Below are positions 1 to 64,000 of a stretch of DNA of 64,000 nt, piece by piece. This DNA comes from Candidatus Wildermuthbacteria bacterium (GTDB lineage Bacteria > Patescibacteriota > Minisyncoccia > Minisyncoccales > UBA10102). The translations under genes and the position numbers were made by a program. Each line of letters begins with the position of its first letter. Positions within the stretch are counted from its first letter, which is position 1. The stretch is from the NCBI GenBank assembly GCA_016181405.1, contig JACOZJ010000003.1:176126-240125 (forward strand). The letters are read 5' to 3'. Below the pieces are notes generated by a model. The model was given only the letters and a program-made list of their open reading frames with translations. It was not told where the DNA came from and did no database searches.

Positions 1-716
1 CTCAAAACTACTATTTAATAGCCCTACGAGCCCTTCTAAGCTATTTTTTGGCCAAGGACATAGTTTCCCTGCCTCCGGACAAAGTAACCCTCCCAAAAGA
101 CGCGAAAAATGAGAAAACCATCAAATTCCTTACGTTAGAACAGGTAGAAAAACTGCTCAACGCCCCGGATGCTTCAAACCCTACTGGATTGCGAGATAAA
201 ACCATTCTAGAGACATTGTTTTCAACGGGATTGCGTATTGCGGAGCTCGTAAGTCTCAACCGCGAACAGTTTGATTCTGTTTTGGACAAACAGGATTTTG
301 AGCTTGGCATCATTGGCAAAGGCTCGCGGCCTCGCACAGTGTATTTTTCAGAACGCGCTCTAGAATGGCTCAAAAAGTATCTTAAAACTCGCGGCGACAA
401 ACAAAAGGCCCTTTTCATCAACTATAGGGGGCGTACCCAAGAGGAAAGCCGACTCACCGCTCGTTCCATCGAGCGAATCATCAAAAAATACGCCCTCAAG
501 GCCGGAGTACCCTTCTTTACTACTCCTCATACGCTCCGCCACTCCTATGCTACGGACCTCCTCTCACAAGGCGTGGACTTACGCAGCATTCAGGAATTTC
601 TCGGCCACAAAAATATTATGACTACGCAGATTTATACGCACGTAACCAACAAAAGATTGCGCGATATACACAGACAATATCACAGCGGCAAAAATCTCAA
701 ATCGCAAGGACAATAA
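1..716 (+). CDS. tyrosine site-specific recombinase, XerC/XerD family (5' partial, open to window edge)
   Basis: In-frame ORF runs to position 1. C-terminal catalytic region HTLRHSYATDLL...LGHKNIMTTQIYTHV carries the R-H-R-Y signature. Hairpin terminator at 721-745. Confidence 0.85.
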   Translation, partial: QNYYLIALRALLSYFLAKDIVSLPPDKVTLPKDAKNEKTIKFLTLEQVEKLLNAPDASNPTGLRDKTILETLFSTGLRIAELVSLNREQFDSVLDKQDFELGIIGKGSRPRTVYFSERALEWLKKYLKTRGDKQKALFINYRGRTQEESRLTARSIERIIKKYALKAGVPFFTTPHTLRHSYATDLLSQGVDLRSIQEFLGHKNIMTTQIYTHVTNKRLRDIHRQYHSGKNLKSQGQ

Positions 717-827
717 TACCGGGTTTTCAAGCCCGGTATCTTCCATATTCAAAATGTCGCACAATATTTAATCTGAAAATCCTCCCCGTAACACGGTTCT
801 TTTGCTTTGCTTCCAAGCAGAATATTG

Positions 828-1079
828 CTATGTTCCTTCTAAAATACCTACGAGAGCTCCTTCGGACGCTTTTTCCAAAACTTTTACTCCTACTTCATCC
901 CCTGCCTCCCCTCTTTCGATCGGCTTATAATCTTTTTGCATCGAGGTCACCTCTTGCTCAAACACATGATCTCCCTTTTCTATTCTGATGTGATCTCCTA
1001 GCTTGAGTTCATCTTGGAGCTTAACAATTGCTACTCCTGCTTTTCCGTAGTAATGAGTAACCTTACCTATTGGTTTCAT
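828..1079 (-). CDS. small EF-Tu domain-2-like (beta-barrel) protein
   Basis: MKPIGKVTHYYGKAGVAIVKL...GDHIRIEKG pattern is typical of elongation-factor-like single-domain proteins. Confidence 0.5.
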   Translation of the reverse strand: MKPIGKVTHYYGKAGVAIVKLQDELKLGDHIRIEKGDHVFEQEVTSMQKDYKPIERGEAGDEVGVKVLEKASEGALVGILEGT

Positions 1080-1150
1080 AGTAATTGCTTGAAATTCTGT
1101 CTCGACCTTTCCCCTATTTTCATATTACTACTTTTCTTCCGATGAAGAAA

Positions 1151-1648
1151 TTATGAATTCAGTTGCCAGATTGAATAGTTGAGATACGCGGCAAAAGCAA
1201 CCCAACCAGCATATGGAAGCAGCAAATACGCAGCTCCCCTACTAATGCCCCAAAACTGCCATATGGTTGCCAAGATCACGAGAAACAATATTGCAATACC
1301 GAATAACGCGAGTAATGGCTCTCTTAGTCCAAAAAAGAGATACGACCACAAAGCGTTGAGCGCCAATTGGAAAAAAAACAATCGGAGAGCTGCGCAATGG
1401 CATTGTTCTTTTGTTCTCTTTCTCCATACGAGATACAGCGCGATACCCATAAACGTGTAGAGCGTAAACCACACGGGGCCAAACACCCAGCCAGACGGTG
1501 TCAAAAAAGGCTTTGCAAGCTGCGCGTACCACGTGGGGGTTGCGGACACCGTAAAAATCGAACCTACAACGCCGGCAATCTGGCAAACCGCGATCGCAAT
1601 GGCGAGCTTAAGGATTTCTTTCACTTTTTTATTTAAGCTTGCTGCCAA
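1151..1648 (-). CDS. tspO: TspO/MBR tryptophan-rich sensory protein
   Basis: Five-TM protein, Trp-rich. LAKPFLTPSGWVFGPVWFTLYTFMGIALYLVW motif. Confidence 0.8.
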   Translation of the reverse strand: MAASLNKKVKEILKLAIAIAVCQIAGVVGSIFTVSATPTWYAQLAKPFLTPSGWVFGPVWFTLYTFMGIALYLVWRKRTKEQCHCAALRLFFFQLALNALWSYLFFGLREPLLALFGIAILFLVILATIWQFWGISRGAAYLLLPYAGWVAFAAYLNYSIWQLNS

Positions 1649-1970
1649 GCTCCACGCTTATCTTTGCGGGCGTAATCAATATCCAGCCTAAACCTTCGGC
1701 ATTCTTAAATCCCAATGTTAATACTTCAGATTCAAAGTTTGCGACTTTCTTGGGCGGAAAATTGACAACACAACACACTAACATACCTTGCAATTCTTCT
1801 TTGGTGTGAGCGCCCACCGCTTGCACGCTTGAAGATTTTGTGCCGATTTCCGGTCCAAAATCTATCTTAAGTTTAAAGGCGGGATTTCTGGCTTCTGGAA
1901 AATCTGCTGCCTCTACTATTCTCCCCAGCCTAATATCAACCTTCGCAAAATCTTCGTAAGATATAATCAT
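1629..1970 (-). CDS. tRNA-binding protein (CsaA/EMAP-like OB-fold)
   Basis: 113 aa. KVDIRLGRIVEA...KLKIDFG motif of tRNA-binding OB domain. Confidence 0.75.
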   Translation of the reverse strand: MIISYEDFAKVDIRLGRIVEAADFPEARNPAFKLKIDFGPEIGTKSSSVQAVGAHTKEELQGMLVCCVVNFPPKKVANFESEVLTLGFKNAEGLGWILITPAKISVELGSKLK

Positions 1971-2032
1971 TTGTGTATTCTATCAAAAAACCACCTCTCT
2001 GGCGAATTCCGCGGCAATACACCTAAATTGTG

Positions 2033-2305
2033 TTATAGTTCCTTCGCGAAGTCGGGAAACTTTCGCTGCACTTCCCACACATCAAAACTCCGCATTATAG
2101 AATATTTGGACTGCTTTTTTAGCAAGAAACGAAAACATTTTTTTATGAGATCCTCGGGTGACACTCGCCCACCAGTAAGCGTTTCCCAATGCTGGCGGTC
2201 TACCTTTACCAAAAACCCGACATCTTCTGAATCATGTCCGAGGAGAACCGCATACCTCCATGTTGATCCATCTGCAGATTTTCTGATGATTTGAATCGGC
2301 TCCAT
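2033..2305 (-). CDS. hypothetical protein
   Basis: 90-aa ORF with coding-like composition and no recognisable motif. Confidence 0.35.
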   Translation of the reverse strand: MEPIQIIRKSADGSTWRYAVLLGHDSEDVGFLVKVDRQHWETLTGGRVSPEDLIKKCFRFLLKKQSKYSIMRSFDVWEVQRKFPDFAKEL

Positions 2306-2669
2306 GGAACTACATTAATTTAAATACTTTCAGTGAAAATCAAAATGTCTTTAGATTTTAAAGATTCCCATTGAAAATATTTAATTTTTGAAAGGTTCTC
2401 CCACTTTCATTAAAACAATATCAACCGGCCTTGTCAACCCCGTCCAGCCCGCAAACTAAATACCCTGGCCATATCTGATAAGATTTAGGGATTGAGAAAA
2501 ACTATCTATCGCGAAGATTCCTCTACTAGAAGGTTAAGCGAACCACAAATGTCGCACACTGTATTAGGACTTTGGGCGGGAGTGTTCGGAGCGCTTGGCA
2601 AGATTTTGAGCCCGCACAATCTTGCGATACCGAAAGCTCGAAGGCGTACGGTACGCGGGCTTCCCTGCC

Positions 2670-3737
2670 TTACCCCCTACTTTGCTGTAATTTTTCATAG
2701 AGTATGTTTTTCTTAATAGCTCCTTCCTCACGAATCACGTAGTCCAAAATTCCCAAGAGCACAATGTTACCCGCGAGCCCGGCGAGAGCGCCAAGTTCTT
2801 CTCGGAAAAATAGCAGCACATTAACCAAGAATATCGAAACAAGGACCGCGGAGCGGAAGAAATGATATGCGGCAAGCCGCGAGCGGCGCATCTGAATTAT
2901 TCCCGCCACTACCAGCAAGCCCGCGACAGCAGACGAGATTAACTCTCCCACCTCGAAAAAAGAAATATCCGAAAAATCCCATGCGAGCGAGAATCCGCGC
3001 GCGCGCCATACAACCAACAATATTTGCACTATCGCAAAAAGCGAATTCCAGATAAACACAAGAACGACCACCTTCGAGAACTGCGGAGTTTGCACGAGTT
3101 TCGTGTAAAACCTATGGATAAACTTTCTCCCTTTCTCGTACAGATTTTCTTTTGGCGCGACCGCTGACAATCTCTGCGCGAGAGATTCTAGAGCCTGTCT
3201 TACAGGATGTGCGGGAGGAACACCTTCAATAAGCTTTGCAAGCTGCGCTTTTTCTTTCTCATCCATGCCGCGCAACACTGCCTCCTTCGTAAGTTCGAGT
3301 GCATTCACCAAAGATTCCTGCTCGGTCATGCTCTGGAATTGCCCAATGTATCGAAACACCAAATAGAGTAAAACAAAGATAATATAAATGAGGGCGACTG
3401 TGGGCTGAAAAAAGTAGTTATGGTCGCTTGTAATAAATTTACCCAGCTCGTCGATAAACGCGCCGAAGCCCGCTCCACCAAAAATCGCAGCGAATTTCTG
3501 TACAGACCCTCCTAAGAATCCCAGCACAAGCACAAGCGCGGCAAGCATAAAAAACCCGCCCCAAAGCATATGGGCAATGTGAAGCGACCCTAACGTCAAT
3601 TGTGGATATCCGGTAATCTGTAGATAAAAACGAATGAGGAGAAAGGTAGAAATCGCGGAAACCAAAAACATCTCGAGCAGGTTTTCTGCCTCCATATTTC
3701 GTACGAAAAATTGTGGAACTTTCCGCCCTTCCTTCAT
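2670..3737 (-). CDS. polytopic membrane protein of unknown function
   Basis: 355 aa with multiple hydrophobic helices and a central soluble segment. Confidence 0.6.
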   Translation of the reverse strand: MKEGRKVPQFFVRNMEAENLLEMFLVSAISTFLLIRFYLQITGYPQLTLGSLHIAHMLWGGFFMLAALVLVLGFLGGSVQKFAAIFGGAGFGAFIDELGKFITSDHNYFFQPTVALIYIIFVLLYLVFRYIGQFQSMTEQESLVNALELTKEAVLRGMDEKEKAQLAKLIEGVPPAHPVRQALESLAQRLSAVAPKENLYEKGRKFIHRFYTKLVQTPQFSKVVVLVFIWNSLFAIVQILLVVWRARGFSLAWDFSDISFFEVGELISSAVAGLLVVAGIIQMRRSRLAAYHFFRSAVLVSIFLVNVLLFFREELGALAGLAGNIVLLGILDYVIREEGAIKKNILYEKLQQSRG

Positions 3738-3884
3738 TTAGAAATACTACCGAGAACTTTGGTAGTAATTACCCGTTACCCTATCATATTTGGGCGCATT
3801 TCGCAATCCAAAAAATAAACTGCGGCTGGGATTTTGATCCCAAGCCGCAGTTATCGTACGAACTGAAGGGTTTTCATGCCTTCT

Positions 3885-4088
3885 CTACCTTTTGGTAATT
3901 TGTATTGCAACCTTTAAATCAGTGGGGCTCTCGAATGCCTCTATGGGCAAATCATCGAGCATCGCAATCATGTCTTCGGACGCCCCTTTTCTGACTGCTT
4001 CATTCACGAGCGCTTCCTTTCTTATTGGATAGACAATATCACGCAGTACCCTTTCAGCCCGTTTCGCCTTGGGCATCAGGTACGGCAT
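3885..4088 (-). CDS. small hypothetical protein (DUF2795-like)
   Basis: 67-aa ORF. Confidence 0.35.
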   Translation of the reverse strand: MPYLMPKAKRAERVLRDIVYPIRKEALVNEAVRKGASEDMIAMLDDLPIEAFESPTDLKVAIQITKR

Positions 4089-4162
4089 AGAAGTATGGAA
4101 TGACGCATTATTATGCGATCGACCTTTGTGTCTTTATTATAAAGTATAAGCAAGTAACCCTG

Positions 4163-4576
4163 TCAAGAGTTTGTGTCTTCTTTTTCTAATGCAAGGCAGA
4201 CCGAATTGATGCAATAACGCTTGCCGCCCATGGGACCACCCGCCTTGCTTCGCAAATGGCGAGGCAGGTCATCAAACACATGGCCGAGATGCGAGCCGCA
4301 CCGCTTGCATTGCACTTCGGTCCTGCGCATACCGCCACTCAGATCCTCTTTGAGCTCGATATTCTTGAGATTCGCTGGTTCAGTAAAACTCGGCCAGCCA
4401 GTACCCGAATCAAACTTCGTATCAGAAGAAAACAGCTCAACTCCGCACGAGGCGCATTTGTACATTCCTTTCTCATGCGAATTCCAATACTTACCGGAAA
4501 AGGGCTGCTCGGTCCCCTTCTCCCGCATCACGTAATACTGCTCTGGCGTAAGTTTTTCCTTCCATTCATCTTTCAT
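4163..4576 (-). CDS. msrB: peptide-methionine (R)-S-oxide reductase MsrB
   Basis: CxxC...CxxC zinc site and [12 protein letters not shown] catalytic motif. Confidence 0.92.
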
Positions 4577-4580
4577 AGTG

Positions 4581-5120
4581 TTATTTTAGCAGATGGGCGT
4601 ATTTTTGCTGAAGTTTTTGGATTTTCGGGTCAATAACCATTTGGCAGTATGGCGCGTCTCTATTGCGATCGTAATACTCTCGGTGATAAACCTCTGCTTC
4701 GTAGAAATTGGTGAGCGGCTTTATCTCCGTAACGATTGCGCCTTTGTACACTCCTTCTTCTTCGAGCTGCCGTATAAACAATTGCGTAATATGTTCCTGT
4801 TCTTTCGTTGTATAGAATAGAGAAGAACGATATTGACCCCCAACATCCGGCCCCTGCCGGTTGACCTGCGTGGGATCGTGCGTGGAAAAAAACACTGAAA
4901 GAAGCTGTTCATATGAAATAACGCTCGGGTCATATTCAACTTTGATAACCTCTGCATACCCTGTCGTTCCGCTACATACCTGCTCGTATGTAGGATTCTT
5001 TGCGGTACCACCCGCATATCCCGATGTCACATTCTCAACGCCGCGCAATCTTTTGAATACTGCTTCGCCGCACCAGAAACACCCGCCTCCGAACACCGCA
5101 ATTTCGTTTTGTTTTTTCAT
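4581..5120 (-). CDS. msrA: peptide-methionine (S)-S-oxide reductase MsrA
   Basis: GGGCFWC active-site motif. Adjacent to msrB. Confidence 0.92.
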
Positions 5121-5914
5121 ATTTCCTTAAGAAACTGTAAAATCCCCTGCGCAATCCCCTGAGCGGCCATGTGCGGATTAGTGAGGATAACAGCGCGATC
5201 GCGAGGGTTGGGAAGGTATCCCGTTTCAATGATTGCCGCGGGTGTTGCAGGATGAACGGCGTATAAAAATTTGCTGGAGTTGAAGGCATAATAATATGGC
5301 ATTGATGCGGGGATATAACTTTCCTTCGTAAGCCAAGTCGCTTTACGATACTCTTCACCCAGAAGTTGGGCGAGCCGCTTTGCTTCTCCGCTTTGGTCAA
5401 ACGCTGAAGCTGCCACCTTAAACCCGGAAGCATACGGAAGGCTAGGATTTTGATCGGCGTGAATCGCCACGAAAACATCTGCCCTATAAATGCTCGGCAG
5501 TATAGCGGGCAATAGAGTTACGCCGATACCTTCAGCCTCAAGAATCTTAGCGGTTTCTTGAGCTATGGCAAGGCTCACTTCCCATTCCATTTTTCCACCG
5601 CCCTGTGCCTGCCGTTCTTGGTCTAACGCCCGAAGTTCCCAGGGTACTTCTTCCATCTTCCAATGGCCTACCTGCAAAGCAACCTGCTTTTGGTCTGTGG
5701 AGGCAAGGACCGCCTGCGCGGGCTGTTGAAGCATCACCTGCCTCAAGGACTCGCGAATGACCAAAGCCTGCTCCATAAGTTTATCCACCTGTGCCTTCAG
5801 ACTTGCCACATCCGAAGCCATAGCAAAAGTGGGGTTTGACAACCCCACTATGCTTCCTATGAAAATGGCAATAAAAAGCTTTCTCATTCTAGCACCAAGA
5901 CGACTATGCCACAA
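5117..5914 (-). CDS. N-acetylmuramoyl-L-alanine amidase-like (Amidase_3), secreted
   Basis: Signal peptide. VFVAIHADQNP (SIHAD-like) motif. Confidence 0.5.
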   Translation of the reverse strand: MWHSRLGARMRKLFIAIFIGSIVGLSNPTFAMASDVASLKAQVDKLMEQALVIRESLRQVMLQQPAQAVLASTDQKQVALQVGHWKMEEVPWELRALDQERQAQGGGKMEWEVSLAIAQETAKILEAEGIGVTLLPAILPSIYRADVFVAIHADQNPSLPYASGFKVAASAFDQSGEAKRLAQLLGEEYRKATWLTKESYIPASMPYYYAFNSSKFLYAVHPATPAAIIETGYLPNPRDRAVILTNPHMAAQGIAQGILQFLKEI

Positions 5915-5919
5915 AAGTA

Positions 5920-6327
5920 TTACAAAGACCTCCTCTTTGCCCGCAGACCCCTCGCACGCTTCTTCTCGGCGATTTCTCTATCACTCCAGCCGAAGTGATG
6001 GGCAATCTCGTGATTCACCGTGGCGCGCACCTCACGCTCCACTTCTTCGGGCGTGTCGGCAAAACGCTCAATATTTTTCTGGAAAATAGTAATTTTATTG
6101 GGGAGAACATTGCCAAACCCTTTCCCCCATGCAGTTTCAGATACTCCCTCAAACAGCCCAAGCAAAATGTCGCCGCGCCGCGATCCAGTTTCCTCGAGCT
6201 GCTCTCGCGTCGGCAGGTCTTCCAAACACACGGCTACATTTTCGATGCGTTTTTTCACTTTCCCTGGAAGTTTCTCCAAAGCCCGATTTACCATTTTTTC
6301 AAATTGCTCCCGTGAGTACTTGAGCAT
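5920..6327 (-). CDS. zincin-like metallopeptidase family protein
   Basis: HEIAHHFG (HExxH) motif in a 135-aa protein. Confidence 0.6.
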   Translation of the reverse strand: MLKYSREQFEKMVNRALEKLPGKVKKRIENVAVCLEDLPTREQLEETGSRRGDILLGLFEGVSETAWGKGFGNVLPNKITIFQKNIERFADTPEEVEREVRATVNHEIAHHFGWSDREIAEKKRARGLRAKRRSL

Positions 6328-6336
6328 ACTCCCCTC

Positions 6337-7410
6337 TCACTCTTTCCGATATTGATGTTCCCAAAGCATAATTCCCAGGAAGGCAAACGCGAGAACCGCA
6401 CCGTAAGCCACCAAGAGAGAAACAATGCCGTATTCGGGAATAAAATTCATTGCGAAAGCAAAATACCACGAAAAAAGCGCAAGCGCCCCAATAACAAGTG
6501 CTGGCCGCCGCAAAACAGTAAACCCTGCTGTGCTATCGTCCTTTGATATCTTAGAAAACGGAATAAAAGCCAAGAAAGGAGCATAAATAATCATAAATAC
6601 CGCGCCTGCGAATGCCGCCACGAACAAAGCGATCATTTCAACAAGAAAAACCCATGAACCCACAAACTCTGTGGGATTAGCCACATAGAGAGCAAACTGG
6701 CTCATTACGCAAAACGCGAGACCAACCCAGACAAGTTCGAGAACATCCTTAATAGCTGATAATTCTTTTTCATCAATGTCAGAATCGCGCAAGAACTGCA
6801 AAAACAAAAATACCGCGGACGTCGCTCCTCCCATACCTAACGCGAAACCCAAAAACTTAAGCATAATCAGCAAACTTGTCACGCTCTGCAAAAACATAAT
6901 CGCCTCTCCTAAGCTGACGAGGGCAATAAAGAAAATAGTAAGCGAGAACATTGAGGAAAGGATGCACCAGATGCACCACTTTTTCAGAAGAAATGCCTGC
7001 ACAAACAACAAGTATCCGGAAAAAAGCGAAGCCGACGCGGTAAGCAGCATAAGTCCTGCGCGGAAGATGCCTTCAAAAAATTGCGGAGCCAAAAGCATAA
7101 AAACGTACGAGAAAAAAATAATGGAAAAATACAACATTCCGAGATATTCAAGCCGTATTTCGAAAAATTTTGAATACTTGCTTGTTACCACCGCGTTGCA
7201 CTCGCCGCCCGAAGGGCATACCAATTGTTTGCCGCGTGACTTCGCATACCAAACGTAGGAGGAAACCCCGAATCCTCCGAGCGCGGCTACTGCCACAAAC
7301 GCATAGAACCCTTCCGGCTGCGGAAAGATTACGGTAAGGAAAAATCCGCTAATTCCAAATAACATCAGGCCAAACCACAGGAATATTTCTCTTGAGATAT
7401 ACAGCTTCAT
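6337..7410 (-). CDS. vitamin K epoxide reductase (VKOR) family membrane protein with extra C-terminal membrane domain
   Basis: Loop Cys pair CPSGGEC and in-membrane CxxC (KKWCIWCILS) characteristic of VKOR. Confidence 0.5.
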   Translation of the reverse strand: MKLYISREIFLWFGLMLFGISGFFLTVIFPQPEGFYAFVAVAALGGFGVSSYVWYAKSRGKQLVCPSGGECNAVVTSKYSKFFEIRLEYLGMLYFSIIFFSYVFMLLAPQFFEGIFRAGLMLLTASASLFSGYLLFVQAFLLKKWCIWCILSSMFSLTIFFIALVSLGEAIMFLQSVTSLLIMLKFLGFALGMGGATSAVFLFLQFLRDSDIDEKELSAIKDVLELVWVGLAFCVMSQFALYVANPTEFVGSWVFLVEMIALFVAAFAGAVFMIIYAPFLAFIPFSKISKDDSTAGFTVLRRPALVIGALALFSWYFAFAMNFIPEYGIVSLLVAYGAVLAFAFLGIMLWEHQYRKE

Positions 7411-7949
7411 TTTGAGAAACGCACGGGCATAATAAGTCGGTCGTCGTGTTCGGGCAATCCGGAAGGATTATCTTTTTCGAAAACCAGTGTGCCCTGTTCA
7501 GTGTCTGGTGTTTCGAACTCAAGTGTAGCAAGAAATGGCACAAAATCTTGTGTCATCCATTCATCCTGCGCCTGTACTATAGCAACTGCGATTTCGTTCC
7601 CATCGCCGTCGAAAAGTCGGGCGGGAAAAGAAGCCTCGAAAAACCAAACTCCTCTTGCCTCACCTTCCAATACAAGCGGGCTCGCAATTGTTTGATTCGG
7701 CCGCGGATTAGTAACCCGAATCAAACCATTCTTTTCGAGTTCGTTACCAATGTATTCGGCGAATGTTTTGCCATCTGGCGTCTTACACTGCCTGGGATAG
7801 CTTTCCATCACAGGGTATCCGGCCGAAACACATTCTTGGAAGTTTGTGACCGCAGGCACATTCTCTTTATCCTGAAAAACCTTGTAGGAAATCACGGCGA
7901 CAACTGCGACAAGAATAAAAATCGCGATAATTAAAAATGGCTGTTTCAT
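7407..7949 (-). CDS. Gmad2 Ig-like/GerMN domain secreted protein
   Basis: N-terminal TM/signal anchor. C-terminal region resembles Gmad2. Confidence 0.4.
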   Translation of the reverse strand: MKQPFLIIAIFILVAVVAVISYKVFQDKENVPAVTNFQECVSAGYPVMESYPRQCKTPDGKTFAEYIGNELEKNGLIRVTNPRPNQTIASPLVLEGEARGVWFFEASFPARLFDGDGNEIAVAIVQAQDEWMTQDFVPFLATLEFETPDTEQGTLVFEKDNPSGLPEHDDRLIMPVRFSK

Positions 7950-8284
7950 ACTTCTCTTCGTGTATCTATGAGTTTGCTTTTATAGCGGCGAATTTCTGTC
8001 TTGAGCTTTTCTTTTACTTCGTCCAACGCCAAACGGATATCTGAGCCGGTAAATTCTGCGCGGAGCTGCTGGCCTCCTGGAACGGTTTCAAACATTGCTT
8101 CCGCATAGAACACATCACCCTTCCGGTGATGTCTGGTTGCCCGTGCAATCTCAACGAATACGCAAATCTCGTGATTCTTCTCGAAGCTTTTCAAAAACCG
8201 CTCCAAAGAGCCGATGCGCTTTCTTGCGTATTCCTCAATGTCTTCGGTCGGCTGGAATCTTGTATATTTTAATTCAACCTTCAT
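7946..8284 (-). CDS. hpf: ribosome hibernation promoting factor (RaiA/HPF family)
   Basis: 112 aa. MKVELKYTRFQPTEDIEEYARKRIGSLERF typical N-terminus. Confidence 0.85.
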   Translation of the reverse strand: MKVELKYTRFQPTEDIEEYARKRIGSLERFLKSFEKNHEICVFVEIARATRHHRKGDVFYAEAMFETVPGGQQLRAEFTGSDIRLALDEVKEKLKTEIRRYKSKLIDTRREV

Positions 8285-8325
8285 ACGTTATTACTATTAT
8301 ACCTGTATTTTCGAGTTAGTGTACA

Positions 8326-9027
8326 TCAATGGCCGAAACGTCTTTGGCGCTGCGCGTATTCGGCAAAAGCATCGTCTAAATCCTGTTCTTTAAAATCAGG
8401 CCAATACTTTGGGCAAAAGTAAAGCTCCGCATACGCTCCCTGCCAAAGGACAAAATTCGAAAACCGTTTTTCTCCTCCGGCGCGTATAATAAGATCGGGA
8501 TCGGGAAGGCCGGCGGTTGAAAGTCTTTGAGCAATAGTATCTTCTGTTATTTCTTCTGCCAGAATGCCTTCTTGGACGATTTTGCGTACGGCTTGTGTAA
8601 TATCCCACTTCCCTCCGTAGCTTACAGCCAAGTTTAAGTAAAATCGAGTGTTGTTTTTTGTCTGTTCCTCCACATGGGCAATAACTTTTTGCAAAGAAGG
8701 GCGCAATCGTTCCTTTTGCCCAATAATGCTTACGTGAATCCCCTCTCTCTGGAATTTCTCGATATCTTTGACATTTCCAAGATACTCTTCAAACAAATCC
8801 ATCAGGTAATGGACTTCTTCCTCTGGGCGATTCCAGTTCTCGCTCGAAAAGCCAAAAACGGTAATAACCGTTACCCCTCTTGCCCTGCACCAGTCCAGAA
8901 ACCCTTCAAAATTCTCCTTCCCCCTTCTATGGCCTTCAAGCGTTGGAAACCCCCGTTCTTTTGCCCAACGGCGATTCCCGTCGGGGAAAAGAACCACATG
9001 TTTAGGTATGTTATTCTGTTGTTCCAT
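8326..9027 (-). CDS. uppS: undecaprenyl diphosphate synthase (isoprenyl transferase)
   Basis: HVVLFPDGNRRWA and later RFSNFVLWQ...YAELYF motifs. Confidence 0.92.
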   Translation of the reverse strand: MEQQNNIPKHVVLFPDGNRRWAKERGFPTLEGHRRGKENFEGFLDWCRARGVTVITVFGFSSENWNRPEEEVHYLMDLFEEYLGNVKDIEKFQREGIHVSIIGQKERLRPSLQKVIAHVEEQTKNNTRFYLNLAVSYGGKWDITQAVRKIVQEGILAEEITEDTIAQRLSTAGLPDPDLIIRAGGEKRFSNFVLWQGAYAELYFCPKYWPDFKEQDLDDAFAEYAQRQRRFGH

Positions 9028-9193
9028 ATTCCTCCATCTGTTCGACTCGAATTGGCTCTTTTAACTGCTCTTTTGCCGTAAGATAGCCGACCGCAAACGA
9101 AAGCAAAGAAACCAACACTACCCCTATAGCGAGTATTATATCAATTTCGTACCTCTTTACTCCATCAAATATTTTTACCAGGATATCCCTCAT
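9011..9193 (-). CDS. small membrane protein
   Basis: 60 aa with one TM helix. Confidence 0.3.
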   Translation of the reverse strand: MRDILVKIFDGVKRYEIDIILAIGVVLVSLLSFAVGYLTAKEQLKEPIRVEQMEEYGTTE

Positions 9194-9263
9194 TTCCCTT
9201 TATTCTTAGCATATATCTAGGGGGGTTTACAAATTCTATTATTTTTGCTACCATAATTACATT

Positions 9264-9542
9264 ATGTCAACAACAAAATCTTCAGGAACAGCGAAAAATA
9301 TGCGGGATTCCGCCCCAAAATATCTTGGGGTAAAGCTTTTTGCGGGCCAAAAAGCCAAAGCTGGCCAGATTCTTGTGCGCCAGCGAGGCACTCACTTTCT
9401 GGCAGGCAAAAACGTAGGAATAGGAAAAGATCATACGCTTTTTGCCCTGGGAGAAGGAGTGGTACAGTTTACCACAAAAAGGAAAATAGCGTTCGACCGC
9501 TCTCGCAGAGAGGCTAAAGTGGTTAATGTGATCTTTTCGTAA
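9264..9542 (+). CDS. rpmA: 50S ribosomal protein L27
   Basis: [34 protein letters not shown] signature. Confidence 0.92.
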
Positions 9543-11151
9543 CACACGCCTTAATAAACTCGCGAAAAAGCGGATGCGGCCGCAAGGGGCGCGATTGAAG
9601 CTCTGGATGGAATTGAGTACCCAAAAAGAATGGGTGCTCTTTTAGTTCCGCAATTTCCACGAGGTCACGCTCTGCGTTAACCCCCGACATCACCATTCCC
9701 TTGCTGGCGAGCACTTCCCGATACTTGTTGTTGAGCTCGTACCGATGGCGGTGCCGCTCTACGATGTCTTCCTTTCCATACGCCCTATACGCAATGGTTT
9801 TTTTGTTAACCTTGCATGGATATGCTCCCAGCCGCATCGTACCTCCATAGCGCTTCTCTTCCAAAAGCACTTTTTGGTCGGGCATTACGTCAATGACCGG
9901 CGTTTTGGAATCTTTCACAAACTCCGTGGAGGTAGCGTCTTTCAAGCCGCACACATTCCTCGCGAATTCAATAACGGCAAGCTGCATCCCTAAGCAAAGA
10001 CCGAAGTATGGAATCTTTTTTTCGCGGCAAAACTGAATAGCTTTAATTTTCCCTTCGATTCCCCTAATCCCAAATCCTCCTGGCACAATAATGCCGTCAT
10101 ATTGCTTAAGTTCTTGGAGCGCTCCGGAATTTTTCTCGTATTGCTCTGCCGACAACCATGTAATTTTGGGCTCTCTCCCGTTCGCCCATGCGGCATGCTT
10201 GATAGACTCAATCACGGAAAGATAAGAATCCATTAAGGTAAAGTCGCCGATCTCAAAGTATTTCCCTACAATTCCTATATGAACAGTTTCTTTGGGAGCC
10301 TGGATTTTTTTGACCAGTTTTTCCCACTCTTTAAGATCCTTCTCCCGCTGCTCCAAACCGAATTTTTTCAAGATACGATTTCCTAAATTGTCATTTTCAA
10401 AGTTTATGGGAATCTCGTAAATAGACGCCACATCGGGAGCGGAAATAACGTCATCAGCGTCCACATTGCAAAAATCTGAAATCTTTTGCTTGCGCGGCTT
10501 ATCAACCGGCACCTTCGCGCGCGCAATAATAATATCGGGCTGAATCCCCGCGGAATTCAAGGCGCGCACAGCATGCTGGGTGGGCTTGGTTTTCATTTCT
10601 CCGATGTTTTCCGGTACCGGCAAATAGGTTACCAGCACAAACAAAACTTGGTCTGGCATTCTCCTTTTCATCATGCGCGCCGCCTCCAGGAACAATAGAT
10701 TTTGGTAATCACCTACAGTACCACCCACTTCAACCAAAAGAAAATCGGCCTTATCTTTCTCGGCCGCAAGCTGAAGTCGCGAAATCACCTCTTCGGGAAT
10801 ATGAAGTACTACTTCTACGGTCTTGCCGTTGTATCCCAAATTCCGTTCACGATTTATAACTGCCTGATAGACTCGCCCCGTGGTAAGATAGTTGGCGCTG
10901 CCGAAATCCTGATCCAGAAATCGCTCATAATTTCCTATGTCCTGATCGCATTCCGTTCCGTCTGAAGTCACAAAAACTTCTCCATGTTCCAAAGGATTAA
11001 GAGTACCGGCATCAACATTGATATATGGGTCAATCTTTGCTGCCGATACACGGAATCCCTTGCTCTGAAGAATTTTTCCGATGGATGCCGTGGCGACACC
11101 CTTTCCCACCCCCGAAATTACCCCCCCCGCGACAAAGATAAATTTCGTCAT
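9523..11151 (-). CDS. pyrG: CTP synthase
   Basis: 542 aa. N-terminal synthetase domain and C-terminal GATase (GLCLGMQ) motifs. Confidence 0.95.
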
Positions 11152-11594
11152 TCTTCTTCGGTAATAATAACTCGTATCTCTGCCTCCAGGTTATGTTCAA
11201 GCATAACTCTCACCGGGAACTCCCCTGTCTCTTTCAAGGGCTTCTGGAGTTTAATTTGGCTTTTCTTCACTTCATACCCCATTCCTTTTAAGCGTTCTGC
11301 GATTTTTTGAGCGTTGATTGCTTCAAAGAGTTGACCTTCCTCCCCTACTTTCACCGCGATGGGCACTTCAAGATCATCCAAGCCAGAGGCTAATCCTTGC
11401 ACGTGCTTTAACTCTTCTTCTGATTTTGTAGCCAAAAGTTCCTTTTGCATCTCTAACCATTCGATAGTTTCCGGAGTAGCCTGTTTGGCCAAATCGCGGG
11501 GAAACAAAAAGTTTCTGGCGTAGCCGTCCGCCACTGTTTTAATCTCAAACTTTTTCCCCACCTTGTCGACATCCTGAAGCAAGATAACTTTCAT
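11148..11594 (-). CDS. rplI: 50S ribosomal protein L9
   Basis: [32 protein letters not shown] signature. Confidence 0.92.
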
Positions 11595-11607
11595 AACCTG
11601 TATTCTC

Positions 11608-12801
11608 TCATAGATTTTTTACCGCTTCAATAGCTCTGTCAAGCTGTGGATCCCTTCCTTCATTGAAGTCTTCTTCGCTTTTCTCCACCACGATATCCGG
11701 CTCTAAACCCTCCCCTCCGATACGATTGCCCTTCGGCGTAAGCCATTGAGCTATCGTTATCTTTAAAGAAGATTTATCTTCCAATTCTTTTATCTCCTGC
11801 ACGGAACCTTTGCCAAACGATTTTTGTCCTATTAAAAGCGTTCCTCGGTTATCCCGCAGGGCGCCCGCCAGAATTTCAGAGGCCGACGCTGTCCCTTCGT
11901 TGATCAACACCACCACCTTGTGATCGTACAAACGCGCGCTTCCGCTTGCCTTATGTACTTCTTGATCCGCAGCGGAACCATAATCTTCGATCACGACTAC
12001 ATCTCCCCTTTGTAAAAACCACCCTGCAATATCCACCGCCACATGAAGAAACCCGCCCGGATTATTGCGCAGGTCAAGAACGATTTTATCGGAGGATTGA
12101 AACGCATCCCGTTGAAGGTCCCGAAAATCGTCTCGCAATTTTTCTGAAAATTGGAATATTTTTACGTAGACTACCCCATCCTTCATTTCCCACTGAAGAG
12201 AAGGAATGTTAATAACCGCGCGCTCAATTTCAAAGTCGCGCGGCTCATCCCACCCGTCTCGCAGAATAGTAAGTGTCACCTTTGTGCCTTCCGGGCCACG
12301 GATTAAAGACACTGCCTGATCAACCGTGAGATCCGCGGTAGCAGTATCTTTATCTATTTGTACAATGTGATCTCCCGCCCTCAAACCCACTCTGGCGGCA
12401 GGCGTACCCTCCAAAGGAGCTATAACCTGCAAAGTATCATCACGAATGCCGATTTCTATTCCCACTCCGCTAAAGGACCCCGAAATATCCTCTAAGAAAA
12501 TTTTAGTGTCCTCGGGGGTCATAAACGTGGTATAAGGATCGCCCAAGCTCTTTACCATTCCCTGTATCGCACCGTGCACCATGGCCCTATAATCCAGGGG
12601 CTCGAGACCCACATATTTCTCCTGGATCACGCGCCAAGCCTCCCAAAACAGGGAAAAATCCACGTCTTCTGGTTGATTCTCTTCCAAATTCGTTACTCCT
12701 CGGATAGGCGGCACATATCCATAAGTCTGGCCAGCATAAAATCCGCCTGCAAAACTTACAACCACCCCAAAAAGTAATACCGCAATAATGAGTTTCTTCA
12801 T
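11608..12801 (-). CDS. ctpA: carboxyl-terminal processing protease (S41 peptidase with PDZ domain)
   Basis: PDZ segment and [20 protein letters not shown] catalytic region. Confidence 0.88.
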
Positions 12802-12821
12802 CGTAATACGCCCCTATTGTA

Positions 12822-13895
12822 TCATACGGGAGACAAAGGAGCAATCTGCACCCGTACGCCAATCAGCCGGATAGGTTTTTGCTTCTCCAAAAGAAATTTC
12901 AAGAACAGCTTCATTGCTTCCGCGCGCAACACTGCTCCCTCCCGGCTCGGCTGCGAAAGTGTTTTTGCCTTTGTATGGGTCTCAAATCCGGTAAAACGGC
13001 ACACCACGCCAACAGTTTTAAAATGCAAACCTTGCTCTCGCACCTCTTGCGCAACTTGCTTAGCCAAGTGCTCAAAGCTTCGAATAAGCAGTTCGGGATC
13101 GCGGGTGTCCTGCTCAAAGGTAATTTCCTTTCCGATTGACTTCACTTCGTGTTCTGCCAAAACAGGATCTTCATCTCTTCCGCGCACACGTCCATACATC
13201 GCCTTCCCACGCGCCCCAAACAAATCTTCCATGTCGTGTTCGGAAAGTTTCTTTAAGTCCACTACTTTTTTGAAATCAGATAAACGCAAAATCTGCGCTG
13301 TTTTTATTCCAATCCCGGGAATCTTTTGGATATCCAAGTTTTCGATAAATGCCTCTGCCTCGTTTTCCGGTACTGTCTTCACGCCGTCTGCCCGCCCGCC
13401 GTCGAGGCGGGGCTTGGCAGCCTCGCACGCCATTTTCGCAATCATCTTGTTTGGCCCTATGCCACAGCTGCAAGGAAGCTGTTCTTGGTCCCTAATAGAT
13501 TTCCGCATCTGCTCTGCCGCTCTCTTCGCCTCCTCATAGCTTTTTAAAAAACTCACGTCGATGTACACCTCGTCGAGCGACACCTGCTCCACCAAAGCCG
13601 AAGCTTCGTTGATAATCTTCATAATGTTTGAGGAAACTTTGCTGTACAGCTCGAAATTGGGCGGCAGATACACAGCGTCGGGACAAAGCGCGTACGCCTT
13701 GGAAATTGGCAGTGCAGAATGAATGCCAAATTTTCTGGCCTCGTAATTCGCTGTCGAAACAACTCCCCTACCCTTTCCGCCTTTGGGTTCGGCACCCACC
13801 ACAATAGGCTTCCCTCGGAATTGCGGATTTTCCCGTTCTTCTATCGCCGCGAAAAATGCATCCATGTCGAGGTGTATGATAATTCTTTTCTCCAT
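12822..13895 (-). CDS. dinB: DNA polymerase IV
   Basis: IIHLDMDAFFAAIE N-terminus. Y-family polymerase motifs. Confidence 0.92.
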   Translation of the reverse strand: MEKRIIIHLDMDAFFAAIEERENPQFRGKPIVVGAEPKGGKGRGVVSTANYEARKFGIHSALPISKAYALCPDAVYLPPNFELYSKVSSNIMKIINEASALVEQVSLDEVYIDVSFLKSYEEAKRAAEQMRKSIRDQEQLPCSCGIGPNKMIAKMACEAAKPRLDGGRADGVKTVPENEAEAFIENLDIQKIPGIGIKTAQILRLSDFKKVVDLKKLSEHDMEDLFGARGKAMYGRVRGRDEDPVLAEHEVKSIGKEITFEQDTRDPELLIRSFEHLAKQVAQEVREQGLHFKTVGVVCRFTGFETHTKAKTLSQPSREGAVLRAEAMKLFLKFLLEKQKPIRLIGVRVQIAPLSPV

Positions 13896-13929
13896 AGGAA
13901 TATTCTACCTTAAAAAATAAAGGCTGCCC

Positions 13930-14142
13930 TTAGGTAGCCCTGATCTGTGAATCGATGAATGACTGTACGCGTTCCTGCGGCACAGTCGCAATCTTCGTCC
14001 ATCCGTTCAGCGGAATCACATTTGTTCGAGTCCATACATCGTCCACTCGAACAGAAAACCATACCGTGAGCTTTGGACTACGGTGGACATAAATATCAAC
14101 TTCCATATCCCCCTCTCCCAACACCTCCGACGAGATCTCCAC
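13930..14142 (-). CDS. hypothetical small protein
   Basis: 70-aa ORF. Confidence 0.3.
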   Translation of the reverse strand: MEISSEVLGEGDMEVDIYVHRSPKLTVWFSVRVDDVWTRTNVIPLNGWTKIATVPQERVQSFIDSQIRAT

Positions 14143-14191
14143 AGAACAAATCTACTCTTTTATAAAAGTTTGTCAATGACTACAAGGAAAA

Positions 14192-14230
14192 CAAAAAAAT
14201 AAAGCCGCTAGCTTGCTGCCAGCGGCAAAA
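14192..14230 (-). terminator. rho-independent terminator downstream of purC
   Basis: GCCGCTGGCAGCAAGCTAGCGGC hairpin followed by a T-run on the minus strand. Confidence 0.6.
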
Positions 14231-14253
14231 ATCTTTCTCGAGAACGCATAGAC

Positions 14254-15258
14254 TTACAGGCCCATACGTTCCTTTTGGTACTGCTCCAGCGACATACCAG
14301 TGAGCCGCTGGAAGATGTCAAGGTACCGCTCTGTTGTTTGCTCCATGATTTCGCGTGGAACTTCAAGCGAAGCCACGAAAGCAAGGTGTTCAGGATTCTT
14401 AGGATCCAATAGGTTGATCCCCCTTCCTGCCGGCGTGTCCACGGTACGGCCCCAGTTTCGCACCGGCTCCTTGTCGTAGAAGACTGGATCGCGCCCTTCC
14501 TTGAGCGCTTTCTCAAGATCCTCCATGGTGGTGAACCGAGAAGAATCGGGAGTAAGAACCTCATCGGCGATAACCACCTGACCCCCAGGGCGTAATCCGA
14601 TCTCGAACTTCGTGTCGAGAATCAGGATACCCATTCTTCGCGCATAGGCATAAGCCAGCTCATACGCCTCTTGGAGTGCGGACGCTGCTCTCTCGCCGAA
14701 TCCTTCCGTGTTCTCAAAAAACTCCTGAACCGTGATATTGGCATCATGCCCTTCCTCTGCTTTCGTAGAAGGAGTGAAGATCGGGAAGTCGAGCTGCTGC
14801 CACTTGGCAAGATCAGGTGGAAGCAGGCGTCCCGCAACCATCCCCGTTTCTTGGTATTGGACCCACACCGATCCCCCGATGTGTCCCCGGAAAATCATCT
14901 CGAAGGGCACAATAGGGAGCTTCCAAACTACCAAGGTCTGCTTGACAGGGAGAGCAGAGTGAACCATCTCCGCCCGATCAAACGGGAAAGTAAGAAGATG
15001 GTGACGGAAGTTCGCCAAAACACACGTAAGCCAGAAGTGAGTGAGAGCCGTCAACACAGCTCCCTTCTGGGGTACCGGTGTCGGCAAAACTACATCAAAG
15101 ATGCTGATACGATCCGTGGCAACTACCACCAGCTTGCGGGGATCTCGAGGATGCTTATATGTATCCCGCACCTTCCCTTGGTAGACTCGCTTGAGGCCCG
15201 CTGCTTCAATCCTCCTGCTGGTTTCCGTTTCTCTGACTGCTTCCGGAATTACTGCCAT
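14254..15258 (-). CDS. purC: phosphoribosylaminoimidazole-succinocarboxamide synthase
   Basis: YQGKVRDTY...VVATDRISIFDVVL SAICAR synthetase motifs. Confidence 0.88.
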   Translation of the reverse strand: MAVIPEAVRETETSRRIEAAGLKRVYQGKVRDTYKHPRDPRKLVVVATDRISIFDVVLPTPVPQKGAVLTALTHFWLTCVLANFRHHLLTFPFDRAEMVHSALPVKQTLVVWKLPIVPFEMIFRGHIGGSVWVQYQETGMVAGRLLPPDLAKWQQLDFPIFTPSTKAEEGHDANITVQEFFENTEGFGERAASALQEAYELAYAYARRMGILILDTKFEIGLRPGGQVVIADEVLTPDSSRFTTMEDLEKALKEGRDPVFYDKEPVRNWGRTVDTPAGRGINLLDPKNPEHLAFVASLEVPREIMEQTTERYLDIFQRLTGMSLEQYQKERMGL

Positions 15259-16598
15259 TGCTGTCTCCTTTCAGCGTTCTCGAATATCCGGGAAATCCCC
15301 CCATGGATATACGAAACTGCGTCGAAGCAACCCTCCAGTACCTCCTCTCCCACAATATCCCGCGCAGTCCTGCCGTCTCCAAAAGGCATCCGCGAGAGCA
15401 TCTCCACAAAAGACACTTCCCGGGCCACGGCCTCGAACGAGGCACGTTGGACGTATTCGTACGCCGCATCGTAGGAGATGCCTTGCTTCATGAGAGCTAC
15501 ACGCACCTGCTGGCCTGCCCACACGCCCTGCGTCTCATCTTCGAGACGCGAACGCATCCGATCGCTGAATACCGTGAGGCGTCCCACCAAACCAGTCGCG
15601 CGCGATGCCATATAGTGCACCAGCGAAGTGGCATCAGGAAAGATATGCCGCTCCACGCTCGATTGAGAGATGTCTCTCCCCTCTGGTGTGGCGATGTTTT
15701 CCTGGGCGGCATGAGCATATGCCCGGACAAGCCGAGCCATACCCATGAGACGCTCCGTGAGTATCGGGTTTTTCTTGTGGGCCATTGCGGAAGACCCTCG
15801 CTGATTCGCCCTTCGCGGCTCCTCCAACTCCCGTACATCAGAACGCATCATCTCCCAGAATGTGCGACACATCTGCTCGATGGTGCCAGTCGCAATCGCC
15901 AGTGCAGACAGGAACGCCGCATGGCGGTCGCGCTGGAGAATCTGGGTTTCGGCGACCGCACGCCGCAGCCCGAGATGACCGAGGGCGATAGCTTCGATTC
16001 GAAGATCCATGCCCGCGTAGTTGCCAACGGCACCAGAAATCTTCGCCTCCCCAAGATCGCGTTCGTACGCTTCCTGGATGCGACCGATACTCCGTCGAAC
16101 CGCTGCGGCGAACACGAGCAACATGTGTCCGAACGTCGTGGGCTCTGCGTACTGACCGTGAGTACGGCCAATCATAAGGGTCCACTGATGCTCGCAAGCC
16201 CTCTGGCTAAGTGCCTCTTGAAGTTTGCCCAACTCTTCGAGGATAAGCTTCGCCGCTTCGCGGAGCATCAAAACAACGGCGGGGTCTTCCACGTCGTAAG
16301 ACGTGATGCCCTTGTGGAGTTCCTCTTTGTATTGCCCGACGCCGGCGCGCTCGAGATATTCTTGCACGCATACGATGAAGGCAATCATGTCGTGATCATA
16401 TTCGGCTTCGAGCTCCGCGATGCGCGGCAGATCGAAAGCGGCATGGCGGGCGATCTGCTCGTACGCTTCCTGCGAAAGGTCTCCAAGCTCCACACGCGCC
16501 TTCAAAACGGCCAACTCCACCTTCAACCAGTATTGGAACTTCGCTGCCTCACTGCCCCAGAGTCTTTTCATGGGTGCAAGGGTATACCGATCAAGCAT
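15249..16598 (-). CDS. purB: adenylosuccinate lyase
   Basis: 449 aa. Fumarate-lyase family with characteristic N-terminus RYTLAPMKRLWGSE. Confidence 0.9.
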   Translation of the reverse strand: MLDRYTLAPMKRLWGSEAAKFQYWLKVELAVLKARVELGDLSQEAYEQIARHAAFDLPRIAELEAEYDHDMIAFIVCVQEYLERAGVGQYKEELHKGITSYDVEDPAVVLMLREAAKLILEELGKLQEALSQRACEHQWTLMIGRTHGQYAEPTTFGHMLLVFAAAVRRSIGRIQEAYERDLGEAKISGAVGNYAGMDLRIEAIALGHLGLRRAVAETQILQRDRHAAFLSALAIATGTIEQMCRTFWEMMRSDVRELEEPRRANQRGSSAMAHKKNPILTERLMGMARLVRAYAHAAQENIATPEGRDISQSSVERHIFPDATSLVHYMASRATGLVGRLTVFSDRMRSRLEDETQGVWAGQQVRVALMKQGISYDAAYEYVQRASFEAVAREVSFVEMLSRMPFGDGRTARDIVGEEVLEGCFDAVSYIHGGISRIFENAERRQQWQ

Positions 16599-16705
16599 GG
16601 TTCTCCCCTTCCTTCTGCCTTAGGTTCGATTCCAAGCCAATTTGAATTGGATTGGTAGAAGAATCTTACGCAAAATCAGGGCAAAACACAAGCGTTTTGT
16701 TGGGA

Positions 16706-16734
16706 TTGAAATATCCCTGAAAACGTGGTACTAT
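16706..16734 (+). promoter_or_regulatory. candidate sigma70 promoter for tRNA-Lys (TTGAAA-N17-TACTAT)
   Basis: -35/-10 hexamers with 17-nt spacer about 110 nt upstream of the tRNA. Confidence 0.4.
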
Positions 16735-16853
16735 AACCCCGAAAGCAAAGCAAATTACATAAGGTACTCGCCTTACGGCGAGCCCAGGGCGATTTTAAAC
16801 GCTCGGCAGAGACGCCTCGCTAAATCGCCCCGCAAAGACAAGCAGTTGTCTTT

Positions 16854-16925
16854 GCGCCCATAGCTCAATGGTAGAGCAGTGGCCTTTTAAGCCATTGGTT
16901 GAAGGTTCGAGTCCTTCTGGGCGCA
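16854..16925 (+). tRNA. tRNA-Lys (anticodon TTT)
   Basis: Cloverleaf: acceptor GCGCCCA/TGGGCGC, anticodon loop CTTTTAA, T-arm GAAGGTTCGAGTCCTTC. Confidence 0.88.
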
Positions 16926-17093
16926 CAGAAACCAAAGCATCATGCCCCCGCATGGTGTTTTTGTTTCTGTTGATTCTAAGATTGGACGCGAACCTAAGAG
17001 GGGGTCGGGGAGATTGGGTATCTCCCCGTGTAGGAAATTATTCAAAACCGAGGGTTTTGAAGGAGTCCTGAGATTCAGTCGAAGGACGACTGA

Positions 17094-17115
17094 TTCGAGT
17101 CCTTCTGGGCGCACA
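17094..17115 (+). repeat. 22-bp direct repeat of the tRNA-Lys 3' end (TTCGAGTCCTTCTGGGCGCACA; first copy 16906-16927)
   Basis: Exact duplication of the T-arm/acceptor 3' half 168 bp downstream of the intact tRNA. No matching 5' half, so not a second tRNA. Confidence 0.8.
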
Positions 17116-17198
17116 ACAATTAACTCTTGCGGATTGACAAACTCAAAACAAAAGAATACAATCCGCGCGGTACCCCAAAAGACTCTAGGAGGAAACCC

Positions 17199-18089
17199 AT
17201 GAAACGACTGAAGTGGAGCGTCATCGCGATCGGGTTAGCAATCGCTTTTGCTGTTGGCCTGCCAGGCACAGCTTATGCAGACGGCATACCCGCCGTTGCA
17301 TGCAACGATTCAAATCTCGCGATTCCATTGTTTTCAGACAGTGGTATTCGGGAAGTAAGGATCCGGCTTAGCCAGTACGTCTGCCCAGGCGATGCGTTCA
17401 TCCTCGTCTCGGGCAACCAAGACGGGGAAGCAGATACGGACTGGCTGAACAAAAACGCACAGACTCTCGCATTAGAGTTTCCCTACGTTCGTATTCTCGC
17501 TGCCACAAGCGGACTTATGAACGTGGAGAAAGTTTCGCGGGAAGCAAATGAGCTCATTGACACCGTGGTCTACGTGTATGAGCCCAACTTCCCGAACGTG
17601 CCCGAGTTTACGTGGGAATTTGAGCCAACGCTCTTCTGGGCGAGAATCGGGGCCCGAATAGCCCACTCGTACAGGAAAGAGTTCTGGTTCAAGCCCACGG
17701 GCCGTCCACTTCTACAGCCTCCTCTCCAGCAGTACGGCTGGGACTATGGCGCATTGGCAACACTTGTGGATGGACTAATAGTTCAAACACAAGGATACTG
17801 CAAGAACGAAGCGTACCTTGTCCTCTATCGGGAGGCGATGCAAAAGCTCCGGCAGCAGTATGTAGATGCGGGAGCCGAAAGCGTCGTGTTCCCTCAAGTC
17901 ACCGTGGGCAAGTTTTTGAGAAACGCCGTGGACGCGGATCGTGCCGCGGAATGCGCCGGTATTGCGCAAGACGAAGCCTACGGCTACAGCGGCATCATGC
18001 TCTGGTGGGAAATAGCCAACACCGAGGAAATGGCTGCCTTCCTCGAGAAGATGCGGCCCTCGATTACCATAGAAGACTACCAAGGCTAA
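17199..18089 (+). CDS. secreted hypothetical protein (GC-rich)
   Basis: GGAGG Shine-Dalgarno before ATG at 17199. Signal peptide MKRLKWSVIAIGLAIAFAVGLPGTAYA. GC content is clearly above that of neighbours. Confidence 0.65.
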   Translation: MKRLKWSVIAIGLAIAFAVGLPGTAYADGIPAVACNDSNLAIPLFSDSGIREVRIRLSQYVCPGDAFILVSGNQDGEADTDWLNKNAQTLALEFPYVRILAATSGLMNVEKVSREANELIDTVVYVYEPNFPNVPEFTWEFEPTLFWARIGARIAHSYRKEFWFKPTGRPLLQPPLQQYGWDYGALATLVDGLIVQTQGYCKNEAYLVLYREAMQKLRQQYVDAGAESVVFPQVTVGKFLRNAVDADRAAECAGIAQDEAYGYSGIMLWWEIANTEEMAAFLEKMRPSITIEDYQG

Positions 18090-18100
18090 GAAAAGCCCGT

Positions 18101-18140
18101 TGCGCAGAGCGCAACGGGCTTCCTGTTTTTCTGAAACACA
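18101..18140 (+). terminator. rho-independent terminator
   Basis: GCCCGTTGCGC-AGAGC-GCAACGGGC hairpin followed by a T-run. Confidence 0.7.
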
Positions 18141-18144
18141 TCAA

Positions 18145-19250
<1,106 letters not shown>

Positions 19251-19254
<4 letters not shown>

Positions 19255-21152
19255 TGATTACTTGAAGGCTTTTCTCCTTCTTGTCCACCTTCGGCAGCTG
19301 GCCCATCTGAACCCGGCGAGGCAGGCGGATTCTGGTACATTGCGGCTCCTATTTTTTGCAAAGCCTGTGAAAGCTGTTCTCCAGCCTGTTTTATTTCCTC
19401 TATTGTATCACCCTCTTTTGCTTTTTTCAAAGCCTCCAACTTTTCCCCAACCTCCTTTTTTATGTCTTCTCCCACCTTATCGCCCGCGTCGCGAAGCGCT
19501 TTTTCTGCTGTGTACATAATGGCATCTGCGGCGTTTCGCGCCTCAATCATCTCTTGTTTCTTTCGATCTTCCTGCGCGTGGAGTTCCGCCTCTTTCTTCA
19601 TGCGCTCCACTTCTTCTGCTGAAATTCCCGTGGAACCTTCTATACGGATAGATTGAGACTTCCCGCTTGCCTTGTCTTTGGCGGTTACGCTCAAAATTCC
19701 GTTGGCATCAATGTCAAAACTCACTTCAACCTGCGGCATGCCGCGAGGAGCAGGAGGAATTCCATCCAAGATAAACCTGCCGAGCGATTTTGAATCTTGC
19801 GCCATAGGCCGCTCCCCCTGCAGCACATGCACTTCTACTGAAGTCTGGCTGTCTGCCGCCGTTGAAAATACCTGGCTCTTTCTCGTTGGAACTGTAGTAT
19901 TCTTCTGTATCAAAACCGTGTTTACCCCTCCTAACGTTTCAATTCCAAGCGACAAAGGCGTAACGTCGAGCAAAAGCACGTCTTTCACATCTCCCTGCAT
20001 AATCCCTGCTTGCACCGCGGCTCCAATTGCAACCACCTCGTCTGGGTTAATAGATTTGTTTGGTTCTTTGCCGAACAAATTCCGCACTGCTTCCTGCATG
20101 GCCGGCATTCTTGTTTGTCCGCCCACAAGAACCACCTCTTGAATATCCTGCGGAGAGAACTTTGCTTCCTGAAGAGTCTGCTTCACCAATTCAATGGACC
20201 TGTCAATGTATTCCCGCACGAGGTTTTCCAGCTGTGTTCGAGTCAGCTTGTAGTAAAGGTGTTTGGGGCCTGCGGCATCCGAGGTAATAAAGGGAAGATT
20301 AATTTCGGTCTCCAGAGAAGTTGAGAGTTCAACTTTTGCTTTTTCTCCAGCTTCCTTTAAGCGCTGCAACGCTAAGGGATCTTTTGAAAGATCAATCCCC
20401 TCGTCTTTCCTGAACTGATCTATCAGCCAATCCATAACTTTTTGATCGAAATCTTCTCCTCCAAGGTGAGTATCTCCTCCGGTTGCTTTTACCTCAATGG
20501 TGTCTGCTGAAACTTCAAGAATAGAAATATCGAACGTGCCTCCGCCAAAGTCATACACAATAATCCGCTCGTCTTTCTTTTTGTTTAAGCCATAAGCAAG
20601 CGCTGCCGCGGTTGGCTCATTGAGCACTCGTTTCACTTCAAGCCCCGCGATCTCCCCCGCAACCTTGGTTGCTTTCCTTTGGCTGTCGTCGAAATACGCG
20701 GGAACCGTAATAATAGCTTCGGTGATTTTTTCTCCCAGCCTTTCTTCTGCATCCTGCTTGAGTTTACGGAGCACCATGGCGGAAATCTCAGAGGGCTTAT
20801 ACCACTTCCCTTGCCCTGAGTTTGCCGAAGGGTCTCCCATTTTCACTTCCACTCCCCCATCTTCTCCCTCTTTTATCTCATAGGGCAGCAACTTTTTATC
20901 TTGCTGAACCGAAGCGTCGGAAAACCGCCGCCCCATCAAGCGCTTCACTTGAAACAACGTGTTTTTGGGGTTAGTAATCTGCTGGCGCTTTGCCTGAATA
21001 CCAACTAAAATCTCTCCGCTTTTTGCGGCTGCGACTACTGAAGGAGTCACACGAGCTCCCTCTCTGTTTTCGATAATCTTGGGTTCACCTCCTTCCATAA
21101 CCGCGATTTCAGACAAGGTAGTCCCAAGATCGATTCCTACAATTTTTGCCAT
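19251..21152 (-). CDS. dnaK: molecular chaperone DnaK (Hsp70)
   Basis: IGIDLGTT, DLGGGTFD and other Hsp70 signatures. Confidence 0.97.
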
Positions 21153-21156
21153 AATT

Positions 21157-21621
21157 TTATTTTACTACTTTCACTTTTGCTGGTCTTATTAATGTCCCAT
21201 TCATTATATATCCTTTTTCAACCTCCTCTGCCACCACTCCCGATTCCCCTTGCCCTGAGCCTGTCGAAGGGTCCACTTCACCCACTGCCTCATGGATTTT
21301 CGGGTCAAAGGGTTTCCCTACCGATTCAATCGCCTCAATCCCTTCACTCTTTAGAAACTCCTGCCATTGCGACACAATCTGCAAAAACCCTTTGTATACC
21401 TTATTCTCGCGCTCCCCCTCTGGAATTTCTTTTTCTGCTCTTGCTAAGTTATCCAGAATCGGCAAAATTTTCTCCAAAAGGCAGCGTCTTGAAAAATCTA
21501 TCGTTGCCTGCATTCTTTCCTCTTCCTCTTTTTTATAGTTTAGAAAGTCAGCCTTCGCCCTTTTCCAGCCATCCAAGTATTCATCGCGCTCTTTTTTTAT
21601 CTTTTCAATCTCTTTTTCCAT
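21157..21621 (-). CDS. grpE: nucleotide exchange factor GrpE
   Basis: 154 aa with GrpE C-terminal motif. Lies in the dnaK operon. Confidence 0.88.
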
Positions 21622-22259
21622 ATATCTACGAGAGGTTGAATTAATCTAATATTCTTGTGATATCGCATGCGCTTTGGGCCCACAATGGCCACAAAGCCGT
21701 TTTGCCCTTTCGCAAAGTCGCATTCGCACACTATCATACTAAAGTCCACAATCCTTGAAAAGGGATTCTCTCTTCCAATATATACTTGGAGCCGCTCCCC
21801 TTCGAGCGCCCGCTCGATGTTCTGCTCCACATCCAAAAGAAATTTCGTAAAGTTTCCCCGGAGTTCTGCGCGCGTAAATTCAGGTTCCTGCAGAAGATGC
21901 TCCCATCCTTCTTTCCAAAGAATATTCCGGTGATAGGCAAGAACCAAGTCAGAAAAGTCAGATTCATCCTCCACGTCTTCCTCGTCTAGCGCACGCTTTT
22001 CCAAGCTCTCATTTACGAAAAAACGGTATCCCCGGTCGGTTGGCACGCGGCCAGCAGACGTATGCGGCTGTTCTAAATACCCTCCCCTCGCAAGGGAAAA
22101 AAGCTCCGAGCGAATGGTTGCCGATGAGAAAGGTAACTCATAGCGCGATTCAAGCCATGAAGAACTTATGGGTTGGGCGCGATCGATATATTCGAAAATT
22201 GTCTTATACAGAATATCTTTCTGCCGCTCGGTGAGCACCATAATTCTTCTATTATACAC
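21597..22259 (-). CDS. hrcA: heat-inducible transcription repressor HrcA (short form, 220 aa)
   Basis: LTERQKDILYKTIFEYI wHTH N-terminus. First gene of hrcA-grpE-dnaK-dnaJ. A CIRCE element lies immediately upstream. Confidence 0.8.
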   Translation of the reverse strand: MYNRRIMVLTERQKDILYKTIFEYIDRAQPISSSWLESRYELPFSSATIRSELFSLARGGYLEQPHTSAGRVPTDRGYRFFVNESLEKRALDEEDVEDESDFSDLVLAYHRNILWKEGWEHLLQEPEFTRAELRGNFTKFLLDVEQNIERALEGERLQVYIGRENPFSRIVDFSMIVCECDFAKGQNGFVAIVGPKRMRYHKNIRLIQPLVDIWKKRLKR

Positions 22260-22268
22260 GCAAGGAAA

Positions 22269-22295
22269 TTAGCAGTCAACCCCCTAGACTGCTAA
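22269..22295. promoter_or_regulatory. CIRCE operator (TTAGCAGTC-N9-GACTGCTAA)
   Basis: Perfect 9-bp inverted repeat with 9-nt spacer 10 nt upstream of the hrcA start. Matches the CIRCE consensus TTAGCACTC-N9-GAGTGCTAA with a compensatory C/G swap in both arms. Confidence 0.85.
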
Positions 22296-22310
22296 TTTAC
22301 CCTGTCTAGG

Positions 22311-24152
22311 TTGCCCTTTATTTGGTACAATAAGCCAATGCGTGCCATCCTTCGAGGCGCAATATCAAATCCCCTTGCGAATATGCTTGCTGTGCTCTTG
22401 CTGGAAATAATGTTTCTCCTTGCCTTTTTTAGCGCGCAGAAAGACTCCCTCACCTTCGACGAGCTGGCGCATATCCCGGCTGGCTACTCTTATCTCACCC
22501 AACAAGACTATCGGATAAATCCGGAGCATCCGCCACTCGCGAAAGACATAGCTGCTGCTCCCCTGCTCTTTCTTAATCTCAACTTTCCCTCACAAAGCCA
22601 AAACTGGATCCAAGACGCAGGAGCTCCACCCTGGTGGGTACAGTTTGATTTGGGGACGGAATTCCTGTATCGCTCCGGCAACAACCCTAGAGAAATTATC
22701 TTCTTCTCGCGCCTACCTATGATTCTGCTCACGCTGTTGTTGGGGACTTTTCTCTTTTTCTGGACAAAGAAACTTCTGGGAAATGCCGCGGCCTTGGCAG
22801 CGCTCACCCTTTTTGCTTTCTCGCCTAGCTTTCTCGCGCACGGCCGGCTCGTTACCACCGATGTCGCCTCCGCGCTCGGAATTTTCGTTGCGATTTACTA
22901 CTGGATTGAGTTTCTCAAGCAGCCGACCAAAACAAAAATTGCCAAAGCCGGCGCGGCTCTCGCATTCGCGCTTTTACTAAAGTTCAGCGCGATTCTCCTG
23001 CTCCCATTTTTCGCGGTTGTTACTATTGTGTACGCACTTTTGCACCCGGAATCTTTCGGCAAAATACGAACCGCAGGGAAATATGTGGCGCTCTCTATTC
23101 TGGTCGGCATTGTTGCTTTGATTTTCATTATCCCCTTCTATCAACTCCACATGCTCAACTACCCTGCCGAACGCCAACTGCGTGACACCATTGCGGATTT
23201 GCAGCCGGGCGGTATAAACACCTATGAACATGCTGTAATCTGGATGGCGGACCCACCGGCTGGCGAATTTGTCCTTCGTCCCTTTGCCCAATTTGCACGC
23301 GGAGTTCTCATGGCAATACAACGAGGACAATTCGGAAATACCGTATTTCTCCAAGGAGAAATTACAGCCGGCGGATGGTGGCAGTACTTCCCGCTTATTT
23401 ACCTTTTCAAAGTGCCGCTCGCGTTTCACGTTCTCTTCTTACTAGGGCTAGCCGGCCTTGTCTTGAGTATCAAGAAAAAGCTCTATCAAGGATTTAGCAA
23501 AGGAATAACCGGATGGTTAAAAGATAACTTCTCCATATTCACGTTTGGATTATTCATAGCTATATACTTGGCTGTCGCCATGGCAGGAAACCTCAACATT
23601 GGAGTACGCCACCTCCTTCCCACCTTCCCTTTTCTGTATATGCTTGCCCTATACGGTGTAAAGGAATTTGCCAGCCACCGCTCAACTCCCCGATTCAAAA
23701 GAAACATTGCTATTGGGTTGATTTTGCTCTTTGCTGCATATATTGGATCCTCTCTTTCCGCGTTTCCATACTATATCTCCTATTACAACGAACTGGCCGG
23801 CGGCATAGATAATGGCTACAAAGTCGCCGTAGATTCCAACTATGACTGGGGCCAGGATTTTTATCGCCTGCTCGCGTTTGCAGAAGCAAACCACATACAA
23901 AAACTCCACCTTGATTATTTCGGTGGAGAAGATCCTTCCTACTGGCTGGGCGATACATATGAAAAGCTCGACCCATTCAATCCCCCATCTTCCGGGTGGA
24001 TTGCAGTTTCAGTAAATCAACTCATGAATGGCACTGCCTTGGGCGTTGACGGTTTCGACCAGCCCACCGGCTACTACAACTGGCTTGCGCGATATACTCC
24101 CGTTGCCCGCGCAGGCACCTCCATTTTCATCTACCGCCTCGGAGCCGAGTAA
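22311..24152 (+). CDS. GT39/PMT_2-like membrane glycosyltransferase
   Basis: 613-aa polytopic protein. FDELAHIPAGYSY...NPEHPPLAKD loop-1 motif of the PMT/ArnT-like family. Confidence 0.6.
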   Translation: MPFIWYNKPMRAILRGAISNPLANMLAVLLLEIMFLLAFFSAQKDSLTFDELAHIPAGYSYLTQQDYRINPEHPPLAKDIAAAPLLFLNLNFPSQSQNWIQDAGAPPWWVQFDLGTEFLYRSGNNPREIIFFSRLPMILLTLLLGTFLFFWTKKLLGNAAALAALTLFAFSPSFLAHGRLVTTDVASALGIFVAIYYWIEFLKQPTKTKIAKAGAALAFALLLKFSAILLLPFFAVVTIVYALLHPESFGKIRTAGKYVALSILVGIVALIFIIPFYQLHMLNYPAERQLRDTIADLQPGGINTYEHAVIWMADPPAGEFVLRPFAQFARGVLMAIQRGQFGNTVFLQGEITAGGWWQYFPLIYLFKVPLAFHVLFLLGLAGLVLSIKKKLYQGFSKGITGWLKDNFSIFTFGLFIAIYLAVAMAGNLNIGVRHLLPTFPFLYMLALYGVKEFASHRSTPRFKRNIAIGLILLFAAYIGSSLSAFPYYISYYNELAGGIDNGYKVAVDSNYDWGQDFYRLLAFAEANHIQKLHLDYFGGEDPSYWLGDTYEKLDPFNPPSSGWIAVSVNQLMNGTALGVDGFDQPTGYYNWLARYTPVARAGTSIFIYRLGAE

Positions 24153-24170
24153 AACACGTGTCCGCAGTTT

Positions 24171-24389
24171 TTATGTAATTTCTACAACTTTGTTTCTGGA
24201 GGTATAGCCAGACACAATGGAAACTTGAGATTGCGAAACGTGGAAATATTCTGCCAGCGCGCGCGCCACCGCCCTATTCGCTTTCCCCTGCACGGGCGGT
24301 TCTTTTACCGCCACCTCAAAATTCCCCTCCCCTATTTCTTTTATATATTCTTCCCTCGCCCCGGGTTTCACCTTCACTGATATTTTCAT
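24171..24389 (-). CDS. DUF167 (YggU-like) protein
   Basis: 72 aa. KVKPGAREEYIKEI...VQGKANRAVARALAEYF pattern. Confidence 0.7.
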   Translation of the reverse strand: MKISVKVKPGAREEYIKEIGEGNFEVAVKEPPVQGKANRAVARALAEYFHVSQSQVSIVSGYTSRNKVVEIT

Positions 24390-24398
24390 TGCGGCGCA

Positions 24399-24932
24399 TT
24401 ACGTTGTGTGGAAAGTAATGTGGATTCTTGTAACGTCGTCTGGTTTCGGAGAGCGGGAAAAAGCAATTTCAATATCGGGGAATGCGTCTTTGATCTTCTT
24501 TGCGATTTTGTCGGCGAGCTGGTTTTCTGTTGTGCAAACTCGATACCCAGTATCTGTTTCTTTCGTGCTTATAATTCGGTCTTGTGGATCTGTTTTTGTC
24601 GCGGCTTTGCCAAACCGTTCTATAAGTTGCAAGAGCTCCCTTCTGTGGCGGGTAGGAACTTCATCTAGCAAAAGCTCGCCCTCAAACAAGTGGTTTTTGG
24701 CCATGTCGCACGCACGGCATAGTTTTGTTTCCGCAATGGATATCTCTCCTTCCTTAAGGTGTTTTTTAAGATCATTCACAGACGCATACCATCTTTTTTT
24801 GAAATGCACGTTGCCGCATTCTGGGCATTTTGTTACGCCCTTATGCTCGAGCAAGTATTGCTCATGCTTTGTCTCGCGGTGGCGCTGGGGCACTTTTTTT
24901 ATGGAATTTCTGCTTTGAAAAATGCGGGCCAT
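24399..24932 (-). CDS. zinc-ribbon protein, possibly NMD3-like (uncertain)
   Basis: CPECGN...CRAC Cys4 pattern near the N-terminus. 177 aa. Confidence 0.4.
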   Translation of the reverse strand: MARIFQSRNSIKKVPQRHRETKHEQYLLEHKGVTKCPECGNVHFKKRWYASVNDLKKHLKEGEISIAETKLCRACDMAKNHLFEGELLLDEVPTRHRRELLQLIERFGKAATKTDPQDRIISTKETDTGYRVCTTENQLADKIAKKIKDAFPDIEIAFSRSPKPDDVTRIHITFHTT

Positions 24933-24956
24933 GATAATCTAATAATAACAGGATTT

Positions 24957-25433
24957 TTAACTTCCGATTATATAACGCTCTATGAGGGCTATTTTTTCTT
25001 TGTCGGCATGTTTTGTCTGCCGATAGCCGTCGTGCAAACAGTAGCAATACACGGCCAAATACTGTTCAAGATTTAGCTCATAAAAAGATATGCCGTTTTC
25101 CTCACTCTGTTTTAAGTCGCCAATGGTTAGGTTTACATCAGCAAGGTTGTTGTATTCTGCGAACGCGACTTTCTGGCCATTTCGAATAAACTCATGTTCT
25201 GAAACATCAGAAAGCTCAAAATCAAGCTCCTCGATTACGTTCTTTAGTTCTCCCCACTTCTCACCAACAAATTCATCCGGCACCAATATATCGATATCGT
25301 TTACTGTAATGGTCTCTTTAACCAAACGCGACAACCCAAGCGATCCATACAGCACAGGCACAACCCCAAGCTTTTTGTTTAACACTTCCGCAACCTCCCT
25401 AAATATTTCAAACTTCTTTTCCATCTCTATCAT
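24957..25433 (-). CDS. minimal nucleotidyltransferase (Pol-beta superfamily, MNT/Lnu-like)
   Basis: YGSLGLSRLVKETITVNDIDILV matches hG[GS]-x9-13-DhD of the NTase fold. 158 aa. Confidence 0.6.
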   Translation of the reverse strand: MIEMEKKFEIFREVAEVLNKKLGVVPVLYGSLGLSRLVKETITVNDIDILVPDEFVGEKWGELKNVIEELDFELSDVSEHEFIRNGQKVAFAEYNNLADVNLTIGDLKQSEENGISFYELNLEQYLAVYCYCLHDGYRQTKHADKEKIALIERYIIGS

Positions 25434-25978
25434 AGTTTTTGATAAATTTTTTCAGCGAGCTCGCGGGGATTAAAATACCCTGGGTTTTCCAATCGCAAAA
25501 GAGGTAAGCCGGCTTCTTGCAGAACACGCTCAACTTCCTCATCGCGCTCTTTTCTGTCTGGTCTTTCATGCGACCTATCGTCTAGCTCAATGGCGAGTTT
25601 TGGCGCAATATACTCTTTATCGCAAAGCACATAATCTACGGATTTTCGATCAATGTGGCTCCGCGCCCCACGCCAGCTCTGTCCTTTAACTCTATTTTCG
25701 ACAATACTCGGAAGATGTGCTTGAGGAAAAATATAGTACTTATCCCCTACCGCAGCCACAAGAGCATCATAACACTTATGCTCCGCCCGAGACATAAAAA
25801 ACTCTTTCCGCCCATACTCATACTTGCTTTGTTCAGCTTGGCCGCCTGCACTCTTTTTTGCCTTTACAAACCACAAAGCAAGCGCGATTCCACTCATTAA
25901 TAAAAGTCCTATTATGAGTATTGCAAAAAGAGGACCAAACAAACTTCCCAATATTCCCGAAACATCAAGTGTATTCAT
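25430..25978 (-). CDS. DUF2726-like (PD-(D/E)xK nuclease-fold) protein with N-terminal TM anchor
   Basis: HIDRKSVDYVLCDK...IELDDRSH pattern. Stop overlaps the NTase start by 4 bp. Confidence 0.5.
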   Translation of the reverse strand: MNTLDVSGILGSLFGPLFAILIIGLLLMSGIALALWFVKAKKSAGGQAEQSKYEYGRKEFFMSRAEHKCYDALVAAVGDKYYIFPQAHLPSIVENRVKGQSWRGARSHIDRKSVDYVLCDKEYIAPKLAIELDDRSHERPDRKERDEEVERVLQEAGLPLLRLENPGYFNPRELAEKIYQKL

Positions 25979-25996
25979 AGATTTTTATTTTCATTT

Positions 25997-26650
25997 TTAT
26001 GGCTCTAAAAACCAACTATTATTTTGAGAATCGTAGCTGTAGGTTTGGGGGAATTTCTTTTCTATCAAATTATCGTTTTCGTCTTTAACCTCGCAGTTGA
26101 TCTCTATTTTTATTCTTTTACCCTCTTGGGCGGACCGTTTTATCTCTTCCGGAATCTCCAAACCAGGCGCTTGAATACCGCTAAAAGCGTCAAGTTTCCA
26201 TGCTTGTGTACCACCGTAATAACCTTCGGGTACTTCTCTTTCTAAACTATCGGCAATAAACTTTATTTTTACATACGCCTTATACTTCTTTGGTTCACGA
26301 TTACCAATCCAAAACCATACTTTCCAGTCTCTCAAAAAATTGAAAGTAACAGTCCCAGGCAAAGAAGAAGCTACTCTGCACTCCACCAGTGCAATATTAC
26401 TGCTGGAGACAATCGCCTTTTTTGATTTTTCGTCCTCTCTTGGTAGCGGTAACTCATTGGTGGCTATTCCTTTTTTCTCCGATCTGTCAGGACCAAACTT
26501 TGCCCCATCTTTACCCAAAGACTCAAGATGTCTTATACGATCATCAATAGCACTCTTATGCCTAAAAATTATCAATATAGCCAAGGTCAAAATAACCACA
26601 GGCCATGATAATAGAATATTCAATATTTGTATAAATTCTGAAGTGCTCAT
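25997..26650 (-). CDS. membrane-anchored hypothetical protein
   Basis: 217 aa with N-terminal TM helix and no known motif. Confidence 0.5.
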   Translation of the reverse strand: MSTSEFIQILNILLSWPVVILTLAILIIFRHKSAIDDRIRHLESLGKDGAKFGPDRSEKKGIATNELPLPREDEKSKKAIVSSSNIALVECRVASSLPGTVTFNFLRDWKVWFWIGNREPKKYKAYVKIKFIADSLEREVPEGYYGGTQAWKLDAFSGIQAPGLEIPEEIKRSAQEGKRIKIEINCEVKDENDNLIEKKFPQTYSYDSQNNSWFLEP

Positions 26651-26814
26651 ATTGCGCTTATTACCTCGTAAATTTTCCCTTCCATCAACTCGATCAAGTG
26701 GCGGTTGGCGGCGATGATTTCTTCTTCCTTTTCCGTTTCGGCGACGAGCTGTTTTTGGATTTCGATTGACGGGAAAGGAATTTGTAAGTTTTTTACGAAT
26801 GATAAATTTGCCAT
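26647..26814 (-). pseudogene. remnant of a type I R-M specificity subunit (HsdS C-terminal conserved region, 55 codons)
   Basis: Translates to MANLSFVKNLQIPFPSIEIQKQLVAETEKEEEIIAANRHLIELMEGKI..., resembling the HsdS PLPPLxEQxxIV coiled-coil repeat. The TGA overlaps the ATG of the downstream ORF. Confidence 0.45.
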
Positions 26815-26839
26815 TTTGCGGCGAACTGGAAAAAAGTAT

Positions 26840-27484
26840 CTATCTTGCCAACTCGAAAATCTTTTTCACCAATGATGTCCGGGCATAAAATGCACGAGTA
26901 ATTGGCCTCTGCTCACCTGTACGTGGATTTATTCCTCCAGTTCCCTTTGTCCGTGGCTGCAACCATTTGCCATATTTACCAGTTAAGGCTTCGAAACCTT
27001 CTGTAATAAGCTTGCTGCGAATAAATTCGTAGTCGGCCTCTAATTCTTTGATGAGTTTATCGTCTTCGGCAAAGTCCAAGCTCACAACGTGGAGAAGTTT
27101 TGCGCTTTTGGCGTTTTTCTCGTTCCATTCAACTGCGCAAAACACAATTGCCTTAAGCTTTGCCCAAACATGACTTTCAAAAAACGAATGAGCTTTCAAC
27201 TCTTCCGGATTTATCATTGTTATTGCCATTGTTTCCTTTGGTGCAAGTTCTCCTCTGACAACCCGAAATGCAACTGATTTGAGTTCGTAAGTAAGTCCAT
27301 TCGGCGCTTTTGAAACATTCGTATCTAAGCCAGCTAGTCTCTCCAGAACGAGACCCTTCCAGCCCTTATTTTGCCTTCCAGTTTCGTAAGTCGTAATACC
27401 ATGTTCTAAGGCCAAAGCGCGTAGGTCATAACCAACATAGTTTTTCAAATTTTTTATCGCAGTAGCACGAGTTACAATCTTCAT
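26840..27484 (-). CDS. MutH/Sau3AI-family type II restriction endonuclease (probably GATC-specific)
   Basis: NKGWKGLVLERLAGL...LTYELKSV and C-terminal KYGKWLQPRTKG...RAFYARTSLVKK align with E. coli MutH (DKGWIGVLLEIWLG...ELKTI; HGEYLQIRPKA...RGFYLKKNF). Confidence 0.75.
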   Translation of the reverse strand: MKIVTRATAIKNLKNYVGYDLRALALEHGITTYETGRQNKGWKGLVLERLAGLDTNVSKAPNGLTYELKSVAFRVVRGELAPKETMAITMINPEELKAHSFFESHVWAKLKAIVFCAVEWNEKNAKSAKLLHVVSLDFAEDDKLIKELEADYEFIRSKLITEGFEALTGKYGKWLQPRTKGTGGINPRTGEQRPITRAFYARTSLVKKIFELAR

Positions 27485-27912
27485 ACGTTGAGTAGATTTA
27501 ATTCGATAGAATGTGGTTTTCTATTCTTTTCAAGATATTTCCTCCCATTCGACCCAAACAATACGATTGCGTCGTATCCCATTTCTCGCGCTTTTCGATA
27601 CATTTTTGCATCCCACCTAATACGTTCCTCATACCAACTTTCTTTATAATCACTGCCCGCTGAAAGAAATGTCTCGAATTCAGCAACCGTTTCGTCTGGA
27701 AATAAAACTTTAACTATTTCAAACTCTGAAAACCCATAAAGCGGATTTGAAATAGAAACTTTTTCCGGCACATCGTTTGGCCTGCCATAAAACTCTGCTT
27801 GATTGAAAGTAGAGGCAAAAAACTTGCCGCGCTTTTTATAAGCTTCTGGATCTCTTGGCGGCACATGCCACCACAGTGAGTTATTTATTTTGTTTATTAA
27901 AGTTTCTTTCAT
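27481..27912 (-). CDS. uncharacterised 143-aa protein translationally coupled between MTase and REase
   Basis: 4-bp overlaps with both neighbours. No HTH, MTase or nuclease motif recognised. Confidence 0.6.
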   Translation of the reverse strand: MKETLINKINNSLWWHVPPRDPEAYKKRGKFFASTFNQAEFYGRPNDVPEKVSISNPLYGFSEFEIVKVLFPDETVAEFETFLSAGSDYKESWYEERIRWDAKMYRKAREMGYDAIVLFGSNGRKYLEKNRKPHSIELNLLNV

Positions 27913-27914
27913 GT

Positions 27915-28784
27915 TTAGAGAAGTCTGCTATTTTGCTTTGTTCGCAACTCTTTGAAACGCTTTACCGATAAATCGAGATAATCTTTTTCTGTGTCTATGC
28001 CAACAAATTTTCGTGCATTGGTATATGCTGCCAAGCCGGTAGTGGAGCTGCCGGTAAAAGGATCTAAAACTATATCATCCTCATTTGTGCTTGCAAGCAC
28101 CACCCGTTTGAGCAAATCAAAAGGTTTTTGGGTTGGGTGCTTGCCAAATTTTTTCTCCCATGGAGAAGGAGTATTAATAGACCAAACTGAACGCATTTGT
28201 TTCCCAGGCTTTTTCAAAAAATCTTCGGGCCAATGTCCTTCTTTCATTTGCCTGTAATTAAATGTGTGTTTTGCCATTTTTTCTTTTCTCGCCCAAATCA
28301 AAGTTTCGTGACTAGCGGTGAAGTACCGACCACTTAAATTCGGCGAGGCGTTTGGTTTAAACCACGCAATATCATTTAAGATATGGTAGCCAGACATTTG
28401 CAAAGCAGCACCGCAAAGATATGCAGAATGATATGTGCCGCTAATCCATATTGAACCGTTTGGCTTTAATACTTTTCGGCAGGCCTGAATCCATTTCATG
28501 TGAAACTCAAAATCTTCTGCCGGGCCTTTACTTACATCCCACTCCCCTTTATTAACACTTACCCGCTTTCCTGCATGAACAGTAAATCCCCCATTTGAAA
28601 GAAAATACGGAGGATCCGCAAAAATCATATCTATGGAGTTTTCTGGCAACTCTTCAAGTAGCTTTAAACTATCGCCTTGATACAGCACAAAATTATCCTC
28701 GATAAAATAAGGTTTTACCTTAACATAGCGTAAAACTTTCCCTTCTTGCTTAGTTTTTGGAGTTTCAAAAGTCTGAACCGGCAT
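27915..28784 (-). CDS. beta-class N6-adenine/N4-cytosine DNA methyltransferase
   Basis: Motif IV IFADPPYF N-terminal to motif I LDPFTGSSTTG, the beta-group order. Paired with a MutH-like REase, suggesting a Dam-like GATC methylase. Confidence 0.85.
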   Translation of the reverse strand: MPVQTFETPKTKQEGKVLRYVKVKPYFIEDNFVLYQGDSLKLLEELPENSIDMIFADPPYFLSNGGFTVHAGKRVSVNKGEWDVSKGPAEDFEFHMKWIQACRKVLKPNGSIWISGTYHSAYLCGAALQMSGYHILNDIAWFKPNASPNLSGRYFTASHETLIWARKEKMAKHTFNYRQMKEGHWPEDFLKKPGKQMRSVWSINTPSPWEKKFGKHPTQKPFDLLKRVVLASTNEDDIVLDPFTGSSTTGLAAYTNARKFVGIDTEKDYLDLSVKRFKELRTKQNSRLL

Positions 28785-28924
28785 GCTTTTACTTTACCAA
28801 AAAATCGCCAATTTGGCGACTCCCATATTTTCCTGGTTCAAAACAGTTATATTCTCAAAAAAGAAGACGATCGGCCAAGAAGGCAAAGCGTCTGATTTGG
28901 GTTAGGATGCTACTGGCGAGAGAA

Positions 28925-29191
28925 CTATCTGCGGATGATGATATCCGGGAACCACCCCGTGAGATGGTCTCTGATTTGCCTTAACCTGTATTCAAGGTTG
29001 TGAGGATCATAGTCTATGGTCGTCACCAGGTACGCAGCAAGCCGTTCTGCAATTATTCCTACGTCAGCGCGAATTGCGGGGTCAATCCCTTCGCTATTCT
29101 CAAGTTCGATCACCACTCGAGCCTTCTTGCGCACCTTTCGTGAAGGCCGATACACCTTATGGGTCCGACTAACTACGATCTTTTTCACCAC
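28925..29191 (-). CDS. hypothetical basic protein
   Basis: 88 aa with Lys/Arg-rich N-terminus. Confidence 0.35.
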   Translation of the reverse strand: MVKKIVVSRTHKVYRPSRKVRKKARVVIELENSEGIDPAIRADVGIIAERLAAYLVTTIDYDPHNLEYRLRQIRDHLTGWFPDIIIRR

Positions 29192-29335
29192 CTACCTCCC
29201 GTTCTACTGCAAAGAAGCTCTTCCACTTCTTCGCTGTCATCGACAATATTACCACACTTTGAGGCGTATTTCAAGCGGAAAACGGCGGAGAGTTAACGCG
29301 AGGCTACTTTTTGATGACGGCTAAGGGGCGGAGCG

Positions 29336-29896
29336 TCAGCGCGGGGTGAGGCCATCAAAAGGAATTGGAAAGGAAGAAAGAACTTTGTAGCCGGCGCCAC
29401 CCTTATGCGGCGACGAGAATAGTTCTACCGATTCCACGGACATAGACCAGGCAAGCGGCTTTTCAATGGGGCGATGGGTAAGCTTCTCCTCATCTTTTGC
29501 CGTAAAGCGCGCAATAGTCATATGGGGCACAAACGGAACGGATTCTTTTGTTTTGAACGCGGCAAGCAGGCTTTTTTTGAGCGCGTTGGTTTCCGAAGAC
29601 GGGGTACACTGAATCCAGGCAAGCCGAGGATGCATCTTGCTTGGGCCGTAGGCAAGCCGTTCGAATTTTAGCGTAAACCGCTTCATGCCCCGCAGGGCTT
29701 TCCGCAAACGCTCCTCGACAAAAGATTGGCTCACCATGTCCCATGGCGCCAGGAGCGTTACATGAATATCCTCTGGAGGGATAAACTTGGCGGGAAGATC
29801 TGCCATATCACTCTGCAGTTTTACGCAGGCCTCCGCGATTTCGTCTGTAACCTTGATTCCTACATATACTCTTCTGGATGGTTTTAGATTTTTCAT
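29336..29896 (-). CDS. thpR: RNA 2',3'-cyclic phosphodiesterase / 2'-5' RNA ligase (2H family)
   Basis: Two H-x-T-x motifs (HVTLL, HMTIA). Confidence 0.8.
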   Translation of the reverse strand: MKNLKPSRRVYVGIKVTDEIAEACVKLQSDMADLPAKFIPPEDIHVTLLAPWDMVSQSFVEERLRKALRGMKRFTLKFERLAYGPSKMHPRLAWIQCTPSSETNALKKSLLAAFKTKESVPFVPHMTIARFTAKDEEKLTHRPIEKPLAWSMSVESVELFSSPHKGGAGYKVLSSFPIPFDGLTPR

Positions 29897-29917
29897 AGCA
29901 TTTAACAGAAAGATGAT

Positions 29918-30790
29918 TTATTGCCGATACTTGATGTACGCCTGGTCGAGGAAGCGCAAGTCGATGTATTCCAAAAATGGGCGGCGCTGCGAGGAAATCT
30001 CCTGCTCCAACACAAGCTTTACTTTCTGAATCTGCCAATCTATTCTTTCTGAAGGATTGAAATACATTTCCCAACCCTCCGAAATTCCCGCATTCACTCT
30101 CTCTTTTGAAACAATGAGTAAAGATAACACACGCAACCCGACTTGCTCAAACAGAGGAAAGGCATCAACACTCTTCTGAAACTGCAACATACGTTCGAGC
30201 GCAACAGGATCAACTACTTGATCCCCCAACGCGGCCTCTACGCCTTCCGCAGAAAGAATTACCTCTTTCCCAGATTCCATTTCTTCAAAAATTACTCCTT
30301 GCTTGTCGAGCGCAAAACACTGGCGAATGGATCGCGTAGTTTGCTCTTGTAAACCTTCAAGCTCTACACGAAGGATTTTGTTTTGGCACCACGTCGCAAT
30401 CCCCTGCCGCTCTTGCACGGTTACTCGCACCTTGTCTGGAAACTTCTTTTGCACCGCAACCAACTCTATTTCCGGAAACACGGCCCGAATTTTTGCGGCT
30501 GCAACAGCAGCATTCGCAAGGAAAAAATTGTTTGTCGCGAAAAACGCAACCTTCCTTTGAAGAGATTCACTTGTTGCCTGACGCAATTTCTCTTCTGCTA
30601 TATTTTCGTTCCCCCGAATTTCAATATACTTTATTTGAAAGAATGGCGTGAAGAAAATTCCGTATGTCGAACCCGCCAAGACAAAAAATCCAAGGATACC
30701 AACCCAAAAAACCTTGCTTTTCAGAAGCTTTTTCACTCGCGATCGTTTTGGCTTCAATCGCCTCTGTAGCTTATATCGTTTTGCCCGCAT
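29918..30790 (-). CDS. ftsQ: cell division protein FtsQ/DivIB-like (POTRA)
   Basis: Basic N-terminus, single TM, then POTRA-like FFQIKYIEIRGNENI. Confidence 0.5.
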   Translation of the reverse strand: MRAKRYKLQRRLKPKRSRVKKLLKSKVFWVGILGFFVLAGSTYGIFFTPFFQIKYIEIRGNENIAEEKLRQATSESLQRKVAFFATNNFFLANAAVAAAKIRAVFPEIELVAVQKKFPDKVRVTVQERQGIATWCQNKILRVELEGLQEQTTRSIRQCFALDKQGVIFEEMESGKEVILSAEGVEAALGDQVVDPVALERMLQFQKSVDAFPLFEQVGLRVLSLLIVSKERVNAGISEGWEMYFNPSERIDWQIQKVKLVLEQEISSQRRPFLEYIDLRFLDQAYIKYRQ

Positions 30791-30922
30791 GCTAAGGAAA
30801 CGAGAATTATGGATTTTGAGCCGCGAGAGTGATGTGATTTTGTGAGACGCGAGGGTCTCATCCGAAGGATGGGTTAAGCGCGAACAAAATTATATCACTC
30901 GAGAGGCCACCCCATGAAAATC

Positions 30923-31948
30923 TCAGAGGCCCCGCCGCTTTGCCCGAATCGTTTCAAAAATCGCAGTAGGCCAATACTTCCATGATAATGGATAATCGTA
31001 CGTTTTTACATATTCATAGGGCGTGCCTCCAAACCCCATCTTAAACAGCGTGGGCCCGGCCCATGGGTGTTTGGGATATTTCTTTGGATCCACATAGCCC
31101 CAAAAGTCATACAGCGTGCATCCCCTCGTTTTTGCTTCTTTTATTGCTTCCCACTGCACCAAATACGGAATAGAAAGTTTTGCGTATTCCCCAAGAGATG
31201 CTCCTTGATGGTAAAATCCTATCCCCGACCAGAACACAACTAACGAGGCCGCCACAGGTTTACCTTTATAAAATCCAAAAAACAGAGAAACCTCGCCATC
31301 TTTTTGCAATGCGGCTATCTCTTTTGCCGTATCTTTGTTTGAGAAAGGAGTAAATCTTTGCCGCTCCCCCACCGCGCGGCTCAAAGCGTGAAACTGTTCT
31401 ATATCGTTTGGCTCCAAACCCTGCCGCACCTCGATATCTTTATTTTTGAGCGTTTGGCGAACAAGATATCGCGTGGTTTTTCGCATGTTTCCCAAAAGCT
31501 CTTCCTCGCTTGGCGTAATATCCAATTTCCAGCTTGATTCGTATGTTGAGTACATGGGCGCCCGCCTGAACCCTAACTGGTTAAAAATCTCTTTATTTTC
31601 GGCACTTCTTTCCCACAAAGGGTTTACTCGAATAAAACTCGCTTTTTCTTGTCGCGCGATTTCCTTCAGCTTCTCCAAAAGAGTTTTCAGAACTTGAGAA
31701 TGAGAACTTTGAGCTTGTGTGGTGGGCCCATGCGCAATCTCCAAATACGTTCCTCTTCTCGCGGTTTTTTTTGACGCGAGAGCCACCGCAATAAGTTGCT
31801 CTTCATTATATATTCCGAACCTCCATATCTTTTCGCCCACCGCCTTTCTAAACTCGCCCCAATCCCAAGATTGAAAAAAGGTTTTCTCTTTACACTCCGC
31901 TAAAAACCCTTCCCAAGCTTCTTTGCTTGTAATTTCCTTTATCTTCAT
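30923..31948 (-). CDS. FemAB-family peptidoglycan aminoacyl-transferase (FemX-like)
   Basis: 341 aa with two GNAT-like halves typical of FemABX. Confidence 0.55.
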   Translation of the reverse strand: MKIKEITSKEAWEGFLAECKEKTFFQSWDWGEFRKAVGEKIWRFGIYNEEQLIAVALASKKTARRGTYLEIAHGPTTQAQSSHSQVLKTLLEKLKEIARQEKASFIRVNPLWERSAENKEIFNQLGFRRAPMYSTYESSWKLDITPSEEELLGNMRKTTRYLVRQTLKNKDIEVRQGLEPNDIEQFHALSRAVGERQRFTPFSNKDTAKEIAALQKDGEVSLFFGFYKGKPVAASLVVFWSGIGFYHQGASLGEYAKLSIPYLVQWEAIKEAKTRGCTLYDFWGYVDPKKYPKHPWAGPTLFKMGFGGTPYEYVKTYDYPLSWKYWPTAIFETIRAKRRGL

Positions 31949-32033
31949 TCTTCTTTCACGAATACCATTTTAGAGCCTATTTTTAAAGCCCAAAAGAAAA
32001 GCCCTTGCTTTGAAAATCTCTGCAAGGGCTTGA

Positions 32034-32528
32034 TCAAGGCCGGAAATCCTCGAACAGCCACGCACGAGGGCGCAGCAAGCGGACACGACCGTCGAAACCA
32101 TATCCGGATACATAGAGATGGAAAGCCCAACGTCCATCCTCGTGGCGGAATCCTGGAATGCGGCGGTCGCCATCGCAATCGCGCAGCACTGTCCCCGCCA
32201 ATACAAGAATATGGCTACTCCACCTCTTTGGAAAGTCCTGTCGATGCTCCCAAAGATATTTTGCGAAACGCTGGCCGAAGCGTATGTTGAGTTCTTTCGC
32301 ACGTTCAACCAACACTAGGCCACCGATCACATACTCGCCTTGGCGAAGGCATGGTACCAATTCGAGCTCTCCAATAGCTATCTTTGGCGGGTTCTCCTCG
32401 TTGTCCGCGTCGACCTTCCACCCTCCTTCCACCATGTCGGATATAGAAGGTACGCCTTGCCCCATATCGTATATAAGGTCCGCCTTCATCGCACATCCTC
32501 CCCCGCTTAGGATCTGTGACGAGCGCAT
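32034..32528 (-). CDS. hypothetical protein (GC-rich)
   Basis: 164-aa ORF. Terminator hairpin at 31990-32023. Confidence 0.4.
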   Translation of the reverse strand: MRSSQILSGGGCAMKADLIYDMGQGVPSISDMVEGGWKVDADNEENPPKIAIGELELVPCLRQGEYVIGGLVLVERAKELNIRFGQRFAKYLWEHRQDFPKRWSSHILVLAGTVLRDCDGDRRIPGFRHEDGRWAFHLYVSGYGFDGRVRLLRPRAWLFEDFRP

Positions 32529-32561
32529 CCAGCTACTTTATATCACACCTCCTGGAAAAAG

Positions 32562-33827
32562 TTAACCCGCACTCTTAAGGAACTGAATAATTTGGTCTGC
32601 GTGTTTCGCAGTAATATTAATATGCGTGGGCAGATTCAACGTTATTTTGGCAAGCTTTTCCGCTTTCGGACAACTTTCCTTCTTATATTGCACCGCTTCC
32701 AATCTTGTATCATCGGGAGCCACGGGGCTTGTGTACCAATCCCCTAACAACAAGTTTTGCGCCCATGCATTTTGAATAATCTCGTGCGCCTTTGGGTGTT
32801 TCACGGTAAACCGCAAAAAGATATTCTCTCGCTCCTCAAAAGATTTTGGCAGCTCAAAAGAGGTGCCTGCGAGCGCCTTATAGTATTGTCGGGCAATCTT
32901 TTTGCGGTGTTCATTGAAACGCTCCAGTTTCTCCAACTGCCGAATGGCCAAAAGCGCAAGCGCGTTTGGCATGCGCTTTGGGAAATATCCAGGACGCATT
33001 CCTCTTTTCTCTTTCCAATGCACCGCCTTGGAAAGAACGTGAAGCACTTGGAAAGCAACCAGCACATACTTGCCCAACACGCGGTAGGTCGGCAAAATTT
33101 TCCAGTTCAACGCCGGAGGATGCAACAGCTGTTGAGCAACCCACGAAGCCGAAGGATAATCCGCGGTTTTCTGAAACGCGCGCAGCTTTTCCGCCAAAAT
33201 ACCATCATTTGTAATTACCGTGCCGCCATATACCGAAGAAATTACCTTATCCCGGGAAAAGCTGAAAAACGCCGCTTTTCCAAACGTACCCACCTGTTTC
33301 CCTTTGTATGCTGCACCCAGCGCATGCGCGCAATCCTCAATTAAAACAAGGTTATACTTGCTGCACAGCTCCATCACCCTATCCATATTTGCCGGCAGCC
33401 CGAACGTATGCTGTACAATAACCGCGCGGCTTTTGGGAGTAACCTTGCGCCGCAAATCCTCAACATCGATATTAAAGTCATCTTCGTTGCAATCCACATA
33501 CACGGGCCGCAATCCAGTCCACATCACGGGGTTGGGCACAGCGTTGCAGGTAAACGCCTGCAGCAGGATTTCACTCCCTTTTTCAAAGCCCAAGGAATCC
33601 AAAATCGCCAACAGCGCGGATCTGCCGCTGTTGAATGCGAACGCACATTTTACCCCCAAGCACCGTGCAAATTCTTGTTCCAGCTGTTGTGGTGTATTTT
33701 CTACGGCCGTAGAAAATACACCATACTCTCTCTTCCACCGCCATGGCTGAAACAACAACCTAAACGCAAGCCATACGTCATCTGGCTCCGTATTCGGCGA
33801 TAATGATATGGAAATTGGCCTAATCAT
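32562..33827 (-). CDS. DegT/DnrJ/EryC1/StrS-family PLP-dependent sugar aminotransferase
   Basis: LIEDCAHALGAAYKGKQVGTFGKAAFFSFSRDK motif. Confidence 0.85.
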   Translation of the reverse strand: MIRPISISLSPNTEPDDVWLAFRLLFQPWRWKREYGVFSTAVENTPQQLEQEFARCLGVKCAFAFNSGRSALLAILDSLGFEKGSEILLQAFTCNAVPNPVMWTGLRPVYVDCNEDDFNIDVEDLRRKVTPKSRAVIVQHTFGLPANMDRVMELCSKYNLVLIEDCAHALGAAYKGKQVGTFGKAAFFSFSRDKVISSVYGGTVITNDGILAEKLRAFQKTADYPSASWVAQQLLHPPALNWKILPTYRVLGKYVLVAFQVLHVLSKAVHWKEKRGMRPGYFPKRMPNALALLAIRQLEKLERFNEHRKKIARQYYKALAGTSFELPKSFEERENIFLRFTVKHPKAHEIIQNAWAQNLLLGDWYTSPVAPDDTRLEAVQYKKESCPKAEKLAKITLNLPTHINITAKHADQIIQFLKSAG

Positions 33828-33946
33828 TTTGAAACAAAAACATCATAATCCTCTATAAAAGATACCCCATACAAGTTACTTGCTCATTCAATCTTTTCAT
33901 TCTCAATAACTAATATACTATAAATTCTACGACCGTGATAAATGCA

Positions 33947-34498
33947 CTATACTTCGATTTCTTTGATCATGAATAATTTTACATACGGATCAAGCGAATA
34001 CATTCTCACCATCTCCTCCGTTTCCTTCAGCACATCATACGGACAAACCCAAACACTTTGCTGAAACATTTGATAATCAAGCAACACAAGATGCTCACGC
34101 AAAATATCGCGCAGTTTGCGTTTTTCTTCGGGAATATCGAAAATAAGCATTTGCCACTTACCGTCTTTTCGCCTTTTTCTTTCCGCAAGCCGTAACCGCG
34201 CTTTCCACACTCGCTCTAACCCTTTTTCGGTAAGTATAACCCCCTCCGTGCCCTCCAAGCTTTTGATCTTAATGTAACCTTTCTTCTTCAGGTAATAAAT
34301 AAGCTGACTAAATTCTTTTCTGCTTCGTCTGCGTTGGTACTCTTTTTTCATCTTCCAAAGTTCAGGATATGCAGCTTCTCGCATTGTCCGGGGAGCAAAA
34401 TAATCGTGCTTCTTCCCAATCCATTCCATTGCTTTATATACATCCCAAAGAAATTTGTCCGTGAGGGGAATTTTCATGATTCTATTGTTATAGCACAA
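33947..34498 (-). CDS. PaaX-like regulator: wHTH plus Cas2/VapD-like C-terminal domain
   Basis: C-terminus QMLIFDIPEEKRKLRDILREHLVLLDYQMFQQSVWVC follows the Cas2 beta-alpha-beta pattern. Confidence 0.45.
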   Translation of the reverse strand: MCYNNRIMKIPLTDKFLWDVYKAMEWIGKKHDYFAPRTMREAAYPELWKMKKEYQRRRSRKEFSQLIYYLKKKGYIKIKSLEGTEGVILTEKGLERVWKARLRLAERKRRKDGKWQMLIFDIPEEKRKLRDILREHLVLLDYQMFQQSVWVCPYDVLKETEEMVRMYSLDPYVKLFMIKEIEV

Positions 34499-34521
34499 TT
34501 TCCACGGCCGTTTAATTCGTA

Positions 34522-36186
34522 TTATACATCTCTTCCCTCACCCCACAATAATTCCAGGAGCTTTAATTGGAGGCGGCTTTCTTTACCACCTTCCAGCAAA
34601 ATCGCGTTTGATCCTTTTATCTTTTCCAAAATTCCTTGCGCGCTATCCATATATACTACTTTCTCACTTCCCCCTACACCTTCTTGAATATCTTTGAAAT
34701 GTTCTTTGGTAGTAATAATCGCTAGGTCGCACACTTCTGCTATTTTCTGGCCAATACGTCTGTGCGCTTCCGTGGCTGCCGGCCCAAGCTCAATTAAACA
34801 AGGCATTACCAAAACTTTCTTTCCTTCATATAAATTCAAATACTCCAAATCCGCAATCACTCCATCTGGGTTTGCAGAATATGTGGAATCAATAACCGTA
34901 GCACCACTTTGAACCTTTTTTACTTTCATCGCGCTTAGCTCCAATGGCATTAACTCTGAAGCTTTTGCAATTTTTTCCAGCTTCATCCCCAACTCGCGCG
35001 CCGCGGCTATAGCAAGCAACAAATTCTGCACATTGTGACCGCCATATACTGGCACTCGGAAACTCACCCCCTCTACCTCAAAAAAGATATGATCTTTTGC
35101 TACTTTTGCCTGCGGAATTTGCGGAGTACTAACTTTGCATTTTGCATTGTAGTGAATTTTGTCAGCCAGTCGGCTGATTGCATTTTGATTTACAAACAGT
35201 ACTCCCTCTTTGGGTAATGCCTCTGCCAACTCCCCTCCCCCTTCCGCACTCAACAAATTCTCCATTGAGCCAAACGTAGCCAGATGCTGCTCGTTTACTC
35301 CGGTAACAATACCAATATCTGGTTTCACAATGTCCGCAAGCAGCTTAATTCCCCCTTTATTATACGCTCCCATCTCGCACACAAATATATCGTGCTCGTC
35401 GGTTAAACTTCGCAAAATGGTTTGGGCAATTCCCATTTCTGAATTCATGTGCTTTGGCGTTTTTAAAACCTGAAATTTCTGCCCTAAAATGTACGCCAAA
35501 AATTCTTTGGTGGAAGTTTTCCCATAGCTGCCTGTAATGCCAACTACTTTCAAATTTTTAAACTTCTTTCTCTTCTCTCTCGCCTGCCGAATAATCCTGT
35601 TTCTCGCCAGCACCGCAAACGGCTGAAACGCAAGCACCACCGCAGAAACAATAATTGGATTTAAGAGATCGAGAGTAATTAACGTGATGCTTGCGATAGA
35701 ACCGGTTACATAAAACGCATCCTTTTTGTTCGCGAAAAATAGGCTGGCAGGCTCCAAACTCGCCCCGAAGAGAGCAAGTAAAACAAACTGCGCGAATATA
35801 ACACTAACCACCAGAATGACAGTCTTTTTCGTAAATACGGGCATCCGCATTGTTCTCCGTAATACGCTAAGCACAGCCCTTATCCCTTCCAGCGCGTACA
35901 CGAGAAATGAAAGAAAGCCCGCAGAAACAAATACGAACAAAAATGCCCACCCCAGTATAGAAGAGTTTTGAAGCGCTTCTCTTGCATAGCTTCCGATAAA
36001 TACTACTCCGAGAAAGACACAAAGCAAAAAAATCTTCAAATAGACAAGCGGCTGCAGAAGAAGCCGTTTACCCTGCGCAGTTGAAAAATGCGCAAGAAAC
36101 CTGCCGATATGATATTCTTTGAGCTGCCAAAGATATACCCAAAAGAATATCCATCTTATTTGTCGAAGAATCCAAATTTCTACCAT
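34522..36186 (-). CDS. murF: MurF-like Mur ligase with N-terminal polytopic membrane domain
   Basis: Residues 1-200 are hydrophobic helices. Then GITGSYGKTSTKEF P-loop and C-terminal DSTYSANPDG (MurF DxYNANP motif). Confidence 0.7.
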   Translation of the reverse strand: MVEIWILRQIRWIFFWVYLWQLKEYHIGRFLAHFSTAQGKRLLLQPLVYLKIFLLCVFLGVVFIGSYAREALQNSSILGWAFLFVFVSAGFLSFLVYALEGIRAVLSVLRRTMRMPVFTKKTVILVVSVIFAQFVLLALFGASLEPASLFFANKKDAFYVTGSIASITLITLDLLNPIIVSAVVLAFQPFAVLARNRIIRQAREKRKKFKNLKVVGITGSYGKTSTKEFLAYILGQKFQVLKTPKHMNSEMGIAQTILRSLTDEHDIFVCEMGAYNKGGIKLLADIVKPDIGIVTGVNEQHLATFGSMENLLSAEGGGELAEALPKEGVLFVNQNAISRLADKIHYNAKCKVSTPQIPQAKVAKDHIFFEVEGVSFRVPVYGGHNVQNLLLAIAAARELGMKLEKIAKASELMPLELSAMKVKKVQSGATVIDSTYSANPDGVIADLEYLNLYEGKKVLVMPCLIELGPAATEAHRRIGQKIAEVCDLAIITTKEHFKDIQEGVGGSEKVVYMDSAQGILEKIKGSNAILLEGGKESRLQLKLLELLWGEGRDV

Positions 36187-37016
36187 GGCTGGAAATGTGC
36201 AAATTGGCCGATTAATTGCGATAACTTTTCTGGGACTTGGAAATTCAGAGCGTGTTTGCCGCCGGGGATAATTTCGAGCTTAGAGTTGGGGATAAGCTCT
36301 TGTAGCAAATAAGCATCTTGGATTGGGGTCATCTCATCTTTGTCACCCCAAACAATAAGAGTGGGAACAGTAAGTTTTGGACATTTTGCGGTGAGATCCT
36401 GCATAATAACTTTCTTGAATATGTCGCGCATAATGCCTTGAGTCCGTATGTAATCGCGCCTTCGAATAAGCATGTATATTGCGTGTTTTATATTGTTGCG
36501 AAGGTCTTCGAACGGCACCAGATACAAAAGGAAACTCACAATTTTGGCCACTGCCATTACTAAACTTTTGAAGACGCCGGGGGTGCGACGTACGGCAGCC
36601 GCCGCGATCAACACAAGTTTTTCCACCTTTTCTGGATGCTGAACCGCAAACTGAATAGCAACCTGACCTCCAAAGGAATGACTCGCAAGAATGAACTTTT
36701 GCAAACCGAGTTTTTCGACGAACTCATTCACGAATTCCGCATACTCTTCTACGCCCCATATAGCAGACCCGCCTTCGCCCGTCGGGCTGCGGCGAGGCAA
36801 GGGTGCAGGAGTTTTTCCAAATCCCGGCAAATCAGGCACAATCACGCAATATCCTTTTGCCGCAAGCAATTCTCCAACTCCTACCCACGAATTCGAAGAA
36901 CTCCCCCATCCATGGAGAATCAAAATAGAACCCCCTTGCCTCGCCGAAGGCGGATCCCCTACAGCCGTATAAGAAATTGTTTGAGTCCCGATTGCTATTT
37001 TCTCTTCACGCCTCAT
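36180..37016 (-). CDS. alpha/beta-fold hydrolase
   Basis: HGWGSS oxyanion region and SHSFGG nucleophile elbow. Confidence 0.85.
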   Translation of the reverse strand: MRREEKIAIGTQTISYTAVGDPPSARQGGSILILHGWGSSSNSWVGVGELLAAKGYCVIVPDLPGFGKTPAPLPRRSPTGEGGSAIWGVEEYAEFVNEFVEKLGLQKFILASHSFGGQVAIQFAVQHPEKVEKLVLIAAAAVRRTPGVFKSLVMAVAKIVSFLLYLVPFEDLRNNIKHAIYMLIRRRDYIRTQGIMRDIFKKVIMQDLTAKCPKLTVPTLIVWGDKDEMTPIQDAYLLQELIPNSKLEIIPGGKHALNFQVPEKLSQLIGQFAHFQPW

Positions 37017-37078
37017 TTTGACATTTTCAAAGAAATAATATATAAAAACTCTGCTGAAACGGCACGGAAGGAGTTATT

Positions 37079-37360
37079 ATGGAGCTGCTTGGCTTGGGAG
37101 CGGCAATTGGATACGTTCTTTACCTCATTTGGGCATTTACCCATGCAGTCCGAGTACAGCGGCACAATATATTACAAGCGAAGGAATCGCTCGTGAAGCA
37201 GGGCAACAGTACGACTCTGGCCAATCTGCACATCTGGAGCAGGATTCTGGGAGTATCCCTCGTGATCGCCCTCATCTTGCTTCCATTCGTGCTTCTTGTA
37301 CGTAGTATCGTCGCTATTCGCAATATGCGGGCAAACGCTCCGCCAAAGACCGACCACTAG
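37079..37360 (+). CDS. small membrane protein
   Basis: 93 aa with two TM helices. Confidence 0.4.
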   Translation: MELLGLGAAIGYVLYLIWAFTHAVRVQRHNILQAKESLVKQGNSTTLANLHIWSRILGVSLVIALILLPFVLLVRSIVAIRNMRANAPPKTDH

Positions 37361-38613
37361 GCCGGTCTTTCTATTTTTTTCTTTCCCATATACCCCTGCA
37401 ACGCTCCCGGTATTTTCACACTTCCGTCTTTCTGCTGATAATTCTCCAAAATCGCTACTAAGGTACGACCAATCGGGAATCCCGTGGCGTTAAGCATATG
37501 CACGAATTCAAGTTTCCCTGCCTCACCGGCAGGCAGGCCTCCTTTGTTTTTATAACGAATATTCAGCCTGCGCGCCTGATAATCCGTGACATTTGAAGCA
37601 GAGCTTACTTCACGGTATTTATTTTGCCCTGGCATCCACGCCTCAATATCGTATGTGGAAGCCGAAGGCCGCGACATATCTCCAGTTGCAAGATGCACAA
37701 CTTGGTATGGAATTTTTAATGTCTGCCACAGCTTTTCCTCAAACGCAATCAAAAATTCGTGTTCTTCTTTGGATTTTTGCGGCGTACAAAAACTGAATAA
37801 TTCCACCTTATCGAATTGATGCACGCGTAAAATGCCTCGCGTGTCTTTCCCATAGGAACCCGCCTCTTCTCTGAAACACGTGGAAAAAGCAACGTAGCGT
37901 TTCGGGAGCTCACTTTCTTCAAAAATCTCATCTGCGTGCATCGGCCCCACCGACTGTTCCCCAGTCCCAACCAGAAACAACCCTTCTTTCCCAAAGAAGT
38001 AGCGTTCAGCCAAATCTTCCGGAGTATCAACATACCCCATACCCTGCATAGTTTCAGACCGCACAAATACAGGCGGAACAATGGGAATAAATCCTTTTTT
38101 TGTTGCGGTTTTCATTACAAGATCAACCAGAGCGAATTCAAGAAGTGCCGCCTCACCCTTCAAATACGCAAAGCGGGCGCCCGAAACTTTCGCGGCACGC
38201 TTTACGTCAATAATGTCGAGTGCCTCGCCAAGTTCCAGATGATCTTTTGGCTCAAAATTGAATGCTGGGACTTTCCCCACTTGCCGCAACACCACATTTT
38301 TGCTTTCGTCACCCACAGGCACATCGTCAAACGGAATATTTGGAAATTGGGTCAGCAAACTTTTAAGCCCACCCTCAACTTCTTCCATTTGAGGCTCAAT
38401 TTCTTTAATCTGCCCCTTCAGCCCTTTTGCCTTTTCTCTATCCGCCTTTCCTAATTTATTTTGCTCGGATCGCAACCTTTCTATTTTCTGAACTAATTCG
38501 CGCCGCCTCTCATCCAATTCCAAAACCTTGTCGACATCACAATCGGCATTTTTCTTTTTGCACCCCTCTTTCACCTTCTGCGGATTTTCTCTGATAAATT
38601 TAATATCTAGCAT
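37357..38613 (-). CDS. serS: seryl-tRNA synthetase
   Basis: N-terminal coiled-coil and class II core motifs. 418 aa. Confidence 0.95.
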   Translation of the reverse strand: MLDIKFIRENPQKVKEGCKKKNADCDVDKVLELDERRRELVQKIERLRSEQNKLGKADREKAKGLKGQIKEIEPQMEEVEGGLKSLLTQFPNIPFDDVPVGDESKNVVLRQVGKVPAFNFEPKDHLELGEALDIIDVKRAAKVSGARFAYLKGEAALLEFALVDLVMKTATKKGFIPIVPPVFVRSETMQGMGYVDTPEDLAERYFFGKEGLFLVGTGEQSVGPMHADEIFEESELPKRYVAFSTCFREEAGSYGKDTRGILRVHQFDKVELFSFCTPQKSKEEHEFLIAFEEKLWQTLKIPYQVVHLATGDMSRPSASTYDIEAWMPGQNKYREVSSASNVTDYQARRLNIRYKNKGGLPAGEAGKLEFVHMLNATGFPIGRTLVAILENYQQKDGSVKIPGALQGYMGKKKIERPA

Positions 38614-38615
38614 AT

Positions 38616-40085
38616 TTATTGTTTTGGCTTCATGGTCGGGAATAGAATTACTTCACGCAAGGAATGAGTATTGGTAAGCAAAGCAATGAGGCGGTCGATG
38701 CCCATGCCAAAACCGGCTGTCGGAGGCATGCCATACTCCAGCGCCTCCACAAAATCCGTATCCATGCGCTGGGCGTCTGCCAACCCCTGGCGAAACATAC
38801 CTTCCTGCGCTTCAAAGGCCTTGCGCTGGACAAGCGGATCATTTTGCTCTGAATACGCCTTCACAAGCTCCCATCCGCCGGCCGCGAGCAACTGAAACGT
38901 TTCCGCTTCCTGCGGATTTTCCGGCCGCTGTTTTGCCAACGGAAACATTTCAGAAGGATGATGAATTACAAACGTTGGCTCCCATATTTTGGGGCGGCAG
39001 TATTTTTTGTATATTTCGTCTATAATCTTTCCTTTGTTCCAAGCTTTCTCAATGGACACCCCAAGTTTCTGTGCCTCGTTGGCGAGAGCGTCGCGGCTTA
39101 GAGTTTCGATATTAAGCTTTGTGTATTTTTTTACCAGCGCGCTATATTCAATTCTCGGCAAAGGCGCCGTAAAATCGATTTCTTTGCCTTCGTAGGTAAT
39201 CTTTGTGGAGCCTGATACTTGTTTTAAAACATATGTAAGCAGCTGCTCGGTCAGCTTCATCATATCTTTGTAGTCTGCGTACGCCCAGTAGAATTCCAGC
39301 ATGGTAAAATCTGGATTGTGCATGCGATCCACGCCTTCATTCCGAAACACCCGGCCGAGTTCATATACTTTTTCAAACCCGCCCACAATCAAACGCTTCA
39401 AGGGGAGTTCAAGGGAAATTCGCAAATACATATCCAAATCGAAAGCGTTCAAATGCGTTTTGAATGGCTGAGCGTCAGCACCCCCATACATATTTTGGAG
39501 CACCGGGGTTTCCACTTCCAAAAAATCCTGCTTGCCGAGAAATTCACGGATTGCTTTGATTAGAGCAGCCCGTTTTTCGAATTTTTCTCTTACCTCTTTG
39601 TTGAAAATCAAATCGAGATAGCGCTTGCGAAACCGCTCCTCCTCATCTTGCAAACCGTGAAATTTTTCTGGCAGGGGCAAAAGAGATTTTGCCAAAATTT
39701 TGTAGTCTGCAATTTCAAGAGTTTTTTCGCCTTTTTTCGTTTTAAACAGAATACCCCGAAGTTGGACAAAATCGCCGATATCAAAATTCTCCAGAAAAAA
39801 AGCATACGGCTTCTCCCCTACTCTATCTTTCTTGAGATACGCCTGGAAACTCCCTGCCCCATCTTCCAAATTCAAAAATGTGGAGCCGCCATGGCCCCGG
39901 ATCGCTCGGATTCTCCCCACAAGAACAATTTCTTTGCCGCTCTTCTGCAGCTTGACAAAATCCGCAACAGCTTGGGCAACCGTATGCGTCCGCTTCACCG
40001 CAGCTGGATACGCTAGTTCCCCGGCGTTCTGAATCTGTTGCAGCTTCTTCAGTCGCTCCTTTTTAATCTCATCTATACTCGCCAT
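38616..40085 (-). CDS. lysS: lysyl-tRNA synthetase (class II)
   Basis: 489 aa with OB anticodon-binding domain and class II motifs 1-3. Confidence 0.95.
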   Translation of the reverse strand: MASIDEIKKERLKKLQQIQNAGELAYPAAVKRTHTVAQAVADFVKLQKSGKEIVLVGRIRAIRGHGGSTFLNLEDGAGSFQAYLKKDRVGEKPYAFFLENFDIGDFVQLRGILFKTKKGEKTLEIADYKILAKSLLPLPEKFHGLQDEEERFRKRYLDLIFNKEVREKFEKRAALIKAIREFLGKQDFLEVETPVLQNMYGGADAQPFKTHLNAFDLDMYLRISLELPLKRLIVGGFEKVYELGRVFRNEGVDRMHNPDFTMLEFYWAYADYKDMMKLTEQLLTYVLKQVSGSTKITYEGKEIDFTAPLPRIEYSALVKKYTKLNIETLSRDALANEAQKLGVSIEKAWNKGKIIDEIYKKYCRPKIWEPTFVIHHPSEMFPLAKQRPENPQEAETFQLLAAGGWELVKAYSEQNDPLVQRKAFEAQEGMFRQGLADAQRMDTDFVEALEYGMPPTAGFGMGIDRLIALLTNTHSLREVILFPTMKPKQ

Positions 40086-40151
40086 ATTCCCTTATAATAG
40101 GCTATTTCCCTGCTTTGGTCAAAACAAAAGCGGTTAGCCTAGCCAACCGCT

Positions 40152-40328
40152 TCAACGAGAACGGCGAAATCTGCTGAAAGCGTGGAGTGCAAGCCCTCCG
40201 AATATGAGACCAAGGAACGCAGGATACAGTGCCCTCCAACCAAACCCGCTCCAAATGAATAGACTGACGGAAAATACGGACACAAGCAAACCGAACAGAA
40301 ACAGCACGCCGTAATTTCGATAAACCAC
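40152..40328 (-). CDS. unannotated 58-aa two-TM membrane protein (GTG start)
   Basis: MVYRNYGVLFLFGLLVSVFSVSLFIWSGFGWRALYPAFLGLIFGGLALHAFSRFRRSR. Purine-rich SD. Hairpin at 40128-40152. Confidence 0.35.
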   Translation of the reverse strand: MVYRNYGVLFLFGLLVSVFSVSLFIWSGFGWRALYPAFLGLIFGGLALHAFSRFRRSR

Positions 40329-40485
40329 GCTTCACCTCTTCTGACTCAACTAACGCAATCTTACACTATTGCCAAATTTAATCAACAGAGAGAATTTTGT
40401 ACTTTGCTTTGCCATTGGGACCATGCGAAATCTATCGAAAAGAAAGCCCTCGCGCAGAAGCTTCTGCGCGAGGGCAAAGACGAAG

Positions 40486-41010
40486 TTACGCAACTTTGCG
40501 AGTTACGAAAAGAACAATGGATTCTGATCGATTAATTGCGTGCTCTTGCTCCAATCGCCTTCTCATTGCTACAAAGTTACCTGTGTAGTAAAGAGGCATA
40601 TGGATCCCTCCCAATTTCTGTTTCAAGGAGGCTAAAGCCTTTCCTGTAGTAGAAAGGAAGTCATGAGCGCGTGGAGTGTCAGGCACAATGGGTTCATCGG
40701 GCATACCAATAGTAATATCTAGAACGTACCTATCCGAAATATTGATACCGGCACCAACTGGAGGCTCTTCAACGCCCAATGGCGCCAAAGATTGATAGAA
40801 ATGCCTGTTAGCTTCATCCTCGCTAGATACCTGGAGGACAATGCCACTTGCGTCTGCAGATAGGACTATTTCTACAAATTCTTCCACAGCTCTCGCGGCG
40901 ACTTCATCTTCAGGATCAAAAGGAGCTCCAAGAAGTCCATGCTCCTCTTCGAGTCGTTCAATCCCAGCTTCACCCAAAACTTCCCAGACTACCCTCTCTG
41001 TTTCTGCCAT
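40486..41010 (-). CDS. acidic hypothetical protein
   Basis: 174 aa. 12-bp-stem terminator at 40441-40476. Confidence 0.5.
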   Translation of the reverse strand: MAETERVVWEVLGEAGIERLEEEHGLLGAPFDPEDEVAARAVEEFVEIVLSADASGIVLQVSSEDEANRHFYQSLAPLGVEEPPVGAGINISDRYVLDITIGMPDEPIVPDTPRAHDFLSTTGKALASLKQKLGGIHMPLYYTGNFVAMRRRLEQEHAINRSESIVLFVTRKVA

Positions 41011-41095
41011 ATGGCACCTCCTTTAAAGAGCTTGCCTACAACCACTGTAACAGATAATATCAGCCGGTAAAATACCGATACCCCATCTACCCTTC

Positions 41096-41557
41096 TTAGT
41101 CAATCTTTACGATTTTGCATTTGCGGTTCCCGTCCGGAGTTTCACACTGCACCACATCCCCCACTTTTTTGCCCAAAAGCGAGGATCCTATGGGAGATTC
41201 AACTGAAATCTTCCCCCCCAGAGGATCAGCCTCGCTTGCGGTAACAATCTTAAAAATCTGCGGGTTAAACCCTTCCACCATTACCGTAGAACCAATCTGC
41301 ACTTTATCTGACTTTCCTCCGCCAGCTGGCGGATTCACCACTTTTGCCTCGTGGATTTCTTCTTCTAACTCCGCAATGCGCCTTTGCAGCATCTCTTGCT
41401 GTTCTTTCGCATCGTGGTAATCAAAGTTCTCTGACAGATCTCCAAACGCGATTGCCTTTCGCAGGCGCTCCGCTAGCTCTTTTTGTTTTGTTGTTTTGAG
41501 GTGCTGGAGTTCTGCTTTCATTTTCTCGAGCCCTTCTTCTGTAGTAAATTTTGCCAT
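41096..41557 (-). CDS. greA: transcription elongation factor GreA
   Basis: N-terminal coiled-coil and C-terminal FKBP-like domain motifs. Confidence 0.92.
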   Translation of the reverse strand: MAKFTTEEGLEKMKAELQHLKTTKQKELAERLRKAIAFGDLSENFDYHDAKEQQEMLQRRIAELEEEIHEAKVVNPPAGGGKSDKVQIGSTVMVEGFNPQIFKIVTASEADPLGGKISVESPIGSSLLGKKVGDVVQCETPDGNRKCKIVKID

Positions 41558-41561
41558 ATTG

Positions 41562-43508
41562 TTATCTCGTAAAATACCACTCTAATACCTCCTTTGCAAC
41601 CGGCAATACTGCCAAGCTACCTTCTTTTGCGTCTTCAACCATCACGGCCAACACGATTTCTGGATTTTCATAAGGCGCGAATACCACAACCCAACTATAC
41701 AAGTAATCCAACCCTTCTTCATCTTTTCTTCCGGTTTGCGCGGTTCCTGTCTTTGCGCCAGATGATACGGGCATTTGGTTTAAAATAACCGCGGATCCCC
41801 ATTTGACTGCCTGCCTCATTCCGTCACGTACCACTTCAAGGTTTTCTTGCTCCACGACATGCTCCCGTACGACTTGCGGAAAAGTTTCCCGAGTCCCCTC
41901 TCTATCAATAATTTCTTTCACCATTTGAGGCTTGTACAATGTGCCTCCGTTCGCGATGGCCGCGAATGCGGAAGCCACCTGCAGGGGCGTAGCCAACAAA
42001 TTACCCTGGCCGATAGAAAGGTTGTACGTATCGCCATCCCACCACCCCTCGCCCTTCGCCTGCATCTTCCATTCAGGATCCGGAATAAGGCCTTTGGCCT
42101 CGCCAGACAAATCTATGCCGGTTTTGGCGCCCAAACCAAATTTGGTGAGATACTCTTTCAGCCGCCGCGGGCCAAGTCCCTCTTGGTCCTCAAATCCTCC
42201 TCCAATGGTATAAAAATACACGTTGCTCGAAACAGCGAGAGCCTCACGCATATCAACCCAGCCATGATCCTTCCAGTCGTTAAATCGATATATAATTTCA
42301 GGATCGTAGGCATGAGGAATTTCAATGTATCCTTTTGTAAAAATCTTCTTGTCCGGATCTATAATATGTTCCTCCAAAGCTCCCGCTGCTATGAAAGGCT
42401 TAATAGTAGAACCAGTAGGATAGTTTCCTGCGATTGCACGGTTAAAAAGCGGATTCAAAGGATCAGAAGTAATCTCCGCATACTGCGTGTGGCTGATGCC
42501 GCGCGAAAAAAGATTGCTGTCGAACCCTGGGATGCTTACCAAAGAAAGGACTCCTCCGGTTTTAGGATCCAGCGCAATGCCGGCTGCCTTCTGGGCTCCT
42601 ATTCTCTCGAGTGTGCGCTCGAGGGCTTCCCGTACTTTCGCTTGAAGCTCAAAATCGAGCCACAGCACAATACTATTCCCGGATTGCGAAGGAACTTCTC
42701 CCTTTTCTTTCACCACCAGACCCAAAGCGTCCTTCTCAGTCAATTTCCTTCCTGGCACTCCGCGCAGTTCTGTTTCATACGAACGTTCAATGCCTGTTTT
42801 CCCGATTTGATCGGTTATCGCATACTCCGGATATTGTTTAAGTTCGTCTGAAGAAATTTTTGCGGTATACCCCAACACGTGCGCAAGCGTGGGATCTGCA
42901 ACATATTCTCGAATGGTATTCCTTTCAATATCACATCCCACCAACTCTTCGAGTTTTGTTTCTAGCATAATGAGCTGATCATGGGAAAGATTTTGCGCTA
43001 TTAAAAATTTCGGGTTTGTCGTCTTGTCGAATTCTCCACGCAAATCTGAAAACGGAATACCCAGAATGTCCGCGCTCTGCCGCAAAATACGTTCTTTCTC
43101 GGGACGCTCTGGAGGTAAATCGCGCTTGTCGCAGACAAAATCAAAACTTGGTTTGTTAAATACCAGCTGTTCACCGTTGACGTCGTAAATGACTCCACGA
43201 TCTGAATCTAAGGGTTGACTTCGAATGGTATTTTCTTGTGCCCTTCTTTGCAGCTCGTCTCCCGCCAACGCCTGCAGCTGAAATGTCCTTGCAAAGAGCA
43301 CCAAAAACAACACAAGAAAACTTGCGTAGAGCGCCCAAAGCAACCACTGAGAAAGCGGAACTTCCAGTTTTTGCTCTCCATACATCCCGGAAGCCATTTC
43401 CTGCTCCGCAACAAACTTATCCAAGAAAACATCTTGCAGCTCAAAATCGCCCCGGGAGCGTTTGACGCGTAATCCCCTAAAATTTTTTAAGAATGGGAAG
43501 CCTGACAT
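41562..43508 (-). CDS. mrdA: penicillin-binding protein 2 (peptidoglycan D,D-transpeptidase)
   Basis: STIKP active-site motif and SxN/KTG boxes. Downstream of mreCD. Confidence 0.9.
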   Translation of the reverse strand: MSGFPFLKNFRGLRVKRSRGDFELQDVFLDKFVAEQEMASGMYGEQKLEVPLSQWLLWALYASFLVLFLVLFARTFQLQALAGDELQRRAQENTIRSQPLDSDRGVIYDVNGEQLVFNKPSFDFVCDKRDLPPERPEKERILRQSADILGIPFSDLRGEFDKTTNPKFLIAQNLSHDQLIMLETKLEELVGCDIERNTIREYVADPTLAHVLGYTAKISSDELKQYPEYAITDQIGKTGIERSYETELRGVPGRKLTEKDALGLVVKEKGEVPSQSGNSIVLWLDFELQAKVREALERTLERIGAQKAAGIALDPKTGGVLSLVSIPGFDSNLFSRGISHTQYAEITSDPLNPLFNRAIAGNYPTGSTIKPFIAAGALEEHIIDPDKKIFTKGYIEIPHAYDPEIIYRFNDWKDHGWVDMREALAVSSNVYFYTIGGGFEDQEGLGPRRLKEYLTKFGLGAKTGIDLSGEAKGLIPDPEWKMQAKGEGWWDGDTYNLSIGQGNLLATPLQVASAFAAIANGGTLYKPQMVKEIIDREGTRETFPQVVREHVVEQENLEVVRDGMRQAVKWGSAVILNQMPVSSGAKTGTAQTGRKDEEGLDYLYSWVVVFAPYENPEIVLAVMVEDAKEGSLAVLPVAKEVLEWYFTR

Positions 43509-43785
43509 AATCCTCTAATACGATCTTTATGAATAAAGAAGCAAACCCCAGACCAAGAGCCCAAAGCCCTATAATTCCCCCCGAAAACACATCCAGCAAG
43601 AATCCACCAAATAGAGCCGCCAAAAAACTCGCATAGGAGTCTCGGTGTTCGAATATGCTCAATAAGACTACGCTTAGAATGATAAAATTGGGAACCAACC
43701 CATTGGGAAATAAATGAACAAAAAAACTCATCTGCAAAATCGCAAAAACGTAGAACACCAGAAAGAGGATAATTGTTTGCTTCAT
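43477..43785 (-). CDS. mreD: rod shape-determining protein MreD
   Basis: 102-aa polytopic protein between mreC and PBP2. Confidence 0.6.
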   Translation of the reverse strand: MKQTIILFLVFYVFAILQMSFFVHLFPNGLVPNFIILSVVLLSIFEHRDSYASFLAALFGGFLLDVFSGGIIGLWALGLGFASLFIKIVLEDYVRLPILKKF

Positions 43786-44564
43786 GGGCGCAAAGAAGTA
43801 ATTACAAATACTGTTTCAAGGGATTTTAAACTAAAAAATGGCTTTACATTTGCCTTTTGAAAGGGATCGGAGCCAGCTTTCAAAATCTCTGTGATTTCGC
43901 CAATCAACAAATTTTTTGGGAACACGCCGCCCAAATTACTCGTAACCACCATATCTCCAACGCCGAGTTCATCTTCCTGCGGGACCAAGTCAAGCATAAG
44001 TTTCTGGCCGCCCTTTCCCCTTACCACGCCAGTCGTTTCTGTCTCCGCAATTTGCGCATCCGTTCTGGCCTCGTCGGCTGAAATCAACTGCACACGGGCA
44101 TGATCGGAGAACGACTCCACAACTTTCCCCACGGCAATGGTGCCGGAAGCAATAACCGACATTCCTTTTTGAATTCCCTGATTCTGTCCTCCCCGAATGG
44201 TAATAACATCTTCCCCAAGATTTTTCCCGATAACGTCAGCCATCACCATACGAAATTCTTCTGTAAGCCCCAAGTCCAGCATTCTGCGCAATTCTTCATT
44301 TTCTCTTTCTACGTCCTGCAAAGAGATAACCTTCTGCACCAGGGCAAAATTTTCCTGCCGTAAGATCTCGTTTTCTGTACGCAAACTGCCTCCACCAAAA
44401 AAAGTGGATATACTCCGCCCCGCTTGCCACAGAGAAGCCTGCAAAGGAGAAGATATAGATGTTGCGAATTCTCGCACTTGAGAAGAAATAAGATTTAAAG
44501 ACAAAAACGATAAAATCACCAAAAGCAACACGCCGAATCTTCTCCTTAAAATCAGATTCCTCAT
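43782..44564 (-). CDS. mreC: rod shape-determining protein MreC
   Basis: N-terminal TM, coiled-coil, C-terminal beta domain. Confidence 0.8.
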   Translation of the reverse strand: MRNLILRRRFGVLLLVILSFLSLNLISSQVREFATSISSPLQASLWQAGRSISTFFGGGSLRTENEILRQENFALVQKVISLQDVERENEELRRMLDLGLTEEFRMVMADVIGKNLGEDVITIRGGQNQGIQKGMSVIASGTIAVGKVVESFSDHARVQLISADEARTDAQIAETETTGVVRGKGGQKLMLDLVPQEDELGVGDMVVTSNLGGVFPKNLLIGEITEILKAGSDPFQKANVKPFFSLKSLETVFVITSLRP

Positions 44565-44613
44565 TGATCTATTATAAAAGCACCTCTGGGAATTTCAAGG
44601 GAAACAATTTACG

Positions 44614-44738
44614 AGATTGAATACAGAGATGGGGACTACCTACTCTCGCCTTGCGACTACCATCGGCCTTGAGGTATTTCACTTCCGTGTTCGGAATGGG
44701 AACGGGTGGGGCAACCTCAGTATAATCCCCATCTCTGG
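44614..44738 (-). rRNA. rrf: 5S ribosomal RNA
   Basis: Reverse complement reads CCAGAGATGGGGA...CCGAACACGGAAGTGAAA...TCCCCATCTCTG (helix I pairing, loop C motif). Confidence 0.9.
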
Positions 44739-44771
44739 ATTCAAAATTTTGAAGCAATCACTAATTGCCAG

Positions 44772-47535
<2,764 letters not shown>

Positions 47536-47731
47536 ATGCAATACCCTAGCTAGCAATTAGTAATTGCTTTGCTTCTATTCAGTTGTCAAAGTTCTCATGA
47601 GTAGTAGAAAAGCGTTTTTTTGTCAAACAAAAACCGCTTTTTCGAAGCGGTCTCCACACAGCAAAAAAGTGATGGTCTCTCAGCCGCTTCGTTTTTTGAC
47701 TATTAGTTGTTCTGTACTCATGTACGTATCC

Positions 47732-47760
47732 AGTATAGCCGACTCTCAAATCAATGTCAA
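47732..47760 (-). promoter_or_regulatory. rRNA promoter (TTGACA-N17-TATACT) with AT-rich UP element, copy A
   Basis: Consensus hexamers on the minus strand about 200 nt upstream of the 23S 5' end. Confidence 0.7.
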
Positions 47761-47813
47761 GGACAGCGAAAATCCCAATTTCCAAGCCCCAAATCCCGCC
47801 CTTTAGCGGTTGA

Positions 47814-48473
47814 TTAAAGCAGCTTTTGTTCAATAAAAGGCTTAAGGTCGGAAGCGACAAGGATACGCTGGATATCGCTGTGCGTAATCAGCGTTTGCGA
47901 CGGGCGAGTGTCATCGCCATTTTGACCGGCAATCGAAAAACCCACGTACTCAACTTTTTTCTTTTGACGAAGCCGTATCCAATCAATGGCCGGCACAAGA
48001 TCCCCATCGGAACTCACGATAATTGCGGTATCATATTTATCGTCTATCGCGCCCACGATTGCATCGGTGGCGAGCTTCACGTCAATGCCCTTTTCTCTCA
48101 TCCGCTCAAACTCTACTTCTTTTACCCCTTTTTTCAGCAATTCCTTGTAATTTTTGACCCTGTCATCAATAACGACTTTTTCTATTCGTGTGCGAAGCTT
48201 GCTCGTTTTGATCTCCCATCCACTTGAGCGCAATCGGGTAAATAAGGTGGTTTGCCGAGACATTGCCTGTTTGCTCCTTTTATCCCCTTCTCTTTCTCGT
48301 ACCGTGCCGACATAAAAACGTTTGCCGGCTTCGGTAATCGCCCGCCCATTCGCAAGGAATTCGGCGAATTTGTCGAACGCAAAATCAAGCTCTTGGATGC
48401 CTAATTTCCGTAAAACAAGGTGATGGAGATTCCCTCCGTCAATAAGTATCTGAACGCGTTCTGCCATACCCAT
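47814..48473 (-). CDS. NYN-domain (LabA/PIN-like) ribonuclease
   Basis: ERVQILIDGGNL...EKGIDVKLATDAI...AIIVSSDGDLVPAI acidic-residue pattern of NYN domains. Probable start MGMAERV; the longer ORF to 48599 would begin upstream of its own promoter. Confidence 0.7.
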   Translation of the reverse strand: MGMAERVQILIDGGNLHHLVLRKLGIQELDFAFDKFAEFLANGRAITEAGKRFYVGTVREREGDKRSKQAMSRQTTLFTRLRSSGWEIKTSKLRTRIEKVVIDDRVKNYKELLKKGVKEVEFERMREKGIDVKLATDAIVGAIDDKYDTAIIVSSDGDLVPAIDWIRLRQKKKVEYVGFSIAGQNGDDTRPSQTLITHSDIQRILVASDLKPFIEQKLL

Positions 48474-48545
48474 AGTATGCCATACGCGCGGGCAAAATAA
48501 AATCCTGCACACAGCCGAAGCTGGCGCAGGAGACTTTATGTATCT

Positions 48546-48574
48546 AGTATAGCCGACCCTCAAACCAATGTCAA
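48546..48574 (-). promoter_or_regulatory. duplicate of the rRNA promoter (TTGACA-N17-TATACT), copy B, driving the NYN gene
   Basis: About 60-bp near-identical repeat of 47731-47790, including -35, spacer, -10 and UP region. Confidence 0.65.
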
Positions 48575-48698
48575 GCGCAGCGAAAATCCCAATTTTCAAT
48601 GCTCAATTTTCAATCTCCGCCAAAGGCGGATCCGCCTCGGACGGAAAATCCCAATGCCTTAATGCTCAAAACAAAATCGTCTGGCCCATATCTCTATC

Positions 48699-49187
48699 TT
48701 AGCTAATACGAGGCCATTTAGTTAAAAGCTCTTGCTTAATACTTCTATATCTGTGAAAAATATTATCAAAATCTTGAATGATTGCTTCAAGCGCAGAGAC
48801 TTCGAGGGAAGGACTTTCTAGTAAACGATGCATAAGTTTATTTCTTTTCTTGTTAAATGCAGAAAGACACCTTATAAACTCCTCCCTATCAGGAAAATTA
48901 AACTCTTGAAGATCTGCGATCATTCCTCCGAGAGTTTTCTTCTTCATGCACTCAGAGATTGGCCAAGAAATTACTCCATTGAACTTCTCGTATGTCCCAA
49001 CTTTAATCATGCGGTGCAGATTTCTTAAGATATCACTTGCGACATATTCGACGTGATTCACAAGGAGTAAAATTGCGGTTAACTTCTCCTCACTCGTATC
49101 TCCACGAGCATATTCTCTTGCCTTCTTTAAGCTTTCATTCAGGAGATCGATATCTGTATGTCCGATCGGCTCAAAATCGCTGGGCAT
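48699..49187 (-). CDS. HEPN-motif protein (candidate RNase)
   Basis: All-alpha 162-aa protein with Rx4H motif in FNKKRNKLMHRLLE (R-N-x-x-x-H). Confidence 0.45.
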   Translation of the reverse strand: MPSDFEPIGHTDIDLLNESLKKAREYARGDTSEEKLTAILLLVNHVEYVASDILRNLHRMIKVGTYEKFNGVISWPISECMKKKTLGGMIADLQEFNFPDREEFIRCLSAFNKKRNKLMHRLLESPSLEVSALEAIIQDFDNIFHRYRSIKQELLTKWPRIS

Positions 49188-49212
49188 AAAATAAGTAATT
49201 ATTTACATTGGG

Positions 49213-51558
49213 TTATGGTTCAACCTCCAAATCACTTAACGACACAATCATTGGAAGTAGAGTTGGCGAAATCGCTCTGGAAAACATAGCTATTTTTTCG
49301 TATATTGAAACATCGTTATTTTTCTCCGGAGCTTCCCCTTTAAGTTTCTTGCTCTTGTTATCGAAATCAAGCAATGAGATACCGAGTAATACCATACCGT
49401 ATTTAAATCTTGCTTCTAAGAGTTTCGGTTCAATTTTTGAATTCTCCTTAATTTCCATTTGCAGGTAGACATTATCCATATTGATGTAGAAGTCATACCC
49501 TGCTTCTTCTCCTCCATCCACAACCTTCAATGCACTCTTCTCATCAAATTTATGTTTTTCCCACTCATTTCTTCGCACCTCATACGCATGAGGAATATCG
49601 AGGTAGATTGGTTTTTCCCTATCTTTTCCAGTATCTTTACCTGACGGTTTTTTTCTTTTTCCGTGCCCTCCATTTGTTTCCTGTTGTGGTTTATCCACCT
49701 CAATACAAAATTCACTCGAGAATGAATCAATCCTGGAAATATCTATAACTCCAGTTCGAAAACACAATTTGTTTCCGATTTCAGATTGCTGTGGTATTCC
49801 AATCGTCAGTGTCGCAAGACCATTCCACAGATTGAGTGAGTAATCTTCAATAGGAGATTCGTCTATTTCAAGCGTTAATTCTCCGGGATCTTTATCTCTC
49901 TTAAAATAATCATTTTCAGCGTCTGTCTCATATTGGATTCGGAACCGCCTATTTATGGGACAGTGCTTCGGTTCTTTAGAGGGATGCTGTTTGGACAATT
50001 TGAAGTAACTTGGAAATGTCTTACCCTTAAATTTTTCTTGTTCTCCTGCGCCAGTAAGTTTGAACGGGTTCTTAATCCTTACCCCTTGCATGAAGAGACT
50101 CGAAAGAGATGGGGATTTCTTGATTATATTTTCCAATACATCTGCCAGTGGCTTCGAATCTTGTAGCTTATGTTCTACTAACTCTCTTTTTCTCTTTTCC
50201 CTTAGCTCCCTGAGTCCTGGATGGTTTTTAATTATATCTTCCATCTTTCTTTCGATTTCGCTTTGAAGCGGTCCACCACCAAGGCGGTCTCGGCTGTTCA
50301 TAAATAAGTCTTCCTGCATCCTTCTATCAATTCTTGAACAATCTACGATCACTAAAATACTATCAGACAAATAGTTCATGCCAACTACCTTTCGTTCAAA
50401 GAAATATCTCGGTAGCGAACCGTGTGTCTGTCCATTGACAATAAAAATTATCCCCTCTTCTGTAGCATAAGTTTCTCTTTTTCCTACTTTAAAAGCATAT
50501 ATTGAATAGTCCATCCTTTGACCCTGAACAGTCATTTCTCCTGACCCAGGGAAACCATCTTCAAGATTTTCTCTCTTATCTTCATCTAACCTTACGCTTA
50601 ACCCCGAGAGTGTTTTTATGGGACTTTTTCTAAATCTAGTATCAGCAACCTTTATGGGTAGCGCAATCTCTGGCATTAAAAGGGAAAGTCTATTGTGCAA
50701 GTGGCGAGTAGCATCTGATCGCAAGCGCCCAGTACTCATTTGGTAATCGTAAATTTTTATAAAAGTTCCATGCTCAATAGATTTTTTATATGCATCAAGA
50801 TCGTCATTTGGCAGTAAGGGAAGTGTCTTAGAAGTGAAAGAAAGTATTTCCCCTGCGGGAGCAAGATAAGTAAATACAGAGCTTCGCATTTGGCCAGTTG
50901 GCGGAATCCGTCTGATTATTGTCATTCCCCATAGATCTTTTTCCGTTTTATTTTTAATTTCTCGATTTCTTCTTGAAACTATTAATTGTAAATTATGCTC
51001 TGGGCTTCCGAACCTAAAAACTCCTGTCCCGCCCATACCAAACTTACCTTGAACAAATTGAATCTTGCTTTTATTCCCTCTGTTTAGAGAAAGAAAGGTA
51101 TCAAGAAAACGTTCGGGTGATTGACCCTCTCCTAAATCAACAAGCGAATAGGAAGGGCTAGCTTTGCTTCCACTTGCAACAAGAAAAATATTTTCAGCTA
51201 AGTTAGATCTCGCACTCGCGTCAATGCTAGAAAGCTTGCCGTCATAAATTCCAAAGTACTCTTTTTGCGCTTCCGCAATACTCTTGGGAGCTTCTTGGCT
51301 TGTTGGTTCTATGCCTCGCGATAAGCATTCTTTCATCAACATTGCATCTACGGAATTGATGATCTTCTCAACAAGTGCTGTATCGGGGGCACTTTGTTGA
51401 TTCCCAATTGTTGACCAGTTCCCTGAACTCTCATCAACTTCTTTCCACACTTTCTTGTCTGACCATAAGCCCGATTTGCTCAGGATTTCCACAACGGTCT
51501 TTTCTGTTTCTGCCTGTATCAGCGCAAGTGCCAATTTTTTGATCTCTTCATTATTCAT
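49213..51558 (-). CDS. GHKL-superfamily (Bergerat-fold, MORC/Hsp90-like) ATPase, 781 aa, large uncharacterised C-terminal region
   Basis: N-box EKIINSVDA. G1 box VDLGEGQ (DxGxG). G2 box GKFGMGGTGVF (compare Hsp90/MORC GQFGVGFYS). Confidence 0.55.
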   Translation of the reverse strand: MNNEEIKKLALALIQAETEKTVVEILSKSGLWSDKKVWKEVDESSGNWSTIGNQQSAPDTALVEKIINSVDAMLMKECLSRGIEPTSQEAPKSIAEAQKEYFGIYDGKLSSIDASARSNLAENIFLVASGSKASPSYSLVDLGEGQSPERFLDTFLSLNRGNKSKIQFVQGKFGMGGTGVFRFGSPEHNLQLIVSRRNREIKNKTEKDLWGMTIIRRIPPTGQMRSSVFTYLAPAGEILSFTSKTLPLLPNDDLDAYKKSIEHGTFIKIYDYQMSTGRLRSDATRHLHNRLSLLMPEIALPIKVADTRFRKSPIKTLSGLSVRLDEDKRENLEDGFPGSGEMTVQGQRMDYSIYAFKVGKRETYATEEGIIFIVNGQTHGSLPRYFFERKVVGMNYLSDSILVIVDCSRIDRRMQEDLFMNSRDRLGGGPLQSEIERKMEDIIKNHPGLRELREKRKRELVEHKLQDSKPLADVLENIIKKSPSLSSLFMQGVRIKNPFKLTGAGEQEKFKGKTFPSYFKLSKQHPSKEPKHCPINRRFRIQYETDAENDYFKRDKDPGELTLEIDESPIEDYSLNLWNGLATLTIGIPQQSEIGNKLCFRTGVIDISRIDSFSSEFCIEVDKPQQETNGGHGKRKKPSGKDTGKDREKPIYLDIPHAYEVRRNEWEKHKFDEKSALKVVDGGEEAGYDFYINMDNVYLQMEIKENSKIEPKLLEARFKYGMVLLGISLLDFDNKSKKLKGEAPEKNNDVSIYEKIAMFSRAISPTLLPMIVSLSDLEVEP

Positions 51559-51562
51559 AAGT

Positions 51563-51793
51563 TTAGAACGTAAATTTTGATTTCTTAGGTAGATGAAACC
51601 TTATCTTTGCTTCTCGGGTTCCGCGTTCAATTTCAGAAAATATCTTATTCACCTCTTCTTCGCTGTATTCATAAGCGCCTCGATTGCCACAGTTTCCCAA
51701 AACCCGCAATCGCTCCAACACTTGATTGGTGCGAAGCGCAGCAAGCCTTTTAAAACGTTCTTGCTTGGTTTCATTTTTAGGAGAAGTTCTCAT
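51563..51793 (-). CDS. small basic protein, first gene of the GHKL module
   Basis: 76 aa. Stop lies 4 nt from the GHKL start. Confidence 0.45.
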   Translation of the reverse strand: MRTSPKNETKQERFKRLAALRTNQVLERLRVLGNCGNRGAYEYSEEEVNKIFSEIERGTREAKIRFHLPKKSKFTF

Positions 51794-51974
51794 ATTTTTT
51801 GTATTTATGCTTTTATTTAGCCTTATACTCCAGTATTATCATGTCCTGAAAATAATGTCAATATCCTTACAAACTACATCAATACCTTATACATTTTAAG
51901 TACAAAAACTGCAGGGCAAAGTCAGTGGTAAAAAAGGGTCGGGGCATTTTTTGCCTCGACCTTGAACGGCTGTC

Positions 51975-52343
51975 TCAATTCCGCTGGGAATTTTCTCCTT
52001 GCTGTCTCACCTCCCGCAAGCTTCGCGCGAACTCTCCCGCGCCATCGCTGATGATGCGCGATGCCTCCTTTGGCACTACGGTATCTATCTTGCAATTCGT
52101 ACATCGTATGGCGACAAGGAGAGGGAATTCATCATCCTTCCATAGCGCATCTGAATTTTTCACAAGGTAGTGACCGTCCTTTATGAATCCCACCGTCACT
52201 ACGGCGTGAATTTTCCCTCCGCAGGATCCTGTCGGGCAGGCGCCGATAAAATCTGCGAGGATGCGCTCACGGCCACGATCTTTCTCAACCCAAAATACCA
52301 TAGTGAAGATAGTCCATATGTGCATGTGCATGCCCACCCCCAC
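51975..52343 (-). CDS. hypothetical Cys-containing protein (GC-rich)
   Basis: CPTGSC ... CTNC pairs. Start codon uncertain. Confidence 0.35.
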   Translation of the reverse strand: MGVGMHMHIWTIFTMVFWVEKDRGRERILADFIGACPTGSCGGKIHAVVTVGFIKDGHYLVKNSDALWKDDEFPLLVAIRCTNCKIDTVVPKEASRIISDGAGEFARSLREVRQQGENSQRN

Positions 52344-52437
52344 TTAACAAATTGCATTCCCGCGGTTTGCTTTCCATACCACAAAAATTGAAATATGTGA
52401 ATATGCTTAAAGCAAAAAAGACAAAACCTATGAGGTA

Positions 52438-52465
52438 TTGACATTTTCCTGGGCTACGCTAAAAT
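52438..52465 (+). promoter_or_regulatory. consensus sigma70 promoter TTGACA-N16-TAAAAT
   Basis: Both hexamers near-consensus. No annotated gene downstream on the plus strand. Confidence 0.7.
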
Positions 52466-52599
52466 ATGACCTAGTTCTTATGTGGAGAGGTCGAGTTTTT
52501 CCCTGGAAGCTGCACGAAAGTGGAGCTGCGAGGGGAGGGCTCGAGAGGATTCTCTAGAAGAAATCCTAAACCAAACTCGAGCCCGACAAAGGAGGTCCC

Positions 52600-52707
52600 A
52601 TGGTTGGACCGCCCACGACCACGGAAAGGAATAGCTCGCTGAACTTCATTGACGACGTGGACGCCATCGCAGGCCCGCCGGCCCCCGACCACACCAACAC
52701 GACCTGA
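52600..52707 (+). CDS. 35-codon ORF behind a perfect Shine-Dalgarno (MVGPPTTTERNSSLNFIDDVDAIAGPPAPDHTNTT)
   Basis: AAAGGAGGT 6 nt upstream of ATG. Sits in a roughly 60% GC transcript. Confidence 0.3.
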   Translation: MVGPPTTTERNSSLNFIDDVDAIAGPPAPDHTNTT

Positions 52708-52744
52708 CGCCGGCCGCGGCCCGGGTGGACCTAGGCCACCAAGG

Positions 52745-52806
52745 GCGGGGGCGCTTGCTGCAGCAAGCGCCCCCGCAACTCTACTCACAGCTCAAACTGT
52801 GTTTTT
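52745..52806 (+). terminator. 14-bp-stem hairpin (GCGGGGGCGCTTGC/GCAAGCGCCCCCGC) followed by T6
   Basis: Perfect stem. T-run lies 20 nt downstream, so it is a weak intrinsic terminator for the plus-strand transcript. Confidence 0.4.
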
Positions 52807-52823
52807 TATTTGTGCCAAACAAA

Positions 52824-52848
52824 CCCCCCCGCCGATGAGGCGGGGGGG
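52824..52848 (-). terminator. rho-independent terminator of the 52878-53573 gene
   Basis: CCCCCCCGCC-GATGA-GGCGGGGGGG hairpin followed by TTTGTTTGG on the minus strand. Confidence 0.7.
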
Positions 52849-52877
52849 GACGATAAATTCACCTGTTCTGGTTTTCT

Positions 52878-53573
52878 CTATCTTTGCATTTTATTGCGCA
52901 GGTCTCTCAAGATTTCAGCTGCCTGATCCTTCCCTCCCAAACCAAAGGCAATGGCAACTGCCAAAGCAATTCCATATCCAATACCCTGTACAAATGTCTG
53001 AATAAGAACCTGCACCGGAAGCACGGCAATATCGAGCTGGAGCAGAGCGGAGAAAAGCGCGAAAATCCAGATAAACCATTTCACTACCGAACCGATAAAC
53101 TGGCCATGTCCTATCTTAGCTCCCTCCACTGAAGCCCTTACTACTTTCTCCACAATGTCCGCCACAATGATTGCCACGACAAGGATTAAAGCCGCCACAA
53201 TCACGTTTGGCAAATAGGCCAACACGTCGCGCAGGAATCCGGCAAACTGCTCAAAACCAAGAATTTCTACCGCAGCAAGCAGAAAGACAATAACAAGCAC
53301 CCACTTGAAAATCGCTCCGATAAAGCCAGCAGGATCAACCTTCAAATCCGCTTTTGCCAACGCTTCTTTCCAGTTGCCGCGCTCAAACACTTGGTTAAAT
53401 TTAATGCGCGTTAAAAGATCTGCCACAAGCCTACCTACCCCCACAGCAATAAACCAGCCGACCAGCAAAACGAGAATAGCAAAAATCAAAAGAGGCACGA
53501 ATGAAACCACTCCTGACAACAAATCACGAAACGCATCGCTTAACGCACTACTTGTAATTTGTACCAAATTCAT
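52878..53573 (-). CDS. membrane protein with conserved TM-helix repeats (MscS-associated type)
   Basis: 231 aa with repeated hydrophobic helices and charged linkers. Confidence 0.4.
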   Translation of the reverse strand: MNLVQITSSALSDAFRDLLSGVVSFVPLLIFAILVLLVGWFIAVGVGRLVADLLTRIKFNQVFERGNWKEALAKADLKVDPAGFIGAIFKWVLVIVFLLAAVEILGFEQFAGFLRDVLAYLPNVIVAALILVVAIIVADIVEKVVRASVEGAKIGHGQFIGSVVKWFIWIFALFSALLQLDIAVLPVQVLIQTFVQGIGYGIALAVAIAFGLGGKDQAAEILRDLRNKMQR

Positions 53574-53685
53574 AAGTATAAACGTATGCTTTAAAATTCG
53601 ACCTTTCCCTTTATCTTATCTACTTTTATAATACCACTGCCTGAAAGTCAGCAAAACACCCCCTGTGGAAAACTTTAGGGTCTCT

Positions 53686-54039
53686 TTATGAAGTCTTATG
53701 CTCCGCACTAATCTGCCAATTGGCGGGTCCAGTGCGGGATCTGCGTATTAAAAGCGCCTTTCCTAAAATAATCTCACGAGGTATCCAGCCAAAACTTCTG
53801 CTGTCTGAACTTCCCTCTTTATTCAAGCCTTCTACCCAATACCAAGAATGGTATTCGTCAGTTTTTTCTTTGGTAATGTATTTCAGTATCAAGCGATCTT
53901 CCTGCGGATGGCGCAGCACCACCATATCCCCTACTTTTGGCCGAAACACAAAGTAGGACAACCGATCGAGTAGAACAAAATCCCCCTCTTTGCATAAGGG
54001 CTCCATGCTCCGCCCTTTTACCCTAAAATACGCAAACAT
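53686..54039 (-). CDS. sodX: S26-family signal-peptidase-like NiSOD maturation protease
   Basis: KGRSMEPLCKEGDFVL and SSDSRSFGW (Ser/Lys dyad region). AAGGAGG SD before Met at 54039. Confidence 0.7.
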   Translation of the reverse strand: MFAYFRVKGRSMEPLCKEGDFVLLDRLSYFVFRPKVGDMVVLRHPQEDRLILKYITKEKTDEYHSWYWVEGLNKEGSSDSRSFGWIPREIILGKALLIRRSRTGPANWQISAEHKTS

Positions 54040-54079
54040 TTTTTTGAGGCCTCCTTTTCGAAAGGTAAGGCTCACCAAA

Positions 54080-54520
54080 CTACTGCTGCGCGGCCGCCTT
54101 CTGGAACATCTGAGCAATTTCCTCTACCGCCCGTATAAGTTCTTGCGCGGCTTCCCTACTTACTTCCTGCTTGTTCTTGGAACACAACTTTGCTGCCTTC
54201 CAGAACGTCTCATGCAGTGTTGGAAACATCTCTAAGTGTTGTGGTTTAAAATAATCTGTCCATAGGACAAGAAGCTCTTTTTTGCAAATTTGCGCGTGTT
54301 CTTCTTTCACCTGCACCATACGGACAAAAGAGTTTCTTGTGTTCAAAGTTGGGGGCATGTCTTGTGGAAGAGCCTCGATTTTCTCAACCATCTTTGCCAC
54401 AGTATGCGCAGCCGTGAGAGCGGGTTCCGGCGTGTAAATCCCACAGGGAATGTCGCAATGCGCATACAGCTCTCTTGCAGGATGAATCTTGTGAATAAGC
54501 GCGAAAAGTTTGTACAACAT
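54080..54520 (-). CDS. sodN: nickel-containing superoxide dismutase precursor
   Basis: 20-aa leader followed by the Ni-hook HCDIPCGIY. Confidence 0.85.
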   Translation of the reverse strand: MLYKLFALIHKIHPARELYAHCDIPCGIYTPEPALTAAHTVAKMVEKIEALPQDMPPTLNTRNSFVRMVQVKEEHAQICKKELLVLWTDYFKPQHLEMFPTLHETFWKAAKLCSKNKQEVSREAAQELIRAVEEIAQMFQKAAAQQ

Positions 54521-54618
54521 ATTGTTGTAGTATACCCCTATAATATCCGTGAAGCAATAAGGTATTCGTCCTAGAAAATACCTCTAATCCTCCGGCATTG
54601 CCATTACCAGTGAGTTAA

Positions 54619-55362
54619 ATGGCGTGCTATTATAGAGTTGACATGACCAAGAAACAAACGGTTATCTACCAGACGCGCCTACACCTTGTACTGACGATTC
54701 TTCTTATCACCATCCCTTTTGTCTTTTTGCTCTTTTTTGCCTGGATTGCCAATATACCCACAGCCAAACTCTTCTCCGCAGTTTTTATATCGTTTGTAAG
54801 GCTACTTGCAGCCTATACCATAGCAGTAGTGCTTGCCTGGATGCTGGCAGTAGGTTTCTACCAGGGCAAGCGGGCGGCAATCGCTTTGCCGATTTTTGAT
54901 GTTTTACAAAGTTTCCCTACGTTCGCTATATTGCCGCTCGCAGCCTATATTTGGGGACCGTCAAACATCACAGTTATTTTCTTTTTAATCATTACCGTAA
55001 TCTGGCCGATACTTTTTTCAATCATAAGCTCACTAAAGCTAGCCAAGAAAGATTGGGAAGAAGCGGCACAGATTATGGGGCTTAGGGGTAAAACTTATCT
55101 CCGTAATTTTCTATTGCCGCTAAGCATACCCGGGCTCGTTACCGGTTCTATCATAGGCTTAGGTGAAGGATGGGAAGCGCTCGTGGCCACAGAAATTATT
55201 GCGGGTAATCCCGACGGCTTAGGAAGTTTCTTTAAAGCGCATTCTCAAAACGTTATGATTACGTCCTTAGGAGTGTTTGGCCTGCTTCTATTGATATTTA
55301 TTATCAACAAACTTCTATGGCTCCCGCTTCTTGAACGAACCCATAATAACATGGAAGAATAA
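54619..55362 (+). CDS. ABC transporter permease (NitT/TauT-like)
   Basis: Six TM helices with EAA-type loop. Confidence 0.8.
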   Translation: MACYYRVDMTKKQTVIYQTRLHLVLTILLITIPFVFLLFFAWIANIPTAKLFSAVFISFVRLLAAYTIAVVLAWMLAVGFYQGKRAAIALPIFDVLQSFPTFAILPLAAYIWGPSNITVIFFLIITVIWPILFSIISSLKLAKKDWEEAAQIMGLRGKTYLRNFLLPLSIPGLVTGSIIGLGEGWEALVATEIIAGNPDGLGSFFKAHSQNVMITSLGVFGLLLLIFIINKLLWLPLLERTHNNMEE

Positions 55363-56110
55363 CGACATGAATAAAGTCGCATTATCGCTTTCTCACGTTA
55401 ATAAAGTATTCAAAACGGACGGCCAAAAAACAGTTTCGGTGATCCACGATGTAAGTCTCGATATTTTAAGCGGTGAAATATTCGTTTTCGTTGGCCCGTC
55501 AGGTTCCGGCAAATCTACTTTACTGCGTATTATGAGCGGCATTGAAAAGTCATTTACGGGAGAGGTCAAACGTTCAAAAGACGTAAGCCCGCATGACATG
55601 AGTTTTGTGTTTCAACAGTTCGCCATTATGCCGTGGTTAACGGTTTTTGAAAATGTTGAGCTGGCCCTTATAGCCCGGGGTGTTAAACAAGGAGAGAGAG
55701 GACATACGGTTATGAGAGAGCTTAAGCAACTGGGATTAGAGAAGTCCAAAGATTCTTACCCGAGAGATTTATCGGGCGGCATGCGCCAGCGGGTTGGGAT
55801 AGCAAGAGCGCTTGTCACGAACCCTAAAATTATTTTTATGGATGAGCCATTTTCTGAGCTCGATTCATTTACCGCAGCGTCTTTAAGAAAAGAACTTTTA
55901 GATATATGGCAGGAACGCCGACCTACAATTGTAATGGTCACTCACGTGGTTGAAGAAGCGCTTGAATTAGCCGACAAGATCGCGGTGCTTACTCCTCGTC
56001 CAGCGCGCGTTGAAAAAGTTGTAGTAGATAATCTGCCAAGGCCGAGGGACACGCGCTCAAAAAATTTCTATCAATTAGAAGACGAACTCTACCAACTTAT
56101 TAAACCCTAA
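55331..56110 (+). CDS. ABC transporter ATP-binding protein
   Basis: Walker A GPSGSGKST. Signature LSGGMRQR. Walker B IIFMDEPFS. Confidence 0.9.
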   Translation: MNEPIITWKNNDMNKVALSLSHVNKVFKTDGQKTVSVIHDVSLDILSGEIFVFVGPSGSGKSTLLRIMSGIEKSFTGEVKRSKDVSPHDMSFVFQQFAIMPWLTVFENVELALIARGVKQGERGHTVMRELKQLGLEKSKDSYPRDLSGGMRQRVGIARALVTNPKIIFMDEPFSELDSFTAASLRKELLDIWQERRPTIVMVTHVVEEALELADKIAVLTPRPARVEKVVVDNLPRPRDTRSKNFYQLEDELYQLIKP

Positions 56111-56164
56111 AACGAACATACCAAAAACGACCGCCTCTCTGCTGCATCCGACCCGTATGTATGT

Positions 56165-56347
56165 TTAGACGGCTGACTCTTTACCCGATTCATCTCCTTC
56201 TTGTTCTTTCACCTCGCTATGCATGCCGTCTTCGCAATGACATTCCTTTAAAGGCGTCCCATAATCGGGGCACCCTCCTGTGTGGCAAGCTCCCGGAGTT
56301 TCAGAAACTCCCCCGCATCCGCCTGTGCATATATAATGTGTTCCCAT
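56165..56347 (-). CDS. Cys/His-rich small protein, putative metal-binding
   Basis: YICTGGCGGVSETPGACHTGGCPDYG...ECHCEDGMH. Confidence 0.45.
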   Translation of the reverse strand: MGTHYICTGGCGGVSETPGACHTGGCPDYGTPLKECHCEDGMHSEVKEQEGDESGKESAV

Positions 56348-56467
56348 ATATTGTTATTTGATACGTTTTCTTTTTTTCGACTTTAATTTATTGTACTATA
56401 CCCTGCCAAAAACAAAAACGGGATGGATGCGATTCGTTCGTTGGCGAATGCAACACCCATCCCCTTT

Positions 56468-56719
56468 CTACTCAAATTTGTCTATTTCGGGGCGAGCAAA
56501 CCCCACATAGTATGTGCCTTGATAACAACACCCTTCGCGAGTGCATGTCATGACAAAGAGGTTGCTATCACTTGGACCTCCGCGGTACTCCATGGACGCG
56601 CCGCACTGCGGGCACTTTATTCCGGGAATTTCTGGCATTGTCTTTCCCTTCGTCCGCCGTCCTCTGGCTAAACCGTTGTTTTCGAAACTCACATTTTCTT
56701 CAGACGCCGGACGCCCCAA
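56468..56719 (-). CDS. zinc-ribbon small protein
   Basis: CPQCG...CTREGCC. Confidence 0.4.
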   Translation of the reverse strand: MGRPASEENVSFENNGLARGRRTKGKTMPEIPGIKCPQCGASMEYRGGPSDSNLFVMTCTREGCCYQGTYYVGFARPEIDKFE

Positions 56720-56898
56720 ATGGTAACGAGGATGTTGAGTGCGAAAACCAAAAAAACGGCAACAAGGATTATCGGGCGCGCTTGTTCTTTGCGAAGAAGG
56801 CCCATCATCGCCATGATGAAAACCGAACCAAAGAACCAGATGGCCACGAGTTTCAACCCGATTTCTCGTCTTGCTGCATTCTTTTCCGGCTCAGTCAT
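56689..56898 (-). CDS. small two-TM membrane protein
   Basis: 69 aa. Confidence 0.4.
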   Translation of the reverse strand: MTEPEKNAARREIGLKLVAIWFFGSVFIMAMMGLLRKEQARPIILVAVFLVFALNILVTIWGVRRLKKM

Positions 56899-56949
56899 CT
56901 GACTCCTCCCTAATTCAGCCAGATCTCGTCTAGCTGTTCTACCGCTACC

Positions 56950-56985
56950 TTATTGAAAACGCTCCAAAAAGTCAAACAAAAAAAG
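56950..56985 (-). promoter_or_regulatory. promoter cassette (T-rich UP, TTGAC-N17-TAGGGT) preceded by a terminator hairpin; paralog of 58265-58302
   Basis: 32-bp identity TATTGAAAACGCTCCAAAAAGTCAAACAAAAA in both copies. Confidence 0.4.
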
Positions 56986-57047
56986 GAGCTCCAGTCTATG
57001 ACTGGAGCTCGTGGAAAGAACCATTGAAGAAGCTTGCGCCCCTTCGG

Positions 57048-58205
57048 CTACCGAATGTTGAGCGTAGCCTCCGAGTATTCGATACCCTTCGGCACTATGA
57101 CAACTTTCCGCGTGTCGCTTTGCTCGATGCGTCCTGCCCATACAGCACCAAAGCGATTGGGATACTCATAACGCTCAAGCACATCCCAAACCGTGCGCAC
57201 ATCATCTTGCGACACGTAGAGAGCGAAGCCAGCTCCCATGTTGAAGTTACCATACGCCTCCCGGTCATCCACTGGACCGTGCTTCTGCAGAAAGTCGAAG
57301 ATCGGGAGTTGCGTAGGCAAGTTCTCAATGATGTAGGCAAACGGCTGCTTCGCTCGCATAAGCTTGCGCCAGCCGTGTCCCGTGATGTTCACCACGTAGT
57401 GGATATCTGCACCGCGATTGAGACAATCCTCAACCACTGGAACGTAGATGGGCGTTGGATCAAGCAGTGTCTCGCCATATGTTCGCCCATCGTCGAGCCG
57501 TGTGAGATAGCCATCAGGCAACTTGTCGGCGATCTTCCGAGCCATTGTCAGCCCATTTGCATGAATACCGGAACTCTCAATGAGGATGATCACATCACCG
57601 TGCCGAATCTTGTCTGCCGCAATGAGTCGCTCTTTCGGCTTCACAAGACCCATCGCGGAGCCGGAAAGCACTACTGCTCCAGGTACGATAACGTCTTTGA
57701 GTGTGGGCGTCTCACCACCACCCCAGACGCACCGCGCGAGATTGCAGGCCTTCTTCCAGCCCTCGACGAGATCACGGCACCGTTGGTCATCGCTAAACCA
57801 ATTTGAGTCGCCAACGGCGAGGTGCATGGCCACTGAAAGCGGCAACGCGCCAAGCGTAATCATGTCGTTCACGATCATCGCCACAGTATCTTGCGCGATT
57901 TGACCGTAGTACGATCTCGTGCCAGTAAGCTCAACTGCGGCAGCAATTCGCAGAAGTTCGCGAAATGCATCAGCGACTAGGTTCTTTGTGCCCAAACCTT
58001 CTTCGACGTGGCCGAGATATGCATCTCCGATATCGATGAGATAACAGCTTTCACCGCGGCTCGATTCCACTTCAGAAAATCCAAAGCGGGCTAGATTGGC
58101 TGCAGTTTCGCGCCCCGCGATTTGCGCCATGCGTTTGAATGGATCCATCGCGTCGTAGTCGACGCCAACTCCCCGATAGGTCATCCCTTGGTTATCCTGT
58201 GACAT
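57048..58205 (-). CDS. purM: AIR-synthase-related (PurM-like) protein, GC-rich
   Basis: GVGVDYDAM, GLGTKNL, VNDMITLGALPL, GGETP, TGHGWRK and NMGAGFALYV align with PurM blocks. Confidence 0.65.
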   Translation of the reverse strand: MSQDNQGMTYRGVGVDYDAMDPFKRMAQIAGRETAANLARFGFSEVESSRGESCYLIDIGDAYLGHVEEGLGTKNLVADAFRELLRIAAAVELTGTRSYYGQIAQDTVAMIVNDMITLGALPLSVAMHLAVGDSNWFSDDQRCRDLVEGWKKACNLARCVWGGGETPTLKDVIVPGAVVLSGSAMGLVKPKERLIAADKIRHGDVIILIESSGIHANGLTMARKIADKLPDGYLTRLDDGRTYGETLLDPTPIYVPVVEDCLNRGADIHYVVNITGHGWRKLMRAKQPFAYIIENLPTQLPIFDFLQKHGPVDDREAYGNFNMGAGFALYVSQDDVRTVWDVLERYEYPNRFGAVWAGRIEQSDTRKVVIVPKGIEYSEATLNIR

Positions 58206-58264
58206 TCCCGCTCCTTCCTCGTTGCAGACTTACTCGCTAAACGGAATTCCTCAACCTTCTAAAG

Positions 58265-58302
58265 CTACCCTATTGAAAACGCTCCAAAAAGTCAAACAAA
58301 AA
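58265..58302 (-). promoter_or_regulatory. promoter cassette, second copy, upstream of the purM-like gene
   Basis: Same 32-bp element, flanked by terminator hairpin AACCCGAAGGGATATTCGGGTTTTTT. Confidence 0.4.
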
Positions 58303-58345
58303 GAAAAACCAAAAACCCGAAGGGATATTCGGGTTTTTTGATGTT

Positions 58346-60157
58346 TTAGACCAAATCGGAGCGTTTTGCTTTGGCGCGATCAAGTTTTGTGAGGTATTGC
58401 TTTCGAAGGCGCACGCTTTTGGGAGTAATTTCAAGATACTCGTCATCTCCCATAATTTCCAACCCGTCTTCTATAGTTAAAAGTTTCGGGGGAGTGAGCA
58501 AGATATTTTCGTCGGAAGCCGCGGCCCGCATGTTGGTAAGGTGTTTTCCTTTTGTGGGGTTTACCGCCATCTCAACCCCTTTTGAAGTGTTCCCAACTAC
58601 CATGCCTTCATATACCTGCATGCCGGGCGCAATATACAACACTCCCCGATCCTGGAGATTATACAAAGAGTACCCAAGCGCTTTTCCTGTAGCAATAGAA
58701 GCCATAGACCCAACTTGCCGTTTTGAGATTTCCCCAGCGTACGGCTCAAATCCAACCACTCTGCTGGCAAATATTCCCTCCCCTCTTGTATCAACAATAA
58801 ATTGCCCGCGATATCCCAAAATTCCCCGTGTCGGCCCCTTCAAAAGCATGCGCACCGTAGTCCCATGCTGCTTGATATCAAGCAGCCGAGCTCCACGCTG
58901 GCTCAATTTTTCAATAACAACTCCCTGGAATTCCACCGGAACATCAATAGTTATTTCTTCGAATGGCTCTGTTTTTACGCCGTTTATTTCCTTGATGATT
59001 ACATGGGGCTGGGAAACCTGAAGCTCATGCCCTTCCCGGCGCATATTTTCCAGTAAAATCGCAATATGCAATTCCCCTCTTCCGTATACTCTGAATTTGT
59101 CTTGCTCTGAAAAATCAATATGCAGCCCTACGTTTACCTCAAGCTCTTTTTCGAGCCGCTCTCGAAGCTGCCTTGAAGTAACGAATTTCCCTTCGCGCCC
59201 TGCAAAAGGCGAATCGTTTACCAAAAAGTTAAGAGCAATGGTCGGCTCATCTATTAAGATGGCAGGAAGTGTTTCCTGGTCCGCAGAAGCGCAAATAGTA
59301 TCGCCAATATAAATATCGGGAATCCCCGCAATCATGACAATATCTCCAGCCGACGCTTCTGTAGCCTCTTCTCTTACCAATCCATTGAACGTAAACAATC
59401 TTGTAATTTTCCCGCTATATGTTTCCTTGTCTTTGTGCTTTATATACACGGTGCTTCCTGTTTTTAAAACTCCTTCGTATATTCTTGCTATTGCAAGGCG
59501 GCCCAGGAAATTATCGTATGCAAGATTAAATGGCTGGGCGCGCAGTGGCATATCTTCTTTCCCGGAAGCCAAAGGAACTTCTTTTAAAACCGTATCGAGC
59601 AGCGGAGATAAATCTTTCGATTCATCTTCTACGTTGTATTTTGCGATTCCTTCGCGGCCAATAGCATACAAAGTGGTAAAGTTGAGCTGATCATCATTTG
59701 CGCCCAAATCCAAAAATAATTCATACACCTGCTCTTTTGCGAGTTCAGGGTTTGCCGCGGGCTTATCTATTTTGTTGAGAACCACAATGGGCTTTAACCC
59801 CAATTCCAAAGACTTTTTCAGCACGAATCTTGTTTGGGGCATAGGGCCTTCTTGCGCATCAACCACCAGCACCACAGAATCAATTGAACGCAACACGCGC
59901 TCCACTTCAGACCCGAAATCGGCGTGCCCCGGCGTGTCTACAATATTGATTTTTGTGGGTACTTGCCCTGAGCTTACCGAAGGGTAAAGGACAGAGGCAT
60001 TTTTTGAATAAATCGTAATACCGCGCTCCTGTTCGAGTGCGTTTGTATCCATGCTCATGCCTTCTTGGAAGGCGCCGGTTTGGCGCAAAATGGCATCGGT
60101 AAGCGTGGTTTTCCCATGGTCCACATGGGCGATAATTGCGATGTTTCGGATTTCCAT
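58346..60157 (-). CDS. typA: translational GTPase TypA/BipA
   Basis: [11 protein letters not shown]1 motif, [13 protein letters not shown]. 603 aa. Confidence 0.95.
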
Positions 60158-60283
60158 AAAAAAATCCCGCAGTCCCCTCTTTGCGAGATTCTTTATACTG
60201 TACCAGAAAACTTACTTGGTGTCAAAAAGAAAGAGCCGGACTCCGCAATTGCTTGCAGAGCCCAGCCAGACACAAAGAGCTGA

Positions 60284-60655
60284 TCACGGAAGCTCGAGCC
60301 CCACAACCTCGGCGGGGTCGAGCTTGTCGCCGTTCTTCGGAAAAAGCACAATCATCTCCCCGGAGACGGCAGAACTGAGACGGACTCGCCTGCCGCCCTT
60401 ACTGCCCGCACTGATTTCACTCACCGAGAAGAGCATGAGGCCCGTCGTGTAGTCGAGGGGGTCTTCCTTGACCCACCGCTTCGGGACCGGAGGGAACCCC
60501 TCTCCCTTGGCGCGCCAGACAAACTTGATCCGAATCCTGCCGTCCTCGACGACGATGGTCTTCACCTCGCCCCGAGAAAGGTACCCCCTCCTCTCGTTTT
60601 GGATTTCCGCCTGCCCACCCACGAACCGCTCGAGCATCTCCGTTGTAAGCTCCAT
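60284..60655 (-). CDS. hypothetical protein (GC-rich)
   Basis: 123-aa ORF. Confidence 0.35.
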   Translation of the reverse strand: MELTTEMLERFVGGQAEIQNERRGYLSRGEVKTIVVEDGRIRIKFVWRAKGEGFPPVPKRWVKEDPLDYTTGLMLFSVSEISAGSKGGRRVRLSSAVSGEMIVLFPKNGDKLDPAEVVGLELP

Positions 60656-60808
60656 TATTCCTCCTCCTGCAGGGTAAGCAAATTCAACCCCCTGCTGCTG
60701 AATAATGCTCTAGCACACTAAATTATAAAAGTCAAGATTTTGGATTTGACGAAAATAGAGTTTTCTGGTATTAAAATCAATAAGACCAAACGGGGGTAGG
60801 AGGAAGCC

Positions 60809-61378
60809 ATGGGGAAAATCTTTGGATTCCTGATCAGCATCGATACAAAGATTGATAGGGTTATAGCTCCTCTTGTCCGGTTCTGGACAGAGTGGACAGG
60901 GATGTCCAACTTTGCTCTTTCCAAGGTTTTGCTAGGACTCGCAGTCTGCGTGCTAGCACTGCGAGGAATTCTGCTTGCAATCTCTACATCTCCGCTCGAG
61001 GGGGGCATCTACTTTCTGTTGTGTCTATCTCTGCCCGGTTGGCGGCTTCTCCAATTAAAGCAAGCAGAAACAGCAGTAAACCAAGAAAGCGCTTCGGATA
61101 CTCTCTCTGCAAAAGCGCATGCCCTAAGAGAGCAGATGCGTATTGTGCGATCGGTTTTCGTACCTATGTTCCTGTACTTCCTGCTCCTCCTGTTGTCGGA
61201 CTCCATCACGCTGAGAAAGATTTCCAGTTCATTCTTCTTGTTGCTCATCCTCCTGGAGTTATATGTGACATATGAGTACACCCCAAGAGGAGGAAGCAAA
61301 ATCAAAAAGCTGCTCAAGCAGTTGGCAGCACTTCCACGCAGCATCAAGTTCCCAAGGCCAGTTCCTTTTCCAACCTAA
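60809..61378 (+). CDS. membrane protein of unknown function
   Basis: 189 aa with four predicted TM helices. Confidence 0.45.
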   Translation: MGKIFGFLISIDTKIDRVIAPLVRFWTEWTGMSNFALSKVLLGLAVCVLALRGILLAISTSPLEGGIYFLLCLSLPGWRLLQLKQAETAVNQESASDTLSAKAHALREQMRIVRSVFVPMFLYFLLLLLSDSITLRKISSSFFLLLILLELYVTYEYTPRGGSKIKKLLKQLAALPRSIKFPRPVPFPT

Positions 61379-61573
61379 TAGCAGGGTCTCAAGCCCTCGC
61401 CGAAACCAAGCCGCTTCCCTTCGGGAAGCGGTTCTTCTTTTTATATTTTACGAGGATCAAAATTGAAATAGAAATCTAAAACCTCAACAACTCCGTTGCG
61501 AGTCCGTTCAATAATCGCCGAAACCACAGGAATATTTATTTCTGGTTTATTTTCCATAAATTATTTCAAAACT

Positions 61574-62035
61574 TCACAGCTTTACTTCTATCCTCGAATC
61601 AACATAGTTGCCTTTTATCCTGTCATCTCCATTTATCCAAAACTTTTCCGGCACTGCTTTGTATACGCGCCGGGGGTAATTGCCCAAAAACTCTTCTGCC
61701 TTCCTCAAAGTTTTGTTTTTGCGGCCGTAAAGATATGTAAGAGCATGTTCAACCTCTTTGGGGTCGTCTAGCTCGTACGCTTTCGCCTTCACATACACGC
61801 CTTCACCAGTTCCTTCAGGCACGGTAGAGTCATAGATTGCCAAGAAAACGTCACTGGTATTGCGAATATTCTTTGAGTGCTCATTTTCTTTCCACGAAAC
61901 CCAAAAGAAATTAAACTTTTCATCGTACGCAGAATAAACGGGCGAATTCCATGGCTTGCCTTCCTTCGAAACGGTCGCAACCGTAATATAGAGAATTTTT
62001 TCGATTATTGCTTTTGCTTTTTCTTCATTGGTCAT
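61574..62035 (-). CDS. pyridoxamine 5'-phosphate oxidase-like FMN-binding split-barrel protein
   Basis: 153 aa. LYITVATVSKEGKPWNSPV pattern. Confidence 0.6.
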   Translation of the reverse strand: MTNEEKAKAIIEKILYITVATVSKEGKPWNSPVYSAYDEKFNFFWVSWKENEHSKNIRNTSDVFLAIYDSTVPEGTGEGVYVKAKAYELDDPKEVEHALTYLYGRKNKTLRKAEEFLGNYPRRVYKAVPEKFWINGDDRIKGNYVDSRIEVKL

Positions 62036-62069
62036 ATTTTCTGTAGATTACTTCAATCTACCGCACCCC

Positions 62070-62100
62070 CGCGTTCTGTCAACAAAAAAACGCCCCTGAT
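62070..62100 (-). promoter_or_regulatory. promoter TTGACA-N16-TAGATT with T-rich UP
   Basis: Immediately upstream of the 61574-62035 gene. Paralogous copy at 63819-63850. Confidence 0.5.
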
Positions 62101-62160
62101 GGAAAGAGTTTACCCTGAGCTCCTCGAGTCTGAGCCTCGGAGTCGAAGACTTGTCGAAGG

Positions 62161-62233
62161 GTGGACCCGAGCGGGATCGGACCGCTGATCTCCTCATTGC
62201 AAATGAGGCGTTCTACCACTGAACTACGGGCCC
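62161..62233 (-). tRNA. tRNA-Ala (anticodon TGC)
   Basis: GGGCCCGTAGTTCAGTGGTAGAAC...anticodon loop TTTGCAA...G3:U70 identity pair. Own TTGTAT-N17-TGgTATAAT promoter at 62245-62275. Confidence 0.88.
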
Positions 62234-62311
62234 TCGTGCTTTGAAATTATACCAAAAAATCGTAAAAATACAAGCTGTTAGAAAGCAAACGCATGTGGTA
62301 TAACTGGTAAA

Positions 62312-63811
62312 ATGAAGAACATGCTTTTACAACTTGCCAGCAAAGCAATTTCCACCAAATTCCTGCTTGGAGTATTCGCTTTCTCTCTTCTTGCGCATAT
62401 AATTCTTTTCAACTTCCCAAGCCAAGTGGTGTTCGACGAGATACACTTTGGCACCTTTGTGCGCTCGTACACCACAGGAGAATATTACTTTGATATTCAC
62501 CCTCCGCTCGGCAAACTTCTTATTGCCGGCACTGCTGAACTTGGCGGCATACAGTTGCCTTCTGATCTCACCCGCATAGGTCAGCCGTACGAACCAAAAG
62601 ACCTGTTTTTCCTGCGCATATTTCCCCTTCTCACCGGCATCCTTCTGCCCCTGCTGATTTATCTTCTTGCGCTTGAACTTACCAAATCCACATGGACAGC
62701 TTTTCTTGCCGGCTGCATGGTTGCGTTCGAAAACGCACTTCTCCTCCAGTCGCGTTTTGCGTTTTTAGATATTCCATTGCTTTTCTTTGGATTTGCCGCG
62801 CTTTTTGCTTTTTTGCGCCAAGAACATACGCGCAACATACGGATAAAATTGCTCTTGCTCCTTGCCGCCGGATTTTTATTTGGAGCGAGTTATTCTATTA
62901 AATGGACTGCACTCGCCCTCCTTGTCCCTCTTAGCATTATTGCGCTCTATTCGTTTTGGCAATCGAGATCCTTGAAATGGTTTGCAGTAAAAATCGGAAT
63001 TATCCTTACGGCTTCTCTCGCCGTGTACGTATTAAGCTTTGCAATTCATTTTGCCCTGCTTACTCAACCAGGGCCCGGCGACGCCTTTTTTGAAACTGGC
63101 TTTCGCCAAAAACCATTTTTCGAAAAATTTCTCTCGCTCAACAAAGTGATGTACTCTTCCAACAAGAGCATACAGACGCAACATCCATATCAAAGCTCGT
63201 GGTATCAATGGCCGCTTAACCAGAAACCAATTTTCTATTGGGACTTCATTATGCCAGAATCAGAACGTCAAGAAGCTGCGCAACGTCTCCAAGAACTCAC
63301 TCTGCAATTGCAATCTAACCCACAAAATATCGGGGAAATTTCAGCAGAGATAAGCCACCTGCAAACGGAAATTACTTCCTGGCAGGGGAAACGCCAGATT
63401 TGGCTCCTTGGCAATCCTATCGTGTGGTTTGCGTCACTCCTTTCTCTCGTTGGTGGGATTGTCCTTTTGTTTGCAAAAGTGTTTACAAAAAGGCCGCGCG
63501 ACATTTCTGCCCTACTTCTATTTGTTTTGCTCCTAAGCTGGCTAACCAGCTACGCACCTTTCGCGCTTATCAATCGTCCGCTTTTTCTTTACCACTACTT
63601 CTTCCCTCTGTTGTTTTCTATTCTCCTAGCCTCCTATAGTATTTCCTGGCTTATCAAAAAACTGATACCCAGCCGATATCAGCTCACAACTGTCCTCTTA
63701 TTTTCAGGGATTATAGCGCTGGGTTTTCTGCTTGTCAGCCCTGTGACATACGGCTTAGTCTTCGCCCCCGAAGGATGGTATTCTCAAACTATCCTCAAGC
63801 TATTTCTCTAG
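62312..63811 (+). CDS. GT39 dolichyl-phosphate-mannose-protein mannosyltransferase (PMT)-like membrane glycosyltransferase
   Basis: VVFDEIHFGTFVRSY...YFDIHPPLGKLLIA loop-1 signature of PMT enzymes. 499 aa, polytopic. Confidence 0.7.
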   Translation: MKNMLLQLASKAISTKFLLGVFAFSLLAHIILFNFPSQVVFDEIHFGTFVRSYTTGEYYFDIHPPLGKLLIAGTAELGGIQLPSDLTRIGQPYEPKDLFFLRIFPLLTGILLPLLIYLLALELTKSTWTAFLAGCMVAFENALLLQSRFAFLDIPLLFFGFAALFAFLRQEHTRNIRIKLLLLLAAGFLFGASYSIKWTALALLVPLSIIALYSFWQSRSLKWFAVKIGIILTASLAVYVLSFAIHFALLTQPGPGDAFFETGFRQKPFFEKFLSLNKVMYSSNKSIQTQHPYQSSWYQWPLNQKPIFYWDFIMPESERQEAAQRLQELTLQLQSNPQNIGEISAEISHLQTEITSWQGKRQIWLLGNPIVWFASLLSLVGGIVLLFAKVFTKRPRDISALLLFVLLLSWLTSYAPFALINRPLFLYHYFFPLLFSILLASYSISWLIKKLIPSRYQLTTVLLFSGIIALGFLLVSPVTYGLVFAPEGWYSQTILKLFL

Positions 63812-63818
63812 ATTACCA

Positions 63819-63850
63819 ATCTACCCCACCTCTACGTTCTGTCAATAAAA
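63819..63850 (-). promoter_or_regulatory. orphan copy of the TTGACA-N16-TAGATT promoter, preceded by terminator hairpin 63861-63893
   Basis: Same motif as 62070-62100. It points antisense into the 3' end of the GT39 gene. Confidence 0.35.
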
Positions 63851-64000
63851 AAAGAAGGGGCCGCGTACACCTAAGCAAGGTGTACGCGGCCTTGGGTTGA
63901 TCATCCTAGACGGCAAACTCCTGCCGAACATACTTCTCGAGTGGCGTCTCCTCGAAGGAGCAGATCAGCCAGAGGCAACCACCCATGTACCCAACCACCA

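Follow-up and report, generated by a model that had tools for sequence, protein, structure and literature searches.

Few defence systems have been studied as thoroughly as restriction-modification (R-M) systems, which are believed to have only a small set of accessory genes, namely controllers, Vsr and specificity subunits. The closest described counterparts of the operon reported here (M-X-R) are the DpnII, LlaDCHI and MboI cassettes, which consist of three genes, include a beta-class DpnA-like methylase and are aimed at GATC, as M-X-R appears to be. Cassettes of the DpnII type (dpnM, dpnA, dpnB) combine two methylases, one Dam-type and one DpnA-type, with a DpnII-family nuclease, whereas the window, the 64-kb stretch of DNA that we analysed, has one beta-class methylase (M), a MutH-type nuclease (R) and a gene for an ADP-ribosyltransferase (ART)-like protein (X), and does not belong to that type. 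Sister X loci have a DpnII-family nuclease (PF04556) and in some cases also a Dam-type methylase. To our knowledge, the classical GATC cassettes do not carry an ART-like gene. Sau3AI contains two MutH-like domains and is partnered by a C5 methylase. A small third gene ahead of the nuclease gene is also a feature of Type II R-M systems with a controller (C) protein; unlike C proteins, X lacks a helix-turn-helix and a conserved operator of the C-box type, and its family also occurs as a virion-protein domain.

The earlier note on this DNA described a Type II operon of three genes, and three co-directional ORFs were indeed found on the minus strand (Table 1). It also had X overlapping both neighbours by 4 bp. 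This is correct for the X/R junction, which is an ATGA overlap; at the M/X junction the TAA stop of M (27917-27915) is followed by a 2-nt spacer and then by the X ATG at 27912. Translational coupling of X to R is supported as a prediction. R is an adjacent, separately encoded nuclease of a known restriction-enzyme fold and M carries catalytic and AdoMet-binding motifs, and the assignment of M-X-R as a Type II R-M operon of an uncultivated bacterium is supported. The GC content is 40.3% over 26840-28830, not about 37% as had been estimated, compared to 46.6% for the whole window. At the borders of the island there are no notable flanking direct or inverted repeats and no nearby tRNA.

Table 1. 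Features of the M-X-R locus (positions in the window)
Feature	Coordinates	Strand	Description
M	27915..28784	minus	289 aa; predicted beta-class N6-adenine DNA methyltransferase
X	27481..27912	minus	143 aa; stand-alone ART-PolyVal-like protein
R	26840..27484	minus	214 aa; predicted MutH-family endonuclease
Palindrome TCGCCAAnTTGGCGA	28805..28819	none	perfect 7+1+7

M matches Pfam PF01555 with E 4.9e-57 (193.9 bits, cut-off 26.7) and PADLOC MTase_II with E 3.8e-98. Of the NCBIfam models, that of the CcrM N-terminal domain matches M best (E 2e-69, with a score far below the cut-off), and among solved structures M comes closest to CcrM 6pbd (E 1.7e-54) and the DpnA-named 5hek (E 2e-29). The CcrM match spans positions 6-256 of 350 in the NCBIfam model and chain residues 16-257 of 366 in the structure. 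The beta-class motif order was as first described, with DPPY at residue 57 and the second motif at residue 243; the latter reads FTGSSTT rather than FxGSGTT. Judged from its sequence, M is a beta-class N6-adenine methylase that is closest to CcrM and DpnA. No second homolog of M and no Dam homolog was found within the window.

R scores above the gathering cut-off of Pfam MutH (E 1.4e-9; 38.2 bits, cut-off 23) and matches PADLOC REase_II with E 2.7e-6. The NCBIfam MutH (1e-14) and Sau3AI (1e-11) models also match, both far below their cut-offs, the MutH equivalog model giving 54.1 bits against a cut-off of 243. The proposed alignment with MutH was borne out, since residues 14-183 align with the E. 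coli MutH structures 2azo and 1azo, E-x-K motif included. R is similar to MutH in size, in the near-full-length alignment, in this motif and in having an equivalent of MutH E56, and E48, E67 and K69 are conserved. It differs in its equivalog score, in an invariant Asn at the position of catalytic D70 (19 homologs) and in belonging to an R-M operon in a phylum that lacks Dam-directed mismatch repair. R is thus predicted to be a member of the MutH family that is not MutH itself, and it would cut or nick unmethylated GATC.

The specificity of the system for GATC is supported indirectly. M homologs that are 62-73% identical pair, via the same X gene, with DpnII-family nucleases elsewhere, and MutH and Sau3AI are GATC enzymes; from these two points we infer that R and M share GATC as their recognition sequence. 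The 192 GATC sites of the window correspond to an observed/expected ratio of 0.81 (rank 9 of 256 tetramers), a mild depletion.

X itself has no match in Pfam, NCBIfam, PADLOC or PHROGs, in agreement with its first description as a protein without methylase, helix-turn-helix or nuclease motif. It has 240 close homologs and 811 by profile, all of them annotated as hypothetical, and the family of more than 800 protein clusters is unannotated. The AlphaFold2 model of X (pLDDT 93.8) has an alpha/beta fold. The profile and structure searches that had been suggested for this protein point to a remote relationship with ART-PolyVal (PF18760), the ADP-ribosyltransferase domain of polyvalent proteins, which phages and conjugative elements bring into cells along with their DNA. 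This domain was matched colinearly by 9 of 38 diverse family members with E of 7e-4 to 0.09, and no other family was matched by more than one of the 38. None of the members reached the gathering score (31.2 bits; the best was 20.7), and X falls outside PF18760 by this measure. When the model was compared with BFVD by Foldseek, the top matches (probability ~1) were proteins annotated as ART-PolyVal or polyvalent proteins. Foldseek against the PDB gave nothing significant, with ART toxins only at TM ~0.3, and a search of PDB sequences with the family profile yielded nothing beyond a short 'GYDSIVLL' stretch shared with a SPOR domain, which was judged spurious. Comparison of the X profile with single canonical ART-PolyVal copies by hhalign and hmmsearch was not significant, and no further canonical sequences were obtained by homolog search or by tblastn of phages with the P0211 ART-PolyVal segment.

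The motifs WWH, GKFFASTxxxAEFY, SNPL and GYDAIV of X parallel VYHG, GIWFTSSxxxARFF, ENPL and GRDGII of a canonical ART-PolyVal domain, the comparison copy being located in the same polyvalent protein. By this comparison, both domains are about 140 residues long and share their motif order: a His in the first strand, S/T-rich sequence in the second, and an acidic residue in the final one. The candidate triad H16/S34-T35/E137, matched to the canonical one by this motif comparison, lies in predicted strands. Position 16 is His but Arg in 6 of 38 members, position 35 is Thr or Ser, and position 137 is Glu but Asp in 2 of 38; the alternatives at 16 and 137 also occur in active ARTs and were counted for the relationship. 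H/R16, S34, E/D137, R28, D101 and D114 are invariant or nearly so across 30-70% identity. X-type domains are also found in polyvalent proteins, where they accompany domains of the GNAT, canonical ART-PolyVal, portal, Zn-peptidase, SNF2 and Dam types. X departs from ART-PolyVal in a long helical insert (residues 63-110), in Glu rather than Asp in the last strand, in its score and in being mostly a stand-alone gene in chromosomal R-M operons. These weak but repeated Pfam matches, the structure matches and the modelled fold suggest that X resembles the ART-PolyVal ADP-ribosyltransferase domain as a remote relative. We know of no ART-PolyVal member with a demonstrated substrate. ART domains are the commonest modifying enzymes of polyvalent proteins and are often repeated in them (Iyer et al. 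2017, PMC5512222).

For X, a C protein was ruled out by the fold and by the lack of any helix-turn-helix match, and a methylase fragment was rejected. The same applies to the C-terminal DNA-binding domain of CcrM, which is missing from M, because X has no sequence or structure match to it. The tblastn search with X and a polyvalent-type X domain gave no match in INPHARED phages or PLSDB plasmids, so the family seems confined to uncultivated lineages.

The arrangement of the three genes is not unique to the window. We examined 84 loci with distinct X genes that are at least 50% identical to X of the window. A methylase related to M or Dam directly adjoins X in 68 of them, and in 8 of the 16 loci without one the contig ends upstream. 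Homologs of M (51-73% identical) are located directly upstream of X in 51 of the 84 loci, and a Dam gene (PF02086) directly downstream of X in 15. The junctions of X are mostly -4 to +10 nt, and the exact order M-X-MutH-like occurs in 12 loci. The adjacency in 68 of 84 loci shows that the arrangement is common; it is yet apparently uncharacterised, every copy of X being annotated as hypothetical. Our literature search found no description of a partnership between an X-type protein and a GATC-type methylase.

The nuclease that follows X or X-Dam belongs to at least seven unrelated families, including MutH-like, DpnII PF04556, BglII-like PF09195 and AlwI PF09491 enzymes, proteins matching the PADLOC REase_II models PDLC03513 and PDLC03457, and a 174-aa PD-ExK candidate. 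X is no more similar between loci that share a nuclease type than between others (identity 0.60 vs 0.59). A comparison of M with X for co-evolution gave a weak correlation (r = 0.20, Mantel p about 0.007). X is a partner of the methylase and not of any particular nuclease.

The same linkage extends beyond chromosomal cassettes. In a 3638-aa polyvalent protein, a Dam domain lies directly C-terminal to the X domain, and fusions of X to a Bro-N DNA-binding domain exist. In a second X subfamily, a D12, MT-A70, PF01555 or type III Mod methylase adjoins X in 5 of 5 loci, and ArdC-N, relaxase or integrase genes are nearby in all five. In conjugative elements X adjoins ArdC, and in phages the X-type domain is embedded in polyvalent (virion) proteins, only 1 of 13 scanned having a methylase domain and the other 12 carrying the X domain without one.

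We think that X is best read as a putative NAD-dependent effector, which would work together with the methylase on DNA or close to it. According to this reading, M would methylate the adenine in GATC so that host DNA is protected, and R, a single-domain MutH-type nuclease, would nick or cut unmethylated GATC. X, with NAD+, would ADP-ribosylate a target that stays the same whichever nuclease is present, either DNA itself or a DNA-bound factor of the host or invader. It would thereby serve the element during entry of its DNA into a cell or during defence of one, as an aid to establishment, as counter-defence or by reinforcing restriction. The Bro-N fusions and the basic character of the family (median pI 9.1-9.8) were counted for an action near DNA; X of the window is itself nearly neutral (pI 7.9). 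We give an even chance to the proposal that M-X-R is a mobile GATC R-M cassette in which X ADP-ribosylates such a nuclease-independent target in support of the element. Points against it, besides the sub-threshold and non-significant matches to ART-PolyVal, are that no gene for removal of ADP-ribose (macro, NADAR or ARH) is linked to X in the window or in the five Pfam-annotated loci, and that the tie of X to GATC-type systems could reflect historical inertia rather than function.

DarT of DarTG, a small ART-fold phage-defence enzyme that acts on DNA at a short sequence motif, may serve as a model for a DNA-acting X. Neither sequence nor structure comparison matched X to DarT, and X has no DarG-like macro-domain partner, its partner being the methylase. 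The best placed of the alternatives, although unlikely, is that X is a second, restriction-like effector, a DNA ADP-ribosyltransferase directed against unmethylated GATC DNA to which methylation by M gives immunity. X might attack single strands as DarT does or cap ends made by R, and the X domain of polyvalent proteins would cripple an unmethylated host chromosome. Such an effector would explain why X is tied to two unrelated methylase classes and to no particular nuclease, and why it is not accompanied by a gene for an antitoxin or hydrolase. The fusions to Dam and Bro-N, the basic family and two Dam-X pairs without an evident nuclease (L128 and L131) point in the same direction, as does the DpnA type of M, which is described in the literature as single-strand-acting. 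However, X is the first gene in X-Dam-R operons and would precede its supposed immunity, most cassettes still contain a classical nuclease, and the reading of GATC by a 143-aa ART-like protein is without support. The scarcity of methylase domains in polyvalent proteins also argues against it. We consider it less probable again that X is specifically an NAD+-dependent DNA ADP-ribosyltransferase blocked at GATC DNA by N6-adenine methylation, with ADP-ribosylation as the restriction step. If this were true, methylase and X would form an R-M-like pair and X would be the second effector of these cassettes, and phages would disable the unmethylated host chromosome through an injected polyvalent-protein domain.

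It is equally doubtful that X assists the methylase without being catalytic itself, with an ART-like fold recruited for binding of DNA or nucleotide, for example to load the methylase on GATC DNA that is incoming, single-stranded or hemimethylated. The tight coupling of the two genes, the position of X N-terminal to Dam in the fusion and the absence from M of CcrM's C-terminal domain would suit this role. Nevertheless, conservation like that at positions 16, 34, 137, 28, 101 and 114 is typically seen in active sites, X would have to assist two methylase classes that differ in structure, X gave no sequence or structure match to CcrM, and 12 of the 13 polyvalent proteins carry the domain with no methylase to assist.

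More doubtful still is the possibility that X ADP-ribosylates a host protein, as a counter-defence like AcrIF11 or T4 Alt, and that its linkage to methylases is merely clustering of anti-defence genes. ArdC-N, a Tad2-like gene, orphan methylases and relaxase genes are found near X; AcrIF11 provides an ART precedent, and ART-PolyVal domains are predicted to modify proteins (PMC5512222). Clustering alone, however, does not account for the dozens of R-M cassettes on chromosomes in which start and stop codons of X and the methylase overlap, and the Bro-N and Dam fusions would be left unexplained. This possibility also overlaps with the preferred reading of X as an effector at or near DNA, the target of which stays broad.

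The palindrome upstream of M had been proposed as a candidate operator at 17-31 nt from the ATG; it is located at 21-35 nt, and among 35 homologous M genes none has it conserved in the upstream region. An RNA fold at TCGCCAAnTTGGCGA gives a 9-bp stem with a 3-nt loop, followed by a U-run (T6 on the coding strand). A consensus terminator scan did not call this hairpin, and no promoter-like site was found between the palindrome or the upstream ORF and M. Palindromes of the 7+7 kind are expected by chance in the window at about 0.06 per 100 nt, thus its presence is only marginally unexpected. A terminator-like hairpin is more likely than an operator. That X is an analogue of C proteins which delays nuclease expression during establishment, possibly by acting at the palindrome, is very improbable: X is always upstream of the nuclease gene, the palindrome is perfect and two loci (L022 and L029) carry a palindrome over a -10-like box, but X has an alpha/beta fold and no match to a helix-turn-helix family, the palindrome is not conserved in the 35 homologous cassettes and has a terminator-like T-run behind it, and the X domain is embedded in polyvalent proteins packaged in virions.

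As an effector that would act with the methylase, X represents a widespread and strongly conserved ART-like third component of R-M systems that has been left unannotated and that remains with the methylase across exchanges of the nuclease. An active X would tie an NAD+-dependent modification to methylation-based discrimination between self and non-self, and would offer a first way into the function of the ART-PolyVal domains that polyvalent proteins of phages and plasmids carry.

M (a beta-class adenine methylase), X (the small middle gene) and R (a MutH-family nuclease) are three ORFs read in one direction, and they very probably constitute a restriction-modification (R-M) cassette. GenBank labels M a site-specific DNA methyltransferase, and X and R hypothetical. 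The source is a candidate-phyla-radiation (CPR) bacterium; identical proteins are filed under both Ca. Curtissbacteria and Ca. Wildermuthbacteria. The earlier note described X as overlapping both neighbours by 4 bp, which holds for the X/R junction, where the X stop and the R start share ATGA. M and X do not overlap because 2 nt separate the M stop (TAA, 27917-27915) from the X start. The GC content of 26840-28830 is 40.3%, compared with 46.6% window-wide, and the value of about 37% given for the island was too low.

Coordinates of features in the window and in related loci (L-numbers, collected loci with X homologs)
Feature	Position	Strand	Size	Remark
M	28784..27915	-	289 aa
X	27912..27481	-	143 aa
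R	27484..26840	-	214 aa
Palindrome TCGCCAAnTTGGCGA	28819-28805		15 bp	upstream of M
HsdS-like ORF	26647-26814	-	55 aa	directly after R; 4-nt overlap with next ORF
Low-GC stretch	24957-26650	-		downstream of R; three more ORFs
ORF	26650..25997	-	217 aa	no family match
DUF2726 protein	25978..25430	-		PF10881, E 1e-27; weak REase-like matches; N-terminal membrane segment
ORF	25433..24957	-	158 aa	no family match
ORF	47814..48599		261 aa	adjoins second low-GC stretch
Second low-GC stretch	48699-51558	-		GC 0.385-0.406; 781-aa and 162-aa ORFs, no family assigned
L003	8422-8982		186 aa	gene between X and nuclease
L024	7515-8420			Bro-N/X fusion
L074	3821-4609			Bro-N/X fusion
L040 (viral contig)	6417-16373		3319 aa	polyvalent protein
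L042 (viral contig)	1170-5356			recombinase, X, Dam-Dam, AlwI-family nuclease

For the 55-aa ORF, PADLOC matches (E 5e-5 to 1e-4) are confined to the C-terminal end of specificity proteins of the Type I HsdS and Type IIG kinds. The ORF resembles what would be left of a degraded Type I system, and this suggests a defence-island setting. The second low-GC stretch is a possible further acquired island.

M falls in the beta class of N6/N4 methylases (PF01555, E 5e-57), with DPPY (residue 57) ahead of FTGSS (residue 243), in agreement with the class first assigned to it. The nearest solved structures are CcrM (E 1.7e-54), whose C-terminal domain M lacks, and a Helicobacter enzyme named DpnA. The MutH likeness of the nuclease was likewise confirmed: R exceeds the Pfam gathering score for the MutH family and aligns to E. 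coli MutH across residues 14-183, E-L-K included. Its matches to the NCBIfam MutH and Sau3AI models fall far under the cut-offs. In 19 of 19 aligned R homologs (including L015, L028, L039, L048, L050 and others) an invariant Asn (PN-x4-ExK) stands where MutH has its catalytic D70, and the equivalents of E56, E77 and K79 are kept; R therefore represents a distinct, selected branch of the MutH family and not MutH itself. Asn for Asp70 is an unusual active-site variant among PD-(D/E)xK enzymes. From the enzyme family and the partner enzymes in related loci, we infer GATC specificity for the cassette. The GATC comparison proposed in the earlier note, run on the window, gave 192 sites and an observed/expected ratio of 0.81, a mild depletion only.

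The palindrome TCGCCAAnTTGGCGA, previously read as a candidate operator 17-31 bp upstream of M, is present, at 21-35 nt upstream of the M ATG. Its RNA folds into a hairpin of 9 bp with a U-run behind it, and no counterpart was found upstream of 35 homologous M genes; the frequency of such palindromes in the window is about 0.06 per 100 nt. It is more likely the terminator of an upstream 88-aa ORF than an operator. In two related cassettes (L022 and L029) the M homolog is preceded, at a distance of about 20-45 nt, by a 21-nt perfect palindrome, ATAGTGATATAATATCACTAT, that overlaps a TATAAT-like box and is a better operator candidate.

Genomes, viral contigs and metagenomes supplied 127 X loci, whose neighbour genes we assigned by similarity to representatives identified with Pfam and PADLOC. 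Linkage was counted on 84 distinct X genes that share 50% identity or more with the X of the window. An M homolog lies directly upstream of X in 51 of the 84, most commonly with a 4-bp overlap, and a Dam-type (PF02086) methylase directly downstream in 15, so that two operon types, M(beta)-X-R and X-Dam-R, are seen. Overall, a methylase adjoins X in 68/84; among the remaining 16, eight end at a contig edge upstream and most others still adjoin one of the cassette nucleases. These nucleases are MutH-like, DpnII family, BglII-like, AlwI family, two PADLOC REase_II types (PDLC03513, DUF6996/6997; PDLC03457) or a 174-aa PD-ExK candidate. The three-gene arrangement is not as unusual as it had seemed, for the M-X-MutH-like order recurs in 12 other distinct loci, and in three more with an extra gene. 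This conserved 186-aa gene (L003, also L063, L085, L086 and L105) has no Pfam or PADLOC match. X identity is 0.60 among loci with the same nuclease type versus 0.59 otherwise, and it correlates only weakly with M identity (r = 0.20); the nuclease has thus been swapped again and again around a lasting methylase-X pair.

Methylase linkage was also found in a second X subfamily (40-48% identical), where all five loci examined have a D12, MT-A70, PF01555 or type III Mod methylase neighbour. These loci lie in conjugative or integrated elements with TrwC/TrwB, integrase, ArdC-N, DndB and a Tad2-like gene. In L042, the locus with the AlwI-family nuclease, a serine recombinase (resolvase), X, a 654-aa Dam-Dam fusion methylase and that nuclease follow one another and a relaxase-like gene adjoins; this puts X in a GGATC-type Type IIS system carried by a mobile element. 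The L023 and L115 cassettes start directly behind a tRNA gene (at its 3' end, immediately upstream of M), the position that an integrated mobile island would be expected to take.

X belongs to a large family without annotation. It has no match in Pfam, NCBIfam, PADLOC or PHROGs, and its homologs (240 at 55-72% identity, 811 by profile search) are all hypothetical, none with a Pfam domain. They are spread over many phyla, among them CPR groups, Elusimicrobia, Planctomycetota, Proteobacteria, Acidobacteriota and Chlamydiae. The family is basic (median pI 9.1-9.8; 7.9 for X of the window). When 1.8 billion representatives were searched exhaustively, the X-type domain also turned up within giant proteins of 900-4300 aa.

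The AlphaFold2 model of X (90-sequence alignment; pLDDT 93.8, pTM 0.88) gave no significant Foldseek match in the PDB. Its best matches among predicted viral structures (E 2e-4, probability about 1, TM 0.4-0.5) were N4-like vRNAP proteins, MuF/polyvalent proteins and proteins annotated as ART-PolyVal (PF18760), the ADP-ribosyltransferase (ART) domain of phage and plasmid polyvalent proteins. PF18760 was matched by 9 of 38 diverse family members (best E 7e-4), colinearly (profile positions 27-115 of 140 on X residues 27-110), and no other family was matched by more than one of the 38. In the L040 polyvalent protein an X-type domain (528-656) is flanked by a GNAT domain (about residue 210) and, from residue 846 on, by a canonical ART-PolyVal domain (E 1e-23). 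On motif comparison the two copies have identical motif order: WWH, GKFFASTxxxAEFY, SNPL and GYDAIV of X correspond to VYHG, GIWFTSSxxxARFF, ENPL and GRDGII. A third, weak X-like copy lies at 2058-2149. Position 16 (H; R in 6/38) and position 137 (E; D in 2/38) of X, both within predicted strands, recall the H-Y-D configuration that PMC5512222 gives for ART-PolyVal. Because no family member attains the PF18760 gathering score and our own profile comparisons with canonical ART-PolyVal were not significant, we treat X as a putative remote relative and not as a member. An ART-fold relationship is probable, and X may well be catalytically active.

Domain fusions place X-type domains directly N-terminal to a Dam domain (protein P0167), with SNF2 and LPD38 (P0139), flanked by a lambda-type portal and a Zn-peptidase (L044) and together with ParB-like nuclease, GNAT or ART-PolyVal domains. 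In X-Dam-R operons (P0114, P0121, L024, L074) a Bro-N (PF02498) DNA-binding domain is N-terminal to X. A methylase domain was present in one of 13 scanned polyvalent proteins. A full-text literature search turned up no account of ART-like genes within R-M operons or of such methylase-ART pairing, and neither the polyvalent-protein paper (PMC5512222) nor a survey of NAD/ADPr in viruses nor a 2025 review on R-M biology mentions it.

What stays constant beside X is a methylase of either class, related to M or Dam, and never one particular nuclease; this makes a specific interaction of X with the R or M proteins unlikely. In the specific variant that we find most attractive, methylation would provide immunity against X as a DNA-directed ART. 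It accounts for both the X-methylase linkage and the lack of a linked hydrolase, but loses force, since X lies ahead of Dam in one operon type and most cassettes retain their nuclease. A non-catalytic methylase accessory or a regulator resembling the controller (C) proteins of R-M systems is less likely. Our general proposal is that X would be an NAD+-using ART-type effector, whose target would be something common to all contexts, either DNA or some general factor, of the host or of an invader, at DNA. As a tentative prediction, X may work with the methylase while the DNA of the element enters or defends the cell.

Follow-up and report, generated by a model that had tools for sequence, protein, structure and literature searches.

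Setting within the split rRNA operon

The window (the whole 64-kb stretch of DNA that was analysed, with a GC content of 0.466) bears the locus tags HYT49_02575 to HYT49_02590 and was assigned by exact protein matches to a 263,996-bp contig in a MAG of Candidatus Wildermuthbacteria (CPR/Parcubacteria). According to Rfam searches of the whole window, the minus strand carries the 23S and 5S rRNA at 44627-47546; two tRNAs were found as well. In CPR relatives, tblastn and Rfam applied to the individual loci reveal the gene order 16S, tRNAs, Ni-SOD, S26 peptidase, MscS-like gene, variable spacer, 23S, 5S, p260 and p648. The rRNA operon of this CPR clade is split, both in the window (44627-62233) and in the loci L005, L006, L009, L011, L052 and L066, with genes for a Ni-superoxide dismutase, its maturation peptidase (S26-type) and an MscS-like membrane protein lying between the 16S/tRNA part and the 23S rRNA. 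The hypervariable spacer directly before the 23S rRNA measures 0.4-5 kb in relatives as compared with 5.3 kb in the window, and the GC-rich unit described here forms the edge of this 5.3-kb variable insert.

Apart from the GC-rich unit, the insert contains an NYN gene, a gene for a 162-aa HEPN-like protein (a weak match), a 781-aa GHKL-type ATPase with its 76-aa partner, and a 118-aa protein with four cysteines. The unit is flanked by HYT49_02585 and HYT49_02590, and the NCBI annotation is empty in between, in line with the original prediction that the plus strand carries no conventional gene here. The MscS-like gene (52878-53573, minus strand) is convergent with the unit.

The 76-aa protein and the 781-aa ATPase (49213-51793, minus strand) constitute a conserved two-gene module with more than 3000 relatives in CPR, Marinimicrobia, Hydrogenedentes and other groups. 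The contexts of these relatives are varied, some including toxin-antitoxin and nuclease genes; among the ATPase homologues listed, only two have a PF13589 record. The module matches no PADLOC model and may represent an undescribed defence-type system; it is widespread elsewhere without the GC-rich unit.

The 118-aa protein (P0001; 51975-52331, minus strand) is ORFan-like in a word-based search, yet it has 10 remote homologues with a conserved four-cysteine motif (C32, C37-G-G, C77-T-N-C80). Its AlphaFold model is confident (pLDDT 90.6) and displays a beta-sheet with a long C-terminal helix, for which Foldseek returned no PDB match. The GC-rich unit is absent from both contexts of P0001 homologues that are long enough to judge (L091 and L092), L093 being too short at 607 nt. 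A near-consensus promoter on the minus strand (TTGACA-N17-TATACT) is part of a 70-nt direct repeat whose copies, at 47723-47792 and 48537-48606, are 86% identical. One of them stands before the 23S rRNA, the other before the NYN-domain gene, which looks like a duplication of the rRNA promoter region around an inserted gene.

Promoter, hairpins and reading frame of the unit

The unit opens with a sigma-70-type promoter on the plus strand, TTGACA (52438-52443) and TAAAAT (52460-52465) separated by a 16-nt spacer, exactly as originally predicted and with an 11/12 match to the consensus. Transcription is predicted to start at about 52472-52474. Matches of at least 11/12 occur seven times on the two strands of the 64 kb, compared with 1.4 expected from block shuffles (a 5-fold enrichment), and at least three of the other sites stand directly upstream of the 23S rRNA (47760-47732) or of ORF starts. 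This consensus is therefore plausibly used in the organism, and the site at 52438-52465 is probably a real promoter. On the minus strand of 52344-52870 no promoter was found at a match of 9/12 or better. Near-consensus promoters at 44571-44598 and 22251-22279 (both minus strand) stop some 7 nt short of annotated start codons (ATG or GTG; for the former it is the ATG at 44564, 7 nt away); together with the lack of a Shine-Dalgarno (SD) sequence in most genes, this suggests that leaderless or SD-independent initiation is frequent.

Strong GC enrichment, likewise part of the original prediction, is evident against the window mean: the GC content is 0.59 over 52472-52811, 0.64 over 52497-52780 and 0.69 over 52600-52780, and the peak of 0.76 over 100 nt is the highest anywhere in the window. 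The predicted 127-nt leader (z -2.5) contains two hairpins. The first one, H1 (52499-52536), closes with a GAAA tetraloop, includes a U-G pair and reaches -22.2 kcal/mol (z -4.6) on the plus strand as compared with -14.3 kcal/mol on the minus strand; this gap of about 8 kcal/mol is the only clear strand signal. The second one, H2 (52537-52584), consists of a perfect 9-bp outer stem (GGGCUCGAG/CUCGAGCCC; 52537-52545 with 52576-52584) around a 6-bp inner stem, at -21.7 kcal/mol and z -5.3.

An SD sequence, AAAGGAGGT (AAAGGAGGU), follows at 52588-52596, with its core AAAGGAGG ending 4 nt before the AUG. The hairpin that could mask it is marginal (-10.4 kcal/mol, z -1.1, not significant), leaving the SD weakly masked. 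The sequence AAGGAGGT has a single plus-strand occurrence in the window, which is the SD of the unit. AGGAGG followed by a start codon (NTG) after 3-9 nt is found in three plus-strand and eight minus-strand cases in the 64 kb, and an SD-like motif lies near the start of about 6 of the 39 long genes of the window, a genome that seldom uses SD sequences. Given this rarity, the combination of SD and AUG in the unit is unlikely to have arisen by chance.

The 35-codon ORF anticipated behind this SD, MVGPPTTTERNSSLNFIDDVDAIAGPPAPDHTNTT, occupies 52600-52707 with its ATG at 52600. Its predicted peptide is acidic, hydrophilic, Pro/Thr-rich and of low complexity, has neither cysteine nor a hydrophobic segment, and would release the tryptic peptides MVGPPTTTER and NSSLNFIDDVDAIAGPPAPDHTNTT. 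The GC content at the three codon positions is 0.53 (GC1), 0.56 (GC2) and 0.81 (GC3), as compared with a GC3 of 0.34-0.59 in typical genes of the window. GC periodicity of period three is significant over 52600-52780 (permutation p of about 0.0004) and marginal within the ORF itself (p 0.036); the signal runs about 70 nt beyond the stop codon, and a minus-strand frame fits it about equally (GC3 0.76). These single-sequence proxies for a small protein-coding gene (SD, GC3, period-3 GC and low structure) are all positive but weak, and come from one representative.

In the trailer (52708-52811, z -4.5), two short GC-rich palindromic hairpins (52709-52744; GCCG/CGGC and GGUGG/CCACC) are followed by a perfect 32-nt palindrome (52745-52776). 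The latter folds into the 14-bp G/C-rich stem of the original prediction, with a 4-nt UGCA loop, -33.5 kcal/mol and z -5.9; its stability is the same on the two strands, and neither side has a U-tract. At 52786-52807 on the plus strand, a 5-bp hairpin (CACAG/CUGUG, -4.9 kcal/mol) leads into UUUUUU, and the unit most likely ends at this terminator-like hairpin with its T6 tract, which gives a predicted RNA of about 335 nt. The hexamers and spacing of a sigma-70 promoter, and the hairpin and U-tract of an intrinsic terminator, are accordingly both present in the sequence. The 10-bp G/C stem at 52824-52848, initially counted among the hairpins of the unit, belongs instead to the MscS-like gene on the minus strand and lies outside the plus-strand unit. 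We interpret it as the intrinsic terminator of that gene because its U-tract (UUUGUUU in the RNA, TTTGTTT in the DNA) exists on the minus strand only and the stem is conserved behind the orthologous gene in the relatives L004 and L006.

Logan contigs from three SRA runs (loci L001-L003, L084 and L085) stop inside the palindrome at 52745-52776, from both sides, so that the palindrome is bridged by the MAG assembly only. We considered an assembly chimera and attribute the contig stops probably to the palindrome breaking short-k de Bruijn graphs, not to a misjoin.

Over its whole length, the unit folds with a z of -4.7 on the plus and -4.4 on the minus strand. Two other GC-rich segments of 340 nt in the window, both coding, yield +0.8 and -0.6, which argues that the folding excess is not an artefact of GC content. 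The z value weakens to -1.9 once the 14-bp hairpin and the terminator are removed. For the 145-nt segment from the AUG it is +1.5, as 194 of 200 shuffles reach or exceed the stability of the native fold. Three or four local hairpins account for the whole thermodynamic excess. A structured RNA of roughly 330 nt, as originally proposed, is consequently supported for the two ends and contradicted for the ORF segment. In the minimum free energy fold, the 5' GUGGAG pairs with the 3' CUCUAC, with a G-U at the third pair.

Known families and relatives

Rfam 15 was applied to the whole window at gathering thresholds, to 52250-53000 (751 nt, lax filters) at E<=10, and to 51500-52500 at E<=1. At gathering or E<=10 the unit falls into no known family, and only spurious hairpin look-alikes were returned, among them a Streptomyces sRNA hairpin. 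Riboswitches, ribozymes, introns, OLE/GOLLD/ROOL/HEARO and other families all stayed far below threshold, the best scores being 14-23 bits where 37-230 are required. This agrees with the earlier failure to place the RNA among RNase P, tmRNA, SRP and 6S RNAs: neither the bacterial RNase P models (RF00010/RF00011) nor those of SRP RNA and 6S RNA matched at these thresholds, ARAGORN detected no tmRNA in the window, and no Rfam tmRNA model matched. The GUGGAG/CUCUAC pairing was also considered as a tRNA-like acceptor stem; the 14-bp hairpin takes the place of the T-arm, and no model supports a tmRNA.

Several other classes were rejected on the arrangement of the locus. A cis-regulatory leader, riboswitch or leader peptide is at odds with the next gene (52878-53573) being convergent, with terminators in between. 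The RiPP precursor or leader-like peptide of the original prediction finds no support: maturation genes are not recognisable among the scanned neighbours (the four-cysteine small protein, the GHKL-ATPase module, NYN, MscS-like, and NiSOD and its peptidase), the peptide has no cysteine and no plus-strand gene lies downstream. A type I toxin-antitoxin system was set aside on the acidic, hydrophilic peptide and the lack of a minus-strand promoter of at least 9/12 in 52344-52870. A repeat or mobile element (REP, MITE, DGR TR/VR, retron) was dismissed as well: the window contains no second copy of the unit and no tandem repeats, and neither a reverse transcriptase nor a transposase is present among the scanned neighbours.

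The search for relatives was based on 80 loci from GTDB species genomes, all of them CPR, that carry relatives of the adjacent MscS-like protein at a best identity of 78-85%. When the unit was run against these loci with nhmmer and blastn, the hits were limited to Logan contigs of the same strain and to the neighbouring gene's terminator in L004. The closest relatives, with a 78-85% identical MscS-like gene, lack the unit and show no GC island behind that gene. With this, the idea of a conserved functional element, which the original prediction had tied to conservation of the structure or ORF in related genomes, fails. Pattern scans of JGI metagenome contigs and IMG/VR with six patterns of an antisense 105-aa ORF and five of the plus frame confirmed nothing; blastn against phage and plasmid collections gave only chance matches of 29-32 nt, and tblastn of the peptide against phages gave nothing. 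The 45-aa extended frame shares no word candidates with a database of 5.8 billion proteins, none of seven regional ORFs is on record by exact look-up, and PHROGs and Pfam yielded nothing for the small ORFs of the region.

The sequence of the unit is identical in three SRA runs. The organism, which stems from a groundwater site, is present in SRR12113430, SRR12113420 and SRR12113383. Going by these sequence comparisons, the unit is an orphan of one population, with one representative in the collections searched. With no homologue of peptide or DNA in the collections searched, purifying selection on the unit is not in evidence.

A possible small foreign mRNA and its alternatives

Our preferred explanation, held tentatively and with somewhat less than even confidence, is that the unit is a strain-specific, self-contained transcription unit from a higher-GC source, most likely a small mRNA. 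Transcription would proceed from the near-consensus sigma-70 promoter at about 52472-52474, and the 127-nt leader could fold into H1, with its GAAA loop, and H2, protecting the 5' end. The strong and largely accessible SD would then direct ribosomes to the AUG of the 35-codon ORF within an unstructured, C/A-rich segment, while the trailer of GC hairpins (the 14-bp stem and the short hairpin with U6) may provide the end and the stabilisation of the transcript. The anatomy of an orphan transcription unit outlined in the original prediction thus holds in silico, from promoter and leader hairpins through the SD-led ORF to the terminator-like end. Among the identities offered for it, a horizontally acquired small-protein gene fits best, considering the GC3 of 0.81, an SD in an SD-poor genome and the unstructured ORF segment.

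The observations in favour of a small mRNA are of several kinds. The promoter matches at 11/12 and is of a class enriched 5-fold in the window; the structure is distributed as in an mRNA, with negative z in leader (-2.5) and trailer (-4.5) and positive z in the ORF (+1.5), next to +0.8 and -0.6 in the coding controls; and the stability of H1 favours the plus strand by 8 kcal/mol. SD and AUG are unlikely to coincide by chance, the GC3 is similar to that of the gene at 60284-60655 (0.79), and period-3 GC is evident over 52600-52780 (p of about 0.0004). The position in the variable spacer is consistent with an acquisition, as relatives possess the MscS-like gene, 0.4-5 kb of spacer and the 23S rRNA without the unit. 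However, neither peptide nor DNA has a homologue in the collections searched, and the peptide itself, short and of low complexity, shows nothing recognisable. The periodicity, moreover, is marginal within the ORF (p 0.036) and continues some 70 nt past the stop, the minus-strand frame fits about as well (GC3 0.76), and the plus-strand terminator hairpin is weak at -4.9 kcal/mol.

This continuation through the stop codon is what would be expected of a truncated ORF, and it brings in an inert relic of imported high-GC DNA, in which the beginning of a foreign gene, SD included, and some terminator palindromes came to rest in a hypervariable island, where they may be transcribed from a fortuitous or borrowed promoter but have no function. 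We consider such a relic somewhat unlikely. It would account for the confinement to one lineage (identical in three SRA runs, absent from relatives and from the collections searched), for a GC content far from that of the host, and for the location at the edge of a 5.3-kb insert of defence-type and orphan genes. The near-consensus promoter, however, is of a class used by this genome, the intact order of SD, AUG, ORF, hairpin and U-tract exceeds what decay would leave, and the ORF segment is depleted in structure. The same unstructured centre is read differently if the unit is a lineage-specific non-coding or dual-function sRNA, whose hairpins frame a single-stranded, C/A-rich stretch (52616-52705) for base-pairing or protein binding, the SD-like AAAGGAGGU and the ORF being incidental or secondary. 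In trans-acting sRNAs, an unstructured centre is flanked by hairpins, and the unit resembles this layout; promoter and terminator-like end without a same-strand gene downstream, the GNRA loop and strand asymmetry of H1, the very stable and non-random H1, H2 and 14-bp stem (z -4.6 to -5.9 each), and the whole-unit z of -4.7 against about 0 in GC-rich controls all count in its favour. Two papers (PMC6429828, PMC8632094) describe GC-rich long intergenic regions as enriched in ncRNAs, which also speaks for an sRNA. We nevertheless regard it as rather unlikely: Rfam assigns no family even at E<=10, the minus strand folds equally well overall, z is only -1.9 without the 14-bp palindrome and the terminator, the unit has no homologues, and SD, AUG and high GC3 are left unexplained. 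The outcomes of the survey of 4714 GC-rich long intergenic regions are also mostly ORFs (2948), unnamed (427) or low-ranking (607), with a few dozen strong RNA candidates, and by its criteria our locus, with fewer than five representatives, would be 'unnamed' or 'low-ranking' (PMC11109978). Of the structured ncRNA suggested originally, there remain the stable local hairpins at the ends, to which Rfam adds nothing.

A housekeeping RNA so divergent that covariance models miss it (RNase P RNA, tmRNA, SRP RNA or 6S RNA) would have the size and the GC excess of the unit, RNase P RNA and tmRNA being typically of this length (about 335 nt) and richer in GC than their genome; it would also fit the GUGGAG/CUCUAC pairing and the adjoining rRNA genes. 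We find this explanation very improbable. No model of the four families reports the 751-nt region at E<=10 even with permissive filters, ARAGORN sees no tmRNA, and where a T-arm should stand, ahead of the 3' strand, there is a 14-bp hairpin. The middle third of the unit is unstructured, nothing like the unit occupies the corresponding position in the closest relatives, and a location in a variable insert without detectable sequence homologues is unlike that of an essential RNA. A new lineage-restricted regulatory or structural RNA, in which the hairpins and the C/A-rich single strand are the functional parts, is improbable too, if less so; its partner could be, for example, the neighbouring island of defence-type genes (GHKL-ATPase module, NYN, HEPN-like) or the four-cysteine protein.

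Whether small mRNA or sRNA, the unit has counterparts among known systems. Its predicted transcript resembles dual-function sRNAs that encode a small peptide, such as SgrS/SgrT, SR1/SR1P and RNAIII/hld, in being some hundreds of nucleotides long and in combining stable stem-loops and a single-stranded stretch with a short ORF behind an SD; the likeness is one of layout, the unit being without sequence or structural homology to them. With type I toxin mRNAs of the hok, fst and tisB type it would share the form of a small, highly structured mRNA with possible pairing of its 5' and 3' ends and a hairpin containing SD and AUG. In contrast to these, the predicted peptide is acidic, hydrophilic and free of a transmembrane segment, there is no sign of an antisense promoter or RNA, and the SD hairpin is not significantly stable. 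Terminator hairpins without a U-tract have been described for high-GC bacteria, and the perfect 14-bp G/C stem, 37 nt after the stop and without an adjacent U-tract, is reminiscent of them, although the host is a CPR bacterium of 47% GC. In genomic setting the unit is like the sORF or small-protein genes of GC-rich intergenic regions that surveys have set up as a category (PMC11109978, PMC8632094): it too is an unannotated, GC-rich and long intergenic region with putative promoter and terminator, SD, start and stop, and without a downstream gene to regulate. Its single representative is too little to place it in that category. Judged from sequence, it is a single-representative orphan of small-ORF or sRNA-like type in a variable island, and as such of a familiar kind. 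It also recalls that an island of high GC between genes turns out more often to be a small or overlooked ORF than a new RNA of the ribozyme class. If expressed, it would illustrate how very small foreign genes or RNAs are taken up and retained by ultra-small CPR genomes in the variable spacer of a split rRNA operon, and it would be an additional, unannotated locus for a small protein or sRNA in a lineage with almost nothing known on small transcripts.

The window contains a second GC-rich orphan gene, at 60284-60655 on the minus strand, which encodes 123 aa and matches neither Pfam nor PHROG. Its GC content of 0.61-0.65, its GC3 of 0.79 and its strong SD (AGGAGGAGG) parallel the features of the 35-codon ORF, and this shared compositional signature suggests that both may derive from the same kind of donor.
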